From assembly GCA_963707955.1 (NCBI GenBank), contig OY970176.1:800001-864000 (forward strand): a stretch of 64,000 nucleotides of DNA, written 5' to 3'. The stretch is from Candidatus Bathyarchaeota archaeon (GTDB lineage Archaea > Thermoproteota > Bathyarchaeia > Bathyarchaeales > Bathycorpusculaceae). Below, piece after piece: positions 1 through 64,000 of the stretch. The notes under the pieces were generated by a model. The model worked only from the letters and a program-made list of their open reading frames with translations, was not told where the DNA came from and searched no databases. The stretch's first letter is position 1; each line of letters opens with the position of its first letter. The position numbers and the translations under genes were made by a program.

Positions 1-67
1 GACAAATCATAATGCGTTTTAATGTGGGATACGAGGTAGAGTGCTTCCGCTTTTTCAGAGGTTTATT

Positions 68-508
68 TTAACCCTCTTGGGGAAGATAGCGAGGCGTCCA
101 CAAATTTCCTAGAATGTCTCGTATCTCCTTATCCATGTAGTTTTCTAGGTTGCGGGCAACATCGTTGGCTGTTAAGACGCCGTGAAGGGCCCCTTCTCTA
201 ACCACTGCTAGTCTTCGGATCTTCTGTTTTTTCATTATCTTAGCTGCTTCTGTTAAGTCCGCGTTCGGATCGATCGTTATCAAAGGTGTCGACATTACTT
301 CGGCGACTCTCACATTCTTCGGGTCAAGCCCTTTTGCAGCAACTTTCCAAGTCACATCGCGTTCAGTTACTATGCCAAACGGTTTGCCTTGCCTCAAAAC
401 AATAGCGCATCCCTCTCCTTTTTTGTACATGTCTAGAGAGGCTTCAGCAACAGACACGCCTTCTTCAACGGTGACTATGCTTGTTCTCATAGCTTCGGCC
501 GCCCTCAA
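68..508 (-). CDS. CBS domain pair protein
   Basis: C-terminal part of ORF 68..1168 has CBS motifs (GIVTERD, VMSTPLITI, GVLTANDV). Likely start is TTG 508 or ATG 490 after a GGAAGGGG SD-like motif; the upstream part is the antisense shadow of the ABC gene. Confidence 0.85.
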   Translation of the reverse strand: MRAAEAMRTSIVTVEEGVSVAEASLDMYKKGEGCAIVLRQGKPFGIVTERDVTWKVAAKGLDPKNVRVAEVMSTPLITIDPNADLTEAAKIMKKQKIRRLAVVREGALHGVLTANDVARNLENYMDKEIRDILGNLWTPRYLPQEG

Positions 509-655
509 AAACTTCCCCTTCCTACTGTTCAGAACAACTCGAATACATTCTAGTGAATCCCAATAATTAAGCAATACTGTGGCCAGGCTAACTCTGCTGA
601 AACTTGAGGAGAACTTAAAAGAAGAGCCTGACGCACATTTCTTGAGTGGAACGGT

Positions 656-1612
656 TTGATTTCTGACTATACCATTTTGGTTGATGGGCTCGTTAGAGTT
701 TACGGTGAAAAGGCTGCCGTTGACGGCGTTTCTTTTGGTGTAAGAAAAGGCGAGATTTTTGGTTTCTTGGGTCCTAATGGTGCTGGGAAGACGACCACGA
801 TAAAGGTGCTTACAACTTTGATTCCCCCTACACGCGGCAAAGCCATCGTCCTTGGCCACGATGTCACTGAGGAGCCTTTGAAGATTAGACGCAGGATCGG
901 AGTGGTTCAGCAGCAGCCGAGTCTCGAAATGTTCATGACGGTTGAGCAGAATCTGGATAGCTCTGGTTTCCTTTGGGATATCCCTAAAGAGGAGAGGCGG
1001 AAGAAGATCAAGTTCTTGAGTGAGCTTTTCGGGTTGAAGGATTGCTTGAAAACGAAAGGTCCGGAGCTTTCGATTGGTCAAAGAAGGAGAGTTCAAATTG
1101 CCCGCGAGCTGATGCACGACATGGACATCCTTTTCCTGGATGAACCTACTCTTGGTCTCGACCCTCAAGTGCGAAGAACGCTATTGGACTACGTGAAGAA
1201 ACGTGCTTCGGAAGGCTTGACGGTTTTCTTCACAACCCACATCATGGAAGAAGCTGAATACCTGTGCGACAGGGTGGCGATAATAGACCACGGCAAGATC
1301 TTGGCTGATGACACTGTTGATAGACTTCGGTCAAGGTTTGGAACGGGAGAGATCATAGAGTTTACACTTGCTGAGAAGGGTGCAGAACTGAGAAGAATCT
1401 TGACGCCTATTGAGGGGATTAACGCTTTCTATGAACCGCAAGAAGAGGATGAGTTTTTCAGGATATTCACAGACAACCCATCAGCCGTGCTGCCCAGATT
1501 ACTTCAAGCTCTGTTTGCAAATGGACAGCACGTCACAACAATCAACATTAAAGAGTCAACCCTCGAAGAGGCTTTCTTGAGATTGACTTCAAAGAAGGAG
1601 GGAGAAGCATGA
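656..1612 (+). CDS. ABC transporter ATP-binding protein (DrrA-like)
   Basis: Walker A GPNGAGKTT, signature LSIGQRRR, Walker B LFLDEPT, H-loop TTH. Confidence 0.95.
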   Translation: MISDYTILVDGLVRVYGEKAAVDGVSFGVRKGEIFGFLGPNGAGKTTTIKVLTTLIPPTRGKAIVLGHDVTEEPLKIRRRIGVVQQQPSLEMFMTVEQNLDSSGFLWDIPKEERRKKIKFLSELFGLKDCLKTKGPELSIGQRRRVQIARELMHDMDILFLDEPTLGLDPQVRRTLLDYVKKRASEGLTVFFTTHIMEEAEYLCDRVAIIDHGKILADDTVDRLRSRFGTGEIIEFTLAEKGAELRRILTPIEGINAFYEPQEEDEFFRIFTDNPSAVLPRLLQALFANGQHVTTINIKESTLEEAFLRLTSKKEGEA

Positions 1613-2373
1613 ACAGCATGCTCAAGCTGCTCGTTCGGGATATCCGAGGAAGTTTTCTCATGTCACCCCTGTTCTTAGCATCGATGCTTGTTTCTCCTCT
1701 CATCTACATTTTTGTTTTGGGATTTGCCTTCAGTGGCTTTATTCCCAGCATCGTTTTAGGCCGAGTCAGCATGAGCTACGTCCTGTTCCTCGCCCCAGGC
1801 ATAATTGTAAGTCAGTTTCTCACGGGAGGAGTCTATGCAGGAGCGTCGATTTGGTTCGACAGAAGATTCGGCATGTTTGAACAGATTCTCGTTGGACCAT
1901 TCACGAAAACACAGTACATAGCAAGCAAGATCCTCTCAGTGGCCCTTCAGGGTCTTGCGATGGCCTTTCTAGTTCTTCTATTAACATCTCCACTTCTATC
2001 TGGTTTAACGGTCAACGCTCTTGGAGTCTTATTCATTGTGGCGGCTTGGATGCTCGGGTCTCTATTGTTCGGCTCATTTTCCATGGTAGTCACAACAGCC
2101 GTGAAAACTGACCAAGTCTTGAACGTGGTGTTCAACATTATCATGCCTCCGCTGCTTTTTCTAAGTTCGATTTTTTATCCACTTGAAACCGTTCCTGCTT
2201 TCATACGCGCATTGGCTTTGGTCAACCCGTTGACTTACGCCGCGGATATGTTCAGATTTGGACTCCTGGGTCTTCAAACCAGCTATCTTGGCTACGAAGT
2301 CTTGTTGCTCGTAATTGAGAGCGCAGGTATGTTTCTTCTGGCGACCAAGAGCTTCAAAAGAATCCAAATGTGA
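1609..2373 (+). CDS. ABC-2 type transporter permease
   Basis: Six hydrophobic segments, FLSSIFYP and NPLTY motifs, ATGA overlap with the ATPase gene. Confidence 0.92.
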   Translation: MNSMLKLLVRDIRGSFLMSPLFLASMLVSPLIYIFVLGFAFSGFIPSIVLGRVSMSYVLFLAPGIIVSQFLTGGVYAGASIWFDRRFGMFEQILVGPFTKTQYIASKILSVALQGLAMAFLVLLLTSPLLSGLTVNALGVLFIVAAWMLGSLLFGSFSMVVTTAVKTDQVLNVVFNIIMPPLLFLSSIFYPLETVPAFIRALALVNPLTYAADMFRFGLLGLQTSYLGYEVLLLVIESAGMFLLATKSFKRIQM

Positions 2374-2702
2374 GTCGTGCCCACCGTGGAAAGACGAACT
2401 TCTCAAAAGCTCCTGTAACCGTGTACCCGATCCTAGAGGCCAAGTCCTTGAACCCGCCGTACAGCCCCAGATCCAGCCTGAACAGCTTCAGTGTCTTCAG
2501 CAATGCGCCTCACGTATAGGCTTCTACGCACCATTCCGCAACTGGAACACAGAGCTCGCCGGCCCTGTGCCTGTCACATCAAAACGATTCAACGACCCAC
2601 AACACGCTTATCTCGAAAACCTATTCACATGACGAGAATACTTCCAAAATTCACTCTGTTTACGAGCAGCGCACACAACGTGCTGCACTCTTGGTCTTTG
2701 CT

Positions 2703-2951
2703 CTATTCTCTCACAGGAGGCGGAATGGCTATCAGAGACTGTGTTCGGATCACGCCTTTAAGGCGCTGGATTTTCTCTATTATTTTTCCCAAGTCATCCA
2801 TCTTGGCAAAATCCACTGAAGCTATTGCGTCGAATTGTCCTGTCACTGCGTCCGCCGTCTTGACACCTTCAATTCTAAGCGCCGCTTCCGCAACACTCCA
2901 CAGTTCACTGGCTTCCGTGCTCATGAGAATGTAGGCCTTCAAAACATTCAC
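2703..2951 (-). CDS. Lrp/AsnC ligand-binding (RAM) domain protein
   Basis: 82 aa with VTGQFDAIA and GVIRTQSLI motifs; no HTH. Confidence 0.85.
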   Translation of the reverse strand: MNVLKAYILMSTEASELWSVAEAALRIEGVKTADAVTGQFDAIASVDFAKMDDLGKIIEKIQRLKGVIRTQSLIAIPPPVRE

Positions 2952-3058
2952 CTCAACATGAACAATTTGGAAAGTCTTGGAATAAAAAGCTTAAGATGCT
3001 CCTCGAACAGCAAATCCAGTCAGTTGCCAAAGCTTGCACGAGCGGTTCCCCTCCAAGA

Positions 3059-3808
3059 TCAGCATTGGTCTTTACTTTCTTCCGCTCGAACGATTAATGG
3101 AACCTCACGTAAGGACTTAATATTATAGTCCGCCTGAAATGCTCCCCTTTCTCCGCGAGCTCGCTTGTTTTCCCTCAGAATCTCCGGTAGGCTCCTGAAG
3201 AGATCTTGGGAATCTGATTTCTCAAGGTCTCTTGTAACCATTATTGCTACACCATTTGCACCTTTGGCAGCCAACACGTCAAGCACCAAGTCGCCGACGA
3301 CAACGAAGCGTTTGGCGCCGAGTTTTCTTGTGGCCACAAGAACGCCTTCAGGATCAGGCTTCAACTTTGTAACATCTTCCCTCGTTACTACAACATCGAA
3401 ATATTCTTTCAAACCATGAATTTTAAAGACAACGTCCACCGCTCGTCTCGAAGTGTTAGTGACCAGCCCTATTTTCGCCCCGAGTTCTCTAAGTGTTTGT
3501 AGCGTGGAAATGGTCTCGGGGAAAAGCCTTGACTTCTTTGCTGAATCCAGTTCGTAATGGTTGAGAAACATCTCCATTTCTCGCCGGTATATTCTGGCCC
3601 TTTCTTCACCAAAATGCCGTTGAACGTATTCCGATGCAATGTTACGCATGATGGTGGCCCGTTTTATTCCTTCAAGGACTGTTTTTGGAATTCCAAGATC
3701 AATGAGCTTCCGTCTCGTATCACGCCTGAATTCCAGCACGTGCTGACGAACTGACCATGGAGTCTTAACCAGTGTGTCCTCCAGATCAAACAGTACCGCG
3801 ACATTCAT
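3059..3808 (-). CDS. HAD-superfamily hydrolase
   Basis: FDLEDTL motif I, LVTN motif II, KPDP and VGD..D motifs III/IV. Confidence 0.9.
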   Translation of the reverse strand: MNVAVLFDLEDTLVKTPWSVRQHVLEFRRDTRRKLIDLGIPKTVLEGIKRATIMRNIASEYVQRHFGEERARIYRREMEMFLNHYELDSAKKSRLFPETISTLQTLRELGAKIGLVTNTSRRAVDVVFKIHGLKEYFDVVVTREDVTKLKPDPEGVLVATRKLGAKRFVVVGDLVLDVLAAKGANGVAIMVTRDLEKSDSQDLFRSLPEILRENKRARGERGAFQADYNIKSLREVPLIVRAEESKDQC

Positions 3809-4052
3809 TGCTGTTCACGCTAGTCTTGACATTCAGTTTATCTTCTTGCTTCTGCCATGGCTGCTATTTAGCTCCTGTCTTTTCACGTTTCCACATTTTT
3901 GCTCTTAGCATTTGCTCATCAACTGGTCTTAGCGCAGGGTTCAGGCTGAAGATTGCCAGATGACACCTGTTGGGCACATTTGACGGAGTCAGCTTCGTTT
4001 CGGTGTATCGCATGCTTTCAGGCATAAACTCTTAAAGACTGGAAGTGGCTTA

Positions 4053-6521
4053 ATGCGCGGCATGGAAGGCTCGAGTGAAGAGTCAAAGGGACTTTCTCAG
4101 GCGGAAGCTCAAAGAAGGCTCGAACAGGTCGGGCCGAACCAGTTTGTTAAACCCCTGAAGATAAGCTTCCTCGGTATCGCTAAAGAAGAAGTAGTTGAAC
4201 CCATGATTCTGCTGCTACTTGTCGTTGGTGTGCTCTACACGACATTCACGTGGCCGAATCTGCAAGACGCCCTGACGATTTTCAGCATCATCTTCGTGTT
4301 GGTTTCCGTTGAAATCTGGAACGAGTATCGAGCCAAGAAGGCCATATCTGCGCTCTCTGAGCTTGCAGCTCCGAAAACGAGGGTTGTGCGGGATGGCAGG
4401 ATAGTTGAAGTTGAAACTGAGAAAGTGGTTCCTGGCGATCTTTTGGTCTTCACCGATGGCACTCGAATTGCAGCTGACTGTAAGCTTAACGTGGCATATG
4501 ACGTTCAAGTCGATGAGTCGGTTTTGACGGGTGAATCCTTTCCTCGAGAGAAGGGGGTTGGGGACGAAGTTTATGCTGGAACACTGGTACTTTCTGGCGA
4601 AGGAAAAGGAGAAACCTACGCCACTGGCAAGAACAGTAGATTCGGCAAGATTTCAGCTATGGCGCAGGCGATTAAGCCTCCGAAAACACCATTACAATTG
4701 GCAATGAAGTCGCTTTCGAAGACACTTGCGTACGTTGCCATATTCTTCAGTGTAATCATCCCTGTTCTCGGCTTCGTCCGCTTTGGGTACCAAGATCTGG
4801 CTAAGGACAAGGATTTAATCTTGACCGGACTGGCACTTGCCTTTGCAGCCATTCCAGAGGAACTGCCAATAATAATCACCATGATATTGGGATTGGGCTC
4901 CTACAGGCTCTCACAGAAAGGTTTTCTGGTCAAGAAACTCAAAGCTGCCGAGACTCTGGGGGACGCAACCGTTATCCTTACCGATAAGACAGGCACGATC
5001 ACTGAGAACAAGATGCGAGTTGCTCAGGTCTATCCGCGAAAACAAGAAGCCAGAACACTCGCTGCGGCAACCGCAGCGTTGACCGAAATGTCACTGTCCC
5101 CCACGGACAAGGCTGTTCTTGAGAAAGCAGGCGAACTCGGAATCGCACAGGGTTTCGGAAGCGTTATTCGCGAACGTGGTTTTGAAATCAACAAACGAAC
5201 CAAAGCTGTCCTTCGCGCGAGAAACGGTGGTCTCATGCTTTCGACCATTGGTGCACCGGAGGAAATTCTTGGCTCCGAGGGCAGTGATGGGCCTCTTGAC
5301 GAAGAACTGAAAGAGGAAGCAGCGAAGGGAAGGAGAGTAATCGGCGTTGCAGAAAAAGCCGTTTCAACTGAAGAAGCAGATCTGCCCTTTTCAGAGCTAG
5401 AGGGAAACTGGGACTTCATCGGGTTGATCTCGATTGAAGACCCCCCGCGTCAAGGCGTCAAGGAAACCATAGAGGCAATCAGCAGAGCGGGGATCAGAAC
5501 GATCATGGTCACTGGTGACTATCCGCAAACAGCCGCCTACATCGCAATGAGCGTCAGCATCCCCTCAAAAAACGTGCTCACCGGCGAAGACCTCCAAAGG
5601 CTTTCTGACGAGGATCTACAGAAAGTCGTGAAGGAAACATCCGTTTTCGCAAGAACCACGCCCGAGGACAAGTATCGACTCGTTAAGGCGCTGCACGCAA
5701 ACAACGAAGTTGTCGCAGTGACCGGCGACGGTGTCAACGACACATTGGCCCTCAAGGGAGCAGACGTCGGCATTGCCATGGGCGTGAAAGGCACCGACGC
5801 GGCTAAGGAAGCGGCAGATGTCATTTTGACTGACGATAATTTTGTAAGCATCGGACACGCAGTCTTTGAAGGCCGCACGTTCTTTGACAACCTGAGAAAA
5901 GGACTCAAGTACTATCTAGCAATCAAAGCTGCACTGATCTCCATCTTCCTTCTGCCCCTGGCGCTAGGCACACCTTTACCATTTGCTCCAATACAGATAA
6001 TCGTCCTCGAACTCTTCATGGACCTCGCTGCCTCTGCCGGATTTGTCACCGAACCCGCTGAAAAAACTATTTACAGCCGAAAACCAAGAGACCCCAAAGC
6101 AAAGTTCCCCGATTCAAGAATGATAAAGGACCTAGCAGTCTCCGCGGCAAGCCTTTTCTCAGCTGTGATGCTCGCATACTTCTACGCACGTTGGCAGGGT
6201 CTTTCACCTCTTGAAGTACAGACTTTCGCCTTCTCGGCCTGGATGATGGGACACATAATTCTCGCGTTCGTCACACGTTCAGAAAACGAACCGCTCTACA
6301 TTCTAGGCCCCCTGTCAAACAAGGTGATGGACCTGTGGGCAGTTCTCGCCGTGTCCTTCCTACTTGTAGCAGTCGCCGTTCCCTCAGTAGGTGTCCAGCT
6401 GAAGCTTTCCACACTCTCGGCCGGTCAGCTTGGCTTGATCTTTGCCTTCGCTTTTCTCACTATCGTTTGGCAGGAAATTGCGAAGCTCTTGTTGTTCAAA
6501 CCGAATTCGAAAAAGGAATGA
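4053..6521 (+). CDS. Cation-transporting P-type ATPase (P2-like)
   Basis: TGES, IPEELP, DKTGT phosphorylation site, DPPR, TGDGVND. Confidence 0.95.
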   Translation: MRGMEGSSEESKGLSQAEAQRRLEQVGPNQFVKPLKISFLGIAKEEVVEPMILLLLVVGVLYTTFTWPNLQDALTIFSIIFVLVSVEIWNEYRAKKAISALSELAAPKTRVVRDGRIVEVETEKVVPGDLLVFTDGTRIAADCKLNVAYDVQVDESVLTGESFPREKGVGDEVYAGTLVLSGEGKGETYATGKNSRFGKISAMAQAIKPPKTPLQLAMKSLSKTLAYVAIFFSVIIPVLGFVRFGYQDLAKDKDLILTGLALAFAAIPEELPIIITMILGLGSYRLSQKGFLVKKLKAAETLGDATVILTDKTGTITENKMRVAQVYPRKQEARTLAAATAALTEMSLSPTDKAVLEKAGELGIAQGFGSVIRERGFEINKRTKAVLRARNGGLMLSTIGAPEEILGSEGSDGPLDEELKEEAAKGRRVIGVAEKAVSTEEADLPFSELEGNWDFIGLISIEDPPRQGVKETIEAISRAGIRTIMVTGDYPQTAAYIAMSVSIPSKNVLTGEDLQRLSDEDLQKVVKETSVFARTTPEDKYRLVKALHANNEVVAVTGDGVNDTLALKGADVGIAMGVKGTDAAKEAADVILTDDNFVSIGHAVFEGRTFFDNLRKGLKYYLAIKAALISIFLLPLALGTPLPFAPIQIIVLELFMDLAASAGFVTEPAEKTIYSRKPRDPKAKFPDSRMIKDLAVSAASLFSAVMLAYFYARWQGLSPLEVQTFAFSAWMMGHIILAFVTRSENEPLYILGPLSNKVMDLWAVLAVSFLLVAVAVPSVGVQLKLSTLSAGQLGLIFAFAFLTIVWQEIAKLLLFKPNSKKE

Positions 6522-6604
6522 GAGCAAAAAGTCAACATCTGCCTAAATGGAAAATCGATAAGCGTAAATATGCGGGACTTTTAATATGTTCCGAGAAATG
6601 TATT

Positions 6605-6709
6605 ATGGTTAATTGCGCAAAGTGTGGTAAAGATATTCCTTCGGGGCAAGAAGTGAAGAAAGGCTTCCTAATAAAGAAAAGCTATCATAAGGAATGTGCT
6701 CCCAAGTAG
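6605..6709 (+). CDS. 34-aa zinc-finger micro-protein
   Basis: MVNCAKCGKDIPSGQEVKKGFLIKKSYHKECAPK has CxxC...HxxC; TATA-like TTTAATAT about 25 nt upstream (leaderless). Confidence 0.65.
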   Translation: MVNCAKCGKDIPSGQEVKKGFLIKKSYHKECAPK

Positions 6710-6974
6710 ACTCAATGCTTATCAGTATTTGCACAAGCATCAATCCACCCTTTATCTTCTGAAGGAAATTATTTTCTTTTCTTTTTTCTTTAGCGCGCGC
6801 ACAGATTAAGCTAGGCTTTCCTTTTGCAACGCTGTGCAGAAAACCAAGATAAGGTTCAAACTTCGCCGCGCGCGCTTTCGTGGGGTGAAATGCCTCTAGG
6901 GAAAAATCTAAGGCCAATCAATACTAGTTATGATTCGCATGAACATCTCTGCACAGAGATTTTGGGTGGGAGAA

Positions 6975-7154
6975 ATGCGGAAAGTTCAGAAGTCTAGGGT
7001 GGCCCCGGCCCTGTTCATGTTTGCCGTGCTTCTGGGCGGCTCTGTGGTGATAGCGGTCGCTGAGGCAGGGATCGAGTTCGTGGTCGTAATAGTGATTATC
7101 GTGGGAATAGTGATACTTTTATCCGTTGGATCTCAGTTCAAGAAAAAAAATTAG
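6975..7154 (+). CDS. Small membrane protein (2 TM)
   Basis: Two hydrophobic stretches with basic ends; GGTGGGAG SD-like motif before ATG 6975. Confidence 0.55.
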   Translation: MRKVQKSRVAPALFMFAVLLGGSVVIAVAEAGIEFVVVIVIIVGIVILLSVGSQFKKKN

Positions 7155-7387
7155 CGAGCCCGCTCATTTCTGCGCGCGCGCCTTTGCTCTCGGGGTTTGT
7201 GGAGATAAGGTTTTGTTTGTTTTGTTTTTTCGTCGTTGTTAATGCGGCGTTGTTTTAGAATTATGCGTGGTTTTCTGCGTTTTATTTTTAGCGTTTTTGT
7301 AGCGTATTCTGTTTGTTCTTGTTTTTGGTTTTATAATTACTTACTTCGGTTGTTTCGGTTTGCTTAAGCGCGCGCAGAAAACTTTTT

Positions 7388-7624
7388 CTATCCTTCATGC
7401 GCGATCATCGTTATTGTTGATTTAACTCTCTCCAGTCTCCTTATCTTGTCATGTATTTCTTTGAGCCTGTCCATAGTATCCGCTCTTGTTCTTACAATGA
7501 TGTCATAGACGCCGTAGACAGGATAAGCTTCTTCAACTCCCTTAATCTCCCTCAATGCTTTCATCAACATCGGGTGATATTCTTCTGAATTTATCAACAA
7601 ATATGCCGTAGGCATCCAAATCAC
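7388..7624 (-). CDS. Lrp/AsnC ligand-binding domain protein
   Basis: VYGVYDIIVR and VKSTITMI motifs. Confidence 0.85.
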   Translation of the reverse strand: MIWMPTAYLLINSEEYHPMLMKALREIKGVEEAYPVYGVYDIIVRTRADTMDRLKEIHDKIRRLERVKSTITMIAHEG

Positions 7625-7673
7625 CTTTTACTCTCTCTGAACACTTCGCTTTTAGCTTTTGGGCGCGCGCTAG

Positions 7674-7823
7674 TGGGGTCGTGCGGATTTGAACCGCAGA
7701 CCTACGGGTTTCTTCAGGTGACAGCTCCAGAATTCTGTCATCACCGTTTACGCATCGGCTCCACTTCTTTACGCATTGTGGATTTCTGGAGCCCGTCGTC
7801 ATACCTGCCTAGACTACGACCCC
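7674..7823 (-). tRNA. tRNA-Trp(CCA) with 76-nt intron at 37/38 (intron 7710-7785)
   Basis: Acceptor stem GGGGTCG/CGACCCC, anticodon stem ACGGG/CCCGT with loop CTCCAG|A, T-loop GGTTCAAATCC; TTTAAAT box about 30 nt upstream. Confidence 0.93.
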
Positions 7824-7966
7824 ACGGCTACACTGAGAAGGACTTGCCAGATTTTAAATATATGCATTGTTGCGCCAGAAACAGAATCTGTGCACATGCC
7901 TAAGATTCGAGAAGACACATCAGCCTAGAGCGATAAGCTTATGAGCACAGGGTTGTCGTCTAGTTT

Positions 7967-8093
7967 GGGGTTTGCCGGTCATAGGGCGCGGGTCCCACCT
8001 GATCCCATACCGAACTCAGAAGTTAAACCGCGCTCCGTTTCTGGCTGTAATGTGGTCTTCGGCCATGTGAACCCGGAAAAGCTGGTAACCCCA
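7967..8093 (+). rRNA. rrf: 5S rRNA
   Basis: CACCTGATCCCATACCGAACTCAGAAGTTAAAC core; terminal helix GGGGTTTGCCGG/CTGGTAACCCC. Confidence 0.93.
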
Positions 8094-8154
8094 CTTCAAA
8101 ATAGTCGGTGAATTTGGAGGAAAATTACCCAAAACTTATAACTCAGCATCTATA

Positions 8155-9321
8155 GTGTGTTCGGAAGGTGAGTTCGTGAGCATAACGGCGGCAATACTAG
8201 GCTTATACAGCCGGATCATGCCAGCACAGTTTGGCGATACCAGTGTAACCTTGGTTCTGAACCTGCTTTTCTACGTCGTTTTCATCGTCTTCATTTTCTA
8301 TGGGCAGAGACTTCAGACGTACGTGATGATCAGGGAAGTAGAGGGGTCACTCTACAAACTGAAGTACATAAAGGAAGAGGGACGTAAGATAACGATAGAA
8401 ACGATAAAGGAGATTGGAAAGCCGCAGACGGACCCAACGGGAAGGGTTGACAGGTTCCTGGAATATTTCACGATATCTCCTCAGTCTCTTGACCCGGCGG
8501 GCATAGTCTGGAAGCTTGAACACATACTGGACGTAAGGGACACGCGCTTCAAGGATGAGGTCAAGTTCATGGCTCCGTCAGCAGATGAAACCCAGGCAAA
8601 CAACCTGGAGAACACCCTTGAGGCAGCGATGGCCCTCAATTTCATTTACAAAGTGATAAGACACTTCTACCTGCTGGGCAAGAAAACACTCAGCCTTTAC
8701 GTCATAATGCAGATACAGATGATCTTGCCGATGATTATGAAAGAGGCAGAAGCCTACGCAAGCGCGTTAAAAGCCTTCGCCTACGGTCAGCCAATAGGTG
8801 ACGGGGCAGGTGCACTCGTCGCGGCAAAGCTCATGCATGGACACGAGACGAGGAAAATAGCCAAGGACTGCGTTGTCGCATCCGTTCCCTTCGAAGGACG
8901 AACAGCCTTCGTCATAAAGGCTGAAGGGCCAGGAGGAAACGTGGGCAAACCAGGAGACGCGGTAAAAGCGGTCATCGACGAAAACGAGGGGAAGATTGCC
9001 ATGGTCGTCATGATCGATGCTGCTCTGAAGCTTGAAGGAGAGGGATTGGGCGAGTTGGCTGAAGGTGTCGGTGCGGCTATCGGAGGCCCCGGAGTTGACC
9101 AGTACAAGATCGAGGATGCGATTCTGAAATATCACATTCCCGTAAACGCCGTCGTAATAAAGGAAGACATAGGAGACGCTGTTTCACCCTTGCGCAAAGA
9201 AGTTTTCGACTCGATCGATGGCGTCATAGAAAGGATAAAAACGGTCGTATTGGAGAGGACGAAGGAAGGAGACAAAATAGTAATCGCCGGCGTGGGGAAC
9301 AGCATCGGAATCGGACAGTAG
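8155..9321 (+). CDS. DUF1512 family protein
   Basis: N-terminal TM; PIGDGAG, KAEGPGG, IDAALKLEGE, GVGNSIGIGQ motifs. Confidence 0.85.
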   Translation: MCSEGEFVSITAAILGLYSRIMPAQFGDTSVTLVLNLLFYVVFIVFIFYGQRLQTYVMIREVEGSLYKLKYIKEEGRKITIETIKEIGKPQTDPTGRVDRFLEYFTISPQSLDPAGIVWKLEHILDVRDTRFKDEVKFMAPSADETQANNLENTLEAAMALNFIYKVIRHFYLLGKKTLSLYVIMQIQMILPMIMKEAEAYASALKAFAYGQPIGDGAGALVAAKLMHGHETRKIAKDCVVASVPFEGRTAFVIKAEGPGGNVGKPGDAVKAVIDENEGKIAMVVMIDAALKLEGEGLGELAEGVGAAIGGPGVDQYKIEDAILKYHIPVNAVVIKEDIGDAVSPLRKEVFDSIDGVIERIKTVVLERTKEGDKIVIAGVGNSIGIGQ

Positions 9322-9333
9322 GAGACAAACGAA

Positions 9334-9747
9334 ATGACTGAAACCCAAGCATCAGGCCCAACACCCCGAATAGCGTCCTCCGTGATAATAGCCGTGTTCT
9401 TAGCCCTTGCACTCTCGTTCATAGCCCTCATATACGCGCTCAGCATCCTTGATCAAGACATTGAAACTGCATCGATCTTCCTAATAATGGGATTCCTGGG
9501 AGTAGCGTTGTCCACGTACGTTTTGTTCCAGACGCGGAGACGACTTTCAAAGCTAAAGATCGTGCCTGCCCCCGTGACAACCACTATAGAATGCAAGAAA
9601 TGTGGCTTCAAGAACGTCAGAGAGTTCCAGCGAGGAGACTACATTTTCAAAGAAGGCGAACCATGCCAAAAATGCAATGAAAAGATGCTAATAACAGCGA
9701 TCTACAGGGAAGTCAAAGAGAAAGAGAGAGAAAAAATGTCTTTCTAG
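9334..9747 (+). CDS. Membrane protein with C-terminal Zn ribbon
   Basis: Two TM segments, then CKKC...REFQRGDY...CQKC. Confidence 0.75.
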   Translation: MTETQASGPTPRIASSVIIAVFLALALSFIALIYALSILDQDIETASIFLIMGFLGVALSTYVLFQTRRRLSKLKIVPAPVTTTIECKKCGFKNVREFQRGDYIFKEGEPCQKCNEKMLITAIYREVKEKEREKMSF

Positions 9748-10681
9748 GTTAACACCGAACAGCCGTCCGCAACGATCAAAACAGTGTGCTCTGCTTGGGC
9801 AACTGTTTTTCCGCTCGCTTCGACGAAAATCGGATACTTCATCAAGGTCTTCGATGCCAACAGTTCGTCGAAGGTTCTCTGTAATGTTGTTGAGGCACGA
9901 CATTCTGCAGCCAACGTTCCGTAAAGGGTAAAGTTCTGAAGTTGTCCTCAATGTACTTTTGAAGTTCTCTCGCATGTGGGTTTTTCGCAGACCTCGACCT
10001 GAGAAAACGGAAAATCGTGGCTTCGTCACCGTTTTCAACTCTACCCGCAGCGTTTGGAACGGTTACGAAAGGTTCGATAGCATACACGCCGCCTAACTTG
10101 ATTTTTGTTGAAAAAAGCTGTGAAACGTTTGGCAACGACGTGCCAGTGTGCACAACGTACCGACCGACCTGATGACCCGTCAAGTTAGAAATGGGTTTGA
10201 AACCGCGAGACTTGATTACACCCTCTATCATCGTCCCAAGCTTTGACGTGGACGTTCCTGGGTGAATGTTTTCGACGGCAGTCTTCAAGGCGCGTTCTGC
10301 CGTTTCTACCAAGCTTTCGTATTCGATGTCAAAACACACCGTAACTGCGGTGTCAGTCAGGTAGCCGTCGATGTGGGCGCCGATGTCCACCTTGACCAGG
10401 GACTTCTCGGGGATTCTTCTTTTGTCATTCGGTGGAGACGTGTAATGCGCAGCAACCTCATTCACGGAAACGTTACATGGAAACGCTGGTTTTGCTCCCT
10501 TCTGCCTTATCAGGCCCTCCGCTTTCTCGCAGATGTCAATGATCGGCATGCCCTCACGTACATAGTTTTTCATTTCTTCTCGCGTCTCGCGCAGAATCTT
10601 CCCTGAGAGGCGAAGCTTTTCAAACGCTTCCTTTTCAGATTCGCTCATCAAAGTCACTTTTCCAGACATGTGATCTTGCAC
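9744..10681 (-). CDS. map: Methionine aminopeptidase type II (1-nt frameshift near 9874)
   Basis: AAHYT, KVDIGAHIDGY, NLTGH, AIEPF motifs; the C-terminus (YPIFVEASG..AQAEHTV) continues in another frame to TAG at 9744. Confidence 0.92.
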
Positions 10682-10682
10682 T

Positions 10683-11813
10683 TTACCTTTTTATGTGGAA
10701 TTTTCCTATTACGTCTCTTGCTTTTTCACGCTTCTTCTGATGCCCAGCAAGAAACTTGTTGACTCTTTCAGCGAGTTCTTTCTTGCACTCGCCGCACAAG
10801 ACTTCGCCAGCCTTGCAGCGTCTCTTCCTTTCTGCAAGTTTCTCGTCATCCTCCTCGAATAGATAGAGGAAATATTGAAAGACTGTGCAGACATCGGGGT
10901 CGGCGCCCTCTTTTCTTTGTTCAGCGACTGTTCCTTTCCCACCTGTAAATGCCTTCCAGATCTTCTGCGCGACCAGTTCAGGCGGGTCTGTAGTGAATAT
11001 GGCTGTCTCAGGCTCTGAAGCGTTCATCTTTCCACCAACGCCCAATCCTGGCAAGAAGCGGTTGTGGATTTGGGCTGGCTTGTAGTACCCAAGCTTCTGG
11101 GCGATGTCTCGTGTGATCCTCCAGTAAGGGTCCTGGTCAATCGCTGCGGGTATAAGAGCGGGAACGTTTTCACCAGTTAGTTTCTTATGTATGAAACAGG
11201 GCACTGCTTGGACAGCTGGCCAGAACACCCAGCCGAGGTTTGTGCTGTCCTGAAAACCAAAGGTCGCTCTTGCCGTGGAATATGTTATGCGCTTGGCAAC
11301 TTCCAACGCAATGTCGTAGAGAAGATCGATGTCATCAACATCGTAGATGATGAAAGTGTTCTTCGGTTCGAAGCCCAGCGCAACGAGGTCCAAAGCGTTC
11401 TCATAGCCCAACCTCGTGGTTTCAGACAGGATGCGATCGTCGTCTACCACGAACTTTTCATCGTCGGTCATCTGGAAGTAGAGCCTCGCGTTAAACGCGT
11501 CTTGCAGGTGCTTCGTGAAAATCCAAGGGACGAGATGTCCAATGTGAACAGGGCCCGAAGGGCCTCGGCCCGTGTAAAGCACGAACTTGACCCCTTTGTC
11601 GTACAAGTCAAGAACAACGTCCAGGTCCCTGTGAGAAAAGAACAGTTCCCTGCGCAGCTGAAGATGAACGCCGCCCGTGTACTTGGCAAGTCTTCGTCGA
11701 AGCCCTTCGGTTAAGGGCTCGGTTCCAAACTCTCGGATCAAACGTTCATAGTCGACCTTGCCCTTCACTTCCCAAGGAGTAACGACCATTTCGTTTTTTT
11801 CTTCATCAGTCAA
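10683..11813 (-). CDS. trpS: Tryptophanyl-tRNA synthetase (copy 1)
   Basis: YTGRGPS, HIGH, AIDQDPYW, KMNAS, C-terminal CGECK. Confidence 0.95.
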   Translation of the reverse strand: MTDEEKNEMVVTPWEVKGKVDYERLIREFGTEPLTEGLRRRLAKYTGGVHLQLRRELFFSHRDLDVVLDLYDKGVKFVLYTGRGPSGPVHIGHLVPWIFTKHLQDAFNARLYFQMTDDEKFVVDDDRILSETTRLGYENALDLVALGFEPKNTFIIYDVDDIDLLYDIALEVAKRITYSTARATFGFQDSTNLGWVFWPAVQAVPCFIHKKLTGENVPALIPAAIDQDPYWRITRDIAQKLGYYKPAQIHNRFLPGLGVGGKMNASEPETAIFTTDPPELVAQKIWKAFTGGKGTVAEQRKEGADPDVCTVFQYFLYLFEEDDEKLAERKRRCKAGEVLCGECKKELAERVNKFLAGHQKKREKARDVIGKFHIKR

Positions 11814-12051
11814 GCCTTATGCCGCCTGCGCAGTCAGCTTCCTTATACAATCTATGGAAACATATTAAATCTTGCGTGAACGAAAGCTCGTAGCAATGCG
11901 GCTGCGCCTTTAACAAGAGCAACCATGCTATGCATTCCAGAAAGCTTCAAAAAGTTTAAACATGTCCATTCACTCATTTATGTTGGGTAATGCGTTGGAC
12001 TGGCACTAGTCTCCATCAATGAGTCGCCTATTTTTCTAGTAGTTCCTCTGA

Positions 12052-13215
12052 ATGTTGTCAGTTTTGCGCCACAGAATTCTCTTGAAAGAAAAGGAGGAAA
12101 GATACCTGCAGTCAAATTCTGATAAGAAAGCAGTGGTTGATCCGTTTGGAACAAGTTCAGTCACAGATTATGAGCGGCTAAGCGAAGAATTTGGGATCGA
12201 ACCGTTTGCAACAGCCTTGCCAAGAGTGCCTGATCCATCATTTCACATGAGACGCGGAGTGATCTTCGGCCACAGAGACTTCGGCAGAATCCTGGATGCA
12301 ATGAATGCGAATGATAATTTTGCTGTTTTGAGCGGGATAAAACCGACAGGTGAATTTCACTTAGGCACGTTGATGACGGCGAAGGAGATTATCTACTTTC
12401 AGCAGCACGGTGCTCAGACATTTTACTGCATTGCTGACATAGAAGCCTATGAAGATAACAAAATCCCCTTTGAAAAAAGTGAAAAAATAGCTGTAGAAAA
12501 CGTTGCAGACATGCTTGCACTTGGACTAGATCCAGAAAGAGCATACATTTACCGGCAGTCTAGAGAAAACAGGGTCAAGGACTTAGCTGTGATCCTTGGC
12601 AGACCTTTAACTTTGGCCACGATGAAAGCGATATACGGTGAACGACACATCGGTCTATACCTTGCGGCTTTGATTCAAGCCGGAGACATTCTCCTTCCTC
12701 AGCTCGAAGATTTCGGAGGTCCTAAACCCACTGTGGTTCCTGTGGGTGTTGATCAGGATCCGCACCTTCGCTTCACCAGAGACTTGGCTCGGGTTTTTCA
12801 TCGGAAATACGGTTTCATCCCTCCCTCCTCAACATATCATAAGCTTATAAGAGGACTAGACGGCTCCCCGAAAATGAGCAAACGGCAAATGAATTACTTC
12901 ACTTTGCATGACAAGCCCGAAGTCATTGTGCGGAGAATATCTAATGCTTTTATCGGCGGAAGACCAACTGTCAAAGAACAACGTGAGCTCGGCGGGGTTC
13001 CAGAGGCGTGCCCGATCTATGAGATGTGTCTTTTCCATTTTACGAAGGACGATCGGAAAATCGCCGAAACCTATCATGACTGCAAGACTGGAAGACTGCT
13101 GTGCGGAGACCATAAGAAGCAGGCGATTGATGCAGTGCTGAAGTTTGTGAAGGAACACGCACGGAAAAGTAAGAGGTTTATTGACGAGGAATATGAAGTA
13201 CTTGGAATAGACTAG
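12052..13215 (+). CDS. trpS: Tryptophanyl-tRNA synthetase (copy 2, divergent paralog)
   Basis: SGIKPTG, HLGT, GVDQDPH, KMSK, CGDHK; real start may be CTG 12106 after AGGAGG. Confidence 0.9.
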   Translation: MLSVLRHRILLKEKEERYLQSNSDKKAVVDPFGTSSVTDYERLSEEFGIEPFATALPRVPDPSFHMRRGVIFGHRDFGRILDAMNANDNFAVLSGIKPTGEFHLGTLMTAKEIIYFQQHGAQTFYCIADIEAYEDNKIPFEKSEKIAVENVADMLALGLDPERAYIYRQSRENRVKDLAVILGRPLTLATMKAIYGERHIGLYLAALIQAGDILLPQLEDFGGPKPTVVPVGVDQDPHLRFTRDLARVFHRKYGFIPPSSTYHKLIRGLDGSPKMSKRQMNYFTLHDKPEVIVRRISNAFIGGRPTVKEQRELGGVPEACPIYEMCLFHFTKDDRKIAETYHDCKTGRLLCGDHKKQAIDAVLKFVKEHARKSKRFIDEEYEVLGID

Positions 13216-13535
13216 CGCGCACTATGATTAAAAGGGTTTGTTAATTCCTCGTGGGATTTGAGTCCTTGTTAACTGTCGTGGGATGAAGCGATACTGTTGG
13301 CTTTTTCATGACGACTAGCCTCGTTTACCATCAAATCTTTCAACATTGTTAGGTTGAAAAAGCAGGATTCAGAAACCGCTCTCACGCTATTGAGCTTGCC
13401 TTGATGAAACTTATGGAAAACGAAAAGAAGGAAATGGCCCCGCGTGCGCTTGCTTTCTTCTTCTGCCAAACGGTGCCCAATTCTGGTTTCTTAGCGCGAG
13501 TGCTAGAGCCTATGAACATTGCGCAACGCGCGAAA

Positions 13536-14033
13536 TCAATATGATTCTAGTAGTCCGAAGGTTTTTAAACGGTCTCTCAGATTTCTGATTCTGTCACTAG
13601 CTTCGGTAATATCTCCAAGTAGTCTTTCAAAGTTGCGGACGTTTAGGTTTATGAGCTCATGGAGGGCTACGGGGTTGTCTGGTAAATCGTACAAGCTTGG
13701 GCTGGTTCCAGCCTCTCTAGAAGCTTCAACAATCCACTCTTCGAGCCTTGGGCACAATATGAGTAAGTGATTGTTTAGCCATCTATATTGCAACAGTCTT
13801 ATCTTATGTGCCTCATCGATCTCAGTTGCTTGAAATTTCTTCAAGTCTGGCAATTGAAGGCTTCTGGGGTCTTCATCAACCATTCCCACCGAATTTTCGT
13901 AATTAGTATGTCTCACACCTCTAATCAGCTTCCTAACCACACCTGACTTGTTCCCAGCATGTTCAATCCTTTCTGTGGGAACACCCAAGATGCTGAGCAG
14001 TGTTAAGTCCGCTTTGCATTCCACGAAGAGCAT
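13536..14033 (-). CDS. TOPRIM-like (DUF4435/DUF3226-like) protein
   Basis: N-terminal FVECKAD, GNK, DEDP and LEEW acidic motifs; 5 nt downstream of the AAA ATPase gene. Confidence 0.65.
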   Translation of the reverse strand: MLFVECKADLTLLSILGVPTERIEHAGNKSGVVRKLIRGVRHTNYENSVGMVDEDPRSLQLPDLKKFQATEIDEAHKIRLLQYRWLNNHLLILCPRLEEWIVEASREAGTSPSLYDLPDNPVALHELINLNVRNFERLLGDITEASDRIRNLRDRLKTFGLLESY

Positions 14034-14038
14034 CTACT

Positions 14039-15049
14039 TCAGTCCTTTGCGCCCAACAATTTTTGGAGGTTAAAGAAAACATCCGATCCCATCCTGAGGA
14101 TGTCTTGTTTTTGGCTGTCATCTAATTCTCTTGCCTTTGTCTGATAGTGATCGAGATAGGTTACAAATGCAGACAGATCATCCTTTTCTGTTTTTTCCAG
14201 CAAAGATACCAGAAAATAGGGGTTGTGCGTTGCGATGAAATACTGATTCTTGTTTGGATCTACTGCTATTCTTTCGGCAAGATACTTCGTATAGTATGGA
14301 AAGGCATGTGCCTCTGGCTCCTCAAATGAAATCACACAATTCTTGTTTGAGTAGATTGCAGCGAGGTAGAATGCTATTCTTTGCAGAGTTTCCGAAGACA
14401 GAGAATAGGGAAACGAGATTATTACGTCCTCAAACTCCTTTTGAATTTCTATTTTCCCTTCTGGAGGTTTGAAAACCATTCTGTAACCAAATGCTCCGAA
14501 CATCTCTCCGAAGATTTTTTTTAGATCTTTCCGCGTTAGAATCACATGTAGTAGGTTATCGCCATCTGGTGGCATAAGGAACTCTGCTTGGGGATCCTGA
14601 AAACTAACTTTTTTGTTGAATCGATAAAACCTAAAAGGTGTCACTTGTGTGCTAAGTTGAGGCATGAGTTGCGATTGGCCGCCCCCATAACCATACTGAA
14701 ATACTTGTGTTCGGAAAGCCAATGGTGAGTCAGCAGGGCCAAGCCTAAAAGTTCCAACGAACGTCCCGTTGCTGAATTCCATCTTCAAATAGTTGAGCCC
14801 AAATTCCACTTCAACAGGATTTTCTAAGACATGATCGTAGAACAAATCAATCATGGTTTCAAATCTGATAAATTGCCCAATGTTGCGGAGCCTGCCCTGA
14901 CACAGGTGAGACATTAGACCTATTGCTTCCAATATGTTGGATTTTCCGGTATTGGGTTCGCCGATAAAGACGTTTACACGTCTGCATTCGAGAGTCAGTT
15001 CTTTGACTGATTTGAAGTTGCTTATTCTCAGTTTTGTGGTAACTATCAT
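14039..15049 (-). CDS. ABC/AAA_15-AAA_21 family ATPase
   Basis: ISNFKS, GEPNTGKSNILEA, FEEPEAH, ATHNPY. Confidence 0.9.
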   Translation of the reverse strand: MIVTTKLRISNFKSVKELTLECRRVNVFIGEPNTGKSNILEAIGLMSHLCQGRLRNIGQFIRFETMIDLFYDHVLENPVEVEFGLNYLKMEFSNGTFVGTFRLGPADSPLAFRTQVFQYGYGGGQSQLMPQLSTQVTPFRFYRFNKKVSFQDPQAEFLMPPDGDNLLHVILTRKDLKKIFGEMFGAFGYRMVFKPPEGKIEIQKEFEDVIISFPYSLSSETLQRIAFYLAAIYSNKNCVISFEEPEAHAFPYYTKYLAERIAVDPNKNQYFIATHNPYFLVSLLEKTEKDDLSAFVTYLDHYQTKARELDDSQKQDILRMGSDVFFNLQKLLGAKD

Positions 15050-15321
15050 CTAGTTTTCAGCCTCTCTCGTTTAGAATAGTTGCTTCGGACCTAATATGAA
15101 GGTTTGTGTCGCTTGTAGATATGCTGTGTATTTCCGCGCACGCTCGCGCTAATACAAATCCACAGTGGTGCGTCGTAATTCTAGTCAAAGACACCAAAAG
15201 GTGAGTGCGCGCTTTAGCGTTTTCCAGTATCTTCATTCTCTTCGTCATTCTTATTACCGCTCCTCAGCTCCTAGAATCCCAGTGATGTTTAGGGCGCGCG
15301 CTTGAGTCTCAGAATGTCAAT

Positions 15322-16251
15322 CTATATTGGCTTCACTGCTCTAAGCTTTCCATATGCCCTGGCTTTAGGGTTGTCCACTTTTTTGTAAGAACCTGAAGTT
15401 CTATCATATTCAGTCTCAAGCAGATAAACGTCCATTCCAACTCTTAGATTATGTCGATCCAGATTTCCGACTGAACCCAAATAGGGATTGGGTTGCTTTG
15501 GAAAATATTTATCTACGTTTCCTTTGTACCAGAAAACAATAATTGCTTCAATTTGACCGTTTTTCCGAGAGTATATGGCACCCCGACGAGCGTCGTAATT
15601 TGAAATACCATGCCTCTTGTCGAAACTCGCTCGGCTTTCATTCAACGGCTGTACGTCTTTGAGGTACAGTCTGTAACGTACTTTTGGCATGCGAAATTCT
15701 CTAGTTTTTGTGACGCCTTTGGCATGAGCGCCACAGATTTTCTGATAATACTTAATGTAATCGTCTATCAGAGGTTCTGATTTAGGCAAGACTTCATTGT
15801 CAAAGAAACTCACGATATCTCTGATAATTTGCTGCTTCGTATTTCCCTCAACGAGTATGTTCGCCTCGATATTGTTGCCCGTTCCCCCAGAGGTCAAATT
15901 AGAACTTCCCATAATCACTCTTACACTATCCCCATTTTGGAAAACGAATAATTTTGGGTGAAAATCAGCCTTGCGAAATAAGCCTAAATTAAAGTTCACA
16001 TAGTTGTTATCCAACTTCTTGAGGTCGAATAAAACTTTAGGGTCGGTTATGTGGTACTCTGGACACGCTCCAACCAAGAAGTCTACACTTTTGCCATCGT
16101 CGAGCGCCGTTTGTAGGTTTTTCTCTATTTCACTGTAACCACCCTCTTTCAGAAAGGCAACTGCAATTTTGATTTTTTCTGCAGTAGTTATGCCGTTTCG
16201 AAGTTCCTCAGCTATCTGCGATCCTCTCAGGAATCTCCGAACATCTGTCAC
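15322..16251 (-). CDS. Phospholipase D-like (HKD) nuclease domain protein
   Basis: IAVAF, FHPKLF, GSSNLT, NIEAN motifs, plus an unknown C-terminal domain. Confidence 0.85.
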   Translation of the reverse strand: MTDVRRFLRGSQIAEELRNGITTAEKIKIAVAFLKEGGYSEIEKNLQTALDDGKSVDFLVGACPEYHITDPKVLFDLKKLDNNYVNFNLGLFRKADFHPKLFVFQNGDSVRVIMGSSNLTSGGTGNNIEANILVEGNTKQQIIRDIVSFFDNEVLPKSEPLIDDYIKYYQKICGAHAKGVTKTREFRMPKVRYRLYLKDVQPLNESRASFDKRHGISNYDARRGAIYSRKNGQIEAIIVFWYKGNVDKYFPKQPNPYLGSVGNLDRHNLRVGMDVYLLETEYDRTSGSYKKVDNPKARAYGKLRAVKPI

Positions 16252-16435
16252 GGTTTGACCAGCTCAGGCGCGCGCTAGAAATCTTCTCTTGCCATTTGTT
16301 GACCATAGGTCAGCAATGACTTAATAAAATCTACTGTGTTAGTAGCGCGCGCTTTAAGCTCCTAAGAGTTAACAAAACCTCCACCCGCTAAGTTTATGGG
16401 CTTGTCCGCGCGCTCGCTAGATATAGAGGAGTAAC

Positions 16436-18010
16436 ATGAGCGACCAAGCAATTGCCGAATTGACAAAACTGCTCAACGAATCAACAGAGGTAAGCCGCCA
16501 GAGAATCTTTTATGTCCTAGATTATGCCGTGAATTATTTCAAAGGTGAACGCAGAATCCCCAAAATAACACACGAATTTCCGACTGAAGTGCAGAAACTC
16601 AAAGAAATGGAGGTAGTCGAAGAAGCCCCGTTATACTGGAAAGGGAACAAATATCTTAGGATCTTTGTAAAGGCTGAAGCCGCTGTCGAGATCTCAAGAT
16701 TGTTGAAAGAGCGATATTATCCAATTTTCACTCTAGATGCTGTGACCGTAAGAATACGAGAGTCAGTCATAAGCGCATTTCCAGCCGCAGCAAGATTGTG
16801 GAGCGGAGTGCAACAGTTCAAGATTGACGAGTATACACTTTCGGAGCCAAGCCTCTACAACCAAGAAGCTATGAACTTCGGCGAAAAATTGATGGCTGCT
16901 GGACTTTGCTATCTGATTGGATATTGGTCGGTAAGCTGGATAAGCTATTCCGACGAGATCATTTTCAGGAAAGAGCCCATTGACGTACGCGATGTCTTCT
17001 TAGAAATCGTTGAGAATGAGATGACAACTGCACTTTCCTCATTTTCAGCAGAGATGAAGTGGTGTCTCTTTCTCAAACACGTCAATCCAAAAGCAGATGA
17101 AAGGTTCTTCTTGAAAAATTCAACGACCTCTTTCTTGCCTAATCAGATAAAGAATGCGCTGGCCAAGCTGCCTTCCCCAGAAATCGCAAAATCCAAGGAG
17201 GCTGTAGAAAGCATCCTAACAGAACAAAGAAAAAGGCTATCAGAAACAATAAGAAGTCTTATTAATCGTGATCCAACAACTGTTGCCGTTCTTGGAACAT
17301 TGTTCACATTGAGCAGGGAAGAGGAGAAATATCGTAAGGTAGATTCATTTTCGTTGGGCAAGATCAAAGAGACCTTGAGGAATTACGACGATTTTGAACA
17401 ATACATTGCATACTTCAAGAGTCTGGGAATTGTCCTGGAATCAACCAACGGCGAAATTCTCATTCCAAAAATAACATGGGAAATTTTCTGTGATGAGATC
17501 AAAGGACGAGCAGTTGAGGTTAAAATTTTCGAAAGCGAACTGGATGGTCAAAGCTTCCTGGAAGAAACCATGAGCAAGGCGACTTCTAGCGTCAAAATCT
17601 GGGATCCATATCTTTCGACGAAAACGCTGACTATACTTGAGAGATCGATCAGATCAAACAAAGTGCAAATAGATATTCTGTCTTCTCATCCAGAGGTTAT
17701 TCCAGATATCATTCATTTGCTGAAAGAAGGAGTTAAAATTGCAGGCAGGTTTGTCTACACCAAGAAAGAAAAGAGTTATTGGTCTCCATGGCACGACAGG
17801 TACTTGATGATTGATACTGACAATGTTTGGCACATTGGTCCATCTCTTCATGCAGCAGGTCAGAAAAAATGGGAAAGTGCTGAACTCTTTGCAAGGGATC
17901 TTGGAAGGCTCATAGCAGATGCATTTAAGTTCAATTTTCGGAAGAACAAAGAGGACTGGGACAGCGAAGGATACACTATCGATAAAGTCGGTCTTGAGGG
18001 TAGTTTCTGA
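16436..18010 (+). CDS. Hypothetical protein with C-terminal PLD-like domain
   Basis: IWDPY, WHDRYLMID, IGPSL motifs at the C-terminus. Confidence 0.7.
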   Translation: MSDQAIAELTKLLNESTEVSRQRIFYVLDYAVNYFKGERRIPKITHEFPTEVQKLKEMEVVEEAPLYWKGNKYLRIFVKAEAAVEISRLLKERYYPIFTLDAVTVRIRESVISAFPAAARLWSGVQQFKIDEYTLSEPSLYNQEAMNFGEKLMAAGLCYLIGYWSVSWISYSDEIIFRKEPIDVRDVFLEIVENEMTTALSSFSAEMKWCLFLKHVNPKADERFFLKNSTTSFLPNQIKNALAKLPSPEIAKSKEAVESILTEQRKRLSETIRSLINRDPTTVAVLGTLFTLSREEEKYRKVDSFSLGKIKETLRNYDDFEQYIAYFKSLGIVLESTNGEILIPKITWEIFCDEIKGRAVEVKIFESELDGQSFLEETMSKATSSVKIWDPYLSTKTLTILERSIRSNKVQIDILSSHPEVIPDIIHLLKEGVKIAGRFVYTKKEKSYWSPWHDRYLMIDTDNVWHIGPSLHAAGQKKWESAELFARDLGRLIADAFKFNFRKNKEDWDSEGYTIDKVGLEGSF

Positions 18011-18420
18011 CTTTAGCGCGCGGTTATTGAAGTTTTGCGCCACACTTTGGGCACTTAAGAGGATAGTTTTCTTTGCTTATCATTTTCAATCCACAGCCGA
18101 AGCAGATACAAATCTTGCACGTTGGGCAATAGTAGTTGCCGCCTTGAATGCGAGTGCCGCACATGCTGCAAAGCTTGGTTAAGCAGTCATCAGGCATTTG
18201 TTACGCCCGGTGAAAGCAAGATTGGCTATATTGAAGAACGCATGGCTTGAAGGTTAAAGGCGGTTCGTTGATGCAACATTCTTGAGAAATGGTGAGAGTA
18301 GAGTAAAAGTGAACTACTTTCTAACTTGAATGAGTTTGTCTCTGACCGCCTCTGCGCGCGCTTGAGATTAAGATTCGGAATTCACAACCATATTATGTGT
18401 GTGGTCAGTAAACGCTAGGC

Positions 18421-19419
18421 ATGAAAACAGTCGCAACCATTACCATTGGGATTTTACTGGTTGCCGTCGGGGTGCTCGCAGGCTTTCTTGCTGCTCCAAT
18501 TTTCCAATCAAACACTTCGACATATACAGGTCCCGAGTACTTGATAATATCCAACATGGATGGTGTTGTCGGACCCGATGAATGGATTGCAGTGACAGTT
18601 AACAATACAGGGATTGCTGCGTCGACAATAGCCAAGGTCTTGGTGAACAACGTTACGCAGATGTCAGTCAACCCATCGCTTCCGCTGACAGTTGCAGAAG
18701 ACGGCGGCGTCGTCCTCAACATCACGATGAATGTTGCTGAAGAAAGTTATCAGATAGAGCTGCTAACATCGAGGGGAAATTCGTTTTCAATTTCCACTCA
18801 AGTCACTTCTGGCGTCATACTGACCCCGGCAAACGTCAATTTCTACGGAACCGCAAATGACAAAATAGATATTGACATAGAAAACACGGGAACTTCTGAC
18901 GCACACCTAATCCAGGTCTACGTTGGGACATCATCGTCAACGTTGCAGAATGAAACGAACTCATCTCTTCCGGTAACGTGCGCGGCAGGCCACGTAGTGA
19001 GAATTACGGTGGACTATAACTGGACGTCAGGCGGAACGTACTACTTCAAAGTCATAGCTCAAGAGCAGATCCTAGGACCATGGGCAGAGCAAGCACCAGT
19101 AACATACGACTTTATAGGAACCACATCTATAACAATCACCGACGTCAGTTTTACAGGAAACAGCGGCCAAGGCAACAACACGATCGTCCTAACTCTGAAG
19201 AACACTGGAACTGAGCAGGTGACTGTCGGCCAAATAAAAGTTAACAACATCATAGCATCCTTTGACACAACCAATGCGACATTACTTTCAGGAGCCAATA
19301 ATGTGTTGCTAACAGTCTACAACGTCGGTTGGTCAAATGGAAACCCGTACAAGATTGACTTGTTTGATGCTAGTGGTAACGGAGTGGGTTCCACTCAGCA
19401 GAACGCGCCTGGAGCATAG
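18421..19419 (+). CDS. Membrane-anchored surface protein with three tandem beta-sandwich (pilin-like) repeats
   Basis: N-terminal TM; three units each with xNTG...I.xV.V(N/G) and Y.I/F.L motifs; many N-x-S/T sequons. Confidence 0.7.
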   Translation: MKTVATITIGILLVAVGVLAGFLAAPIFQSNTSTYTGPEYLIISNMDGVVGPDEWIAVTVNNTGIAASTIAKVLVNNVTQMSVNPSLPLTVAEDGGVVLNITMNVAEESYQIELLTSRGNSFSISTQVTSGVILTPANVNFYGTANDKIDIDIENTGTSDAHLIQVYVGTSSSTLQNETNSSLPVTCAAGHVVRITVDYNWTSGGTYYFKVIAQEQILGPWAEQAPVTYDFIGTTSITITDVSFTGNSGQGNNTIVLTLKNTGTEQVTVGQIKVNNIIASFDTTNATLLSGANNVLLTVYNVGWSNGNPYKIDLFDASGNGVGSTQQNAPGA

Positions 19420-19663
19420 ACTTGGCATGAGTGTAGAAGACTACAGAAGGAAACTTTCAAGCGCGTCCTAATGGATTCGTCGTTCACGCGCGCGCTCGCA
19501 ATGGGCTCGACCATTGAGCAGTCCTATGGAGAATTGAGAAAACCAAGTATATAATATAGAATTGGTTTGCCCTGTTTTCCATAGGACAGTCTAAGCAGGC
19601 TAAGACGTTGATGCAAGGGCGTGTGCAAGAGAGCAAAATCGTTGCGTTCGCTCAGCGAGCGAT

Positions 19664-19777
19664 TTAGTATTCTTCCCTCTTCCAGATGTTGTACGGGCAC
19701 TGTCTCCAGCAGTACGTGCTGCCCTTGTAAATGCAACCCTGACATTCAAGTCTGTCAAACCGCCTACGCCTGCTCAT
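19664..19777 (-). CDS. 37-aa Cys-rich micro-protein
   Basis: MSRRRRFDRLECQGCIYKGSTYCWRQCPYNIWKREEY has CxxC-x7-CxxxCP. Confidence 0.5.
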   Translation of the reverse strand: MSRRRRFDRLECQGCIYKGSTYCWRQCPYNIWKREEY

Positions 19778-19932
19778 AAACAGACTCTCAATACCCTAAT
19801 GAACTTCTTTCTCATTAAGGCTTAGATTTTGTCGGAGCGTGTAGTCCTGGCGCGCGCTCTGAATGGGAACGAAAACAACGGCGTAACTCATTTATTTCTC
19901 ATCACGCTTTTAACCCTTTTACTATTCGCGCG

Positions 19933-20424
19933 CTAGCTCCTTAACATTGCAGTTTGAGCGCCAGATTTTTCGATAGCCAAGACTAAGGCATACCCTATAA
20001 TGTTCATTGAGATTATTGAACCCAACAGGACTCCAATGAACCCTACCTCCAAAGGAACGCCGAAAAGCAAGGCCAAATAGGAACCAACGATGCCTGAGAC
20101 TATTATGTTCTGCGCAACTGTAGCAGCAAACCGAGAACCAGCGAAGTTTCTGGAGGCAATTCTCCAGCCGACGTACGCAGCAAGGAAGTTTGCTATTGAG
20201 CCTCCAATGATGTCGATGTAGCCTAGCCCGCCATATATATTTGCTACAATGTTCCCTAACGTCACTCCCAAGACTACGGGCATTCCGAACACAATGGATA
20301 GGGGGATCAAAGCATCTGCAACTCTCACCTGAAACAGCAGAAAACTTATGGGAGCAAGGAGAATGACACCGGCGGCATACAAAGCAGCGATGACACATCC
20401 TAATGTTATCTTTCTAGTTTCCAA
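19933..20424 (-). CDS. queT: QueT family transporter (ECF S-component)
   Basis: IAALYA, PISF..FQVRVADAL, GVTLGNIVAN, DIIGGS motifs. Confidence 0.88.
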   Translation of the reverse strand: METRKITLGCVIAALYAAGVILLAPISFLLFQVRVADALIPLSIVFGMPVVLGVTLGNIVANIYGGLGYIDIIGGSIANFLAAYVGWRIASRNFAGSRFAATVAQNIIVSGIVGSYLALLFGVPLEVGFIGVLLGSIISMNIIGYALVLAIEKSGAQTAMLRS

Positions 20425-20492
20425 TCTACCACCTCCCGACCGGGGTTTCTAAAGCGGAACGTTGGGAGGCCCCACCACCCGCTAAATAGGGC
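20425..20492 (-). promoter_or_regulatory. Structured 5' leader of queT (candidate riboswitch)
   Basis: Stem AGCGGG/UCCGCU whose loop holds GGGG and CCUCCC, complementary to downstream CCCC and the SD GGGAGG; TATA-like TTTATTTG at about 20508-20515. Confidence 0.55.
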
Positions 20493-20528
20493 ATTTTCAG
20501 TCTTCTACAAATAAAGCTTTGGCAGTCA

Positions 20529-20936
20529 TTACCTTACTTTGCTAAGCGAATCTATGAGTTCATCCATACTTTTGCAGATTTTAATCAGCGCAACTTCCAA
20601 CATAAGATTCACCTCTTCCATTTCTGAAAAGGTGCGGTAATCCGTCTTAAGCCCAACAATAGGCTTGCCCAACGCCGTGGCATAGCCCATTTCATATGCC
20701 ACACCCGCGTCGACTTCCACGCCGTCTAGGACTGCTGCTATCGCGTCGCTTGCCTTCAAGGCCGAGATGTCACCTTCGTAGATCCTCTTCTTCTCTTTGT
20801 GAGTGCCCTGCTGAATGAAGGGAGCTTCTTGGGCAAGCCAGACCTCAAACCCATTTTCTCTCAGTCTCTTGGCTATTTTGGAATTGAACTCTCGCTCAGC
20901 CTCGCTAAACAATGGTGCAGCAAGAAAAACTTTCAT
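20529..20936 (-). CDS. Nucleoside 2-deoxyribosyltransferase family protein
   Basis: VFLAAPLF, D.GVAYEMGYA.ALGKP, DYR, NLM motifs. Confidence 0.9.
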   Translation of the reverse strand: MKVFLAAPLFSEAEREFNSKIAKRLRENGFEVWLAQEAPFIQQGTHKEKKRIYEGDISALKASDAIAAVLDGVEVDAGVAYEMGYATALGKPIVGLKTDYRTFSEMEEVNLMLEVALIKICKSMDELIDSLSKVR

Positions 20937-21065
20937 TTCTACAAGTCACCTCACTCTACATGCGTAGCAATGTACCTACGTACATAAGGATATAATGCAC
21001 GCGCTTTCAGCGATTAGAGAGACTGTTGCCGTTGTTCATTATAGTTGGGGCAAGGCGCGCGCGCT

Positions 21066-21945
21066 CTATTTCGTAAGAATGGGTTTAGCGATGTTTTCCA
21101 CGACTAAACGAGCCATCTTATCAATGTTGCTGAGGGTATCTGCTCCTAAGGATGCAAAGCTCTTCGGAATCATGTCAAGCAACCGCGTAGAATATTCTGT
21201 AGGAAGGTAGGAAAGGCTCTCAGCCAGAAGCCTCTTCATCTTCCCACATAATCTTTTATCAGACAGAAGAGGAGCGGCGCAGCCTGCGGGTTTTAGGCAC
21301 GAAACTAAGCAAAGAATCTCGGCGAGTGGTTTCTCTCTTGACACTTCCCACGAACGTTCGTCGCTTTCAGTAACTGTGAGCAAGTGCTTTGTAAAGGCTA
21401 ATTGGTCTTCAACGTAGCCTCGCCCGTAAAGGAGACGAGAGACCTCATAATCTTTCACCGCTATGGATATCAGGTAAAACAGGTTGGTTGCATATTGTCT
21501 TGAAACGTTGAAACGGCCAATAAAGTCTAAGAGTGGGAGTGGAAGCGGTAGAAGATAGTAGCTTGGGCTGCCGTGCAAAACTGAATGCCCAACCTCGTGT
21601 CGGATTCCTCCCACTTGAACCAGCTTCGGCAGCTTCCATTCTTTCGAGGCAGAGAATGATGCGGGAAATGCCTCTATAAGCGTCATGCATAGCAAAAAAC
21701 AGCTCGTCAAAGGATGACGAACTGACTCCAACTTCCTTAGATTCTTTTGCAGTGAAAGCCTCCATTGATGAGGAATACTTAAAAATGTATAAGTCTACTA
21801 GGGCAACCTCATGGGGCTCAAGTCTACTGTAGCATTCCTTCATGACCTTAATGATGTAATCTGCTTCTTCATCCTTGATGTTGCCAAACTTTGACATAAC
21901 GATTCTCGGGTCTTTCACAGTATTGGTTATATCACGATAAGCCAT
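21066..21945 (-). pseudogene. Hypothetical HExxH protein split by frameshift near 21640
   Basis: ORF 21445..21945 reads to CLERM, and ORF 21066..21731 continues KLPKLVQVGGIRHEVGH; could be an assembly indel. Confidence 0.6.
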
Positions 21946-22067
21946 TTATGTTCCATCCGTGAATCTTCGTTGAATCTTTCTAGATACAGTGATAGTCAAA
22001 TCTATTCCAGATTTCAAACTCTTTTATAGATCTCGGCTCTCAGCTGTGATTAAAGTCTGGTGGTAAA

Positions 22068-22205
22068 ATGGTTAGAATACTGGGCATTGTTGGAAGCCCG
22101 AGGAAGGGTGGAAACACTGAGACTGCGGTAAGAGAGGCTTTGACGGCGGCTGAGCGTGAAGGAGCCGAAACAGAACTTTTGCAGCTTGTTGATTTTTGCC
22201 TTTGA
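22068..22205 (+). pseudogene. Truncated flavodoxin-like / iron-sulfur flavoprotein N-terminus
   Basis: [40 protein letters not shown], then a stop. Confidence 0.75.
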
Positions 22206-22462
22206 TTGGTCTCTGCATCGATCGATCTGTTTTTTCTTCTGCTTTTTTTCTGCAGACTTCAGCGGGAGTTTTCCTTCAAAACCAATGTCTTTCTCTCCTT
22301 TCCCTCTGTATGTGCTCGTGTGCGCCTGCGTGCGCTAGTGAGGCTTACAAGGCTAACCTGGCTAATCAGGCTTATACAGCGCGCGCACGAAGAAAAAATA
22401 GGGAAAATTATGTGTATAACCATTCCCTCAATCAATAATGACTCAACAATTTAGTAATAGAG

Positions 22463-22543
22463 TTACTTCTTTTCCTCTGGCTTTTTCTCTGCGGGTTTCT
22501 TTTCCTCTTTTTTCTCTTCTTTCTTCTTTCGCTTCAAGGGCAC
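22463..22543 (-). CDS. 26-aa Lys/Glu-rich micro-protein
   Basis: MPLKRKKKEEKKEEKKPAEKKPEEKK; GGGGGGTGA SD upstream of GTG. Confidence 0.5.
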   Translation of the reverse strand: MPLKRKKKEEKKEEKKPAEKKPEEKK

Positions 22544-22682
22544 GTCAATCACCCCCCGCTTATTCCTTTGATGCTTTCTTAAAAGGCCTTGGTTAGGAGA
22601 GCGCGCGTGGATTTTTCAGGAATCTCTCCTCTCTTAGTGCGCGCGAGCTGAAGGAGATACTCCTGAAAAGCATGCGCAGCTC

Positions 22683-22820
22683 CTAAACCTTCTTTCCATA
22701 TTCACGGAACTTTTTCCCGCAACACTCGTACTGCTTAACATGTATCTTTTTGTTCCTGCCCATATTCCACTCCTTTATCGGCGTTTCAACTTCTTTTCCA
22801 CAGGTCGGACACTTGGCCAT
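22683..22820 (-). CDS. 45-aa Cren7-like / Zn-ribbon small basic protein
   Basis: MAKCPTCGKEVETPIKEWNMGRNKKIHVKQYECCGKKFREYGKKV; GGAGGTGA SD; P.K.W...GK.FR pattern resembles Cren7. Confidence 0.7.
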   Translation of the reverse strand: MAKCPTCGKEVETPIKEWNMGRNKKIHVKQYECCGKKFREYGKKV

Positions 22821-22892
22821 TTGTCTGTCACCTCCTTCAAAGGTTTTAAGATTAAAAAACAGGGTATTAAAAACAAGGCGTTATTTCCGCGT

Positions 22893-22997
22893 CTATAGGG
22901 CTCCGTAGAGCTTGGTTCCACACCTAATGCCCCATTCTTCTTCTTCCTCTGGTTCCTCTTCCTCTTCTTCTCCCTCTTCTTCTTCCTCTTCGCTCAT
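22893..22997 (-). CDS. 34-aa poly-Glu micro-protein
   Basis: MSEEEEEEGEEEEEEPEEEEEWGIRCGTKLYGAL; mixed GAA/GAG codons keep the frame. Confidence 0.5.
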   Translation of the reverse strand: MSEEEEEEGEEEEEEPEEEEEWGIRCGTKLYGAL

Positions 22998-23247
22998 AGC
23001 GTTGTGTCCCAAAATTAGCGCCCTTAGGTCAAGGCTATAGCGCTGTTAATAAGCGTGTTGATAGTCAAGCACGCTCCTTAAAAATACTATATACGAGGAT
23101 GCATAGCGCGCGCTAGCTTGTCCCTAAATTAGTTAATGCTTATTTTGGTACGTGGGGTCTCGTATTTTGTGGCTTACGTCCAAGCCTAGGAGGTGACGCG
23201 CGCGCCCTACCAATCTTCTTCCTCTAGTTAAAACTATAAGCCCACTT

Positions 23248-23844
23248 TTAAATGGCGTTCTTATATCCTTTCGCCACCAACCTTTTGTGGATGGAGTTCT
23301 TCAAAGCGCCCAATCCTGCTCCTGTCTTTGCGCTCACTGGGAATACGTGCTCTCCAACAGCAAATGGATAACCCTTGCCTATTTGATGTATGAACGCTTC
23401 ACTGTTGACCTTTAACTCCTCCTTATTCACCTTATCTATCTTGTTAGCCGCCACCAAAGGAAACTCACCTGAAGTCTCCGTCAAAAACTGAACCATCTCC
23501 ACGTCCACTGAGATAAAACCCTTCTTCTCCAAACGCCACGTTACCTCCGAGAACGTGGATATGTCTAAAACATGGACGGCCAAAGCTATGTTCTGAGCAT
23601 AGGACTCCAGAAACTCGATGATCTGATCATTTTTCTTATCCTCCAAACGTTTGGAAGCTCTCATCATCCTACCAAACCCTGGCATATCTACAAGCACCAA
23701 ATCGCCACTCAAGGGATATTTTGAAATCCGTCGCGTAGTTCCTGGACGTTTACCGACTGCCACATCCAAGCCTACGACTTCTCTGATGATGCTACTCTTG
23801 CCCGCATTAGGCCTTCCAGTGAAAACCAAATACCTCTCACGCAT
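23248..23844 (-). CDS. engB: GTP-binding protein EngB
   Basis: GRPNAGKSS, PGTT, DMPGFG, NKID, SAK. Confidence 0.9.
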   Translation of the reverse strand: MRERYLVFTGRPNAGKSSIIREVVGLDVAVGKRPGTTRRISKYPLSGDLVLVDMPGFGRMMRASKRLEDKKNDQIIEFLESYAQNIALAVHVLDISTFSEVTWRLEKKGFISVDVEMVQFLTETSGEFPLVAANKIDKVNKEELKVNSEAFIHQIGKGYPFAVGEHVFPVSAKTGAGLGALKNSIHKRLVAKGYKNAI

Positions 23845-24167
23845 ACTGAATATTACATAAGACGCAGTATACTTGAATGTATCCTAGCCCACAATTTCCG
23901 AGTTACAAAAACTACGGCAAACAGTTTGGTCTTTCTTTAACACAGCTCCATCTCAAGGTCTTTAATGAACGCTATGCAGTCTTTTCTTGGAATACTTGCT
24001 CCCCCTAGTATTTTTCTGTGCTTCAAACAGTCTCCCTGTCGAAGTTTAAAAGTCCGCAGAGAGCGCGCGCTATTTTTGCAGCAAGGAAACTAATCACCGA
24101 TGATGAGCCAGAACCTGACCCATCGGAAGGTTTATCCAAGTGTACAATGTAACCACCAGAGGTCTTA

Positions 24168-24914
24168 ATGCAGATACAAGAGATGCAAATTGAAGTCAAT
24201 AAGTTTTTAGAGTCTTTGAATGTTGACATGCGAGTTATCATTGTTACCAATTGTCGGGACGACATAGCAAAGGCTATCGGACTATATATTAACGACACGA
24301 TTCCTGTCGTGAATCTGAAAGTCAACGTAGCTTTCGGAAACGTGTCCGTAAACAAGGATTATTTGAACAGAACTCTAACCTACGATGAACAAAGGTTCAT
24401 GTTGGCACATGAAACTTCCCACATCTATCTTAATCATGTTGTACCTCGCGCTATTGATGGATTCATCGATGAACTCATAAGAAACTGCAACCGCGATGTT
24501 CACGCCTTTCTAAATGGGGCAAAAGTGTTTTTGTATCTACTCAATATCCCTCTCCCTTTGTCTGTCATCGCTAAAGAGCAAGAAATAGCTGCCGATGTCA
24601 GAGCAATATCTCTAACAGGAAATGAGAATGCTGCTATCAGTTGTTTAACCAAACTTGTCAATGGAAATCTAGATGACACCTCCCATACTTGGGAAGCACT
24701 CGGTGTCAAAATGCCCGTCATGACTATGAAAGAACGTATCCAAGAGATACAGCGAAGATTATCCAGTCTATGTCAATATGGCTCCAAACCATCTTCATGT
24801 CTGAAATCATCCGAAATTTCACAGGGAAAACCATTCGACGCAGACTTCACAGAACCTCAAAAAGCAATACCGCAAAAAATCAAATCATCACCCGACTTGC
24901 ACCACGAAGACTAA
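24168..24914 (+). CDS. M48-like zinc metallopeptidase
   Basis: LAHETSH and EIAAD motifs. Confidence 0.7.
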   Translation: MQIQEMQIEVNKFLESLNVDMRVIIVTNCRDDIAKAIGLYINDTIPVVNLKVNVAFGNVSVNKDYLNRTLTYDEQRFMLAHETSHIYLNHVVPRAIDGFIDELIRNCNRDVHAFLNGAKVFLYLLNIPLPLSVIAKEQEIAADVRAISLTGNENAAISCLTKLVNGNLDDTSHTWEALGVKMPVMTMKERIQEIQRRLSSLCQYGSKPSSCLKSSEISQGKPFDADFTEPQKAIPQKIKSSPDLHHED

Positions 24915-25154
24915 TCACCCGACGATAGACCAGAACCCAGAGCGCGCGCTAAGTTCGCTCAGTCTTCAACGCTCCACTGAATATATTTCTGATAGAAGCA
25001 CTAATCCTTTCTCCAAATATAAGTAGAGGACCATTAAAGTGACCCTGAAACTTAGCGCACGCTATCATTTGTAACAACTACTCGCGCTTTTGGAATGACC
25101 AGTGATGAGAGTTGAGTGTGCGAGGTGTGAAATTGGTCGAGCTGAAAAGAGCGT

Positions 25155-25412
25155 TTAAGTGCTAGTGACTATTTCTGCTCCTGCGGCTACAGGTCCTGGT
25201 GTCGTGATTTTGATTCTTAAATGGTCTCCGAGCTTTGCGTTACCAATGAAAACTGGGAAACCGTTGATTCTGGCTATGCCTTCCCCTTGAGGGCTTGTTT
25301 CGGTTATATCCACTTCGTATTCTTTTCCAGTCTCAACTGGGCAGTTTTCAATGCCTCTGCCACGTTTGCTCTTGGCATTTCTCGGGCTTCTTTTTCGCGG
25401 ACTCATCGGCAT
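25155..25412 (-). CDS. Single TRAM domain protein
   Basis: CPVETGKEYEVDI..S.QGEGIARINGF. Confidence 0.88.
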   Translation of the reverse strand: MPMSPRKRSPRNAKSKRGRGIENCPVETGKEYEVDITETSPQGEGIARINGFPVFIGNAKLGDHLRIKITTPGPVAAGAEIVTST

Positions 25413-25668
25413 CTTCCTTTTTCTGCTTTTTTGATGATGTGATTATCGTCCCTCAGTGGCTTAAGTGTTCCGCATTTTACTGCTCGCGCTAACCCAATTG
25501 AAAGTGCGATAATCTATAGCCGCGCGCGCTACCTCTTTGTTGTCTCAAAACCCGAAACAAGCAAAGTCTGCCTATTTCTAACCTCTTAGTTCTCTCAAGA
25601 CTCTTTGCTATGGCAGTCTGAGCCCCATGGGTTTCATATAATAGGAATGGAAGAACAATAGTCGGAGT

Positions 25669-26256
25669 GTGGTTGCCGTGTCAGATGATGATTGGTCTGT
25701 AGCAGTTTTCAAATGTGCACCAGAGAATGTCAGAAGCGTTCTTCTTGAATTCTATGGTTTTTTGGTAGACCTTGTAGGGGTTAAGAATCTTCACTTTTTG
25801 GTCAGAGATCGCGTTGAAGACGAGGTTGTTGTCAGTTTTCGCGTGTTGACAGAAAAGAAGTACCACGAAGTTGTTAAGAGCAAGATGAACTACAAACTCG
25901 GAATTCTTGTTCCCGACAAGTTCGCAGTCAATCCTGACTCACAGAACCCGTTGAACAAATACGTTGCTTGGGGCGCCGAAAAAAGAATATCCAAATCGGG
26001 TCTTGACAAGTTTCCAGAATTCTGTAATCTTCTCAGCAAGATGAGTGGTTTGGTCATAGAGATGCTGAAGAACGACTATTTCGGTTCCACTGAGAGAGTT
26101 GAAATTGCTCATGTGATGTCTTGGATGCTTGGTTGTACTGAGTACGGGAAGATGAGCCCAACTCACTGGGAACTTGGGTATTATGACCGCATAGAAGACA
26201 AGTGTCGTCCATACCTGAGACAAAACTTTCCACAGACCCAGAAATCTGAAACATAG
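25669..26256 (+). CDS. Hypothetical protein
   Basis: 195-aa ORF with TATA (ATATATAA) upstream; no family recognised. Confidence 0.6.
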   Translation: MVAVSDDDWSVAVFKCAPENVRSVLLEFYGFLVDLVGVKNLHFLVRDRVEDEVVVSFRVLTEKKYHEVVKSKMNYKLGILVPDKFAVNPDSQNPLNKYVAWGAEKRISKSGLDKFPEFCNLLSKMSGLVIEMLKNDYFGSTERVEIAHVMSWMLGCTEYGKMSPTHWELGYYDRIEDKCRPYLRQNFPQTQKSET

Positions 26257-26927
26257 CTTCTTGGACAATTGTGCGACGGCTCAGGATTCCAGCATTTTTT
26301 ACCCCTTTTTTCAGCTTTAATGAGGCCAGAAGTTCCGTAGAAGAGCACTATGCGAGGCTGATGCAGATCAATTTGCTTATCCAAGAATTTGTTTTTTATT
26401 TTTTGGCAATTATCCCAGACCTTTTTTCCATCGGCACCCATAACAAAGCCCATCCATGCCTTTCTTGTCGGACACTTTATAGCGTCTACAAAGCAAACAT
26501 CACCTGAACTAAAAGAGATGGGTTGACCTTCCACTTTCATTCCTTCAAGTAGTTTGACGAAGACGAGAAAGTAAGGATGCCACCTGCTTTTGGGTTCCCT
26601 AAAGTAGTTGCATTGTAAACGGAAAATCTCTTCAATATCGCTGTCTTTGAGTAGACTCCGGCTCGTTGCTCCGAACTTATCTAAAGATAGGCCAACGAGC
26701 GCATCTGCCCTGTCTGACCCATCAGGGTTAGTTGCAACCACCCAGATTTTCGCCTTTATAACATCACCAAAATTCCCAACAGGAATTGTTATGGGTAAAT
26801 ATTCGGTTGATGAAAGATTGCCTTTACCATTAACAAAATAATAGACTCCATCTGGGTCTCTGATCTTGCGACAATCTTCGCATTTGTAAATCTGAGAGTA
26901 TAACTCAATTGGAAATTGTCCATCCAA
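26181..26927 (-). CDS. Uracil-DNA glycosylase-like fold protein
   Basis: CxxC, VATNP, DAIKCPT, QIDLHQPRIVLFYG resemble the UDG superfamily; C-terminus overlaps the convergent gene and may be truncated. Confidence 0.5.
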   Translation of the reverse strand: MDGQFPIELYSQIYKCEDCRKIRDPDGVYYFVNGKGNLSSTEYLPITIPVGNFGDVIKAKIWVVATNPDGSDRADALVGLSLDKFGATSRSLLKDSDIEEIFRLQCNYFREPKSRWHPYFLVFVKLLEGMKVEGQPISFSSGDVCFVDAIKCPTRKAWMGFVMGADGKKVWDNCQKIKNKFLDKQIDLHQPRIVLFYGTSGLIKAEKRGKKCWNPEPSHNCPRSYVSDFWVCGKFCLRYGRHLSSMRS

Positions 26928-27162
26928 GTTACCACATCCGTCAGCCTTTTACCGTGAGATTTCTTTAATACCATCGAAATGCTATTCAGGTTTTTGGTTG
27001 TTGTCAAGTTCCTGAGGGGTTTTAGCGCGCGCAAGGCCTAATCCCTCCTTTTTTTGCGTCTTGGATGTATTGGAAGTGGTTGGATTTACCGTTGGGTTTT
27101 TATTAAAAATAGAACAACTACATTACCCACTGCTGTTGACGCCATCTGTGAAGGGAAAAACG

Positions 27163-28675
27163 ATGGTTGACCTCAGAGAACACGAACAAAAAACACTCTC
27201 AACCTTGGCCAAGCTAGGCGGAAAAACATCAGCTGAAAACTTGATAAGTCAAAGTGGACTCTCCGACGCTGCAGTGATGCGCTCAGCGTTAACGCTGCAG
27301 GACAAGAAACTGGTACAGATCAATGAAGAGGAAGAGACAATCGCGAGACTTAACGCGGAAGGAAAAATGTACGCAGCAAACGGACTGCCGGAAAGGCAAG
27401 TCATACGCGCTTTAAGCAGATTAGGCGGCAAAGCACCTCTTGGAGGAATCTTTGAGAAAGCTGAGCTTGGGAAGGAGACTTGTTCCTATCGCGTTAGGCT
27501 GGATTCAAAGAAAGAAATGGGCAACTCTGGACTCGAAAGCAAACACTCTGCAGTTGCAGGGAAAACAAGAAGAGGAGAACGATGAGAAACTCGTGAAGTT
27601 TTTGGCCGAACGGAAAGAAGCCAGAGTTGAAAATCTGAGTCCTGACCTTCAAGAAGCTTTTCGACTTCTGAAGAGGAGAAAACTCCTTGATGTCGAAGAG
27701 AAGACGAAGAGAATAATCGAATTGACAGAAGCGGGTAATGCCATAGTCAGGAGAGGTATGAAAGCTGCTGCGGAAGTGACGCAGCTCACCCCTCAACTCA
27801 TAATTACTGGTAAATGGCGGAAGGTAAGCCTTCAAAAGTACAACATACGAGCCCCAGTTGCAAAGACGTGGCCCGGCAAGAAGCATCCCTATCTCCAGTT
27901 CATCGACAGGGTGAAGGAAAAACTCATCAACCTAGGATTTGAAGAGATGACTGGCACGAACGTCGAAACGTCCTTCTTTAACTTCGATGCTCTGTACATG
28001 CCTCAGGACCATCCGGCCCGCGAGATCATGGACATATACCTGGTGAAGTCTCCAAAGTACGGCAGCATAGGCGCCCCGAAGCATGTCCTGCAAAACGTCA
28101 AGCAAACCCATGAGAACGGCTGGAAAACAGGCTCAACCGGGTGGCGGTACAGATACTCCATCAAAGATGCAAAACGTCTGATCCTGCGAGGTCATGGAAC
28201 TTGCCTCAGCGCCAGAACCCTTCTGAGCAAAGAATTACACATCCCAGGCCGGTATTTCTCGATCGCCCGCTGCTATAGACCAGACGTGCTTGACCAAACT
28301 CATCTCACCGAGTTCAACCAGGTTGAAGGCATCGTCGTTGACGAGAACCTGAACCTTCGAGACCTTTTGGGAATTCTGCTGACTTTCGCCACTGAAATAG
28401 CCGAGGCTGACAAAGTCAGGCTGAAGCCAGACTACTATCCATTCACAGAGCCCAGCGTAGAACTCAGCGCCTACAAGAAAGGATACGGATGGATCGAGTT
28501 CGGAGGCTCCGGCATCTTCAGGCCCGAAGTCACCCTGCCCCTGGGCATCAAGCTTCCTGTTATCGCGTGGGGTTTGGGTATAGACCGTTTGTTCATGATG
28601 AAGGCAGGAATAGACGACATACGCAGCATCTTCTCTAATGACCTGCTGTGGTTGAGGACCAAGGAGGTCGCATAG
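27163..28675 (+). CDS. pheS: Phenylalanyl-tRNA synthetase alpha subunit (1-nt frameshift near 27475)
   Basis: N-terminal part (GLPER) from ATG 27163 joins ORF 27440..28675 with NFDALYMPQDHPAR, EFNQVEG, PFTEPS, GSGIFRPE, GLGIDR. Confidence 0.95.
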
Positions 28676-28676
28676 C

Positions 28677-30371
28677 ATGCCCACCATAGATGTCGACTAC
28701 GCAGAATTCGAGAAACTGCTAGGGGCAGAGCTGCACAAAGACCCTGAAAAAATCAATGAAGTCTTAGCCTTAGCCAAGTGCGAAATGAAACTTTTCGATG
28801 AAAAATCAGGCGCGATGACCATTGAGGTCAAGGACACAAACCGAGCAGATCTGTGGAACATTGAAGGATTAGTCAGGACTCTGCGCTTGCTCTTAGGATT
28901 GGATAGAGGCTTGAAACGGTACAAGACAGTCAAAGAAATAGCAGACGTGTACGTTGACAAGAGATTAGCCAATATCAGACCGTACATAGGCTGTTCCATA
29001 ATCAAGAACCTCAAATTGACAGACCCGATGATTCGAGCAGTGATGCAGCTTCAGGACAAGCTGGATCACACTTATGGAAGAAACAGGCGCCGAATGTCCA
29101 TCGGCCTGTACAACTTTGACCTCATGACACCTCCATTCAGGTATACCGTTGCCAAGCCAACAGAAGTCAGTTTTGTGCCACTTGGCTTTGAGAAAGAGAT
29201 GAATCTGAAGGAGATTCTAAAGCAGCATCCTAAAGGGTTAGAGTACGGTTCGATCGTAACGGGAAACAGCGTCTACCCGATACTTCTTGACAGTGAGAAG
29301 AGGGTACTGTCATTCCCACCGATCATAAACTCAAACGATCTTGGAAGAGTGACCGAGGATACTAGGAACGTTCTTGTCGAAGTCACGGGCACGGTTCATG
29401 ACACTGTGCTCAACACGCTCAAGATAGTAACCTTGTCCCTGATTGACAGAGGAGGAAAGGCTTACTCCACCACGGTTCATTATCCGGATGACAGCTTGAC
29501 AGTTGTGACGCCGAGTTTTGAAACGGGGCAGATGGACCTGGACGTTGGATACGCCAACAAGGTACTAGGCCTTCAGCTGAAAGCCCGACGGATCGTTGAA
29601 CTACTTGAGAAAGCTGGCTTCGGAGTTGCAAGACTCGAACGGGACAAGATGACCGTGGAGATCCCTTGTTACCGAATTGACATAATGCATCCGATAGACC
29701 TGATTGAAGATGTTGCCATAGCCTATGGATATGATAATATCAAACCTTTCTGGCGCAAACTGTCGACGAGAGGTGGCGCCAAGCCATGGCAAGCCTTTTT
29801 TGACGTTGCCAGAGAGTTAATGGTGGGTCTGGGCTTCCAAGAAGTTCTCACGTTCAACATGACAAACCCAGAAGACTTGTTCACTAAAATGAACGTGAAG
29901 AAACAGAGAATAGTGGAGTTGGCGAACCCGAAGGTTCAAACGTTGACGTGCCTCAGAAACTGGATGCTGCCGAGCCTTCTGGAGTTCTTGAGCCACAACC
30001 TTCACATTGAATATCCCCAGAAAGTGTTTGAACTTGGCACAGTCACGGTTTTGGATGAGAAAGCAGAGACAAAAACGAGAGACGTACACACTCTTGCAGC
30101 GGTCATTTCCCACGCAAACGCGAGCTTCACGGAAACAAAGTCGGCTCTAGACGCGCTTCTCATGAACCTTGGTCTCCAATGGCAGATAAGAGAGACAGAG
30201 CATCCAAGCTTCATAGATGGAAGAGTGGGAACAGTCATCGTCAACAGAATAGAAGTCGGATTGCTGGGCGAAATCCATCCAAAAGTTCTAGAAACGTGGA
30301 CGCTTGAGAACCCCGTGGCTGTCTTCGAACTAAACATGGATAGGATAGGCAGAATCAGGCATCAATACTGA
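28677..30371 (+). CDS. pheT: Phenylalanyl-tRNA synthetase beta subunit
   Basis: MPTI start, NRADL, LSFPPIINS, DLIEDVAIAYGY, GEIHP. Confidence 0.95.
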   Translation: MPTIDVDYAEFEKLLGAELHKDPEKINEVLALAKCEMKLFDEKSGAMTIEVKDTNRADLWNIEGLVRTLRLLLGLDRGLKRYKTVKEIADVYVDKRLANIRPYIGCSIIKNLKLTDPMIRAVMQLQDKLDHTYGRNRRRMSIGLYNFDLMTPPFRYTVAKPTEVSFVPLGFEKEMNLKEILKQHPKGLEYGSIVTGNSVYPILLDSEKRVLSFPPIINSNDLGRVTEDTRNVLVEVTGTVHDTVLNTLKIVTLSLIDRGGKAYSTTVHYPDDSLTVVTPSFETGQMDLDVGYANKVLGLQLKARRIVELLEKAGFGVARLERDKMTVEIPCYRIDIMHPIDLIEDVAIAYGYDNIKPFWRKLSTRGGAKPWQAFFDVARELMVGLGFQEVLTFNMTNPEDLFTKMNVKKQRIVELANPKVQTLTCLRNWMLPSLLEFLSHNLHIEYPQKVFELGTVTVLDEKAETKTRDVHTLAAVISHANASFTETKSALDALLMNLGLQWQIRETEHPSFIDGRVGTVIVNRIEVGLLGEIHPKVLETWTLENPVAVFELNMDRIGRIRHQY

Positions 30372-30717
30372 GGCAAGCACAATAACCTTTAACTTTCTTG
30401 ACACGCTTATTTCTGGTTGGCGATGAGACAGTTGAGCCATTCCTAATCCCGTCGATACATCCACGCAGACGGACCCAACAGAAGAGAGCAAGTTATGTGC
30501 TTGCCTATTCTTATGACGACGGGTTTACCCAAACGTGGGACACGACGGGCGCGGGCAAAATTCCCTCGACGGAGAGAGCTTAGCTTAGAGGAGCGCATCG
30601 CCCCACAATGAAGTTAAGTGTTAGGTTACGTGGGAGACACTTGCCCGCGACAAAACAACATTCAGAAACGTGCTCTATCGCGCGCGCTCGAGCGCATGGA
30701 GCAGGTTCGCGCGCGCC

Positions 30718-30884
30718 AGCCACATTCAGATTACATTAAGACACTGCTCCAACATGAGTTCATGATCACAGATTTTGAGGAACCAACGCCATCAAAGAAG
30801 GTCATTGAAAAACACTACAGAGAATTCGGTGACGAATACTAGCGCGTCCCATGGTTCCTAGTCATAGGCAGCAAGAAACAATAG
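30718..30884 (+). pseudogene. 3' fragment of a class I SAM methyltransferase-like gene
   Basis: SDYIKTLLQHEFMITDFEEP...EY*RVPWFLVIGSKK begins directly after a GCGCGCGC run and has an internal TAG. Confidence 0.5.
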
Positions 30885-31079
30885 ACGTCGAGCTCTTGGT
30901 TCATATTTGGATCATATCGTTGACCGGGGGTAGGGTGTGTCAGAGCGAGAGAAGAAGAGGTCGGCAAGTCTTGAAAGCCTCATCGAGGATGAATGGGAAA
31001 AGACCGTCGCGCTGCGTCGGAAGCAACTCTTAAGTTTCACTCATACATAGAAGCTAGGAAGAAAACCGCATAGGTAAGG

Positions 31080-32174
31080 TTGAACTTGGACATCGAAACG
31101 AAGATAGAACTTGTCTGCAGACCGCCGACTGAAGAGGTCATAACACCAGAAGACTTGAGGGACCTTCTAGAAGTAGAGGAGCATCCGATAGCTTACAATG
31201 GATGGGAACCATCCGGCCTGGTTCACCTCGGAACAGGCTTGATCTGTGCTTACATGATCAAGGACTTCATAGAGGCTGGAATACGTTACAAGGCGTACCT
31301 TTCCACGTGGCACGCATGGCTGAACAACAAGATGGGCGGAGACCTCAAACTCATCAGAAAAGCAGCGGAACTCTTCAAGCACTCGTGGATAGCCCTAGGC
31401 GTGCCTCCGGAAAGGGTTGAGTTCATCTACTCAGACGAGCTGTACGACGATTTAGACTATTGGGCTAAAGTAGTCATGATTGCGAAGAACCTGTCCATAG
31501 CCAGGGTGACTAGGACGCTGGAGGTTGCTGGAAGAAAAGAATCAGAGGCAAGACGCGTCTCAGACTACATGTACACACCGATGCAGGTTGCCGACATATT
31601 CCACATGGAAGTGAAGATATGTCAGTTAGGCATGGACCAGCGAAAAGCGAACGTCGTCGCCAGAGAACTGGGCGAACGCCTCGGATACTGGAAGCCAGTG
31701 TGCGTGCACCACAGCTACCTTCAAGGACTTGTGAGACCTCCCGTCTGGCCAATCCCGAAAGAAAAAGAGAGAGAGATCCTGTCATCGATAAAAATGTCAA
31801 AAAGCAGGCCGGCCACTTGCATTTTCATCTACGACTCGCCTGAAGAGATAAAGAAAAAGATTTCAATGGCCTTCTGTCCGGAAAAAGCCGTTGAGTATAA
31901 CCCGATACTGGAAATCTGCAAGTACATAATCTTCAAAGAAAAGAAGACATTCACGATAGAAAGGCCTGCCAAGTACGGAGGAAGAGTTGAGTTCCACAGT
32001 TTCCGAGAGCTTGCAAATTCATACGCAAGCGGAAGCCTACACCCACAAGACCTCAAAAACTCAGTGGCTGAAGACCTGGCAGAAATTCTTGCACCAGTAA
32101 GAAGGTACTTCGACTGCAATAGAGAAGCAACTGAGTGCCTGAACCTCGTGAGGAAAGCTGACGTTACAAGGTAG
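31080..32174 (+). CDS. tyrS: Tyrosyl-tRNA synthetase
   Basis: YNGWEPSG, HLGT, YTPMQVAD, GMDQRK, KMSKS, LHPQDLK. Confidence 0.95.
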   Translation: MNLDIETKIELVCRPPTEEVITPEDLRDLLEVEEHPIAYNGWEPSGLVHLGTGLICAYMIKDFIEAGIRYKAYLSTWHAWLNNKMGGDLKLIRKAAELFKHSWIALGVPPERVEFIYSDELYDDLDYWAKVVMIAKNLSIARVTRTLEVAGRKESEARRVSDYMYTPMQVADIFHMEVKICQLGMDQRKANVVARELGERLGYWKPVCVHHSYLQGLVRPPVWPIPKEKEREILSSIKMSKSRPATCIFIYDSPEEIKKKISMAFCPEKAVEYNPILEICKYIIFKEKKTFTIERPAKYGGRVEFHSFRELANSYASGSLHPQDLKNSVAEDLAEILAPVRRYFDCNREATECLNLVRKADVTR

Positions 32175-32179
32175 AAGCC

Positions 32180-32599
32180 TTGTCCAAGCGCCTGAAAGAA
32201 AGAGAAGAGAGAATTCAGCAAGTACTAGCGTGTCTGATAGAAGAATCGATAAAAGGAATTCTCATAATCGTAGAAGGAAGGAATGACGTTGAGACTCTGA
32301 GACAACTGGGCGTGGAGGGAGAGATAATATCCGCAAAAACAGGCGGAAGGACACAACAGGATGTTATCTGTGAATTGGAGGAAAGTGGGGCTAAGGAAGT
32401 GATTATGCTGCTGGACTTTGATAGGCGCGGCAGAGAATGGACAAGAGTGCTCAAGCAACGCTTGGAAAAGGCAAGGATAAAACCCAACCTCACATTTTGG
32501 AATGATCTCATGCGGTTCGCAGGCAGAGAGGTCAAGGATGTTGAAGGGTTGGCCTCCTACACTCAAACGTTGAAGAAGAAAGCTGGCGAAATACCTTAA
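32180..32599 (+). CDS. Small TOPRIM domain protein
   Basis: IVEGRND, LDFDRRG, KDVEGL. Confidence 0.88.
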   Translation: MSKRLKEREERIQQVLACLIEESIKGILIIVEGRNDVETLRQLGVEGEIISAKTGGRTQQDVICELEESGAKEVIMLLDFDRRGREWTRVLKQRLEKARIKPNLTFWNDLMRFAGREVKDVEGLASYTQTLKKKAGEIP

Positions 32600-32747
32600 G
32601 AATGAGAAAAGCTTAAAGACTATGATTTGTAATTCATAAGTGTAATAAATAGTGGATGTTAAGACAAGATCTCGTGGTTGAGAAGAAAAATCCTCAACCC
32701 ACGTGATTAACCATAACCATTAACTCATCACTAGGAGGTGCACGATT

Positions 32748-33893
32748 ACGGGTTCGTCACAGACGTTTACTATAAAGTACGTTATAAACGCTAAATTCGA
32801 AATAGAAGGCGTAGTTGAAAAGCCGGATGTCATCGGAGCGGTTTTCGGGCAGACGGAAGGACTTTTTGGGCCGGAGCTCGACCTTAGAGAACTTCAAAAG
32901 TCAGGCAGAATCGGCAGAATAGAGATTGAACTTCACTCTAAACAGGATAAGACAACGGGCACTATAACCATTCCAACAAGCTTAGACAGAGTCTCCACGG
33001 CTCTGATCGCTTCAAGCATAGAGAGCATAAACAGAGTGGGGCCCTGCGCTTCAAAGGTTACCCTTGAAAAAATCGAGGACGTCAGAGAGGCGCGGAGAAA
33101 AATCATAATCGACAGAGCAAAAGAGATTCTTCACAAGTGGACGATTGAGTCTATGCCCTCGGTCGACGAAGTGTTCAAAGAAGTCGCGGAAACCTTGAAG
33201 CTCGGTAAGGTTGAGAAGTATGGGCCTGAAGAACTTCCCGCTGGACCTGGGCTTGAAAGCGCAAAGGAAATAGTCGTTGTTGAGGGCCGGGCAGACATCA
33301 TAAACCTGATGCGATGCGGACTGTTGAACACAGTGGCGTTGGAAGGGGCAAAGGTTCCTGAGGCAATAAAGACCCTCTGCAAGGAAAAAGAAGCCACAGC
33401 CCTCCTCGACGGGGACAGAGGCGGAGACTTAATTCTGAAGGAACTGCAGCAGGTAACAGACGTGAAATACATTGCTAGGGCGCCAAGGGGAAAAGAAGTT
33501 GAAGAATTGAACTGCAAAGAAATCTTTGACGCGTTGGAAGCCAAGGTTCCAATTCTGGAACAGTACAAGCCACCGAAGAAAGAAAAGCTGAAGACGGAGG
33601 TTCCCAAAGAAATAGTTGAAACGATAAAGACGCTTGAAGGCACTTTAGAGGCAGTTCTCTTAAACGACAAGCTCGAACAGATAGAACGATTGCCCGTAAA
33701 CCAGCTTGCCGAAAAACTTCAGCAGGCAGAAGGGGTGGACACGGTCGTCTTCGACGGCATCATAACGCAGAGGATCGTCGACGTTGCAAGCGAGAAGAAC
33801 ATAAAAAGAATCATTGCTTCACGTCTATCAGACGCTGTAAAACCATCGTTAACAGTTCAGCTGGTAACCTTCCCGGACGTTGCAGAAGGCTAA
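32748..33893 (+). CDS. dnaG: Archaeal DnaG (primase-like, exosome-associated)
   Basis: Conserved N-terminus KYVI.A.FEIEGVVEKPDVIGAVFGQTEGL is in frame upstream of ORF 33036; VVEGRAD, DGDRGG; start apparently non-canonical (ACG 32748 or ATT 32745) after GGAGGTG. Confidence 0.92.
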   Translation, partial: TGSSQTFTIKYVINAKFEIEGVVEKPDVIGAVFGQTEGLFGPELDLRELQKSGRIGRIEIELHSKQDKTTGTITIPTSLDRVSTALIASSIESINRVGPCASKVTLEKIEDVREARRKIIIDRAKEILHKWTIESMPSVDEVFKEVAETLKLGKVEKYGPEELPAGPGLESAKEIVVVEGRADIINLMRCGLLNTVALEGAKVPEAIKTLCKEKEATALLDGDRGGDLILKELQQVTDVKYIARAPRGKEVEELNCKEIFDALEAKVPILEQYKPPKKEKLKTEVPKEIVETIKTLEGTLEAVLLNDKLEQIERLPVNQLAEKLQQAEGVDTVVFDGIITQRIVDVASEKNIKRIIASRLSDAVKPSLTVQLVTFPDVAEG

Positions 33894-36274
33894 CTTTCAA
33901 AGAAATCTGAGAGTTTTCTAGTCTCTTTTTCTCCCTTTTTCGACTGCAAAAGTTGCTCTTCTGATATGCCGAAGCTTTCAAGAATCCTGGTTGCAGCTGG
34001 CACAACCTGCTTCGACACGTAGTACTCCAAGTCCACTTCGTCATACGAAGCGAGCATGTACGGTTTGACCCTTTCATAGAGACGCCCCGTGCCAATAACG
34101 ACTACAAAGCCGATCTTGTCGCCAACGGCAAGTTCCCAGCCCTTTGCCCTAAGCATTTTGGCAGCCTCAACGTGAGAGGCCTTAACCTCATACTCTTCAG
34201 CAGGTTTGGTCAGCGTCTTCCAAATGATTAGATCTCGATAAGCAACACGCTTCTGCCTGAGCTCACAGATGAACTGCTGCACGAAATCGGCAGCCTTCTT
34301 GGGCGACTGTTCCTTCAAGATGATCTCTAAGACTTTTTCCTGCACCTTCTTTGCTATGGCCGCCCAATCTCCGCGTACAACTTCCATACCGACGATGTCA
34401 AGTCGCCCATCTGGTAAAAGACCAGCATACCGCTTCTTTGCTTCAGTAAAAAAAATGCGCACGTAGATCTCGTCCGGTTTGACTTCCAACCCCATTTTCT
34501 CCTTTATCTCTCTTGACAGTTTCTCCACCTTTTCTGGCTGATTCTCAACGAAAATGCTGTCAGTGTCACCGTAGACAACCTTCAACTTCTCTTCTCTGGC
34601 CATTTCGATCGCTGTCAGTATCGTGTGTCTTCCCCACGCAGCGGCTGCCTCAGCAACAGGCTTCACGTACCATCTGGCACCTATCCATCCAGCATACCCG
34701 TAGGAGGCGTTGGTTAAGATCTTCACGGCTTTCTGACGAGCGTCTAAGACACGATACTCCACACTTCCCGGCTTGAGCTTACTCATTTTCGGCCTGATTT
34801 CGTCTCGAACTTCAATCAGGTAAGACAGAACCTCTTTGTAGAAGCCGGGGGGCTCCCTTCGGAACCTATGATTGACTTCAGGAGCTTCGTACGCTCCGCC
34901 AGGAGGCAACGGATCCTTGGGCGACACGTAGGTGTCCGGTGAGAGGTTATAATTGATCATTAAGTTTGGGTACATCGATTTGAAGTCGAGGACAGCGATG
35001 TTTTCGTGCAGCCCTGGCTCTGGCTGAAGCACCAAACCGCCCGTGTAGGACCTGTAGGGCTGCTCAACCCTTCTAGGCACGAGCTCGCCGATCCTGTGAG
35101 TACGCTTTATGAGGAACCATTCCACACGAAAGCCCGCAGTTGCTGTTCCAACGTGGTCCAGCGGCAGACCTACGAGATTGGAAAGCTGCATGGCGAAGTC
35201 CAGAATTGCCTCTGCAATCCCCATAATACAACGGGTATTGTCTGCCGAAAACTTCGCCAAGATCACGCGTTTGTCTTCACTGTCCCAGAAGTCTGGGAAG
35301 TCTATGTCTTCGATGATCTTTCGGTTCTCAATTTTCATGATACCCAAGTAGTCGGCAAGATTGGCCAGAGTCTTGACCTTTACTTCTGGAAATTCCTCTG
35401 CATAGTCTGCAAGGTCCAGGTTTGCCCTTCCGGTCAGCGAAACGTGGCCGTACACGCTCGTGTGAGGTTCAGTCTGAGTCCTGTCAACATTCAAGTGTAA
35501 TCCGAGCTTCTTGCATCTCTCTTTGAGAAAAGGCCAGTCTTGCCCATTGTTGCCGTAGCCTACGATTATGTCTGGATCGAAGCTTCGAACGTACTCCGCA
35601 AAAGCCTCCAACACTGGCTTGTCGCTCTTGTCATCGCCGGCCAAGAACTGTTTATGTTCGCCCCTGTTGGTTGCGGCTGAAACAATTATCACGGGATTTC
35701 TGTCTGGTTTAGGCGAGCCTTCTCTGCTGTAGTAGATTGATGAAAAGCCTAGTATGCGCAGGGGCGGAGCTTCAACCTTTTCAAGAAGTTGCGGAAATGA
35801 TTTTGCTGAGTAAACCTTGCCAATTCGAGCCTTGCTTTTGTTAGGTTCGCCAACTACTTCTATTTCATGCCATCCGCATGGAACAACGTTGTTGTCTATC
35901 ATGTACCGCATAGTGTATCGAATGTCGTCTTCGAGACAGTCTTTGATGCCTTCGAGCTTTCGAAGAGCCTTCGCATAATCCAGCATAACATCAGGATTCT
36001 TGCAGTAAACCTTCACGGCCTTCACAGGTTTTCCAAAAAACTTTCGCTCAACAATTTCAAGCTTCGAAACGCATGGAAAACGACCTTGACCAATTTCGTT
36101 GACGACCTTCTCAGGGTCTGCTGCTTCTTCAATCACAGCGTAGAAGTACGAGACAAAGTTCCTGTCTATGACAAGCACTCTTTCTCCAGAAGAGGTCACA
36201 CCCCAGAGCCAGATTTCTGGAACGTCGTCCTTAACCTCGTAGTTCAAGTCTAAGAGCCAAAAAGTGACTTTCAT
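33890..36274 (-). CDS. polB: Family B DNA polymerase
   Basis: DFKSMYP, K..TNASYGY, YGDTDS, KKRY. Confidence 0.96.
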   Translation of the reverse strand: MKVTFWLLDLNYEVKDDVPEIWLWGVTSSGERVLVIDRNFVSYFYAVIEEAADPEKVVNEIGQGRFPCVSKLEIVERKFFGKPVKAVKVYCKNPDVMLDYAKALRKLEGIKDCLEDDIRYTMRYMIDNNVVPCGWHEIEVVGEPNKSKARIGKVYSAKSFPQLLEKVEAPPLRILGFSSIYYSREGSPKPDRNPVIIVSAATNRGEHKQFLAGDDKSDKPVLEAFAEYVRSFDPDIIVGYGNNGQDWPFLKERCKKLGLHLNVDRTQTEPHTSVYGHVSLTGRANLDLADYAEEFPEVKVKTLANLADYLGIMKIENRKIIEDIDFPDFWDSEDKRVILAKFSADNTRCIMGIAEAILDFAMQLSNLVGLPLDHVGTATAGFRVEWFLIKRTHRIGELVPRRVEQPYRSYTGGLVLQPEPGLHENIAVLDFKSMYPNLMINYNLSPDTYVSPKDPLPPGGAYEAPEVNHRFRREPPGFYKEVLSYLIEVRDEIRPKMSKLKPGSVEYRVLDARQKAVKILTNASYGYAGWIGARWYVKPVAEAAAAWGRHTILTAIEMAREEKLKVVYGDTDSIFVENQPEKVEKLSREIKEKMGLEVKPDEIYVRIFFTEAKKRYAGLLPDGRLDIVGMEVVRGDWAAIAKKVQEKVLEIILKEQSPKKAADFVQQFICELRQKRVAYRDLIIWKTLTKPAEEYEVKASHVEAAKMLRAKGWELAVGDKIGFVVVIGTGRLYERVKPYMLASYDEVDLEYYVSKQVVPAATRILESFGISEEQLLQSKKGEKETRKLSDFFES

Positions 36275-36389
36275 CGAAGATTCTCCAATCCTGGACTATC
36301 ATTAGTGGATGAAGACATGCTTTTAAATGCTTTAGATTCTGTGAAAATCCAAAAGATGAAGTATGTTTGAACGATTTCAAGAAGCTGGC

Positions 36390-38513
36390 TCACACATGCT
36401 TCTTGAGCAAGTCCACTACGTCGGGGTAGTCTATTCCCAAAGCTTTCACTTTCTCGACAGTGGGCACGCCGTTTGCGTTCCATCCTCGTCTTGCGTAAAC
36501 AGCGTCTTTCAGTCTTTCGTACTCCGTCTCTCTGTACTTCCTAAGGACAGCCATCTTCTCCTCGGTTGACTTACCCTGAGGGTTGTAACCGAGCTTTTCC
36601 TTAAGTTGCTCATCGTAGCGTTCTGCTCTGCTTTCGTACTCTTCCTTGGTTACTGGGCCCACAGCGCGGTAGGGTAACGTGTCATGCTGGCGGGTGCCGA
36701 AACCCATCTTCAGGCTGAGGATTCGTTGAAAGTTGTAGACCCTCTCGCTCATGAAGAGCAAATCGTCTCGAGTAGTCTTTATGCCCGTGACCGCTGAGAA
36801 AAACTTCGCATAGTTTTCGACGTGTGAAATGACCTTGGCGGGTTCTTTCGTTTCCTTGTTGTCCATTGGAACCACATCGTTCCACGGAAGTTTGCAGAGG
36901 CCGTTCAGGCCAAACCAAGTGCGGAACATGGGGAACCAGTGCAGGTTTTCAGCCTTCTGCTCAAAGGTGGGCATCAGGTTGTGCACCATGTCTAAGAATA
37001 TGAGCCAAGCTTCGTCATGCTGAGGACCTTTCAGGGTGAGCCCGTAGCCGCCCTGCTGGGCTAACGATTCCTTCGTCACATACTCGGAGAACTCTAACCC
37101 TTTTGATTCCATACCGATGTCTTGCAGAACCCTGGAGTCTACGCCGTATTTCTCTGCGAAAAGCCTCTTCATCCGTCTGATTCCCTGTCCAACTACGACG
37201 CCGAAGCCTACACCCTTCGCCATCTGATGAACCAACTCAAGAGCCGCTTCCTTGTTGCCGAACCTCAAGTCCAGACCCTCAGTCACTTTCTTGTCGATGA
37301 GTCCCATCTCGTAGCATTCCATTGCAAAGGCGGTGGCTGTGCCCACTGAAATTGTGTCCAAACCGTACGTGTCGCAGTAGAAGTTCATCTCAACAACATG
37401 GTCGGCATCGAATATTCCACAGTTGCTTCCTACACCGGCGATTGTTTCGTATTCTGGTCCGTTCACGAACACTTTCTGCCCTTTGTAGGGACCTGTTTTG
37501 AGCTCAAAGTCTTTGACGCCGTGGGCACATGACATTGCACAGCCCATCCAGCAACCGTCAAAGCCTTTGTGGAACTTCTTTCTGTAGACTTCTCGCCCCA
37601 ATTTCTCTGCTTCAGGGTTGCTGCCGAACCTGAAGTTGTTTATAGGAAGCAGGTCGAACTCGTTCATTATCAGCACGAGATGAGCCGTGCCCACGGAGGC
37701 CATTTCGTTTTGCGTGGGGTCAAGGTTTCTGATCTCCTGACTGTGAGCCGTGCCAACCTGCTTAACCATTTCCGGGTCAGCCGGACCGTTTGTGTCTACT
37801 GAAATTTTGCCAGAGTACTTGACAGCTATTGCCTTCACTCTCTTGTTCCTTAGGACGGTGCCTATTCCCCCTCTGCCAGCCTGTTTGAACCTGTGGATCT
37901 TGCGTACAGCGTCGTACCATGAGAGGTTAAGGCATCCAAATCGCGTGTGCTCAGCGCCTGGACCTGAAGAAACGATGGATATGCACCGGCCGTTGTCCCC
38001 GCCATATTTCTTGGCCAAATAGTCCGTAATCGCATAAGTCTCTGACGGTAGTTGTGAGGCATCTTCAATTTGGACTTTGCCTTCGTCACCGTCGATTAGA
38101 ACGATGACTTCAGACTTGGCTTTTCCTTGAATCTCAAGCGCGTCCCATCCCGCAAATTTCAAGTAGGGTCCAAAGTATCCGCCAACGTTCGAGTCGACAA
38201 CGGTGTCGGTCAACGGAGATATCGAAACCGCTATGCTCTTTCCACTGCCAGGATAGACAGGTGTTCCCCCTAACGGGCCGCATGCAATGCAGATTTCGTT
38301 TTCAGGGTCGTCCCATTTGACGATGCGGTCTCTGGGCAGGGCGTTCCAGAGAAGCCAGAGGTTGAAGCCGCGGCCGCCTATGAATTTTTCCTTCATCTCT
38401 TGGCTGACTGGTTTGCTTGCGACTTGCATGTTTGTGAGGTTTACGTACAAGGTTCTGTTGTTGTAGCCTCTTTCAACTTTGTTTAGCTCGTACCTGAACT
38501 CAGCGATGACCAA
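36390..38513 (-). CDS. Aldehyde:ferredoxin oxidoreductase family
   Basis: FIGGRG, SPLT..DSNVGG, AGRGG.G, C..C...C, GPEYET, GLDTIS. Confidence 0.92.
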   Translation of the reverse strand: MVIAEFRYELNKVERGYNNRTLYVNLTNMQVASKPVSQEMKEKFIGGRGFNLWLLWNALPRDRIVKWDDPENEICIACGPLGGTPVYPGSGKSIAVSISPLTDTVVDSNVGGYFGPYLKFAGWDALEIQGKAKSEVIVLIDGDEGKVQIEDASQLPSETYAITDYLAKKYGGDNGRCISIVSSGPGAEHTRFGCLNLSWYDAVRKIHRFKQAGRGGIGTVLRNKRVKAIAVKYSGKISVDTNGPADPEMVKQVGTAHSQEIRNLDPTQNEMASVGTAHLVLIMNEFDLLPINNFRFGSNPEAEKLGREVYRKKFHKGFDGCWMGCAMSCAHGVKDFELKTGPYKGQKVFVNGPEYETIAGVGSNCGIFDADHVVEMNFYCDTYGLDTISVGTATAFAMECYEMGLIDKKVTEGLDLRFGNKEAALELVHQMAKGVGFGVVVGQGIRRMKRLFAEKYGVDSRVLQDIGMESKGLEFSEYVTKESLAQQGGYGLTLKGPQHDEAWLIFLDMVHNLMPTFEQKAENLHWFPMFRTWFGLNGLCKLPWNDVVPMDNKETKEPAKVISHVENYAKFFSAVTGIKTTRDDLLFMSERVYNFQRILSLKMGFGTRQHDTLPYRAVGPVTKEEYESRAERYDEQLKEKLGYNPQGKSTEEKMAVLRKYRETEYERLKDAVYARRGWNANGVPTVEKVKALGIDYPDVVDLLKKHV

Positions 38514-38686
38514 ACACGGCCACCTTTACACGATTTTGAAGCAAGAGCAACACGAGACGAACAAATAGCCTTTTCGACGTGAAATTATGAGTTAAGACCT
38601 CAATCCAAACCGATCGTCTGCCTCAAGGGACTAAAGCGTTCGACCTCGTATTGCTTGATTTACACCTTTAATAGACGAAGAGATTA

Positions 38687-39802
38687 TTGGATGCTGAACA
38701 CGAAGCTTACAGGCTGAGAGTCTTGAGAATATTGGAAATAAACCGCAAGAAGCAGTATGTGAAGGTCATTCCAGAAACAGCGGATGATTTCTGGCACTTA
38801 TATAACGTTATTCGCAAGGATGACATGGTTTACGCTAGAACAACTCGAGAAATGAAGGCTGACGAGAAGTACGGGAGACCCAAGCGCGGAGAAAGAATCC
38901 CTGTTTTTCTGGGCGTCAGCGTTGAAAAGGTGGACTGGGACAGGTTCTTAGGCAGGCTTAGAGTTCACGGAATCATCCGCGATGCTCCTGAGGACGTTCC
39001 ATCAGGTGTGCACCACACGCTTAACGTCACGCTCAACACGCCGATGACGATCGTCAAAGAGGATTGGGCTGAGCATGAAATTGAGAGGTTACAGAGGGCG
39101 AGCAAAACGTCTGAGAAACCGATTATAATAATCTCGATAGACGACGAGGGCTATGCGATTGCTACAACGGCTCAGTACGGCGTTGAAGAGAGGGTTGAGC
39201 AGAGAATGAGGCTTCCTGGAAAGTTGGAGACTGAGAAAAGAGATGCGGCTACGAGTGTATACTTTAGGGGAGCACTCAACAGTCTGCGGGAGATCTGGAC
39301 GCAGACGCGTAGCCCTATAGCAGTCATCGGCGTCGGTTTCATAAAGAATGATTTTGCAAAGTTTATAGAGAACGAGGCTGCCGACTTGGCGAGGTCGGTG
39401 GTAGACGTGAAAAGTGTCAACAGCGACGGTGTTGCTGGAATATACGAGGCGTTGCGTGCAGGAATACTTTTGAAAGCGGTGAAGCATCTGCGGGTTTCTG
39501 AAGAAGCAAGCGTGGTGGAAGAAGTTTTGAAGAGGCTGGGAAAGGGCGAGTCAAACGTTACTTACGGTTTTGAAGAGGTTGAGAAGGCAGCGAAGCTTGG
39601 GGCTGTCGAAAAACTTGTTTTGGCAGATGCGGTGCTCCGTAGGGCTGACGAACAGAAGCGCTTGCTGGTCGAGGAGATCATGACGACCGTTGAACAGAAG
39701 GGTGGCGGTACCACCATGATCGTGAGCACTGAGCATGAAGCGGGGTTAAAACTGCTTGCTTTGAGCGGGATAGCCGCGCTTCTTCGCTACCCAGTTTTCT
39801 GA
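38687..39802 (+). CDS. pelA: Pelota (Dom34) mRNA surveillance protein
   Basis: PETADDFWHL, RLRVHG, HHTL, HEAG..L.ALSGIAALLRY; start probably TTG near 38721. Confidence 0.95.
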   Translation: MDAEHEAYRLRVLRILEINRKKQYVKVIPETADDFWHLYNVIRKDDMVYARTTREMKADEKYGRPKRGERIPVFLGVSVEKVDWDRFLGRLRVHGIIRDAPEDVPSGVHHTLNVTLNTPMTIVKEDWAEHEIERLQRASKTSEKPIIIISIDDEGYAIATTAQYGVEERVEQRMRLPGKLETEKRDAATSVYFRGALNSLREIWTQTRSPIAVIGVGFIKNDFAKFIENEAADLARSVVDVKSVNSDGVAGIYEALRAGILLKAVKHLRVSEEASVVEEVLKRLGKGESNVTYGFEEVEKAAKLGAVEKLVLADAVLRRADEQKRLLVEEIMTTVEQKGGGTTMIVSTEHEAGLKLLALSGIAALLRYPVF

Positions 39803-39917
39803 ACATCAAAAAACCAACCCTATATCCATTCTCGAATGCAAGAAGTCCGCGCTCGAATCAAAACTGTATTATATAAAGCCATGCTATATCAGTCGAATGA
39901 GTTTGAGATGAAAAAGA

Positions 39918-40487
39918 ATGCCGAAGACAAAACCCACAATACACATTCAAAACATCGTTGCGTCAGCAGCGCTTAACCAGAGGATAAACTTGGGAAAGAT
40001 AGTTCAGAAGTTCCCCTTTGCCGAGTACAGCCCCCGTGTGTTCCCAGGACTCGTTTTCCGGCTGAAGAAGCCGAAGACGGCTACTCTCATATTTGAAACG
40101 GGCAAGATGGTCTGCACAGGTGCGAAATCGGAGAAGGAAGCGATTCAAGCGGTGAACAAGGTTACTAAGGAGCTGCGAAGCCATGGGATACCGCTTCCAA
40201 ACAAGCCTGAGGTTAAAATCCAGAACATCGTTGCTTCTGCAGAGTTGAACGGAGAAATAGACTTGGAAAACGTTGTCTACAAGCTTCAAAAAGTGATGTA
40301 TGAGCCCGAGCAGTTTCCGGGAGCAGTTTACAGGATGGATGTCCCGAAGGTTGTGTTCCTCATATTCTCAGCTGGGAAGCTGGTGTGCGTGGGGGCAAAG
40401 CGGGAGGGGGACGTCTACGAAGCGGTCGGCAAGCTTCAGCAGATACTGGAGGAGAAGGAGCTCATTTTTTACCCGCCCGATGCGTGA
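39918..40487 (+). CDS. tbp: TATA-box binding protein
   Basis: Two IQNIVASA repeats, FPGLVFRL, YEPEQFPG. Confidence 0.97.
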   Translation: MPKTKPTIHIQNIVASAALNQRINLGKIVQKFPFAEYSPRVFPGLVFRLKKPKTATLIFETGKMVCTGAKSEKEAIQAVNKVTKELRSHGIPLPNKPEVKIQNIVASAELNGEIDLENVVYKLQKVMYEPEQFPGAVYRMDVPKVVFLIFSAGKLVCVGAKREGDVYEAVGKLQQILEEKELIFYPPDA

Positions 40488-40490
40488 AGC

Positions 40491-41201
40491 TTAAGAATGG
40501 CTTTTCAGTCGCCTGCGAACTGCAGGATTCTCTTTGACAAGCCTTCTCAGAACCATCTCGAAAGTCTCGCTTGGAGCAAGCTCCTGCTTTATGAAAACGC
40601 CTGTTCTGCCGATTTCGTCTCTTCTGAGAAGGGCATGAACGCGGTCCAGCACTGTTTCCACAGCTATGCCTAACGTTTTTGCAACGTGCTCCTCTCGGCC
40701 CACGACCGTGCTCTCTATGTGGCCTTTCTCCATCGGTTCGATGAGCATCAAGCGCTTGTCGACGCCGGGCGTTCGCAGACCTTTTCTGACGCTGCCAGAG
40801 TTGACTTCGCCGCCGAACCTGTAGAATTCTCTTTCAACCTTGCGGAGTCTCATCAGGGGAAACGTGACGCTGGTGCTCTCGTCGACCTCGATCGTGGCTT
40901 TCATGGCGTACGTAGGCGTGGCCTGAACGACCAAACGTCTGTTGACTGATATGCCTGCTTTTTCCAAGGTCGTTTCTACGGTAAAAGATGAAACTTGGGT
41001 TGGTATGAAGATGTCGATGTCGCTTTTCTCGGACACATCTCCTCTTGCGATGCTTCCGTGCACGAGGGTTTCCACATGGGCTTTTTCGATGGATTCCATC
41101 ATGCGGAGAGTTTTCTTCCTAAGCTGTTCAAGCAGAAGCCAACGGTCACCGGTGTAGACGACCATTCGAAGTTCTGGACGCCTTATGGGCTTCTTTGCCA
41201 T
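40491..41201 (-). CDS. Nucleotidyltransferase domain protein
   Basis: HGSIARGDV...SDIDI, GVDKRL. Confidence 0.85.
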   Translation of the reverse strand: MAKKPIRRPELRMVVYTGDRWLLLEQLRKKTLRMMESIEKAHVETLVHGSIARGDVSEKSDIDIFIPTQVSSFTVETTLEKAGISVNRRLVVQATPTYAMKATIEVDESTSVTFPLMRLRKVEREFYRFGGEVNSGSVRKGLRTPGVDKRLMLIEPMEKGHIESTVVGREEHVAKTLGIAVETVLDRVHALLRRDEIGRTGVFIKQELAPSETFEMVLRRLVKENPAVRRRLKSHS

Positions 41202-41568
41202 TCTTCGGCCTCTGAGATCCTGCGCCTGTTTTTGTGATGAGCCGTGGAGAGGTTAGTTGCCTGCTTTGGAGGCGTGTTTGTGGGTGGTCTACGAGTTTGC
41301 TTAGCGGGGTTTGGTTTTGCGGGTGGCAAGTGCGAGGCTTGTTAGAACGAGGAGCATGATCGTCTTCATGACTGAAACTTTTTTCAACTTTAAGCGAGTC
41401 GTGTTTTCACCAGAGCCGTACTTAGCCCCTGTGACGATATTAAAAGCTTGTGACACCGGGCATGCGAGAATGCGCGTTTGGTCGAGCGCGCCAAGCAGGG
41501 CTGTGACGGCGTTCAACAGGCTAGCATATACGTGGGTCCTGCCTCTATGTTCAGCGAGGAAGTTGACC

Positions 41569-42525
41569 GTGGCGGCAGGGAAAGTGGCAAGCGGGAAGGT
41601 CTGCGACGTTTGCGGTCGGCGGGAGGCGTTCTTTTTCAGACCGTACTCCGGCGTTAGCCTGTGCAGAAGATGCTTGACCGAGTCAGTTGAGGAGAAGGTG
41701 AGGGCGACGATCGTGAAGTATGGCATGTTTGAGTTTGACGACACCATTGCCGTTGCGGTTTCAGGTGGGAAGGACAGTGTCAGTCTCTTGCACGTTCTGG
41801 CAAGGTTGGAGAAGAAGCATCCTAGGGCTCGTCTCGTCGCGGTCACGGTGGACGAGGGGATCAGGGGTTATCGGGACGAGGCGTTGAAGATTGCTTCCGA
41901 AAACTGTGGGAAGCTAGGTGTGAAGCACGTTGTAGTGTCTTTCAAGGAGCTGTTCGGCTACACGTTGGACGAAATGGTCGGGCGCCTGAAACAGAAAGGT
42001 GCTGATAAGGAGACGCCGTGCGCCTGGTGCGGTGTCCTGAGGAGGAGGGCTTTGAACGTTGCGGCTAGGAGGCTTAAAGCGGACAAGCTTGCGACGGCTC
42101 ACACGTTGGATGATGAGGTGCAGACGATTCTACTGAACATTCTTCACGGTGACGTCCTGCGGATCGCGAGGGAGAAGCCGGTCACGGATGAAGTGCATCC
42201 GAAGCTAGTGCGGAGGATTAAGCCGTTCTGCGAGGTTCCTGAGAGGGAGAGTTCCTTGTACGCTTACGTTAGGGGAATCAGGTTTCAGAGCACGCCGTGT
42301 CCGTACGCTTCGGAAGCTTTGAGGAACGATGCGCGCTTGATGCTCAACAGGATGGAGGAGAAGCATGCAGGGATCAAGTTCACGGTCTTCAAGTCGATTG
42401 AGAAGATAAGGCCAGCCCTGGAAGACGTGGCAAGGAAGGAAGGCTTAGGCGTATGCAGCGAGTGCGGCGAGCCGACGACCGACAAGGTCTGCAGGACATG
42501 TCAGATGCTGAAACAGCTAGAATGA
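41569..42525 (+). CDS. TtuA/Ncs6-like tRNA thiolation protein (TIGR00269-like)
   Basis: N-terminal CxxC..CxxC, SGGKDS PP-loop, CAWCGVLRR, CPY, C-terminal Zn finger. Confidence 0.9.
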   Translation: MAAGKVASGKVCDVCGRREAFFFRPYSGVSLCRRCLTESVEEKVRATIVKYGMFEFDDTIAVAVSGGKDSVSLLHVLARLEKKHPRARLVAVTVDEGIRGYRDEALKIASENCGKLGVKHVVVSFKELFGYTLDEMVGRLKQKGADKETPCAWCGVLRRRALNVAARRLKADKLATAHTLDDEVQTILLNILHGDVLRIAREKPVTDEVHPKLVRRIKPFCEVPERESSLYAYVRGIRFQSTPCPYASEALRNDARLMLNRMEEKHAGIKFTVFKSIEKIRPALEDVARKEGLGVCSECGEPTTDKVCRTCQMLKQLE

Positions 42526-42922
42526 CTGGGCGTTTGAAAAAGCGGACGCTACATCCCTGTATTCGCGTTTTGACCTCGTCTATTCCACCCTCCCTCTCCC
42601 CCCTAGGGTGGTAGTACTGCACGAAGGCGCTAGTGAAGGACCTACTGACTTTGCGCGGGCTTGAAGCCGAGCGCGTGTCGAGGGCTTAGCCGAGAGTCTC
42701 GGCAAGGGTAGTGACTGTTAATGCGCTGGTACTATGCTCATTGTTCTCTTTGTTTTTGAAGCAGTTTATCTCTATCGGCTTTGCTGATGGCTTGCTGTCG
42801 TTGAGAGTCGTTGATGCTCAGCGCCAGCTCTGGGGCAACTCTTTTTCTATTCCGTGATCTGAGCAAAGATGCGTGTGAAGGTGAGTTCGCTCTCGTAAAA
42901 AAGAAGAAGAAAAAAAGTGCCG

Positions 42923-43324
42923 CTATGGACGCATTGGTTGCATTATGGCGAATTGGTTTCCTTCAGGGTCCACGGCTATTGCGGTCCAACCTACCTGTGG
43001 GACTTCTTGTTTTGGAACGATGATTTTTCCGCCGAGCTTCTTGATCTTCTCGATGTATTCGTCGGCGGACTCGACTTGGATGTACATGATGGGCTTCATC
43101 TCTTTTGTTTCTTTCGTTTTCTTGTAGAGGCCTCCGTTGATTCCTGGTCGCAATGGTCTCATCTGCTTGTCCATCGGTACGGTTCCGAGAAGCCAGTATT
43201 CCATGCCGCTGCTCATCTGTTCGCTGCCTTTCTCGATTTTCCATCCGAAGACTCCTGAATAGGACTTCTTCATCTTCTCAGTGTCGTTTGCGGGAATTTC
43301 GAAATGAACAACTGTGTGGTCCAT
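42923..43324 (-). CDS. VOC/glyoxalase family protein
   Basis: VVHFEIPA, GINGG, GGKII.PK, DPEGN. Confidence 0.9.
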   Translation of the reverse strand: MDHTVVHFEIPANDTEKMKKSYSGVFGWKIEKGSEQMSSGMEYWLLGTVPMDKQMRPLRPGINGGLYKKTKETKEMKPIMYIQVESADEYIEKIKKLGGKIIVPKQEVPQVGWTAIAVDPEGNQFAIMQPMRP

Positions 43325-43466
43325 TCTTTCACCTTCATTTTTGACGAGAGAATGTCGTGGAGCGAAAATAATAAGCGTTGCTGCAGTGCCCCAGCAACAG
43401 CTCATGTTGAACGTCCGCGCACGGCTAAAGGTTTATAGGTTCTTTATAACTCTGCTTGACGCGAAC

Positions 43467-44360
43467 ATGACAGCCAAGATTTCAACCTTCGACCGGAAGC
43501 ATTTGCCGTTCGTAGCGGAGCTGATGAACGAGGAGTACGAAGGCTCTCCGGAGTTTATTCCTTTTGACGAGGAGAGATTTCTCTCGGAGACTCAGAGGCG
43601 ACATGTCAGAGTTCTGGTAGCCGAAGACGATGGACACGTGGTCGGCGTCATCGGAACCCATACAGATGACAGGGGAGAGGACATTCACTGGCTAGCCGCT
43701 CGCAAAGCCCCGGAAGGCAACGTCGTCAGGGACATGCTTGTGAACGAGGCTGAAAGGAACGCGAAGGGCGACTCGATCATGAGGATGATAGATGAAGGCA
43801 GCCCCGAAATCGAGGAGTGGGAGAGTCGAGGCTACGTGCTGGAACCGGGGTTTCAGCGCATGACGGCGGAGCTTCGCGATCCGACGCGTGTTCCCGAAGT
43901 TGATGAGGGAATAAGGCTCAGAACCTTGAGGCCCGGCGAGGAAGCCGAGTTTGTGGAGACTGTTAACGCGGGGTTCGGATGGGAGAGACTCGAAGTGGGA
44001 GACCTTGAAAGGTGGAAGACTGAGGACCCACCGTTCGACGAGGAATGGGTTCAGGTTGCAGAAGCCGCGGGCAAAATCGTTTCAGTGGTCGTGGCGAAAC
44101 CTGATACAGATTACAACAAGTACTTGCACTGCAGGATGGGCTATCTTGGGCCGGCAGCCACTCTTTCCGAGTTCAGGAATAAGCATCTTGCATCGGCGCT
44201 TACGGCTCGAGCTATGAACCTTCTGTTCGAAAAAGGAATGAACACGGTCAGGCTGGGAACCTCGGAGAAAAACGTGTCTTCTATCGCTCTGCTGAGAAGC
44301 CTGGGCTTTCACGTCGAAAACGTCAGAAAGATCTTGCGCAAAAAACTGAAGGACAACTGA
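43467..44360 (+). CDS. Tandem-domain GNAT acetyltransferase
   Basis: FRNKHLASAL and N..SIALLRSLGF motifs. Confidence 0.85.
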   Translation: MTAKISTFDRKHLPFVAELMNEEYEGSPEFIPFDEERFLSETQRRHVRVLVAEDDGHVVGVIGTHTDDRGEDIHWLAARKAPEGNVVRDMLVNEAERNAKGDSIMRMIDEGSPEIEEWESRGYVLEPGFQRMTAELRDPTRVPEVDEGIRLRTLRPGEEAEFVETVNAGFGWERLEVGDLERWKTEDPPFDEEWVQVAEAAGKIVSVVVAKPDTDYNKYLHCRMGYLGPAATLSEFRNKHLASALTARAMNLLFEKGMNTVRLGTSEKNVSSIALLRSLGFHVENVRKILRKKLKDN

Positions 44361-44533
44361 CTGGAGACAAACCTGCAGAAGTCAGGAGTGACGAAGACCG
44401 TTCATTCTTAGAGAAGACCGAACAAGATAACAGACTTCTTTCGTGACTGTTCGGGAGGTATCGTCATTTGGCACGAAGTGCAAATCTCGGTGACCTCATT
44501 GTTCTTAAGTGCCTTCGGTTCTAGTTTTTCATC

Positions 44534-45004
44534 ATGAGCGTTGAAAGAGTCAATGCAAGCGATATCGAATCGGTTCTGCACGTCATCAACACGAGCAACA
44601 GCGATGCTTACAGAAGCTTGATCCCGCTGGAACAGTTCAAAGACCCAATTTTGACGTTGGAGGAACTGATGAGGGAATTTAGTAATATGAGGTTCTACGC
44701 TTACAAGTTAGGGAACAAGTTCGTCGGTGTTGCGGCGTTGCGAATCGATGAAGGCGAGACCGGGATAGTCAGGTGGGTTCACGTCCTTCCCGAACACAGG
44801 CGAAAAGGTGTCGGCTCCTCTTTAATGGAGCACGTCGAAAGCGAAGCCAAGTACTTGGGCCTGAAAAGACTGAGAGTCGTCTACGTTTGGGAGAGAGCGT
44901 ACTGGGCTAAAAACTTCTACGCAAAGCTGGGGTATCAGAAGAGAGACACGGTTACTCTGCCATGGGGAGACACAGCGCATATTTACGAACGGATTCTTCA
45001 TTAG
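44534..45004 (+). CDS. GNAT acetyltransferase
   Basis: VLPEHRRKGVGS and FYAKLGY motifs. Confidence 0.9.
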   Translation: MSVERVNASDIESVLHVINTSNSDAYRSLIPLEQFKDPILTLEELMREFSNMRFYAYKLGNKFVGVAALRIDEGETGIVRWVHVLPEHRRKGVGSSLMEHVESEAKYLGLKRLRVVYVWERAYWAKNFYAKLGYQKRDTVTLPWGDTAHIYERILH

Positions 45005-45290
45005 GTGACGATCTGCCCCTTTCTCTTGAGTTGAAACAGCTATGTTTCTGACTTCCGTTATTTTGCTGATTCACACAGTGTCTGTTGACAAGAACAGGTA
45101 GTCCATCGCGCGCGCTAGGAGCCTGACCAGCCTAAGCGAAAAGGAGAGCTGGTGGAGATAACTGCCTGAAAAGTTGCCCTCGCTATCATGGCGCTCTTGA
45201 CTCAACATCCTTGACGTCTCCGACATACGAGAAGATTGAGGCCTAGCTTACTGGGCCAGGCTTCGCGAGGGTTATGCGGGTCAGGGCGGC

Positions 45291-45488
45291 TTATCTGTAG
45301 GCGGCTTCGCTCTTCATTTTGCGCAGGATCACTGATGCTTCGCTTGCAGTGTTCGCTGAAGCGAGCTTTCTTGCCTTCTGCACGACAACGGTGTGGCCGC
45401 AGTAGGGGCAGGTCCTGGTTTTCGTTTCAGCCTTCGCCAGCAAGAGACCGCCACATCTGGGGCAGACGACTACGAGGGTCGATGCCAT
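45291..45488 (-). CDS. DUF1922-like Zn-ribbon protein
   Basis: CPRCG...KTRTCPYCG. Confidence 0.75.
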   Translation of the reverse strand: MASTLVVVCPRCGGLLLAKAETKTRTCPYCGHTVVVQKARKLASANTASEASVILRKMKSEAAYR

Positions 45489-45558
45489 GGGTTTCACTGA
45501 TCGAAAGCCTTTTCCACGTTGAACTAGATAACGCTATGCACAAGAGGGGGAACAGCGA

Positions 45559-45933
45559 GTGAGCAGTGAAGCAGAGAGCAAGCCGAAACCGGAGCCGAAC
45601 CTGCTTCAGCACGTGATACGCTATTTTAAGAATGATGGTTACAAGATAGAGCAGGACGAGACATCGCTTGAGGGTTTCAGCGGGATCTCTCAGAAGTTTG
45701 ACCTCATAATTCAGAAGGGCCAGATGGCGCAGGGCGTCTGGATAAGAGATTGGAACAGAACCATAGGCGTTAACGTTATCATAAACATTGACAAGGCTTC
45801 CTCAGACGTGGGGCTTTCGAGCCCGATAATCATAGGCGGAAAGTTCAGCGGCCACGCGAAGTCTTACGCGAACAGAAGAAAGATCACGCTGCTGACGAAG
45901 CAGCAGATAACGCTGAGGCACATGGTCAACTGA
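45559..45933 (+). CDS. Mrr-like restriction endonuclease-fold protein
   Basis: GYKI...LEGFSG..KFDL and FS..AKSYA..RKI.L pattern. Confidence 0.65.
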   Translation: MSSEAESKPKPEPNLLQHVIRYFKNDGYKIEQDETSLEGFSGISQKFDLIIQKGQMAQGVWIRDWNRTIGVNVIINIDKASSDVGLSSPIIIGGKFSGHAKSYANRRKITLLTKQQITLRHMVN

Positions 45934-46516
45934 GCTTCACGTATTCGTCCAGCAGGCCTTCTTTTTCGAGCTTGCCCAGCCAGTCGACCACGCCTACACG
46001 GCATTTACTAGGATGGCGGAGCAGGAACAGAATCTGCTTTACTGTCTCTTCCACGCTTTGGCCTGTAACGTTTAGTTCGCAGACTTTCCTCTTGCCAACT
46101 GCTTTCAGAGCGTCGAACAAGCAGACGTCCAACACTTCGGAGGCCAGGTTCTCGAAAAGCTTTCGACCTTGGAATCCGCAGTGTTCCATGAGTCCGCGCA
46201 GTTCCACGGGGTCGCGCCTCAGAACAAACACTCGTGTCACGAGTTCCTTGGGAACGACGTTGACGGCGTAGTGTCCGTCGATGACGACTTCTTTCTTGTC
46301 TGTTTTCTGGATGATGCTGCGGATTTTCTTTTTCATCCGTGGTTCGTCAACGATGATTGTGTTTCGCGTCTCGTCTTTTCCTGAGACAAGTTTGTCGCGC
46401 ACGGCCAGGTCTGTTAAGTTGACGTATAAAGCGTCGAGCTTAACCGTGAGCAGACGTGCCGTGGAGGTTTTGCCGACACACGGAGTTCCGGTCAGCAAAA
46501 TGACATGTTTAGGCAT
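45926..46516 (-). CDS. Adenylate kinase AK6/Fap7 family
   Basis: TGTPCVGKTS, IDGH, VLRRDP, EN..SE. Confidence 0.9.
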   Translation of the reverse strand: MPKHVILLTGTPCVGKTSTARLLTVKLDALYVNLTDLAVRDKLVSGKDETRNTIIVDEPRMKKKIRSIIQKTDKKEVVIDGHYAVNVVPKELVTRVFVLRRDPVELRGLMEHCGFQGRKLFENLASEVLDVCLFDALKAVGKRKVCELNVTGQSVEETVKQILFLLRHPSKCRVGVVDWLGKLEKEGLLDEYVKLS

Positions 46517-46852
46517 GATAAGGCGGTTCCTTCGCAGAGTAGTTGCAAACTCGGAAAGATAAGATGTTTCCCGTCAACTCAAATCGGTAAGCAGGCAGAT
46601 GTGCATGCACATGGTCTAAGGCGGGTTCATTCCAGAATCTGGAGGCGGCGGTACCTGTTGAACGGGTGCTGTCTGATTCTTAAATAAGTTGTGGACATCG
46701 CTGTCGATCGCACTTGGAACTGTTAGCTTTAACGGTTCAAGCTGAGGCTGTTCTCTTCCTCTTGAAGATGATGAATTCTGGACGTGTGTTTCCAAGTGAG
46801 GATGGCCTGGTTTCCAAAATTCTTATTGCACACTAGCGTTACAGTGTACACT

Positions 46853-47171
46853 GGGCTGGCGAGTTGGTGTGTGGCTTTCGAGCCTCGACGTGAGAGGCTT
46901 GAGGAAACTCCGCCCACAAGTAGAGTTGCAGCGTCCGCAAGGGCGCAAGGTGAGAACCTTGGCTCCAGAGCAGAAACGAAACGTCCGCTCAGCAGGTGAC
47001 GGTGATGCATGCTAAGTTGTTGAGGATGCTGAGTGCGAAGCGATGAAACGGCTGTCCTGCATGTGGAAAGGGCAAGCAGACGCTGATGAAGAGTCTACCG
47101 GAAGCGCGGGTAGCCCGATTAGCCGAATGCCACAAAGAACAAAAGGCGGGTTACGACCAACACACCAGCCC
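46853..47171 (+). ncRNA. rnpB: RNase P RNA
   Basis: Conserved regions GAGGAAACTCC, GCAGAAAC, TGAAACGG, GGGCAAG, ACAAAAGGCGGGTTAC; P1 helix GGGCTGG/CCAGCCC; followed by T-tract. Confidence 0.93.
47147..47170 (+). repeat. att site 1 (3' end of rnpB)
   Basis: CGGGTTACGACCAACACACCAGCC, repeated at 53247 and 62470. Confidence 0.92.
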
Positions 47172-47224
47172 TTTTTTCCCGAATACCACAAAAAAATCCA
47201 AAGATTCAGAACGTCTTAATCCAA

Positions 47225-48073
47225 ATGCTAAAAGACAACAAGAGCGACTACACAATTAACTTCACAAGAAAAGCCCTAACATTCCTAAGCCAGCACACAA
47301 ACCTAGCAGAACCAGAGGCAGTAAAGCTGTTCATAGCAACGCACAAAGCCTCCGACGGATACAAACGGAACCTCTGCATAGCTTACAACAAGTACTGCAA
47401 GTTCTACAACATCAATTGGAATATGCCCAAGTACCGAGAAGAAGCTAAGAACATCGCCCTACCCACCAAAGAAAAAATACAAATGCTCATCGCAAGCGCA
47501 GGCAGACTTCTCTCAATGAAACTACAGCTGAGCATGGAAACAGGACTCAGGCCCGTAGAAATTGCAAGACTCAAAGTCAAAGACATAGACCTAGAACACA
47601 GAACTGCAAATCCGATAACAGCCAAGAGAGGCAACCCAAGAACCGTACCAATGTCACAGGGCTTAACACTGAAAATCCAAGAATACATAACAGCGAAGAA
47701 CCTTACACCATCCGACTTATTGTTCAAAGGACAAGACTCGGACCACTACGGCAAACACTACCGCATAATGCGGAACGAATTAGCTGAAAAACTCAAGGAC
47801 CCATCAATCCGAACAATACGACTATACGACCTCAGACACTACTTCTGCACAAAGAAACTAAACGACATCGGAAACCCCTACACTGTAATGGTTCTAATGG
47901 GACACACAAAACTAACAACGACCCAACGATACATGCACCTACTCAACTTCAACGACGACGAATGGACATGCACAGGAGCAACGACAGCCAAAGAAGCAAC
48001 CAAACTCATAGAAAACGGATTCCAATACGTAACAACAATCGAAGGAATACAACTATTCAAAAAACGAAAATAA
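47225..48073 (+). CDS. Tyrosine integrase (C-terminal part; frame open back through the att)
   Basis: TGLRPVE, AKRG, YDLRH, MGH, TTQRY catalytic motifs. Confidence 0.93.
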   Translation: MLKDNKSDYTINFTRKALTFLSQHTNLAEPEAVKLFIATHKASDGYKRNLCIAYNKYCKFYNINWNMPKYREEAKNIALPTKEKIQMLIASAGRLLSMKLQLSMETGLRPVEIARLKVKDIDLEHRTANPITAKRGNPRTVPMSQGLTLKIQEYITAKNLTPSDLLFKGQDSDHYGKHYRIMRNELAEKLKDPSIRTIRLYDLRHYFCTKKLNDIGNPYTVMVLMGHTKLTTTQRYMHLLNFNDDEWTCTGATTAKEATKLIENGFQYVTTIEGIQLFKKRK

Positions 48074-48168
48074 AACACAAACAACCCCCTTTTTCTATCC
48101 AACATCATGCTTAACCATAGCGCGCGCTGACCAGAAAATAAAAAACACACACGCACGAAGCGCACGCG

Positions 48169-48429
48169 CTATTCTTTGGCTTGATATACTTCATACAGCA
48201 TGTATACACCGATCAATTCAAACAATAGGCAGAAGACAAATATTATTGGGACAATTTCCCACATATCACGGGCAATAATGTATAGGATGTTACTGTTATC
48301 ATTAAAGCTCCTCCAGTAATCCAGCTTACTTTGCAGCACAACATTCAGTCCGATTCCCACAAAACCGAGAAGCATTATAATTACCGCTAATACCGTCTTG
48401 ATTAGCGCGCCAATATTGATCTTCTTCAT
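48169..48429 (-). CDS. Small membrane protein
   Basis: Two TM segments; stop TAG runs into CGCG. Confidence 0.6.
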   Translation of the reverse strand: MKKINIGALIKTVLAVIIMLLGFVGIGLNVVLQSKLDYWRSFNDNSNILYIIARDMWEIVPIIFVFCLLFELIGVYMLYEVYQAKE

Positions 48430-48533
48430 TTTTCGTTAGCTCTGACGAATAGAAATAGCTATGAAATTAGGACTTAATAAACCAGCGATGCCCATGTCCT
48501 TTAACTAACAGTATCCCGAAAACAAAAACATAT

Positions 48534-48581
48534 TGGCTCGTGAGCCTTTCGGCTCACTCGCACGTTCCAGACGATACGCCA
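48534..48581. repeat. 48-bp hairpin repeat, copy 1
   Basis: TGGCTCGTGAGCCTTTCGGCTCACTCGCACGTTCCAGACGATACGCCA. Confidence 0.9.
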
Positions 48582-48674
48582 AATAAAACCGATACTCTCA
48601 GGACCAACATCAATGCGCACAGAGAAATGAATGCGGTTATGTATATGCGTTTACGTTAAAGACTTCACGCCGAG

Positions 48675-50006
48675 TCAAAAACGTGAGCTTTGGCTCGAAG
48701 CATCCATCAATCGGTCAATGCATGTTCTAGTTTTGTAAAGATGTACAATATTCGGAGTAACGCCTGCAAGTGCAACCTCCCATCCAACAGCTTCTTCCCT
48801 CAGCCATTTGCTCACTGAATTTCGATAATGCTTTGGAACGATAAAACAATCCCAAGCTTTTTGAGGAGCATTAATGTATTTCTCCGCCGCTCCTTCCAAT
48901 AGCATCTTTATGGCGCCTGCATTTGTTCGCAGAACGTCGCTTGTAGCGTACACTAATTTGGTTCTCCTAGTTGACCTCGCAATCAACTTTTCCACTTGAC
49001 GATTATATTCCTCAATCGAATTCTGCAGGCTAATGAGAGAGCCACCCTTAGAGGAAGCTTCTGAAACTATTTGCCCAAATATACTTCTCATTGCATTGGT
49101 TGTTCTCGAATCAAAGATGTCGCTGTATTCAGATATTGGCAAGTTCTCAGAATAAGCGATACGAAGTTTTCTCTCGATGAATTCAAGCACATAAGGGTCA
49201 AATGTTTTCAGAGATTCTGTTCTAAGTGGAGCCTCAAGATTCTCAATTTCCCCTATGTACCGACACCCTATATTTGTGGAGAAAGTTGAATTGAACGCTT
49301 TTGCCAGAAGGAATCTTGGAATCATAGCCAACCTATTGGCAAGAATATTAATGTATTCTCTCGGACTACCCTCGTTAGCTAACTTCACCAGTTGTCCTAC
49401 AAATTCTGCTGTGGGCCTTATGCTCGCGCAAAGACGAGTATAACTCGCATACCGATATACGGGAACATTAATCTTCTCCATCTCCTCGCGCTCTTTCTTC
49501 TCTTCTTCGTTTTCTGTCGCAAGAGAAAGCTTTTTGACAAGGTCAGTTCCACTTTTGTAGTCAACTCCAACGGATTCAGCAGTCTTCAATGCTAGCAAGT
49601 CCGACTGCGCACCAGCCAAGAGCAAATTTACATTATTATCAACGAGTTCTTGAATCACTTCCGACATTTGTTTTAAACACCCGAAGCAATCTACATCGAT
49701 AAAGGGCACAAGCCTTCCCTTCTGTGCCAGCGCAACCACCTCTTCAAACGTCAACCCTGTCTCATCTCTAAAACGGTCAACTTTCTCAATTTTCGGCAAA
49801 CCAACAACTAACGTGTCGTATAGAGGTAGCAAACTGGTCGTCGGGACACATTGCACATCAGGCAAGAACACGCTAGTACCCTTCGGAGGCTCAAAACCAA
49901 TAATGTCCTTGACCCGCAAATTGGAGTAATCTTGTTTTTTCAGATGCTCATCGGAGTAGCTTAAGACATCTTCAATGTATCTAGTCCCTCTCTCAGCAGA
50001 AGACAT
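48675..50006 (-). CDS. Hypothetical cargo protein (443 aa)
   Basis: Long ORF; no family recognised. Confidence 0.7.
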   Translation of the reverse strand: MSSAERGTRYIEDVLSYSDEHLKKQDYSNLRVKDIIGFEPPKGTSVFLPDVQCVPTTSLLPLYDTLVVGLPKIEKVDRFRDETGLTFEEVVALAQKGRLVPFIDVDCFGCLKQMSEVIQELVDNNVNLLLAGAQSDLLALKTAESVGVDYKSGTDLVKKLSLATENEEEKKEREEMEKINVPVYRYASYTRLCASIRPTAEFVGQLVKLANEGSPREYINILANRLAMIPRFLLAKAFNSTFSTNIGCRYIGEIENLEAPLRTESLKTFDPYVLEFIERKLRIAYSENLPISEYSDIFDSRTTNAMRSIFGQIVSEASSKGGSLISLQNSIEEYNRQVEKLIARSTRRTKLVYATSDVLRTNAGAIKMLLEGAAEKYINAPQKAWDCFIVPKHYRNSVSKWLREEAVGWEVALAGVTPNIVHLYKTRTCIDRLMDASSQSSRF

Positions 50007-50108
50007 TTCAAGTCATCAATAGTAAATGGACATCCAAGATTTAACTGCTTTCGCACATGCTTGCCACGGAAGCCTTAGCGCGCGCTATTGGCAACATCTA
50101 GACCGCAT

Positions 50109-50324
50109 CTAATTCGGTACAATGCCCTTCCGCTTCAATCTAGGACACTCGAAGGCAACATGCTCACCGCCGCCTTTAACAATAGAGCCAAACTCAATCA
50201 TTGAACAAGACGGCGCACCCATAACCCAAACACCGTCGCACACCTTCCCATCATAAGGGCAAATCGCTTCAGGACGCAGATTCTTAAGTAGCTTACGCTC
50301 GCTAGACAAAACAATCACCTCCAC
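50109..50324 (-). CDS. Small Cys-containing protein downstream of rep
   Basis: CPYDGKVC...C...CPRL; co-oriented and closely spaced with rep. Confidence 0.55.
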   Translation of the reverse strand: MEVIVLSSERKLLKNLRPEAICPYDGKVCDGVWVMGAPSCSMIEFGSIVKGGGEHVAFECPRLKRKGIVPN

Positions 50325-50329
50325 CGCAG

Positions 50330-51521
50330 CTAATCAGTCTTAACCCCTCCACTCTTGTCAACATAATTGGGCTTACCTAACTGGTCAAATTCAGGCTCAA
50401 GCCAAGCAGGTCTATAACCAATCATCCCAGTATCCTTAACATTATAATGCGTACCAATCTGAAACACACTTTCCATATCTTCATCACAGATAGCGCAGAT
50501 TAGCGAGTTCGCCAAAATATGAAACTACAGAAGCATGCTTTAGGCCGACCTGAACCAAGCAGTGATGAAGTTCGTACCACAGCGTCCCGTAAATGGACTC
50601 TCTCTTGTCCTTCACACTAACCAGAATCTTGTCAATTTCATAATTTCGCATTTCCCGACCACGAAAACCAGAACATGCCAAGCAATCCTCCTTACTATGA
50701 AAATCGCATAAACGGCACATGTCGTAACCGTTTTTGACATAAGAAACCGTATGAAAATGCGGGCTATACTCTTGACGAGTGTGCGACTCATTCACACGCC
50801 ACCCATGCGGAATAATCACGCCTCCAACAACCCCCCTAATAGCCAGCGCATCCAAAGCCATAGCCTTCAGCTTCGGAATAGGAATGTTGAAACAATTCGG
50901 CAAAAAGGAAACGATAGTATGTTCGGGACAAAACAGGCCATGCTTCTCAGCAGTCTTGATCCGAGCCTCAATAGAACGTGCCGCACGACACGCAAAACCA
51001 TTCAAACAACACTTCGGGCATAACGGACTATGACACCACCAATGCTTGTGCCTAATCAAAATCTTGTCAGTAGCATCCTCACCACGAAACATCTTACCCT
51101 TATGCCCTTCCACATTTTTGCAAGCCGAATACCCATGATGAGAAGCACAAAAATTAGGATTAGTAACAGCACCAAAAGTGGCAGGCACATAAGCAGGAAA
51201 AGGCGCATGCTCATAAGGCAAATAATGATGCGGATTATCCCCCAACCGACGATTTATCCGTAATCGATTCTCTAAAAAACGAGCTGCACGCGACCTCTCT
51301 GCATCAGTAACCTTAACCTTAGACCCAGAAGGTAAGTCATTCTCAACAGCCTTCCAATGTTCCGCCTCTTCAGCGACCTTGTAATTATTGAATCGCAAAT
51401 ATTCAGGACAGTTGAAGCATCTCATCATAATACTAAACAATACAAATTTGCGGTGAGGGCATGGAACACTATCCCAAAAACCACAAAAGAAAGGACGACC
51501 CCGTGTAGTCACATTATCCAT
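50330..51521 (-). CDS. HUH-superfamily rolling-circle Rep-like protein, probably frameshifted near 50500
   Basis: C..P.CP.C Zn motif, HTIVS (motif I-like), GGVIIPH, SPHFH (HUH), Y-ELHH (motif III-like); CAIC-containing tail in ORF 50330..50515. Confidence 0.7.
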
Positions 51522-51649
51522 ATTTTAAACACCGAGAACAACCTTGCATCAAAAAGGTTCAAATTTTCCAACGATTTTGCGACAAGAATGGCAAACACAA
51601 TAAAACCCATAAATTCTAGAATTACGGTAAATACAGAACTGGAATTAAC

Positions 51650-52264
51650 ATGGATAGAAAAGTGAACAAATACTTTGTTACAATTCCCATATTCGACTCG
51701 CAAACGGCAAAGCTACTTGCACCAGAGACAAACTGGAAAATCCTAGAAGCCCTGAGAGATGTTGGAATGGAAGGTTTGTCGGCTGAAGAAATCTCGGAAA
51801 AAATCAAAGTGCCGATATCTTCTGTCTACAACATCTTGAGAACTTTGGAAGCAACTGGTTGGGTACAGAGCACTATGAAACGACCGCCTTGGGGTCGCCC
51901 CTCAAAGAAAATTAAACAACGCTTTGGCGGAAAACCGACAAGAGTTTTCATAGAAACCGTTCCGTGGGGTTTGAATGAACTTGATTATGATTTTATTGAT
52001 AGCCTTATTCCCGTTCTGAAAGATATGAAAAACAACGTGGATGAGCTCAGGGAAAAATGGTTGTCAATTTTGGAAAAGATAGTTTTGACGTACCAAGCAA
52101 ACAACCTGAAGAAATTCTTTCCCCAAGAACCGATAGACAGTGAATGCGGACATAGTCGCGAAGGATTAGAGTTCCTCCGCGCCATCAGCACTGAATTAGT
52201 TTGGGAAATATTGAATGGCAAAGACTTCGATGCGCTGGCAAGAAAACACAAATTCATGAAGTAA
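51650..52264 (+). CDS. Winged-HTH (ArsR/TrmB-like) regulator
   Basis: WKILEAL...SAEEISEKIKVPISSVYNILRTLEATGWV; divergent from rep. Confidence 0.8.
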   Translation: MDRKVNKYFVTIPIFDSQTAKLLAPETNWKILEALRDVGMEGLSAEEISEKIKVPISSVYNILRTLEATGWVQSTMKRPPWGRPSKKIKQRFGGKPTRVFIETVPWGLNELDYDFIDSLIPVLKDMKNNVDELREKWLSILEKIVLTYQANNLKKFFPQEPIDSECGHSREGLEFLRAISTELVWEILNGKDFDALARKHKFMK

Positions 52265-52448
52265 TCGCGCGAGTCTCAGTCTCACCAGAAGCAACGCATC
52301 CAACGGGTACGCAAATGAACGATAAACGAAGAAATAATAGGAACACGCTCAATGAATGGACCCATTGCTAATCGCTAGTTACGACTCAAATGAGTGAAGA
52401 ACGCGAGAACGATCTCCTCGGCGCGCGCGATGCAAACTCCTCAAAAGT

Positions 52449-52661
52449 CTAAGAGTCTTGACCTCGAAGATAATTCCTTCCAAAATAGAACCCAGCAAGA
52501 CTGATGACTAGAAAGAAAATCCCAAGTAACAGAACATATTTGCCTTGATCCGCAAAATCAGATTCCCGCATGGTCATCATGCCCCATCCCAAGAGAACTG
52601 AACCAAAACCTGCAACAAGCAGGCCCAACAGTATCAGCTTTATCAAAGTGCCACCTATCAC
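52449..52661 (-). CDS. Small membrane protein
   Basis: Two TM segments; GGGAGG SD upstream. Confidence 0.6.
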   Translation of the reverse strand: MIGGTLIKLILLGLLVAGFGSVLLGWGMMTMRESDFADQGKYVLLLGIFFLVISLAGFYFGRNYLRGQDS

Positions 52662-52790
52662 TGTGCTGTCCTCCCAACCTGTTCGGTCTTCCCCTCAATC
52701 CATACTTACACCAATCAAGAAGAACATCAGAGGTTGAATTTTAGACTTTCGTCTCAACAAGCGCGTGCCGAAAAAACCAGTCCGCTCATG

Positions 52791-52926
52791 TCCTCGGAGA
52801 CATAAGCCTTCCCCTCATTTGAAAAAGAGGAAAAGTTAGAAGGCATCTCATACGGAAGCCAATCTTAAAACTATGCATGAGCTTCCTATTAGCATCTTGT
52901 TGTGAAGGCATATTGTCTCCTCGTCC
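52791..52926. repeat. Conserved 136-nt structured non-coding element, copy A
   Basis: 5 differences from the copy at 62123-62258; terminal inverted repeat GGAGACATAAGCCTTC/GAAGGCATATTGTCTCC. Confidence 0.85.
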
Positions 52927-53072
52927 CCAAACGACGAAAAGATGAAGGTTCATGAAATAGAAATCGGAGATGCGGAAATGAAAACCCTTAAACGAACCCA
53001 AGAAGAAATTCGATACGCCCAATTATGGGCAGAAATAGAGGTCCCAAAAAGTCTAAAAGGAGTAGAAGGCCA

Positions 53073-53270
53073 ATGAGCAAAGAAAGTCAGAACCCAAGCC
53101 AGCCGCCAGCCAGCGAGCGAGTAAGCCAGCAGGCCAGTCAGCCTCATGCCATAGCCCTCAACGGTGAAAAACAAAGCCCGAATCAACCAGTAAACAATAA
53201 ACAAACACAAAAAACAGAAGATAAAGAAAATTATAATGGATTAGGACGGGTTACGACCAACACGCCAGCC
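53073..53270 (+). other. Integrase N-terminal segment (intN) reading into att 2
   Basis: MSKESQNPSQ...GLGRVTTNTPA reads the att in the same frame that leads into the integrase at 47225. Confidence 0.65.
53247..53270 (+). repeat. att site 2
   Basis: CGGGTTACGACCAACACGCCAGCC. Confidence 0.92.
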
Positions 53271-53338
53271 CTTTACACCTGTACACCGCCCTTTTGCAGA
53301 AATCGACATCAAAACGCGGTTCTGAGAGGTGAAGACTG

Positions 53339-54286
53339 ATGACGTACAGAAACACCTCAATCAGACCCGTAATAACACCAACCACACTCGAAAAACAATT
53401 AATCCCTAACAATACATCAATCCTGAACGTACTAATTCAAATGAAAAACGACAACAAGAGCGACTACACAATAAACTTCACCAGAAAAGCACTGAACCTC
53501 CTGGCAAAACATACGAGCCTCGCGGAACCTGAAGCAGTGAAGCACTTCATAGCACAACACCGAGTGTCAGACGGATACAAAAGAAACCTCTGCATAGCTT
53601 ACAACAAATACTGCAAATACTACAAAATAGAATGGCAAATGCCACAGTATCTCGAAGAAGCCAAGAATATCAAACTACCAACAAGAGAAAAACTACTCAT
53701 GTTAGTAGCCAAAACCAAAGTCCCATTGTCAATCAAACTGAGGCTGAGTATGGAAACAGGATTACGGCCCGTCGAACTATGCAGACTAAGAGTTAACGAC
53801 TTGGATTTAGACCACAGAACAGTCAACCCAACAACCGCCAAGAAAGGTAATCCGAGAACACTGCCAATTTCGCAATCACTCACAGAATCATTAATTGAAT
53901 GGATAGGCAAGAAACGACTAAAACCAACCGACAAAATATTCAAAGGAAAAGCCGACGATTACGGCAAACACTATCGAATCATGCGAAACAAACTTGCAGA
54001 AGACATTAAAGACCCATCAATACGCATGATCAGGCTATACGACTTCAGACACTATTTTTGCACCAAGAAACTAAACGACATCGGAAATCCTTACACTGTA
54101 ATGGTCTTGATGGGACACAAAAAACTTGAAACCACGCAAAGATACATGCCCCTACTGAATCTAAACGACGATGAATGGACATGCACAGGAGCAACAACTG
54201 CGCAAGAAGCTATGAAACTAATAGAAGCAGGCTATCAATATGTCACAACAATCGAAGGAATACAGCTGTTCAAAAGAAGAAAATAG
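53339..54286 (+). CDS. Tyrosine integrase (paralog of 47225..48073)
   Basis: TGLRPVE, AKKG, YDFRH, MGH, TTQRY; GAGGTGA SD. Confidence 0.93.
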   Translation: MTYRNTSIRPVITPTTLEKQLIPNNTSILNVLIQMKNDNKSDYTINFTRKALNLLAKHTSLAEPEAVKHFIAQHRVSDGYKRNLCIAYNKYCKYYKIEWQMPQYLEEAKNIKLPTREKLLMLVAKTKVPLSIKLRLSMETGLRPVELCRLRVNDLDLDHRTVNPTTAKKGNPRTLPISQSLTESLIEWIGKKRLKPTDKIFKGKADDYGKHYRIMRNKLAEDIKDPSIRMIRLYDFRHYFCTKKLNDIGNPYTVMVLMGHKKLETTQRYMPLLNLNDDEWTCTGATTAQEAMKLIEAGYQYVTTIEGIQLFKRRK

Positions 54287-54383
54287 ACACAAATGACACC
54301 TCTTTTTTTCTTTCACCAGTCAATCAGTAACTTATCGCGCACGCCAAGGAAAAAGAAGGGAATTGATAGAAGATGAGGTGATT

Positions 54384-54699
54384 CTATTTGGCTTTTTTAA
54401 GCATTGCTACAACTTCTTTGTTCTTCAGGACAATCTTGGTTTCCATTGTGTTGAATGAGAGCCATTCCATCAATTTTGGCTCCATTTGCAGTTTTTGCAT
54501 AGCATCAAAGTCGCCTTCTAAGACCATATAGACTAGGTGCTCTGGGAAGTCAGTCCATGAGACCGAGCATCTTTACTCCATGCTTCTTCGTCAAACTCTC
54601 CATCTTATCAAAGAGTTCCAGAGTACTCTTTCGGTGTTTCTCACTGAACGCAGGGCAATTCTCAGGGGCATGCTTGTTTATCCACATGAATACTGGCAT
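54384..54699 (-). pseudogene. Small ferredoxin-like fold (DUF3303/GYD-like) protein with 1-nt frameshift near 54560
   Basis: MPVFMWINKHAPENCP...KKHGVKMLG continues as SWTDFPEHLVYMVLEG...KKAK in another frame. Confidence 0.6.
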
Positions 54700-54808
54700 T
54701 TTGATACACTCAGATAATCTGCTCCGTTCTTTTGGAAATATAAGCCTTTGCAGAGTGACCACAATGCAAACATCAAAAACCTCTCTTTTATTCAAGCAAA
54801 ATTCGTCT

Positions 54809-54856
54809 TGGCTCGTGAGCCTTTCGGCTCACTCGCACGTTCCAGACGATTCGCCA
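54809..54856. repeat. 48-bp hairpin repeat, copy 2
   Basis: One substitution relative to copy 1. Confidence 0.9.
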
Positions 54857-55245
54857 CGAAGACTAATACCTTTCGTTTCTGCTTGGAACATTCCACGACA
54901 AGTTCGAGTATTAATATAAGTCGCTCTCTACGCACTATGCGTTCAGCGGCAGAAGGAGTGCTCTTTTATTTGAATGAGGAAGAGCTGAAGAAAATCTGGT
55001 GGAACATCCTTCAGAAGAAAGGATGTTCAATCCAAGAAGTTGAAATAGGATCTAGGAGATATTTGACGACAAATTACAGGCGAACAGAGCCTGTAGGCTC
55101 AAGTGAAGCGCGCGCGCTAAAGACCTGAACGAATTTATCCCAGACATATCAAGCTGAATTACTAGCTGAACGTTTTGCTATCGCCCATGGAAGTTGGTTG
55201 GGGCAAAGTCTTATGAAAAACCCCGAGGCTGACTAAAACTCAAGC

Positions 55246-56502
55246 TTAGCACTTAGGAATCTGTTCGTACAAACCCAACGTTTTTGCAGCGATCTTATCC
55301 CAAGTAAACTCGTTCAGAACCCTCTTTCTACCGTTCTTTCCAAGCCACTTTTTCTTGTCAGCATTTTCCAAAACGCTGTTTATTCCCCATGCTATGTCCG
55401 ACGGATTATTAGGATCTATGTGATAACCACATTGCTCATCTCCGCAACAGACAACGATTTCACGCATCCCACTTATACCCGCAGCTCCAACAACAACAGG
55501 TCGTTCCATCGCCATGGCTTCAAGAACAACTATTCCGAAGGGCTCATAGAAACTTGGGAAAACTGCAACGTCACATGCAGCATAATGAAGAATACGTTCT
55601 TCCTCGGGAATGAATTCGAACCTGAACTTCACGAAATCACTCATCTTCGTAGCTTTCACCAGATTCATCAAGTATTCCTGCAAGTCGCCAAGACCAACGA
55701 TAACAAGCTTCGCCTTAGGATTCTTCTGCAAAACATGCGGCAAAGCCATAATCAGTTTATCAACACCTTTCATACCGGCGAGTCGACCTATAAAAAGAAT
55801 CATTTCCTCATCGTCCTTCACGTCATACATAGCTCTGATCTTTTTGACTTGATCAGGAGTCACCGTGCTCGGATTGTACTTGTCAGGGTCGACACCGTTA
55901 TAGGAAACCTGGATTTTCTCCTTCGGAAAACCAAGTCCAACCAACTCATCCTTCATAGCATAAGAAACTGTCACGATAAGGTCGGCCACTCGAGCGGCGT
56001 GAAGTTCAATGTTGCTGAGAGTGACCGAACCGTTCCCAAGAGTTCTTCCCTTTTCGGTTGAATGAACATGAAAAGCGAATGGCATTCCAACCTCCCTTTT
56101 CACAGTCATCCCTCCTATGGCAGAAAGCCAGTCATGAGCGACCACTATGTCATACTTGATATCTTCTTTCCTGATCAGTTCATTAACCAGCTTCGACGCA
56201 CTCAAATAATTATAGACAAAAATTTTAGAGAAAAATTGTATTCCTTTCCCCATTCCCCACTTCCTTATGTCTTCTGCAACAACGTCAGGCAGAGAATCGG
56301 AAATGTCAATGGGCAACGGACGGTGAATCTCGATACCGCGCCAAATCTCCCGTGTCGGCAAGCTACCGGCGTCATCATTCATCGTAAACACAGTCACATC
56401 ATTGTCGTCCAAAACAAACTTCCGAGTAATCTCCGCAGCGTAGGTGCCTAATCCCCCAACAATCTTAGGAGGGTATTCCCAAACAAGAACCGCCAACTTC
56501 AT
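55246..56502 (-). CDS. Glycosyltransferase family 4 (glycogen synthase-like)
   Basis: WEYPP..VGGLG, AHDW, HSTE, FIGRL..KG, EPFGIVVLEAM. Confidence 0.92.
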   Translation of the reverse strand: MKLAVLVWEYPPKIVGGLGTYAAEITRKFVLDDNDVTVFTMNDDAGSLPTREIWRGIEIHRPLPIDISDSLPDVVAEDIRKWGMGKGIQFFSKIFVYNYLSASKLVNELIRKEDIKYDIVVAHDWLSAIGGMTVKREVGMPFAFHVHSTEKGRTLGNGSVTLSNIELHAARVADLIVTVSYAMKDELVGLGFPKEKIQVSYNGVDPDKYNPSTVTPDQVKKIRAMYDVKDDEEMILFIGRLAGMKGVDKLIMALPHVLQKNPKAKLVIVGLGDLQEYLMNLVKATKMSDFVKFRFEFIPEEERILHYAACDVAVFPSFYEPFGIVVLEAMAMERPVVVGAAGISGMREIVVCCGDEQCGYHIDPNNPSDIAWGINSVLENADKKKWLGKNGRKRVLNEFTWDKIAAKTLGLYEQIPKC

Positions 56503-56739
56503 TTTTTCACCATCGCGAGTCGATCGATGGCTTCTAACTGATACAAAACTTTACCTTATTTACTTTCCTCACTCAACATACACCTGTTCTGACGATCATA
56601 AAGCAGATTTCATTTCCTAGCGCGCGCGCAATTGCTATAGCGTACGTATAAGAAAAGTTAAGAATAAGTTAAGAATCACTCCGCGCGCAGAATATCCTAC
56701 CAACAGCTTGACCGCGATAGTAGCGCGCTCGCTCGCTCG

Positions 56740-56764
56740 CTCGCACGTTCCAGACGATACGCCA
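56740..56764. repeat. 48-bp repeat, truncated copy 3
   Basis: CTCGCACGTTCCAGACGATACGCCA preceded by TAGCGCG and a (CTCG)n stutter. Confidence 0.8.
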
Positions 56765-56856
56765 AAACAGACATTCTCAATTAATTCGCGTTTTTCAAAT
56801 TATACAAAAAGTCTTTTATTCGAGACTACTCGTAACCTTCAAACTGAGGACCGATA

Positions 56857-57330
56857 ATGAAAACTCTGGTACTTTATTACACCCGAACTGGAAACACGAA
56901 ATTCGTCGCCGAAACTATTGCGGCAGAACTTGGAGCTGACATGGAAGAAGTCATAGACTTGAAGAAACGCCAAGGCACACTCGGCTGGCTATCAGCTGGC
57001 AGAGACGCCATGGGTGCAAAAGAAACCGAAATTGCCCAAACAAAAAGAATTCCAACTGACTACGACCTCATAATCATCGGACAACCCGTCTGGGCTCGAA
57101 ATCCGACGCCAGCAATCAGAACATACCTGAACAAGAATGACTTGTCGGGGAAGAAAGTGGCGTTGTTCCTCTCCGATATCAATCTGGGTCAAACCGTCGA
57201 GAAGACCAAAGCGTTAATGTCGAACTCCACCTTAGTCGGCGAGTTAGTCTTATCAGCGAAAGAATTAGAGAACAAGGAAGAGACAAAAAAGAAAATCGCT
57301 GAATGGTGCAACACACTCCAAATAGTGTAA
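56857..57330 (+). CDS. Flavodoxin
   Basis: YYTRTGNT, YDLIIIGQPVW, LSGKKVALF. Confidence 0.9.
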   Translation: MKTLVLYYTRTGNTKFVAETIAAELGADMEEVIDLKKRQGTLGWLSAGRDAMGAKETEIAQTKRIPTDYDLIIIGQPVWARNPTPAIRTYLNKNDLSGKKVALFLSDINLGQTVEKTKALMSNSTLVGELVLSAKELENKEETKKKIAEWCNTLQIV

Positions 57331-57408
57331 TATGCTCAGTGCGCGCGCGCTCAAAAAACCGACACAGATCGCTCGATAAAACTCTAGCTCCACACACTGA
57401 AACTACTG

Positions 57409-57912
57409 TCAGATTATCTCTTTTGCCATGGTTATTCGTTCTGGTTTGTATCCAGTTCTGCTGTAAAGCTTTATTGCAGAGTCATTTGTCGCTGATACCG
57501 AAAGAGCAATTCTGGAATGCCCCTTCCTTCTACAATAATCTTCCGCCTTTTCCAAAAGCAACTTCCCGATTCCCTTGCCTCTGAATTCCTCTTCAACAAA
57601 AATGTCATAAATATAACCGAAGGTCAGCTTAGTAATCTGGCCTCTGATTTGTCCAACGATCAAGTGTCCAACGTACTTATGATGTTCATCCTCTGCGACA
57701 AAGACCTCGGTATTTTCTTCCTTCAAGATATTCTCATAATCTTCAATCACATTCATGTTCCATTTCTCTCTATCGAGAAGCTTTTTCTGCGTTTCAGGGA
57801 TGTATTCCCACGAGTTTTCAACAAACATTTTCTTCACTAAGGATATGTCAGTTGCTTTTGCTTTCCTTAATTGAATGTTCATCAACATCATCCTTTTCGC
57901 GCCAGATGTCAA
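57409..57912 (-). CDS. GNAT acetyltransferase (copy 1)
   Basis: FRGKGIGK.LL, N.SAIKLY..GY; near-identical to 59940..60431. Confidence 0.9.
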   Translation of the reverse strand: MTSGAKRMMLMNIQLRKAKATDISLVKKMFVENSWEYIPETQKKLLDREKWNMNVIEDYENILKEENTEVFVAEDEHHKYVGHLIVGQIRGQITKLTFGYIYDIFVEEEFRGKGIGKLLLEKAEDYCRRKGHSRIALSVSATNDSAIKLYSRTGYKPERITMAKEII

Positions 57913-57953
57913 GTTCGATTCAAGTCTCCTTTAATATTTTGTGTAGCGCGCGT

Positions 57954-58043
57954 GACAGCGAAAGAAGCAACCAAACTTGTAGAAGCAGGATTCCAACACG
58001 TCACAACAATCGAAGGAATACAACTATTCAAAAACGCAAGTAA
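57954..58043 (+). pseudogene. Integrase 3' fragment
   Basis: TAKEATKLVEAGFQHVTTIEGIQLFK matches the C-terminal tail of both integrases. Confidence 0.85.
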
Positions 58044-58115
58044 CCAACAACCTCCCTCCTTTTTTAATGTGGAAAACATATTTACTCATGAGAGTAGCGT
58101 GCGCGGGTAATACTC

Positions 58116-58565
58116 ATGAATGAGGATGATTTGTCATTCCAAATATGCAAGCTGCCTGAAGATTCCAAGTCTGTAGAAGAAGGCTTTCGAACAATTCGAG
58201 ACGGTCTCAGGAGAAATATTACTGACAAAACCAGCAACGTCGAACCACCAAGAACAATCGCGATATTGATCCGAGACAAAAGGAACTGCATCGTGGGAGG
58301 AGTAATAGGTTATGCCATGGGAGGATGGCTACTTGTCGATCTTCTATGGGTCGAGGAATCACTCAGGAACAAGGGCTACGGCACCAAACTTCTCAAAATG
58401 GTTGAAAACGAAGCAGCAAAGCTCGGATGCAAATACGCTCACCTAGAAACTTTCAGCTTTGAAGCACGACCATTCTACGAGAAGCACGGCTACACACTTT
58501 TTGCAACGCTTGGCAATTACCCAGAAGGGCACAGTAAACATTTCCTAAAGAAAAAACTGGCATGA
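58116..58565 (+). CDS. GNAT acetyltransferase
   Basis: LWV...RNKGYG, TFSFEARPFYEKHGY. Confidence 0.9.
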   Translation: MNEDDLSFQICKLPEDSKSVEEGFRTIRDGLRRNITDKTSNVEPPRTIAILIRDKRNCIVGGVIGYAMGGWLLVDLLWVEESLRNKGYGTKLLKMVENEAAKLGCKYAHLETFSFEARPFYEKHGYTLFATLGNYPEGHSKHFLKKKLA

Positions 58566-58596
58566 GAGTGCACTTGTTCTATATACTGTCGATCGA

Positions 58597-58644
58597 TAGC
58601 TCGTGAGCCTTCCGGCTCACTCGAACGTTCCAGACGATACGCCA
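58597..58644. repeat. 48-bp hairpin repeat, copy 4
   Basis: Loop TTCC instead of TTTC; stem intact. Confidence 0.88.
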
Positions 58645-58765
58645 AAGCCAAAACACAAAGCGCGCGCTTGAAGCACCAAGATCCAAAACCTGTAAGCGGA
58701 GCCTCTTCTAGAATTCGAAAATTATTAAAGCACTATTACGCATATCATACCTTCTGGGAACATAA

Positions 58766-58858
58766 ATGCCGAAAAAAGAAAAACCGTTAACTAAGAAAGA
58801 GCGAGACGAGAAAAGGAAGAAACATAAGGAAAAGCAAAGCAAAACACAGACTTCTTAA
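58766..58858 (+). CDS. 30-aa basic micro-protein
   Basis: MPKKEKPLTKKERDEKRKKHKEKQSKTQTS; TATA-like TTATTAAA upstream. Confidence 0.45.
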   Translation: MPKKEKPLTKKERDEKRKKHKEKQSKTQTS

Positions 58859-59230
58859 GCCCCAAGAAAGAACTTTGCAAAACTCTTTTTCTCTTTTTAC
58901 CATAAAGTTGGCTTCTTTAATGAAATGAAAGAAAGACGCGTCAGCTTTGGATATTATTGGCTTCCTCCATTAATGCGAAAGAAATATGTTTTAGCTTGTT
59001 TATTTATCGTTAATTTGTAGCTGAGATTTATGCCGAGTGTAATGAAACGTAAACAAAAGAATACTCAAATCGCACAACAGAAAAAGATAGAACGGGATAA
59101 AGAAGCGAAAAAGAAACAGTTGAGACAGCAACTTCCTGCCAAGGGCAAGAAACGTTAAAGCCACTAAAGGAGCTATGGTAACCATCTAGAGCGCGCGCCT
59201 AGAAGACAACAATACAGCGCGCGCTGCTTA

Positions 59231-59752
59231 TCATCCGAACAGGTCCAAGAAGGGGGTAAGCAAATGTTTCGTAACGAAGTTTTCATTCACCAACTCGCCA
59301 TCTTCAGCATTTAGACCGTTACAGGAAGGAATTAGCTTAAGCGTGAAGGAGTTCGGACTGACTCTCTCAAAGTCGAACGGGTACAATCTGCAGCGAGCTG
59401 GCCTAGAATTGTAAATCGGACACTCGTAAGACCCTCTCCTTGGACTGGATTTTAGGAGAATACACCATCCATCTTTGTTGTTTTTCAAGTTTCCAACCAT
59501 CATAGGCAAGCGCTTGAACTTCGGATCCACTGTTGTCTCCAAAAAGTCTTCCAATCTGTGTCCCGTTTTTTTTGCCCGCTCCATATCGCTCTTGATGAGT
59601 ATTGGTCCCCCAAGTTTGCAGCAGAAGACTGCACATCGTTTACACCTGAAACGAAGATCATCATGATAAAAAGTCATCCTCAAAATTCGTTTAGCTTTGG
59701 GATCCAAGATGACTTCTGCAATGTTTTCGTTCAAGTTCTTGCCCTTGCCCAA
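59231..59752 (-). CDS. YkgJ family Cys-cluster protein
   Basis: CKRCAVFCC, C..L, CPIY..RP..CRLYPF. Confidence 0.88.
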   Translation of the reverse strand: MGKGKNLNENIAEVILDPKAKRILRMTFYHDDLRFRCKRCAVFCCKLGGPILIKSDMERAKKTGHRLEDFLETTVDPKFKRLPMMVGNLKNNKDGWCILLKSSPRRGSYECPIYNSRPARCRLYPFDFERVSPNSFTLKLIPSCNGLNAEDGELVNENFVTKHLLTPFLDLFG

Positions 59753-59835
59753 ACAGCTCGCTTTTTGGAGTGTTTAAAGCTTATGTTCTAGCGGGCGCAA
59801 ATAACGACAATCCTTTTTTCCCACAAAAACCATCT

Positions 59836-59880
59836 TGGCTCGTGAGCCTTTCGGCTCACTCGCACGTTCCAGACGATACG
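59836..59880. repeat. 48-bp hairpin repeat, copy 5
   Basis: Identical to copy 1 over 45 nt. Confidence 0.9.
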
Positions 59881-59939
59881 TTCAAAGAACCGACACAGAT
59901 CGCTCGATAAAACTCTAGCTCCACACACTGAAACTACTG

Positions 59940-60431
59940 TCAGATTATCTCTTTTGCCATGGTTATTCGTTCTGGTTTGTATCCAGTTCTGCTGTAAAGC
60001 TTTATTGCGGAGTCATTTGTCGCTGATACCGAAAGAGCAATTCTGGAATGCCCCTTCCTTCTACAATAATCTTCCGCCTTTTCCAAAAGCAACTTTCCGA
60101 CTCCCTTGCCTCTGAATTCCTCTTCAACAAATATATCGAAAACATAACCGAAGTTCAGCCCAGTAATCTGGCCTCTGGTTTGTCCAACGATCAAGTGTCC
60201 AACATACTTATGGTGTTCATCCTCTGCGATAAAGACCTCACTATTTTCTTCCTTCAAGATATTCTCATAATCCTCAATCACATGCATATTCCATTTCTCT
60301 CTATCGAGAAGCTTCTTCTGCGTTTCAGGGATATATTCCCACCCTGTTTCAACAGCCATTTTCTTCACTAATGGCATGTCAGTTGCTTTTGCTTTCCTTA
60401 AGTGAATGTTCATCATCATCATCATCATCAC
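59940..60431 (-). CDS. GNAT acetyltransferase (copy 2)
   Basis: Duplicate of 57409..57912; begins GTG(ATG)6. Confidence 0.9.
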   Translation of the reverse strand: MMMMMMMNIHLRKAKATDMPLVKKMAVETGWEYIPETQKKLLDREKWNMHVIEDYENILKEENSEVFIAEDEHHKYVGHLIVGQTRGQITGLNFGYVFDIFVEEEFRGKGVGKLLLEKAEDYCRRKGHSRIALSVSATNDSAIKLYSRTGYKPERITMAKEII

Positions 60432-60548
60432 CTTTTCGCGCCAGATGTCAAGTTTGATTCAAGTCTCCTTTAATATTTTGTGTAGCGCGCGAAACATCAA
60501 ACGCTGAAAACTAAAATAATAAAAAAATGGAAACTAACCGCGCGCGCG

Positions 60549-60591
60549 AACAACAATCGAAGGAATACAACTATTCAGAAAACGCAAATAG
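60549..60591 (+). pseudogene. Integrase 3' fragment
   Basis: TTIEGIQLFRKRK-stop followed by the same CCCC-TTTT terminator-like tract seen after the intact integrases. Confidence 0.8.
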
Positions 60592-60645
60592 CCACAACCC
60601 CCATTTTTTTATTTCGAAATAGAAGGAAAGAAACTGCCTGAGAAA

Positions 60646-61005
60646 TTGAGACTGTTGAAATTTGACGAAAAAGAATACTACAGCAGACTATCTGAAAAGC
60701 AACTAGAGGAAGCGATAGAAAAAGACTTGAACACCGTTTTGACCCAGAACCTGTTTGAGCTAAAAACATTCATCAATTACGATCTAAAACTAGGCAAGCA
60801 TGAAAATGATGCTGTATTCTGGAATTTTGTTGGAAACCCCCTTTATAGAATGCTTGAAAAAAGCATTGTAGAGAACTGCCGCAATAGTGAAAGATACAGA
60901 AAGAAGCTCATTTATAGAATGGATAACCTCATAAATGAACTTAGACCAGACTGGGCGCTTTTCATGGAAAGAGAAGAAAGAAGAAAGAAGCAACCCAAGA
61001 AATAG
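60646..61005 (+). CDS. Hypothetical protein
   Basis: 119-aa ORF directly after the integrase remnant. Confidence 0.55.
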   Translation: MRLLKFDEKEYYSRLSEKQLEEAIEKDLNTVLTQNLFELKTFINYDLKLGKHENDAVFWNFVGNPLYRMLEKSIVENCRNSERYRKKLIYRMDNLINELRPDWALFMEREERRKKQPKK

Positions 61006-61081
61006 TCTTTCAAGAAATCGTATTCTTCCTCAAGATAGCATCAAAAATTTTACCGTACAGTTTTGTCAGTAACGCGCGCGC

Positions 61082-61133
61082 GAATGGCAAAGACTTCGAT
61101 GAACTGGCAAGAAGACACAAATTCATGAAGTAA
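61082..61133 (+). pseudogene. 3' fragment of the wHTH regulator
   Basis: NGKDFDELARRHKFMK-stop versus NGKDFDALARKHKFMK-stop at the end of 51650..52264. Confidence 0.85.
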
Positions 61134-61149
61134 GCCCGTAGCGGGCGCG

Positions 61150-62019
61150 CTAGATCGCAACCGTTGCCGAGTAAATTTCAGATGCTATTTCGATTGCTTT
61201 TTCCCACTCTCTCTTTCTGAGGTTCTCCACCGCTTCTGTTACCAGTGCACATGTCTTCTTGCGTATATCGTCATTGCTTGTTCTTCTTTCCACAACATTG
61301 CGGGCAATGCATACAGATTCAATTGCTACTTTCGCCAAGACAAACTTGTCGATGTCATATCTTTCAGATACCACCGCGCTCAGATTGAAATCTGATAGAT
61401 GCCTTTTGATTCGAGGAATTCCAGATGCCAAAACGTAAGCAAAGACAACAACAAGAATATAGTAAGCTGCAACTACCAAGGAATTCTGCAAAAGAGTAAG
61501 TGTGGGAATTGCTGATACATTCGGAAATCCCTGAGCAGAATAGAGCCAAATTCCGTAAACAATAGGCACGAAGACTCCGACTACGCATGAGAAAATTCCG
61601 ACACCGCGCGCATTTATCAGATTTATCAATCGCCAACTATAGTCAATTAACCCTTGATCCCCACTTTCATTCACAAAGAGGTTTATTATGTGCACACTAG
61701 ATGTGTTCTTCTTCACATCCTCTGCCATTTGCTGATTCATCTTCTTCGTGTGCGAATCTACAAACTCAGCCACTAGTTCTACGCACTGGTCGCGTACTCC
61801 CAGCCTCCCTTTCTGTGCCCAAATCTTGCCGTATATTGTTCTAACGTACCCTTGATAGATAACAAAGCCAACAGGTATCACAGACGCAATTATGAAGGTT
61901 ATCGCCCGAGTGTCGAACGTACTGGTTTTTCCGACCATTATTAAAAACAACAGAATAAAAAAGAAGGCAAAAAAACCTGGAATGGAATAATACAGCAAAG
62001 TCTCGTTCTCAGTCTTCAC
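61150..62019 (-). CDS. Hypothetical multi-TM protein
   Basis: Four hydrophobic segments, YSIPG motif; stop TAG runs into CGCGC. Confidence 0.7.
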   Translation of the reverse strand: MKTENETLLYYSIPGFFAFFFILLFLIMVGKTSTFDTRAITFIIASVIPVGFVIYQGYVRTIYGKIWAQKGRLGVRDQCVELVAEFVDSHTKKMNQQMAEDVKKNTSSVHIINLFVNESGDQGLIDYSWRLINLINARGVGIFSCVVGVFVPIVYGIWLYSAQGFPNVSAIPTLTLLQNSLVVAAYYILVVVFAYVLASGIPRIKRHLSDFNLSAVVSERYDIDKFVLAKVAIESVCIARNVVERRTSNDDIRKKTCALVTEAVENLRKREWEKAIEIASEIYSATVAI

Positions 62020-62122
62020 ATCCCTTCACTACCAAGGTGCTATTCTTGTTGCCTGATTACTTAAAACAGTGCCGAAAAAGAGTGGCTACATCAATCAGCC
62101 AAGATAGAGTCAGGCGCTCCTC

Positions 62123-62258
62123 TCCTCGGAGACATAAGCCTTCCCCTCATTTGAAAAAGAGGAAAAGTTAGAAAGCATCTCATACGGAAGCCAATCTTAA
62201 AACTATGCGGAAGCTTCCTATTAGCATCTTGTTATGAAGGCATATTGTCTCCTCGTCC
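62123..62258. repeat. Conserved 136-nt structured non-coding element, copy B
   Basis: Near-identical to 52791-52926 and likewise upstream of an att. Confidence 0.85.
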
Positions 62259-62469
62259 ACAAAAACGACGGAATCATGAAGGTCAATGAAAGAATATCGG
62301 AGATATGAAGATGAGAACCCTTAAAAGAACCCCAGAAAAAATAGGAGACGGGAAGCTAGGGCAGAAATCGAGCTCCCAAAATTTTTAGGAGACGAAAAAT
62401 GATGAGCCAAGAAAAGACGGAACCACAAACACAGAAGACAACAATTTCAAAGATTACTAAGGCTATAGA

Positions 62470-62493
62470 CGGGTTACGACCAACACGCCAGCC
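62470..62493 (+). repeat. att site 3
   Basis: CGGGTTACGACCAACACGCCAGCC. Confidence 0.92.
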
Positions 62494-62589
62494 TTTTCTC
62501 AGAACCCGCCTCCTGATATCAACACACAGAACGGAAAACTCATAGAATACATGCTATATCTACAAAGAGCAGGATTCAGCGAAGCTTAG
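62470..62589 (+). pseudogene. Probable truncated start of a third integrase
   Basis: The att frame reads RVTTNTPAFSQNPPPDINTQNGKLIEYMLYLQRAGFSEA-stop, resembling an integrase N-terminal helix. Confidence 0.5.
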
Positions 62590-62596
62590 AGTCAGA

Positions 62597-63163
62597 TTGA
62601 TGAGTATTGAAGGCCACTGTTCAGACAGATATTTCAATCAGATATTTGGTTTAATTCCTGAATTGATTAGACCTGAGTACAGGAAGACTTTCAAGGCTTA
62701 TGATGGAATAAACAATGTTTTCAATTTGGCTTATGAAATGCTGTCATGGAAAGTGCATCATGCGTTGATAAAGGCTAAGCTTGAACCGTATCTGGGTTTT
62801 CTGCACAGTATGGCAGAAGGAAAACCGAGTTTAATCTGCGATTTTCAAGAACTGTATCGCTATCTTATGGATGATTTCGTTATTCAGTACTGTCGGAGAC
62901 TTCAGAAGAAAGATTTCATAATGAAGTATGAGGATTTTTCAACGAACCGAAAGGGAAAGAGAGAATACCTCAACGATTCTCTAACACACAGTCTGATTAG
63001 AAGTTTGAACGAATACTTCCAGAGCAAAGTTGAGATTCCACGAATTAGAATGGGAAAGGAACAGGAAATTGAGACGTTAATCAATGAAGAGACTCTACTA
63101 TTTGCAATGTACTTGAGGAATGAGAAACAGACATGGATTCCCAGAATTGCAAATCTAAACTAA
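62597..63163 (+). pseudogene. cas1: Cas1 catalytic domain, N-terminally truncated (solo, no CRISPR array in window)
   Basis: MSIEG...YF, D..N..FNLAY, LEPYLGFLH, SLICDFQELYR retain the E/H/D-E catalytic pattern; in-frame stop at 62543 upstream. Confidence 0.85.
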
Positions 63164-63234
63164 ACTCCTTGAGCGCGCGCTATTCTACCGAAAGTAATAA
63201 ATCCTATAATAGAAAAATACAGCGAGTGATAAAA

Positions 63235-63963
63235 ATGAACAGCAGAATCGTTTTGCTCAGTTTGACCGCAACATTCTTGTTGTTTGCACTGGTCGTGGCA
63301 GCATCAGCTCAAACGAGGACAGTAGGCGTTAGTGTGGGCAACACCTTTACGTACGGTGTCACCGCTAGCTGGAGTTCAAACGACACGACTGCTACACCTC
63401 CTTCCTACATAGTAGATGCCAACAATACACAATCGGGAGAGCTTTCCATTACAGCCATTTCTGGCACAAACGTAACTGTACAAACGACAACCCTTTACAA
63501 GAACTCGACCGAAACAACCTCGGGCGGCTGGGTAGACGTAAACACTGGAAACGGTGAGAACCTAACGAATTTCGTCATTTCAGCCAACCTAGCCGCAGGC
63601 GATTCAATTTACAATTCTTCGTCATACAATACTATAAACGAGACCGTGACTAGAACTTACTCCAGCGGTGTCAGAAACACAAACCACTTAAACATGACCT
63701 ACTCACTTGAAGGACTTAATTACACTATTAACTATTACTGGGACAAGCCGACAGGCGTCATCGTTGAGCTGCTGACGCAAACCACCAATCAGACAGCCCA
63801 ATACACAACAACGTGGTCAGAAGACCTCCAAATCACCAGTTCAAATGTCTGGACAGTGCCCGAGTTTCCCACGTGGACCTCAACACTGCTCATATTCATC
63901 GCGGTCACATCAGCCACCATTGTCATCGCTAGACAAAAACAACCCAAAAGACCCTTACGCTAA
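63235..63963 (+). CDS. Secreted surface glycoprotein with PEF-CTERM-like sorting tail
   Basis: Signal peptide, VGVSVGNTFTY, YYWDKPTG, VPEF followed by TM and basic tail, many sequons. Confidence 0.8.
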   Translation: MNSRIVLLSLTATFLLFALVVAASAQTRTVGVSVGNTFTYGVTASWSSNDTTATPPSYIVDANNTQSGELSITAISGTNVTVQTTTLYKNSTETTSGGWVDVNTGNGENLTNFVISANLAAGDSIYNSSSYNTINETVTRTYSSGVRNTNHLNMTYSLEGLNYTINYYWDKPTGVIVELLTQTTNQTAQYTTTWSEDLQITSSNVWTVPEFPTWTSTLLIFIAVTSATIVIARQKQPKRPLR

Positions 63964-64000
63964 ACCCCCCTCTTTTTTAGAGCGCGTCGTCACAATTTGG

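Follow-up and report, generated by a model that had tools for sequence, protein, structure and literature searches.

Alternating-GC runs at truncated genes and deletion junctions in a Bathyarchaeota genome

The 64,000-nt stretch of DNA analysed here (the window; the prefix w marks coordinates within it, and G000 is its source genome) contains gene fragments that begin directly behind short alternating-GC runs, which raises the question of whether such runs are left when DNA ends are joined or are sites at which DNA is broken or inserted. The first-pass annotation had proposed, from copies within the window, that each junction forms without any site in one of its two partners, with (GC)n arising at the joint. 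The comparison set used below consists of G000 and two relatives, G001 and G007 (about 92-93% identical).

Truncated gene tails and duplicated segments

The features of the window that the analysis draws on are as follows (strand in brackets where there is one).

w6793-6875: GCGCGCGC, 66-nt Cas1 piece, CGCGCGCGC; second run-bounded gene fragment in the window
w15294-27032: defence-island-like mosaic of single genes, each run-bounded
w47225-48073 (+): intact integrase 1, reference allele without a run at the truncation points; a run lies downstream at 48120-48127
w48522-48583, 54797-54856, 56735-56766 and 59823-59887: 48-bp att-like repeat, copies other than copy 4
w51650-52264 (+): intact wHTH (TrmB/IclR-like) gene, reference for the tail at 61083
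w53339-54286 (+): intact integrase 2, likewise a reference allele free of runs where the tails are truncated
w56620-56629: GC run GCGCGCGCGC; a GT4-gene segment shared with G001 (w54811-56633, 99% identical) ends 4 nt past it
w56682-56688: GC run CGCGCGC
w56722-56766 (+): TAGCGCGC and (GCTC)4 stutter, cutting copy 3 of the 48-bp repeat (homology from 56735)
w56857-57330 (+): flavodoxin-like gene, a cassette flanked by two runs
w57341-57350: GC run GCGCGCGCGC, left end of GNAT copy 1; other-strain contigs join 57344/57346 to 59846/59850
w57409-57912 (-): GNAT acetyltransferase gene, copy 1, in duplicated segment w57348-58066
w57946-57952: GC run (TAGCGCGCGT), boundary of GNAT copy 1 and integrase tail 1
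w57954-58066 (+): integrase tail 1, some 100 nt from the 3' end of the gene and a T-rich downstream stretch; a degenerate run (GCGTGCGCG) lies about 20 nt past it
w58116-58565 (+): second GNAT gene, unrelated to the duplicated pair
w58599-58647 (+): 48-bp att-like repeat, copy 4
w58660-58667: GC run AGCGCGCGCT
w58715-59173 (+): two small lysine-rich ORFs forming a module with 98% identity to G001 C13; a run directly adjoins its left end in G001 and is 48 nt away in G000
w59191-59224: two GCGCGCGC runs, 18 nt apart
w59231-59752 (-): CxxCxxCC-domain gene with a paralogous copy (88% identical) 59 kb farther downstream; in X1 a run also precedes that copy
w59940-60431 (-): GNAT gene, copy 2, in duplicated segment w59879-60611
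w60485-60548: GCGCGCG, 47-nt spacer, run CGCGCGCGCG
w60549-60611 (+): integrase tail 2, some 42 nt from the 3' end of the gene and downstream sequence
w61073-61082: GC run CGCGCGCGCG, start of the wHTH tail
w61083-61150 (+): wHTH gene tail, the 3'-terminal 51 nt of a duplicate of gene 51650-52264, with a run at either end (the right-hand one, 61145-61150, is 6 nt long)

All three gene tails were found to start 0-2 nt past a run, as had been annotated. BLAST homology of integrase tail 1 to the 3' ends of the intact integrases (w47983-48090 and w54197-54275; integrases are identified here by a Pfam Phage_integrase match) begins at w57954, 2 nt past run 57946-57952; that of integrase tail 2 begins at w60549, 1 nt past run 60539-60548; and that of the wHTH tail to w52213-52264 begins at w61082/61083, at the end of run 61073-61082. 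In the alignments, neither the intact integrases nor the intact wHTH gene has a run at the truncation positions. Of the 4601 positions in w56600-61200, 30 are no more than 2 nt behind the end of a run, and at this local density three of three fragment starts just behind runs would arise by chance with p of about 3e-7.

The further boundaries described in the annotation were also confirmed. The two GNAT segments (89% identical) have the common right end TAGCGCGCG and then diverge, and on the left copy 1 adjoins run 57341-57350 and copy 2 adjoins the 48-bp repeat. Past TAGCGCGCG, copy 2 continues with a 47-nt unrelated spacer, a second run and the shorter tail, and the copies re-converge over about the last 60 nt of the tail; the block at w60485-60548 stands in for about 60 nt of integrase tail relative to copy 1, and its spacer is unmatched in the rest of the genome. 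In copy 3 of the 48-bp repeat, TAGCGCGC and then the (GCTC)4 stutter truncate the 5' side. Junctions 60485-60548 and 61073-61082 are bridged without differences by Logan contigs from two sequencing runs of one study, which may include the source sample, and junction 57946-57954 is bridged solely by a contig of a diverged strain.

Elsewhere in the window, runs bound captured gene fragments and whole cassettes. The 66-nt piece at w6793-6875 shares 83% identity with the interior of the Cas1 fragment at w62774-62838, and the mosaic at w15294-27032 includes a 524-aa ORF, a deoxyribosyltransferase/TIR-like gene and genes for a PLD nuclease, a GTPase and an M48 peptidase, among others, with run-to-run modules that occur separately, scattered, in G001 and G007.

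Form and placement of the runs in the genome

Alternating-GC runs are not peculiar to the annotated region and are found genome-wide. G000 (2.35 Mb) contains 641 runs of at least 7 nt and 1151 of at least 6 nt; lengths of 6, 7, 8, 9, 10 and 11 nt are represented by 510, 186, 267, 130, 56 and 2 runs, respectively, and none is longer. In the window, GCGCGCG has 99 matches against 5 expected. A microsatellite produced by slippage was rejected, as the lengths reach a ceiling at 10-11 nt and the decaying tail of longer arrays is absent.

The commonest form is A-GCGCGCGC-T, and between ORFs GCGCGCGC occurs 186 times versus 22 times for CGCGCGCG. Phase and flank of the motif are fixed, 72% of cases having A at -1 and T at +1; the flank bias is confined to the base adjoining the run (A in 58-72%), positions -2 to -14 are at background, and no enriched flank word was found for runs of at least 7 nt. 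The fixed phase and flank would suit a site: a dedicated enzyme would recognise or carry the 10-bp palindrome AGCGCGCGCT and break or recombine DNA there, with a nuclease, a recombinase or two abutted ends that form a minimal mobile palindrome as candidates. Where a join was illegitimate and one-ended, a run would come to lie beside siteless sequence, and cassettes would move between runs. We regard such an enzyme as possible but doubtful. The lack of conserved sequence beyond the A/T flank argues against an ordinary recombinase site, and a restriction-modification site was rejected because GCGC-type sites are not avoided in long ORFs (observed/expected 1.25 for GCGCGC, 1.06 for AGCGCT, 0.90 for GCGC and 0.92 for CGCG) and G000 has no match to C5 methylase PF00145. 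The specificity of the product also counts against an origin in end joining, the explanation taken up below, in that plain untemplated tailing does not predict it.

Non-ORF DNA makes up 15% of the genome and holds 68% of the runs of at least 7 nt, as could be envisaged for an ordinary intergenic signal (a terminator, an insulator, a binding site or a Z-DNA element); runs would then adjoin fragments only through the intergenic location of the latter. A mild excess 0-40 nt past stop codons (52 runs, versus 20 before starts) points the same way. However, no positional rule emerged: the median distances to gene starts and gene ends are 158 nt and 163 nt, and intergenic regions receive runs in proportion to their length, without clustering and without favouring gene starts over ends, which is as expected from random writing followed by selection. 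The exactness with which runs abut the ends of homology is a further argument against a signal, and we consider this explanation very unlikely.

Systematic self-alignment, which had been suggested as a check, showed that the association of runs with repeat ends holds throughout the genome. A run is present at 105 of 1282 non-ORF repeat ends versus 2.6% in the null (p = 2e-24), and run occupancy has an approximately 4-fold peak at the ends of self-BLAST matches, that is, of repeated segments. Among 326 short run-to-run segments, 105 are copied elsewhere in the genome, 34 matching from run to run, and several represent parts of long ORFs, among them the wHTH tail, a Cas1 piece and 3' ends of ORFs. 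In addition, GCGCGCGCG interrupts a Cas1 pseudogene.

Runs at deletions, replacements and insertions in close relatives

Within the comparison set, 53 of 159 indel or replacement breakpoints have a run no more than 12 nt from an end, versus 14% expected. A run stands at the junction of five deletions (about 0.3-5.6 kb), each confined to a single genome of the set (G000 1768846, G001 C2:65894, G001 C1:214342, G007 76454 and G007 324825). In every case the long allele is present in both other genomes, without a run at either endpoint, and the filler at the joints is 5-10 nt. The annotation's claim of a siteless partner, with (GC)n arising at the joint, is thus supported by outgroup comparison at these five deletions, and not by paralogues alone. 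Runs accompany replacements as well: G000 1550192-1550270 has a run, about 60 nt and another run in place of about 85 nt; and GCGCGCG replaces w58903-58964 in a related strain from another metagenome, which also has a further joint with AGCGCGCGCT between the two sides.

Given that runs lie at points of cutting, deletion, insertion and swapping, and that several arose together with the rearrangement in relatives, they resemble scars left by a mode of DNA end joining that has not been described. We tentatively favour, at somewhat less than an even chance, the view that a GC palindrome is written when DNA is captured or when ends are joined independently of Ku. Ends would be joined after a break or a deletion, or when a loose fragment is captured, and a short self-complementary alternating-GC stretch would often be written at the joint, giving 5-10 nt of filler and typically A-GCGCGCGC-T. 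A short GC extension is likely added to each of the two ends; (GC)n being self-complementary, the extensions could pair with each other, and the paired joint would then likely be filled and sealed. The data show the positions of the runs, the newness of some at deletion junctions and their restriction to certain lineages; we infer the tailing-and-annealing chemistry and an enzyme for it. Repeated events would leave gene tails, captured fragments and whole cassettes each bounded by runs, and an existing run would decay by point mutation and also serve as a preferred landing site of one family of terminal-inverted-repeat (TIR) elements, including MITEs.

An event-centred count gave a run of at least 6 nt in 2 of 18 polarised short alleles, plus one with CGCGC, which indicates one joining mode among several. 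Here and at the five deletions, polarity is read from three genomes without a rooted tree, and inter-lineage recombination could mislead it. At four loci two genomes have a short allele with a run and the third has a long allele without one; these could instead be insertions that consumed a run. The count and the four loci weigh against joining scars. The annotation's interpretation is partly supported, being retained in its core inference and qualified here on two points, in that runs are also pre-existing targets and mark one joining mode among several.

The four loci would also suit an enzyme acting at a site, as would insertions at G000 1559002-1560753, 1252997-1254253 and 1448448, which are flanked by runs on both sides where the empty site has a single run, and the recurrence of run-to-run modules in other contexts in G001 and G007. 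Against such an enzyme, the filler at G001 C2:65894 is exactly AGCGCGCGCT, the 10-mer alone, where the relatives have 302 nt that contain no run, so that a donor end would need trimming to exactly the motif.

Comparison with G007 placed 102 of 137 intergenic runs in strain-specific DNA and 21 at alignment breaks, versus 49% and 3.9%, respectively, of random intergenic positions; 14 of the 137 lie inside aligned blocks, versus 47% expected. Among 91 runs placeable in all three genomes, 37 are common to all three. This depletion from conserved intergenic DNA and the fast turnover argue further against an ordinary intergenic signal, as does the absence of the motif from most relatives that carry the same genes.

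The TIR family inserts into single runs with about 6 nt duplicated. Its TIR is approximately T(A/G)GCNTGTYCCTAAATT, flanked by GCGCGC, with 57 such ends in G000; its MITEs are about 200 nt long, with 24-30 BLAST matches per copy, and its cargo elements measure 1.75, 2.3 and 3.5 kb. One could envisage that runs in general are transposon footprints or targets, left as GCGC+GCGC scars by GC-tipped or GC-duplicating elements that also cause adjacent deletions ending at the element's end. Two 6-nt duplications joined in different registers would give 6, 8 or 10 nt, which would fit the length ceiling. We consider this origin unlikely. The family TIR adjoins 56 of the 1151 runs of at least 6 nt, the flanks of longer runs lack an enriched word, and the TIR pattern has no match in 11 of 13 other motif-rich genomes. 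No transposase was found inside the elements examined, and G000 has no match to the IS630-type DDE_3 profile or to Y1_Tnp (PF01797), for which 6 of 14 control genomes gave matches. Moreover, the ancestral alleles of the five polarised deletions contain no such element, so each case would need three events. An excision footprint of a Tc1/IS630-like or other TIR transposon was rejected on the missing DDE_3 match and the small share of runs that the family explains.

Distribution of the motif and the closest known systems

The motif is all-or-none across Bathyarchaeia, being found in 14 of 151 genomes, which belong to five families. Such patchiness is as for a horizontally moving gene and would favour an enzyme that acts at the run. 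The distribution does not follow Ku, PolX, C5 methylases, the TIR element or the local integrase; the integrase subfamily of the window occurs most often in motif-poor genomes, and in family f25 a match to it was lacking in 7 of 7 genomes, which counts against the site-acting enzyme.

G000 has an operon of LigD_Prim-Pol, Ku and Lig+PE (957178-960233). Ku is present in 3 of 14 motif-rich versus 31 of 137 other Bathyarchaeia genomes (Fisher p = 1), and motif-rich genomes 94-100% complete were found without it. Scars of Ku/LigD NHEJ were rejected: the genes are present in G000, but co-distribution with the motif fails across the 151 genomes. That Ku/LigD does not co-vary with the motif also weighs against joining scars. 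The PolX-type and primase-type enzymes named as candidates in the annotation gained no support, as G000 has no match to the PolX palm domain PF14792 (found in 2 of 14 motif-rich genomes and in 33 of 33 genomes of the motif-poor family f23) or to Prim-Pol PF09250. RT was not found in G000. The replicative primase is, to our knowledge, universal in archaea and does not explain an all-or-none distribution.

REP sequences are imperfect palindromes of 20-40 nt with a conserved flanking tetranucleotide, accompanied by a Y1 (RAYT) gene. REP/BIME elements resemble the runs as abundant, lineage-specific extragenic palindromes that serve as insertion-sequence landing sites; a REP/RAYT system was rejected on the missing Y1_Tnp match in G000 and the absence of a flank beyond A/T and of a 20-40 nt imperfect palindrome. 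Z-DNA-forming alternating CG tracts are fragile sites tied to breaks and large deletions, and are alike in sequence and association, but fragility accounts for loss at a tract and not for a new tract where the ancestor had none, nor for the ceiling at 10-11 nt. Integron attC arrays are similar in their successive single-gene cassettes, GNAT genes included, their palindromic boundaries and their position beside tyrosine recombinase genes. In contrast, the boundary here is a perfect palindrome of 8-10 nt and the cassettes lie in both orientations; an integron was rejected, as no R''-L''/L'-R' attC structure was found at the boundaries and the integrase subfamily does not follow the motif.

The nearest precedent is the Ku-independent, primase-mediated microhomology joining of Saccharolobus, in which archaeal PriSL combines terminal transfer with microhomology annealing at breaks and insertions are mostly 1-2 bp (PMC12019639). 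Filler from PriSL or from bacterial Ku/LigD NHEJ is alike in placing nucleotides of neither partner at deletion and capture junctions, and captured pieces between two such joints. Here, in contrast, the filler is one defined, self-complementary, length-limited sequence rather than random or locally templated bases, is frequent enough to form a genome-wide motif and does not follow Ku across 151 genomes.

Yeast mitochondrial GC clusters are short GC-rich non-coding palindromes of 30-40 nt that form hairpins, target a dinucleotide, are sporadic between strains with fast turnover, and are reported to be recombination hotspots accompanying insertion or deletion of larger fragments (PMC4478555). 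The runs are likewise short, scattered, non-coding palindromes, sporadic, quickly turned over and tied to indels; unlike the organellar clusters, they are units of 8-10 nt, too short for a hairpin, on an archaeal chromosome.

Runs at the gene tails of the window

The first-pass annotation had proposed that alternating-GC runs sit exactly at the truncation points of gene fragments whose intact copies lack them. Alignment of the fragments with the intact copies bore this out at three gene tails.

Features at the gene tails (window positions)
57946-57952, run; 57954, onset of integrase tail 1, matching intact integrase 3' ends from 2 nt past the run
60539-60548, run; 60549, onset of integrase tail 2, 1 nt past the run
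61073-61082, run; its end is the onset of the wHTH tail
47225-48073, 53339-54286 and 51650-52264, intact genes with no run at the corresponding truncation positions (alignments A1 and A2)
60492-60538, 47-nt unique spacer
58715-59173, small-ORF module
58767-58858 and 59030-59158, the two tiny lysine- and glutamate-rich ORFs of the module (about 30 and 42 aa)
48522, 54797, 56735 (cut), 58599 and 59823, copies of a direct repeat

The placing of three fragment starts no more than 2 nt from the end of a run had p of about 3e-7, even given the local run density. The GNAT segments, two copies that are 89% identical, were also as annotated: both carry TAGCGCGCG on the right, past which copy 2 continues into the spacer, a second run and the shorter integrase tail, and on the left copy 1 adjoins a run and copy 2 the 48-bp repeat. 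A self-comparison of the genome found no second copy of the spacer. The third copy of the 48-bp repeat is truncated by TAGCGCGC and a (GCTC)4 stutter (alignment A3), again in agreement with the annotation.

We compared this locus in the studied genome (G000) and in G001, a close relative of the same genus. The GT4 gene is 99% identical up to 56633, just beyond the run at 56620-29, and the small-ORF module is 98% identical; between the two, G001 has another cassette instead, about 900 nt long, with a run at every boundary. The module is likewise 98% conserved in G007, G009 and G008-type genomes.

The stretch 60462-61200 was spanned with zero differences by Logan contigs from two sequencing runs of one study, which possibly included the source sample. 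The only contig spanning the 57946-57954 junction was that of a diverged strain, and contigs from sequencing runs X2, X5 and X8 covered the locus in part, so that the reading is confined to the covered parts. Two further studies contained strains with other joints at the same runs. In one metagenome strain GCGCGCG substitutes for 58903-58964, and at another metagenome joint AGCGCGCGCT separates the two sides. An assembly artefact was ruled out, because the same motif is present in MAGs assembled by many groups.

The five copies of the direct repeat (48-58 bp, containing a 7-bp hairpin) lie within 47225-61150. Each of the first two is found about 430-510 nt past an intact tyrosine-recombinase gene, and the array starts just past the RNase P RNA gene; its appearance is that of an eroded stack of integrated elements with a common att site. 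No tRNA genes were found in the 64-kb window.

The runs as a genome-wide motif

The genome is one contig of 2.35 Mb with 47.9% G+C, and the window corresponds to G000 C1:800001-864000; an archaeal RNase P RNA lies at window 46859-47165, and the closest named records to the PheRS gene are Bathyarchaeia MAGs. GCGCGCG occurs 99 times in the window, where 5 occurrences would be expected, and the whole genome contains 1151 alternating-GC runs of at least 6 nt, 641 of which are at least 7 nt long. Lengths of 6, 7, 8, 9, 10 and 11 nt were represented by 510, 186, 267, 130, 56 and 2 runs, and none was longer. ORFs were mapped heuristically by greedy choice of the longest, which made 85.4% of the genome "coding"; of the 641 longer runs, 437 lie in the 14.6% outside ORFs. 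The commonest intergenic form is GCGCGCGC, present 186 times, compared with 22 copies of CGCGCGCG. It has a 5' A and a 3' T as neighbours in 72% of cases, TA being a frequent flank, and no sequence conservation was found beyond the adjacent flank. The 5' and 3' flanks are mutually independent. Mirrored, P-nucleotide-like extension of the palindrome was rejected, with complementary flank pairs at 0.53 observed versus 0.56 expected.

The runs are spread, unclustered, over intergenic regions roughly according to region length. The idea that new runs arise beside old ones was rejected, as 97 regions had at least two runs versus 91 expected and the spacing of pairs was no tighter than random. Neither gene starts nor gene ends were preferred, and a promoter or terminator role was rejected because run positions follow no rule. 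A regulatory motif that adjoins the fragments by coincidence is in our view very improbable, and it fits the runs less well than either a scar of joining or the site of an enzyme.

Self-BLAST of G000 gave 2235 non-self matches with 3070 distinct ends. Run occupancy was raised about 4-fold within 10 nt of the match ends and was almost zero 15-50 nt inside the matches. A run was present at 105 of 1282 match ends outside ORFs (2.6% under the null) and at 45 of 1788 within ORFs (0.2% under the null), the ends being non-independent in both counts owing to repeat families. Runs bound 326 segments of 25-400 nt; 105 of these are duplicated elsewhere in G000, and in 34 the match extends from one bounding run to the other, MITE copies making up about a dozen of the 34. 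Others of the 34 are pieces of long ORFs, namely a 66-nt Cas1 piece (window 6801-6866), ORF 3' ends and the wHTH tail. All of the genome's four Cas1 matches (window 62528-63163; G000 227778-228074, 2026633-2026785 and 2258379-2259146) are fragmentary or stop-bearing, and one is split by GCGCGCGCG. G000 seems to contain Cas1 debris only.

Joints compared among three genomes

Sequence from two relatives was compared with G000: 778 kb from G001, at 93.3% identity, and 790 kb from G007, a second relative of the same genus, at 91.7%. Among 224 G000 runs of at least 7 nt that could be compared with G007, 154 fell in unaligned DNA, 28 at alignment breaks and 42 within blocks. The intergenic subset (137 runs) was divided into 102, 21 and 14, respectively; for random intergenic positions the corresponding figures were 49%, 3.9% and 47%. 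Within aligned blocks, the runs are altered by ordinary substitutions, and short run-only insertions were rare (4 of 87 gaps of at least 4 nt). Collinear indel or replacement events, scored when a run of at least 6 nt lay no more than 12 nt from any of the four ends, had a run in 18 of 53 cases with G001 and 35 of 106 with G007, an excess (p=1.5e-9) over the 14% expected for four random intergenic ends.

Both flanks could be placed in the other two genomes for 91 runs, of which 37 were present in three genomes, 23 in two and 31 in one; many of the last are 7-mers produced by one substitution in conserved sequence. Five clean deletions, polarised with three unrooted taxa and subject, like all the polarised events, to recombination between lineages, are private to one genome and have a run at the joint. 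The long allele is found in the other two genomes, and its endpoints have no runs.

Clean deletions with a run at the joint
G000 1768846, about 1 kb deleted
G001 C2:65894, AGCGCGCGCT exactly in place of 302 nt that contain no run
G001 C1:214342, about 4 kb deleted
G007 76454, 1.1 kb deleted
G007 324825, 2.4-5.6 kb deleted

The filler in the five deletions is 5-10 nt, net of G/C bases already in the flanks. An event-centred count was less favourable: unique short alleles accounted for 18 of 81 three-way events, and only 2 of the 18 have a run of at least 6 nt, with one further allele having CGCGC. Runs were found at the ends of 7 of the 29 unique long alleles, and 4 of the 29 have no run though both short alleles have one. 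Because of this count (2 of 18; 4 of 29), we conclude that run-associated joining is one mode among several and that some cases cannot be polarised.

Synteny with the relatives breaks at about window position 27085, which is 53 nt away from a run. Directly upstream of the conserved pheS, 14039-27032 is occupied by a row of accessory genes that resembles a defence island and includes genes for an AAA_15/AbiEii-like ATPase, a PLD-family nuclease, a nucleoside deoxyribosyltransferase/TIR-like protein, a small GTPase and an M48 peptidase.

Distribution and candidate causes of the motif

All ten genomes of the genus are rich in GCGCGCGC, with 29-464 copies each; the other genomes of the order have 0-14, except for one with 53. 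Across 151 evenly sampled Bathyarchaeia genomes, with the reversed sequence as control, AGCGCGCGCT was present in 13-131 copies in 14 genomes from five families (control 0-5) and in 0-9 copies in the remainder, one G+C-rich genome having 16 (control 14). The motif is all-or-none across lineages, and the responsible gene should therefore be findable by phylogenetic profiling. That G000 recently exchanged run-bounded cassettes with distant motif-rich genomes was rejected, as 5 such genomes gave one match, 69% identical, which argues that the process acts within each lineage.

G000 has a complete bacterial-type NHEJ operon (957178-960233) encoding a LigD primase-polymerase (PolDom), Ku and a ligase-phosphoesterase fusion, and within the order Ku is found in this genus only. 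Ku is present in 34 of the 151 sampled genomes (13 of 77 genera). Despite the operon, Ku/NHEJ was rejected as the cause, there being no class-wide association (3 of 14 motif-rich genomes versus 31 of 137 others). Also rejected were PolX, whose palm domain was not found in G000 and is present in 2 of 14 motif-rich genomes, and C5 methylation or restriction, the methylase being not found in G000 and present in 1 of 14 motif-rich genomes; GCGCGC, AGCGCT and GCGC are not avoided in G000 long ORFs. The distribution of the window's integrase subfamily is not linked to the motif, and profile searches of G000 gave no match to reverse transcriptase (RVT_1), Prim-Pol PF09250, Y1_Tnp or IS630-type DDE_3.

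The reading that we tentatively favour, at a little under even confidence, is that a short self-complementary GC stretch may be written at joints in Ku-independent end joining and DNA capture. A fuller version is possible, though we think it less likely than not: in some Bathyarchaeia a putative, patchily inherited enzyme would write the tag (A)GCGCGCGC(T) onto broken ends, any two tagged ends could then pair, and this pairing would stitch deletions and take up gene fragments and whole cassettes, a sequence-writing mode of repair and acquisition without known counterpart. The defined sequence and patchy distribution argue for a specific factor, and because of them we also keep alive the alternative, in our view unlikely, that the 10-mer belongs to a dedicated enzyme, either as its site or as a minimal mobile palindrome.

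REP elements and junctional filler DNA are among the closest described analogues of the runs, as are the palindromic GC clusters in the mitochondria of yeast (PMC4478555); the runs lack the defining features of each wherever these were testable. For the end-joining reading, the nearest precedent is archaeal PriSL, to which a published study (PMC12019639) attributes terminal transfer and microhomology annealing at breaks. PriSL is universal in archaea, whereas the motif is patchy, and the insertions reported for it are mostly 1-2 bp, in contrast to the 5-10 nt filler here. That the joining mode is undescribed rests on a limited literature search, which found no match for GCGCGCGC as an intergenic archaeal motif and, among the listed titles and abstracts on Bathyarchaeia mobile elements and palindromes, nothing on the runs.

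Were the runs written at joints, every instance of end joining or DNA capture in these genomes could be read from them, and they would point to an enzyme activity that tags DNA ends with a defined palindrome; we know of no organism with such an activity. It would account for the way in which single-gene cassettes and gene fragments come together to form the flexible genome in a group of archaea that is abundant and uncultured. Should the 10-mer be an enzyme's site, it would still amount to a recombination or mobile signal in archaea that is both new and very short.

Some mobile elements use the runs as targets. A family with terminal inverted repeats (about T(A/G)GCNTGTYCCTAAATT), flanked by GCGCGC, inserts into single runs with duplication of about 6 nt. 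Its MITEs are about 200 nt long, with 24-30 BLAST matches per copy, and it has three cargo elements: one of 1.75 kb with a MEDS/wHTH gene, one of 2.3 kb, and one of 3.5 kb with HEPN-MNT and PIN toxin-antitoxin genes. The empty site of the element at G000 1559002-1560753 is one GCGCGCGC in both relatives. The family covers only 56 of the 1151 runs. We consider transposon footprints improbable as an explanation, and they fit less well than the scar or site readings. The family was rejected as the source of the runs: it is a user of them, and motif richness needs no such family: of the 13 other motif-rich genomes, 11 gave no match to it.

The elements at 1559002-1560753 and at G000 27097-30582 both have MITE-like inverted ends. 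In the former, 175-bp inverted repeats enclose a small zinc-ribbon ORF and a wHTH-MEDS sensor gene; the latter has HEPN-MNT, PIN and MazE-PIN toxin-antitoxin genes. There is no transposase inside either, and the mobilising transposase was not found. Runs are also touched by a small mobile element of a second kind, an insertion family of G007 (about 330-420 nt) with the end ...CAAGTTAC(T/C)AGAACC. Its two copies, G7C1:556054-556380 and 709403-709822, both have a GC run at or near the opposite end, and the former shows a 3-nt duplication (CTT) and GGCGCGCGC at its other end.
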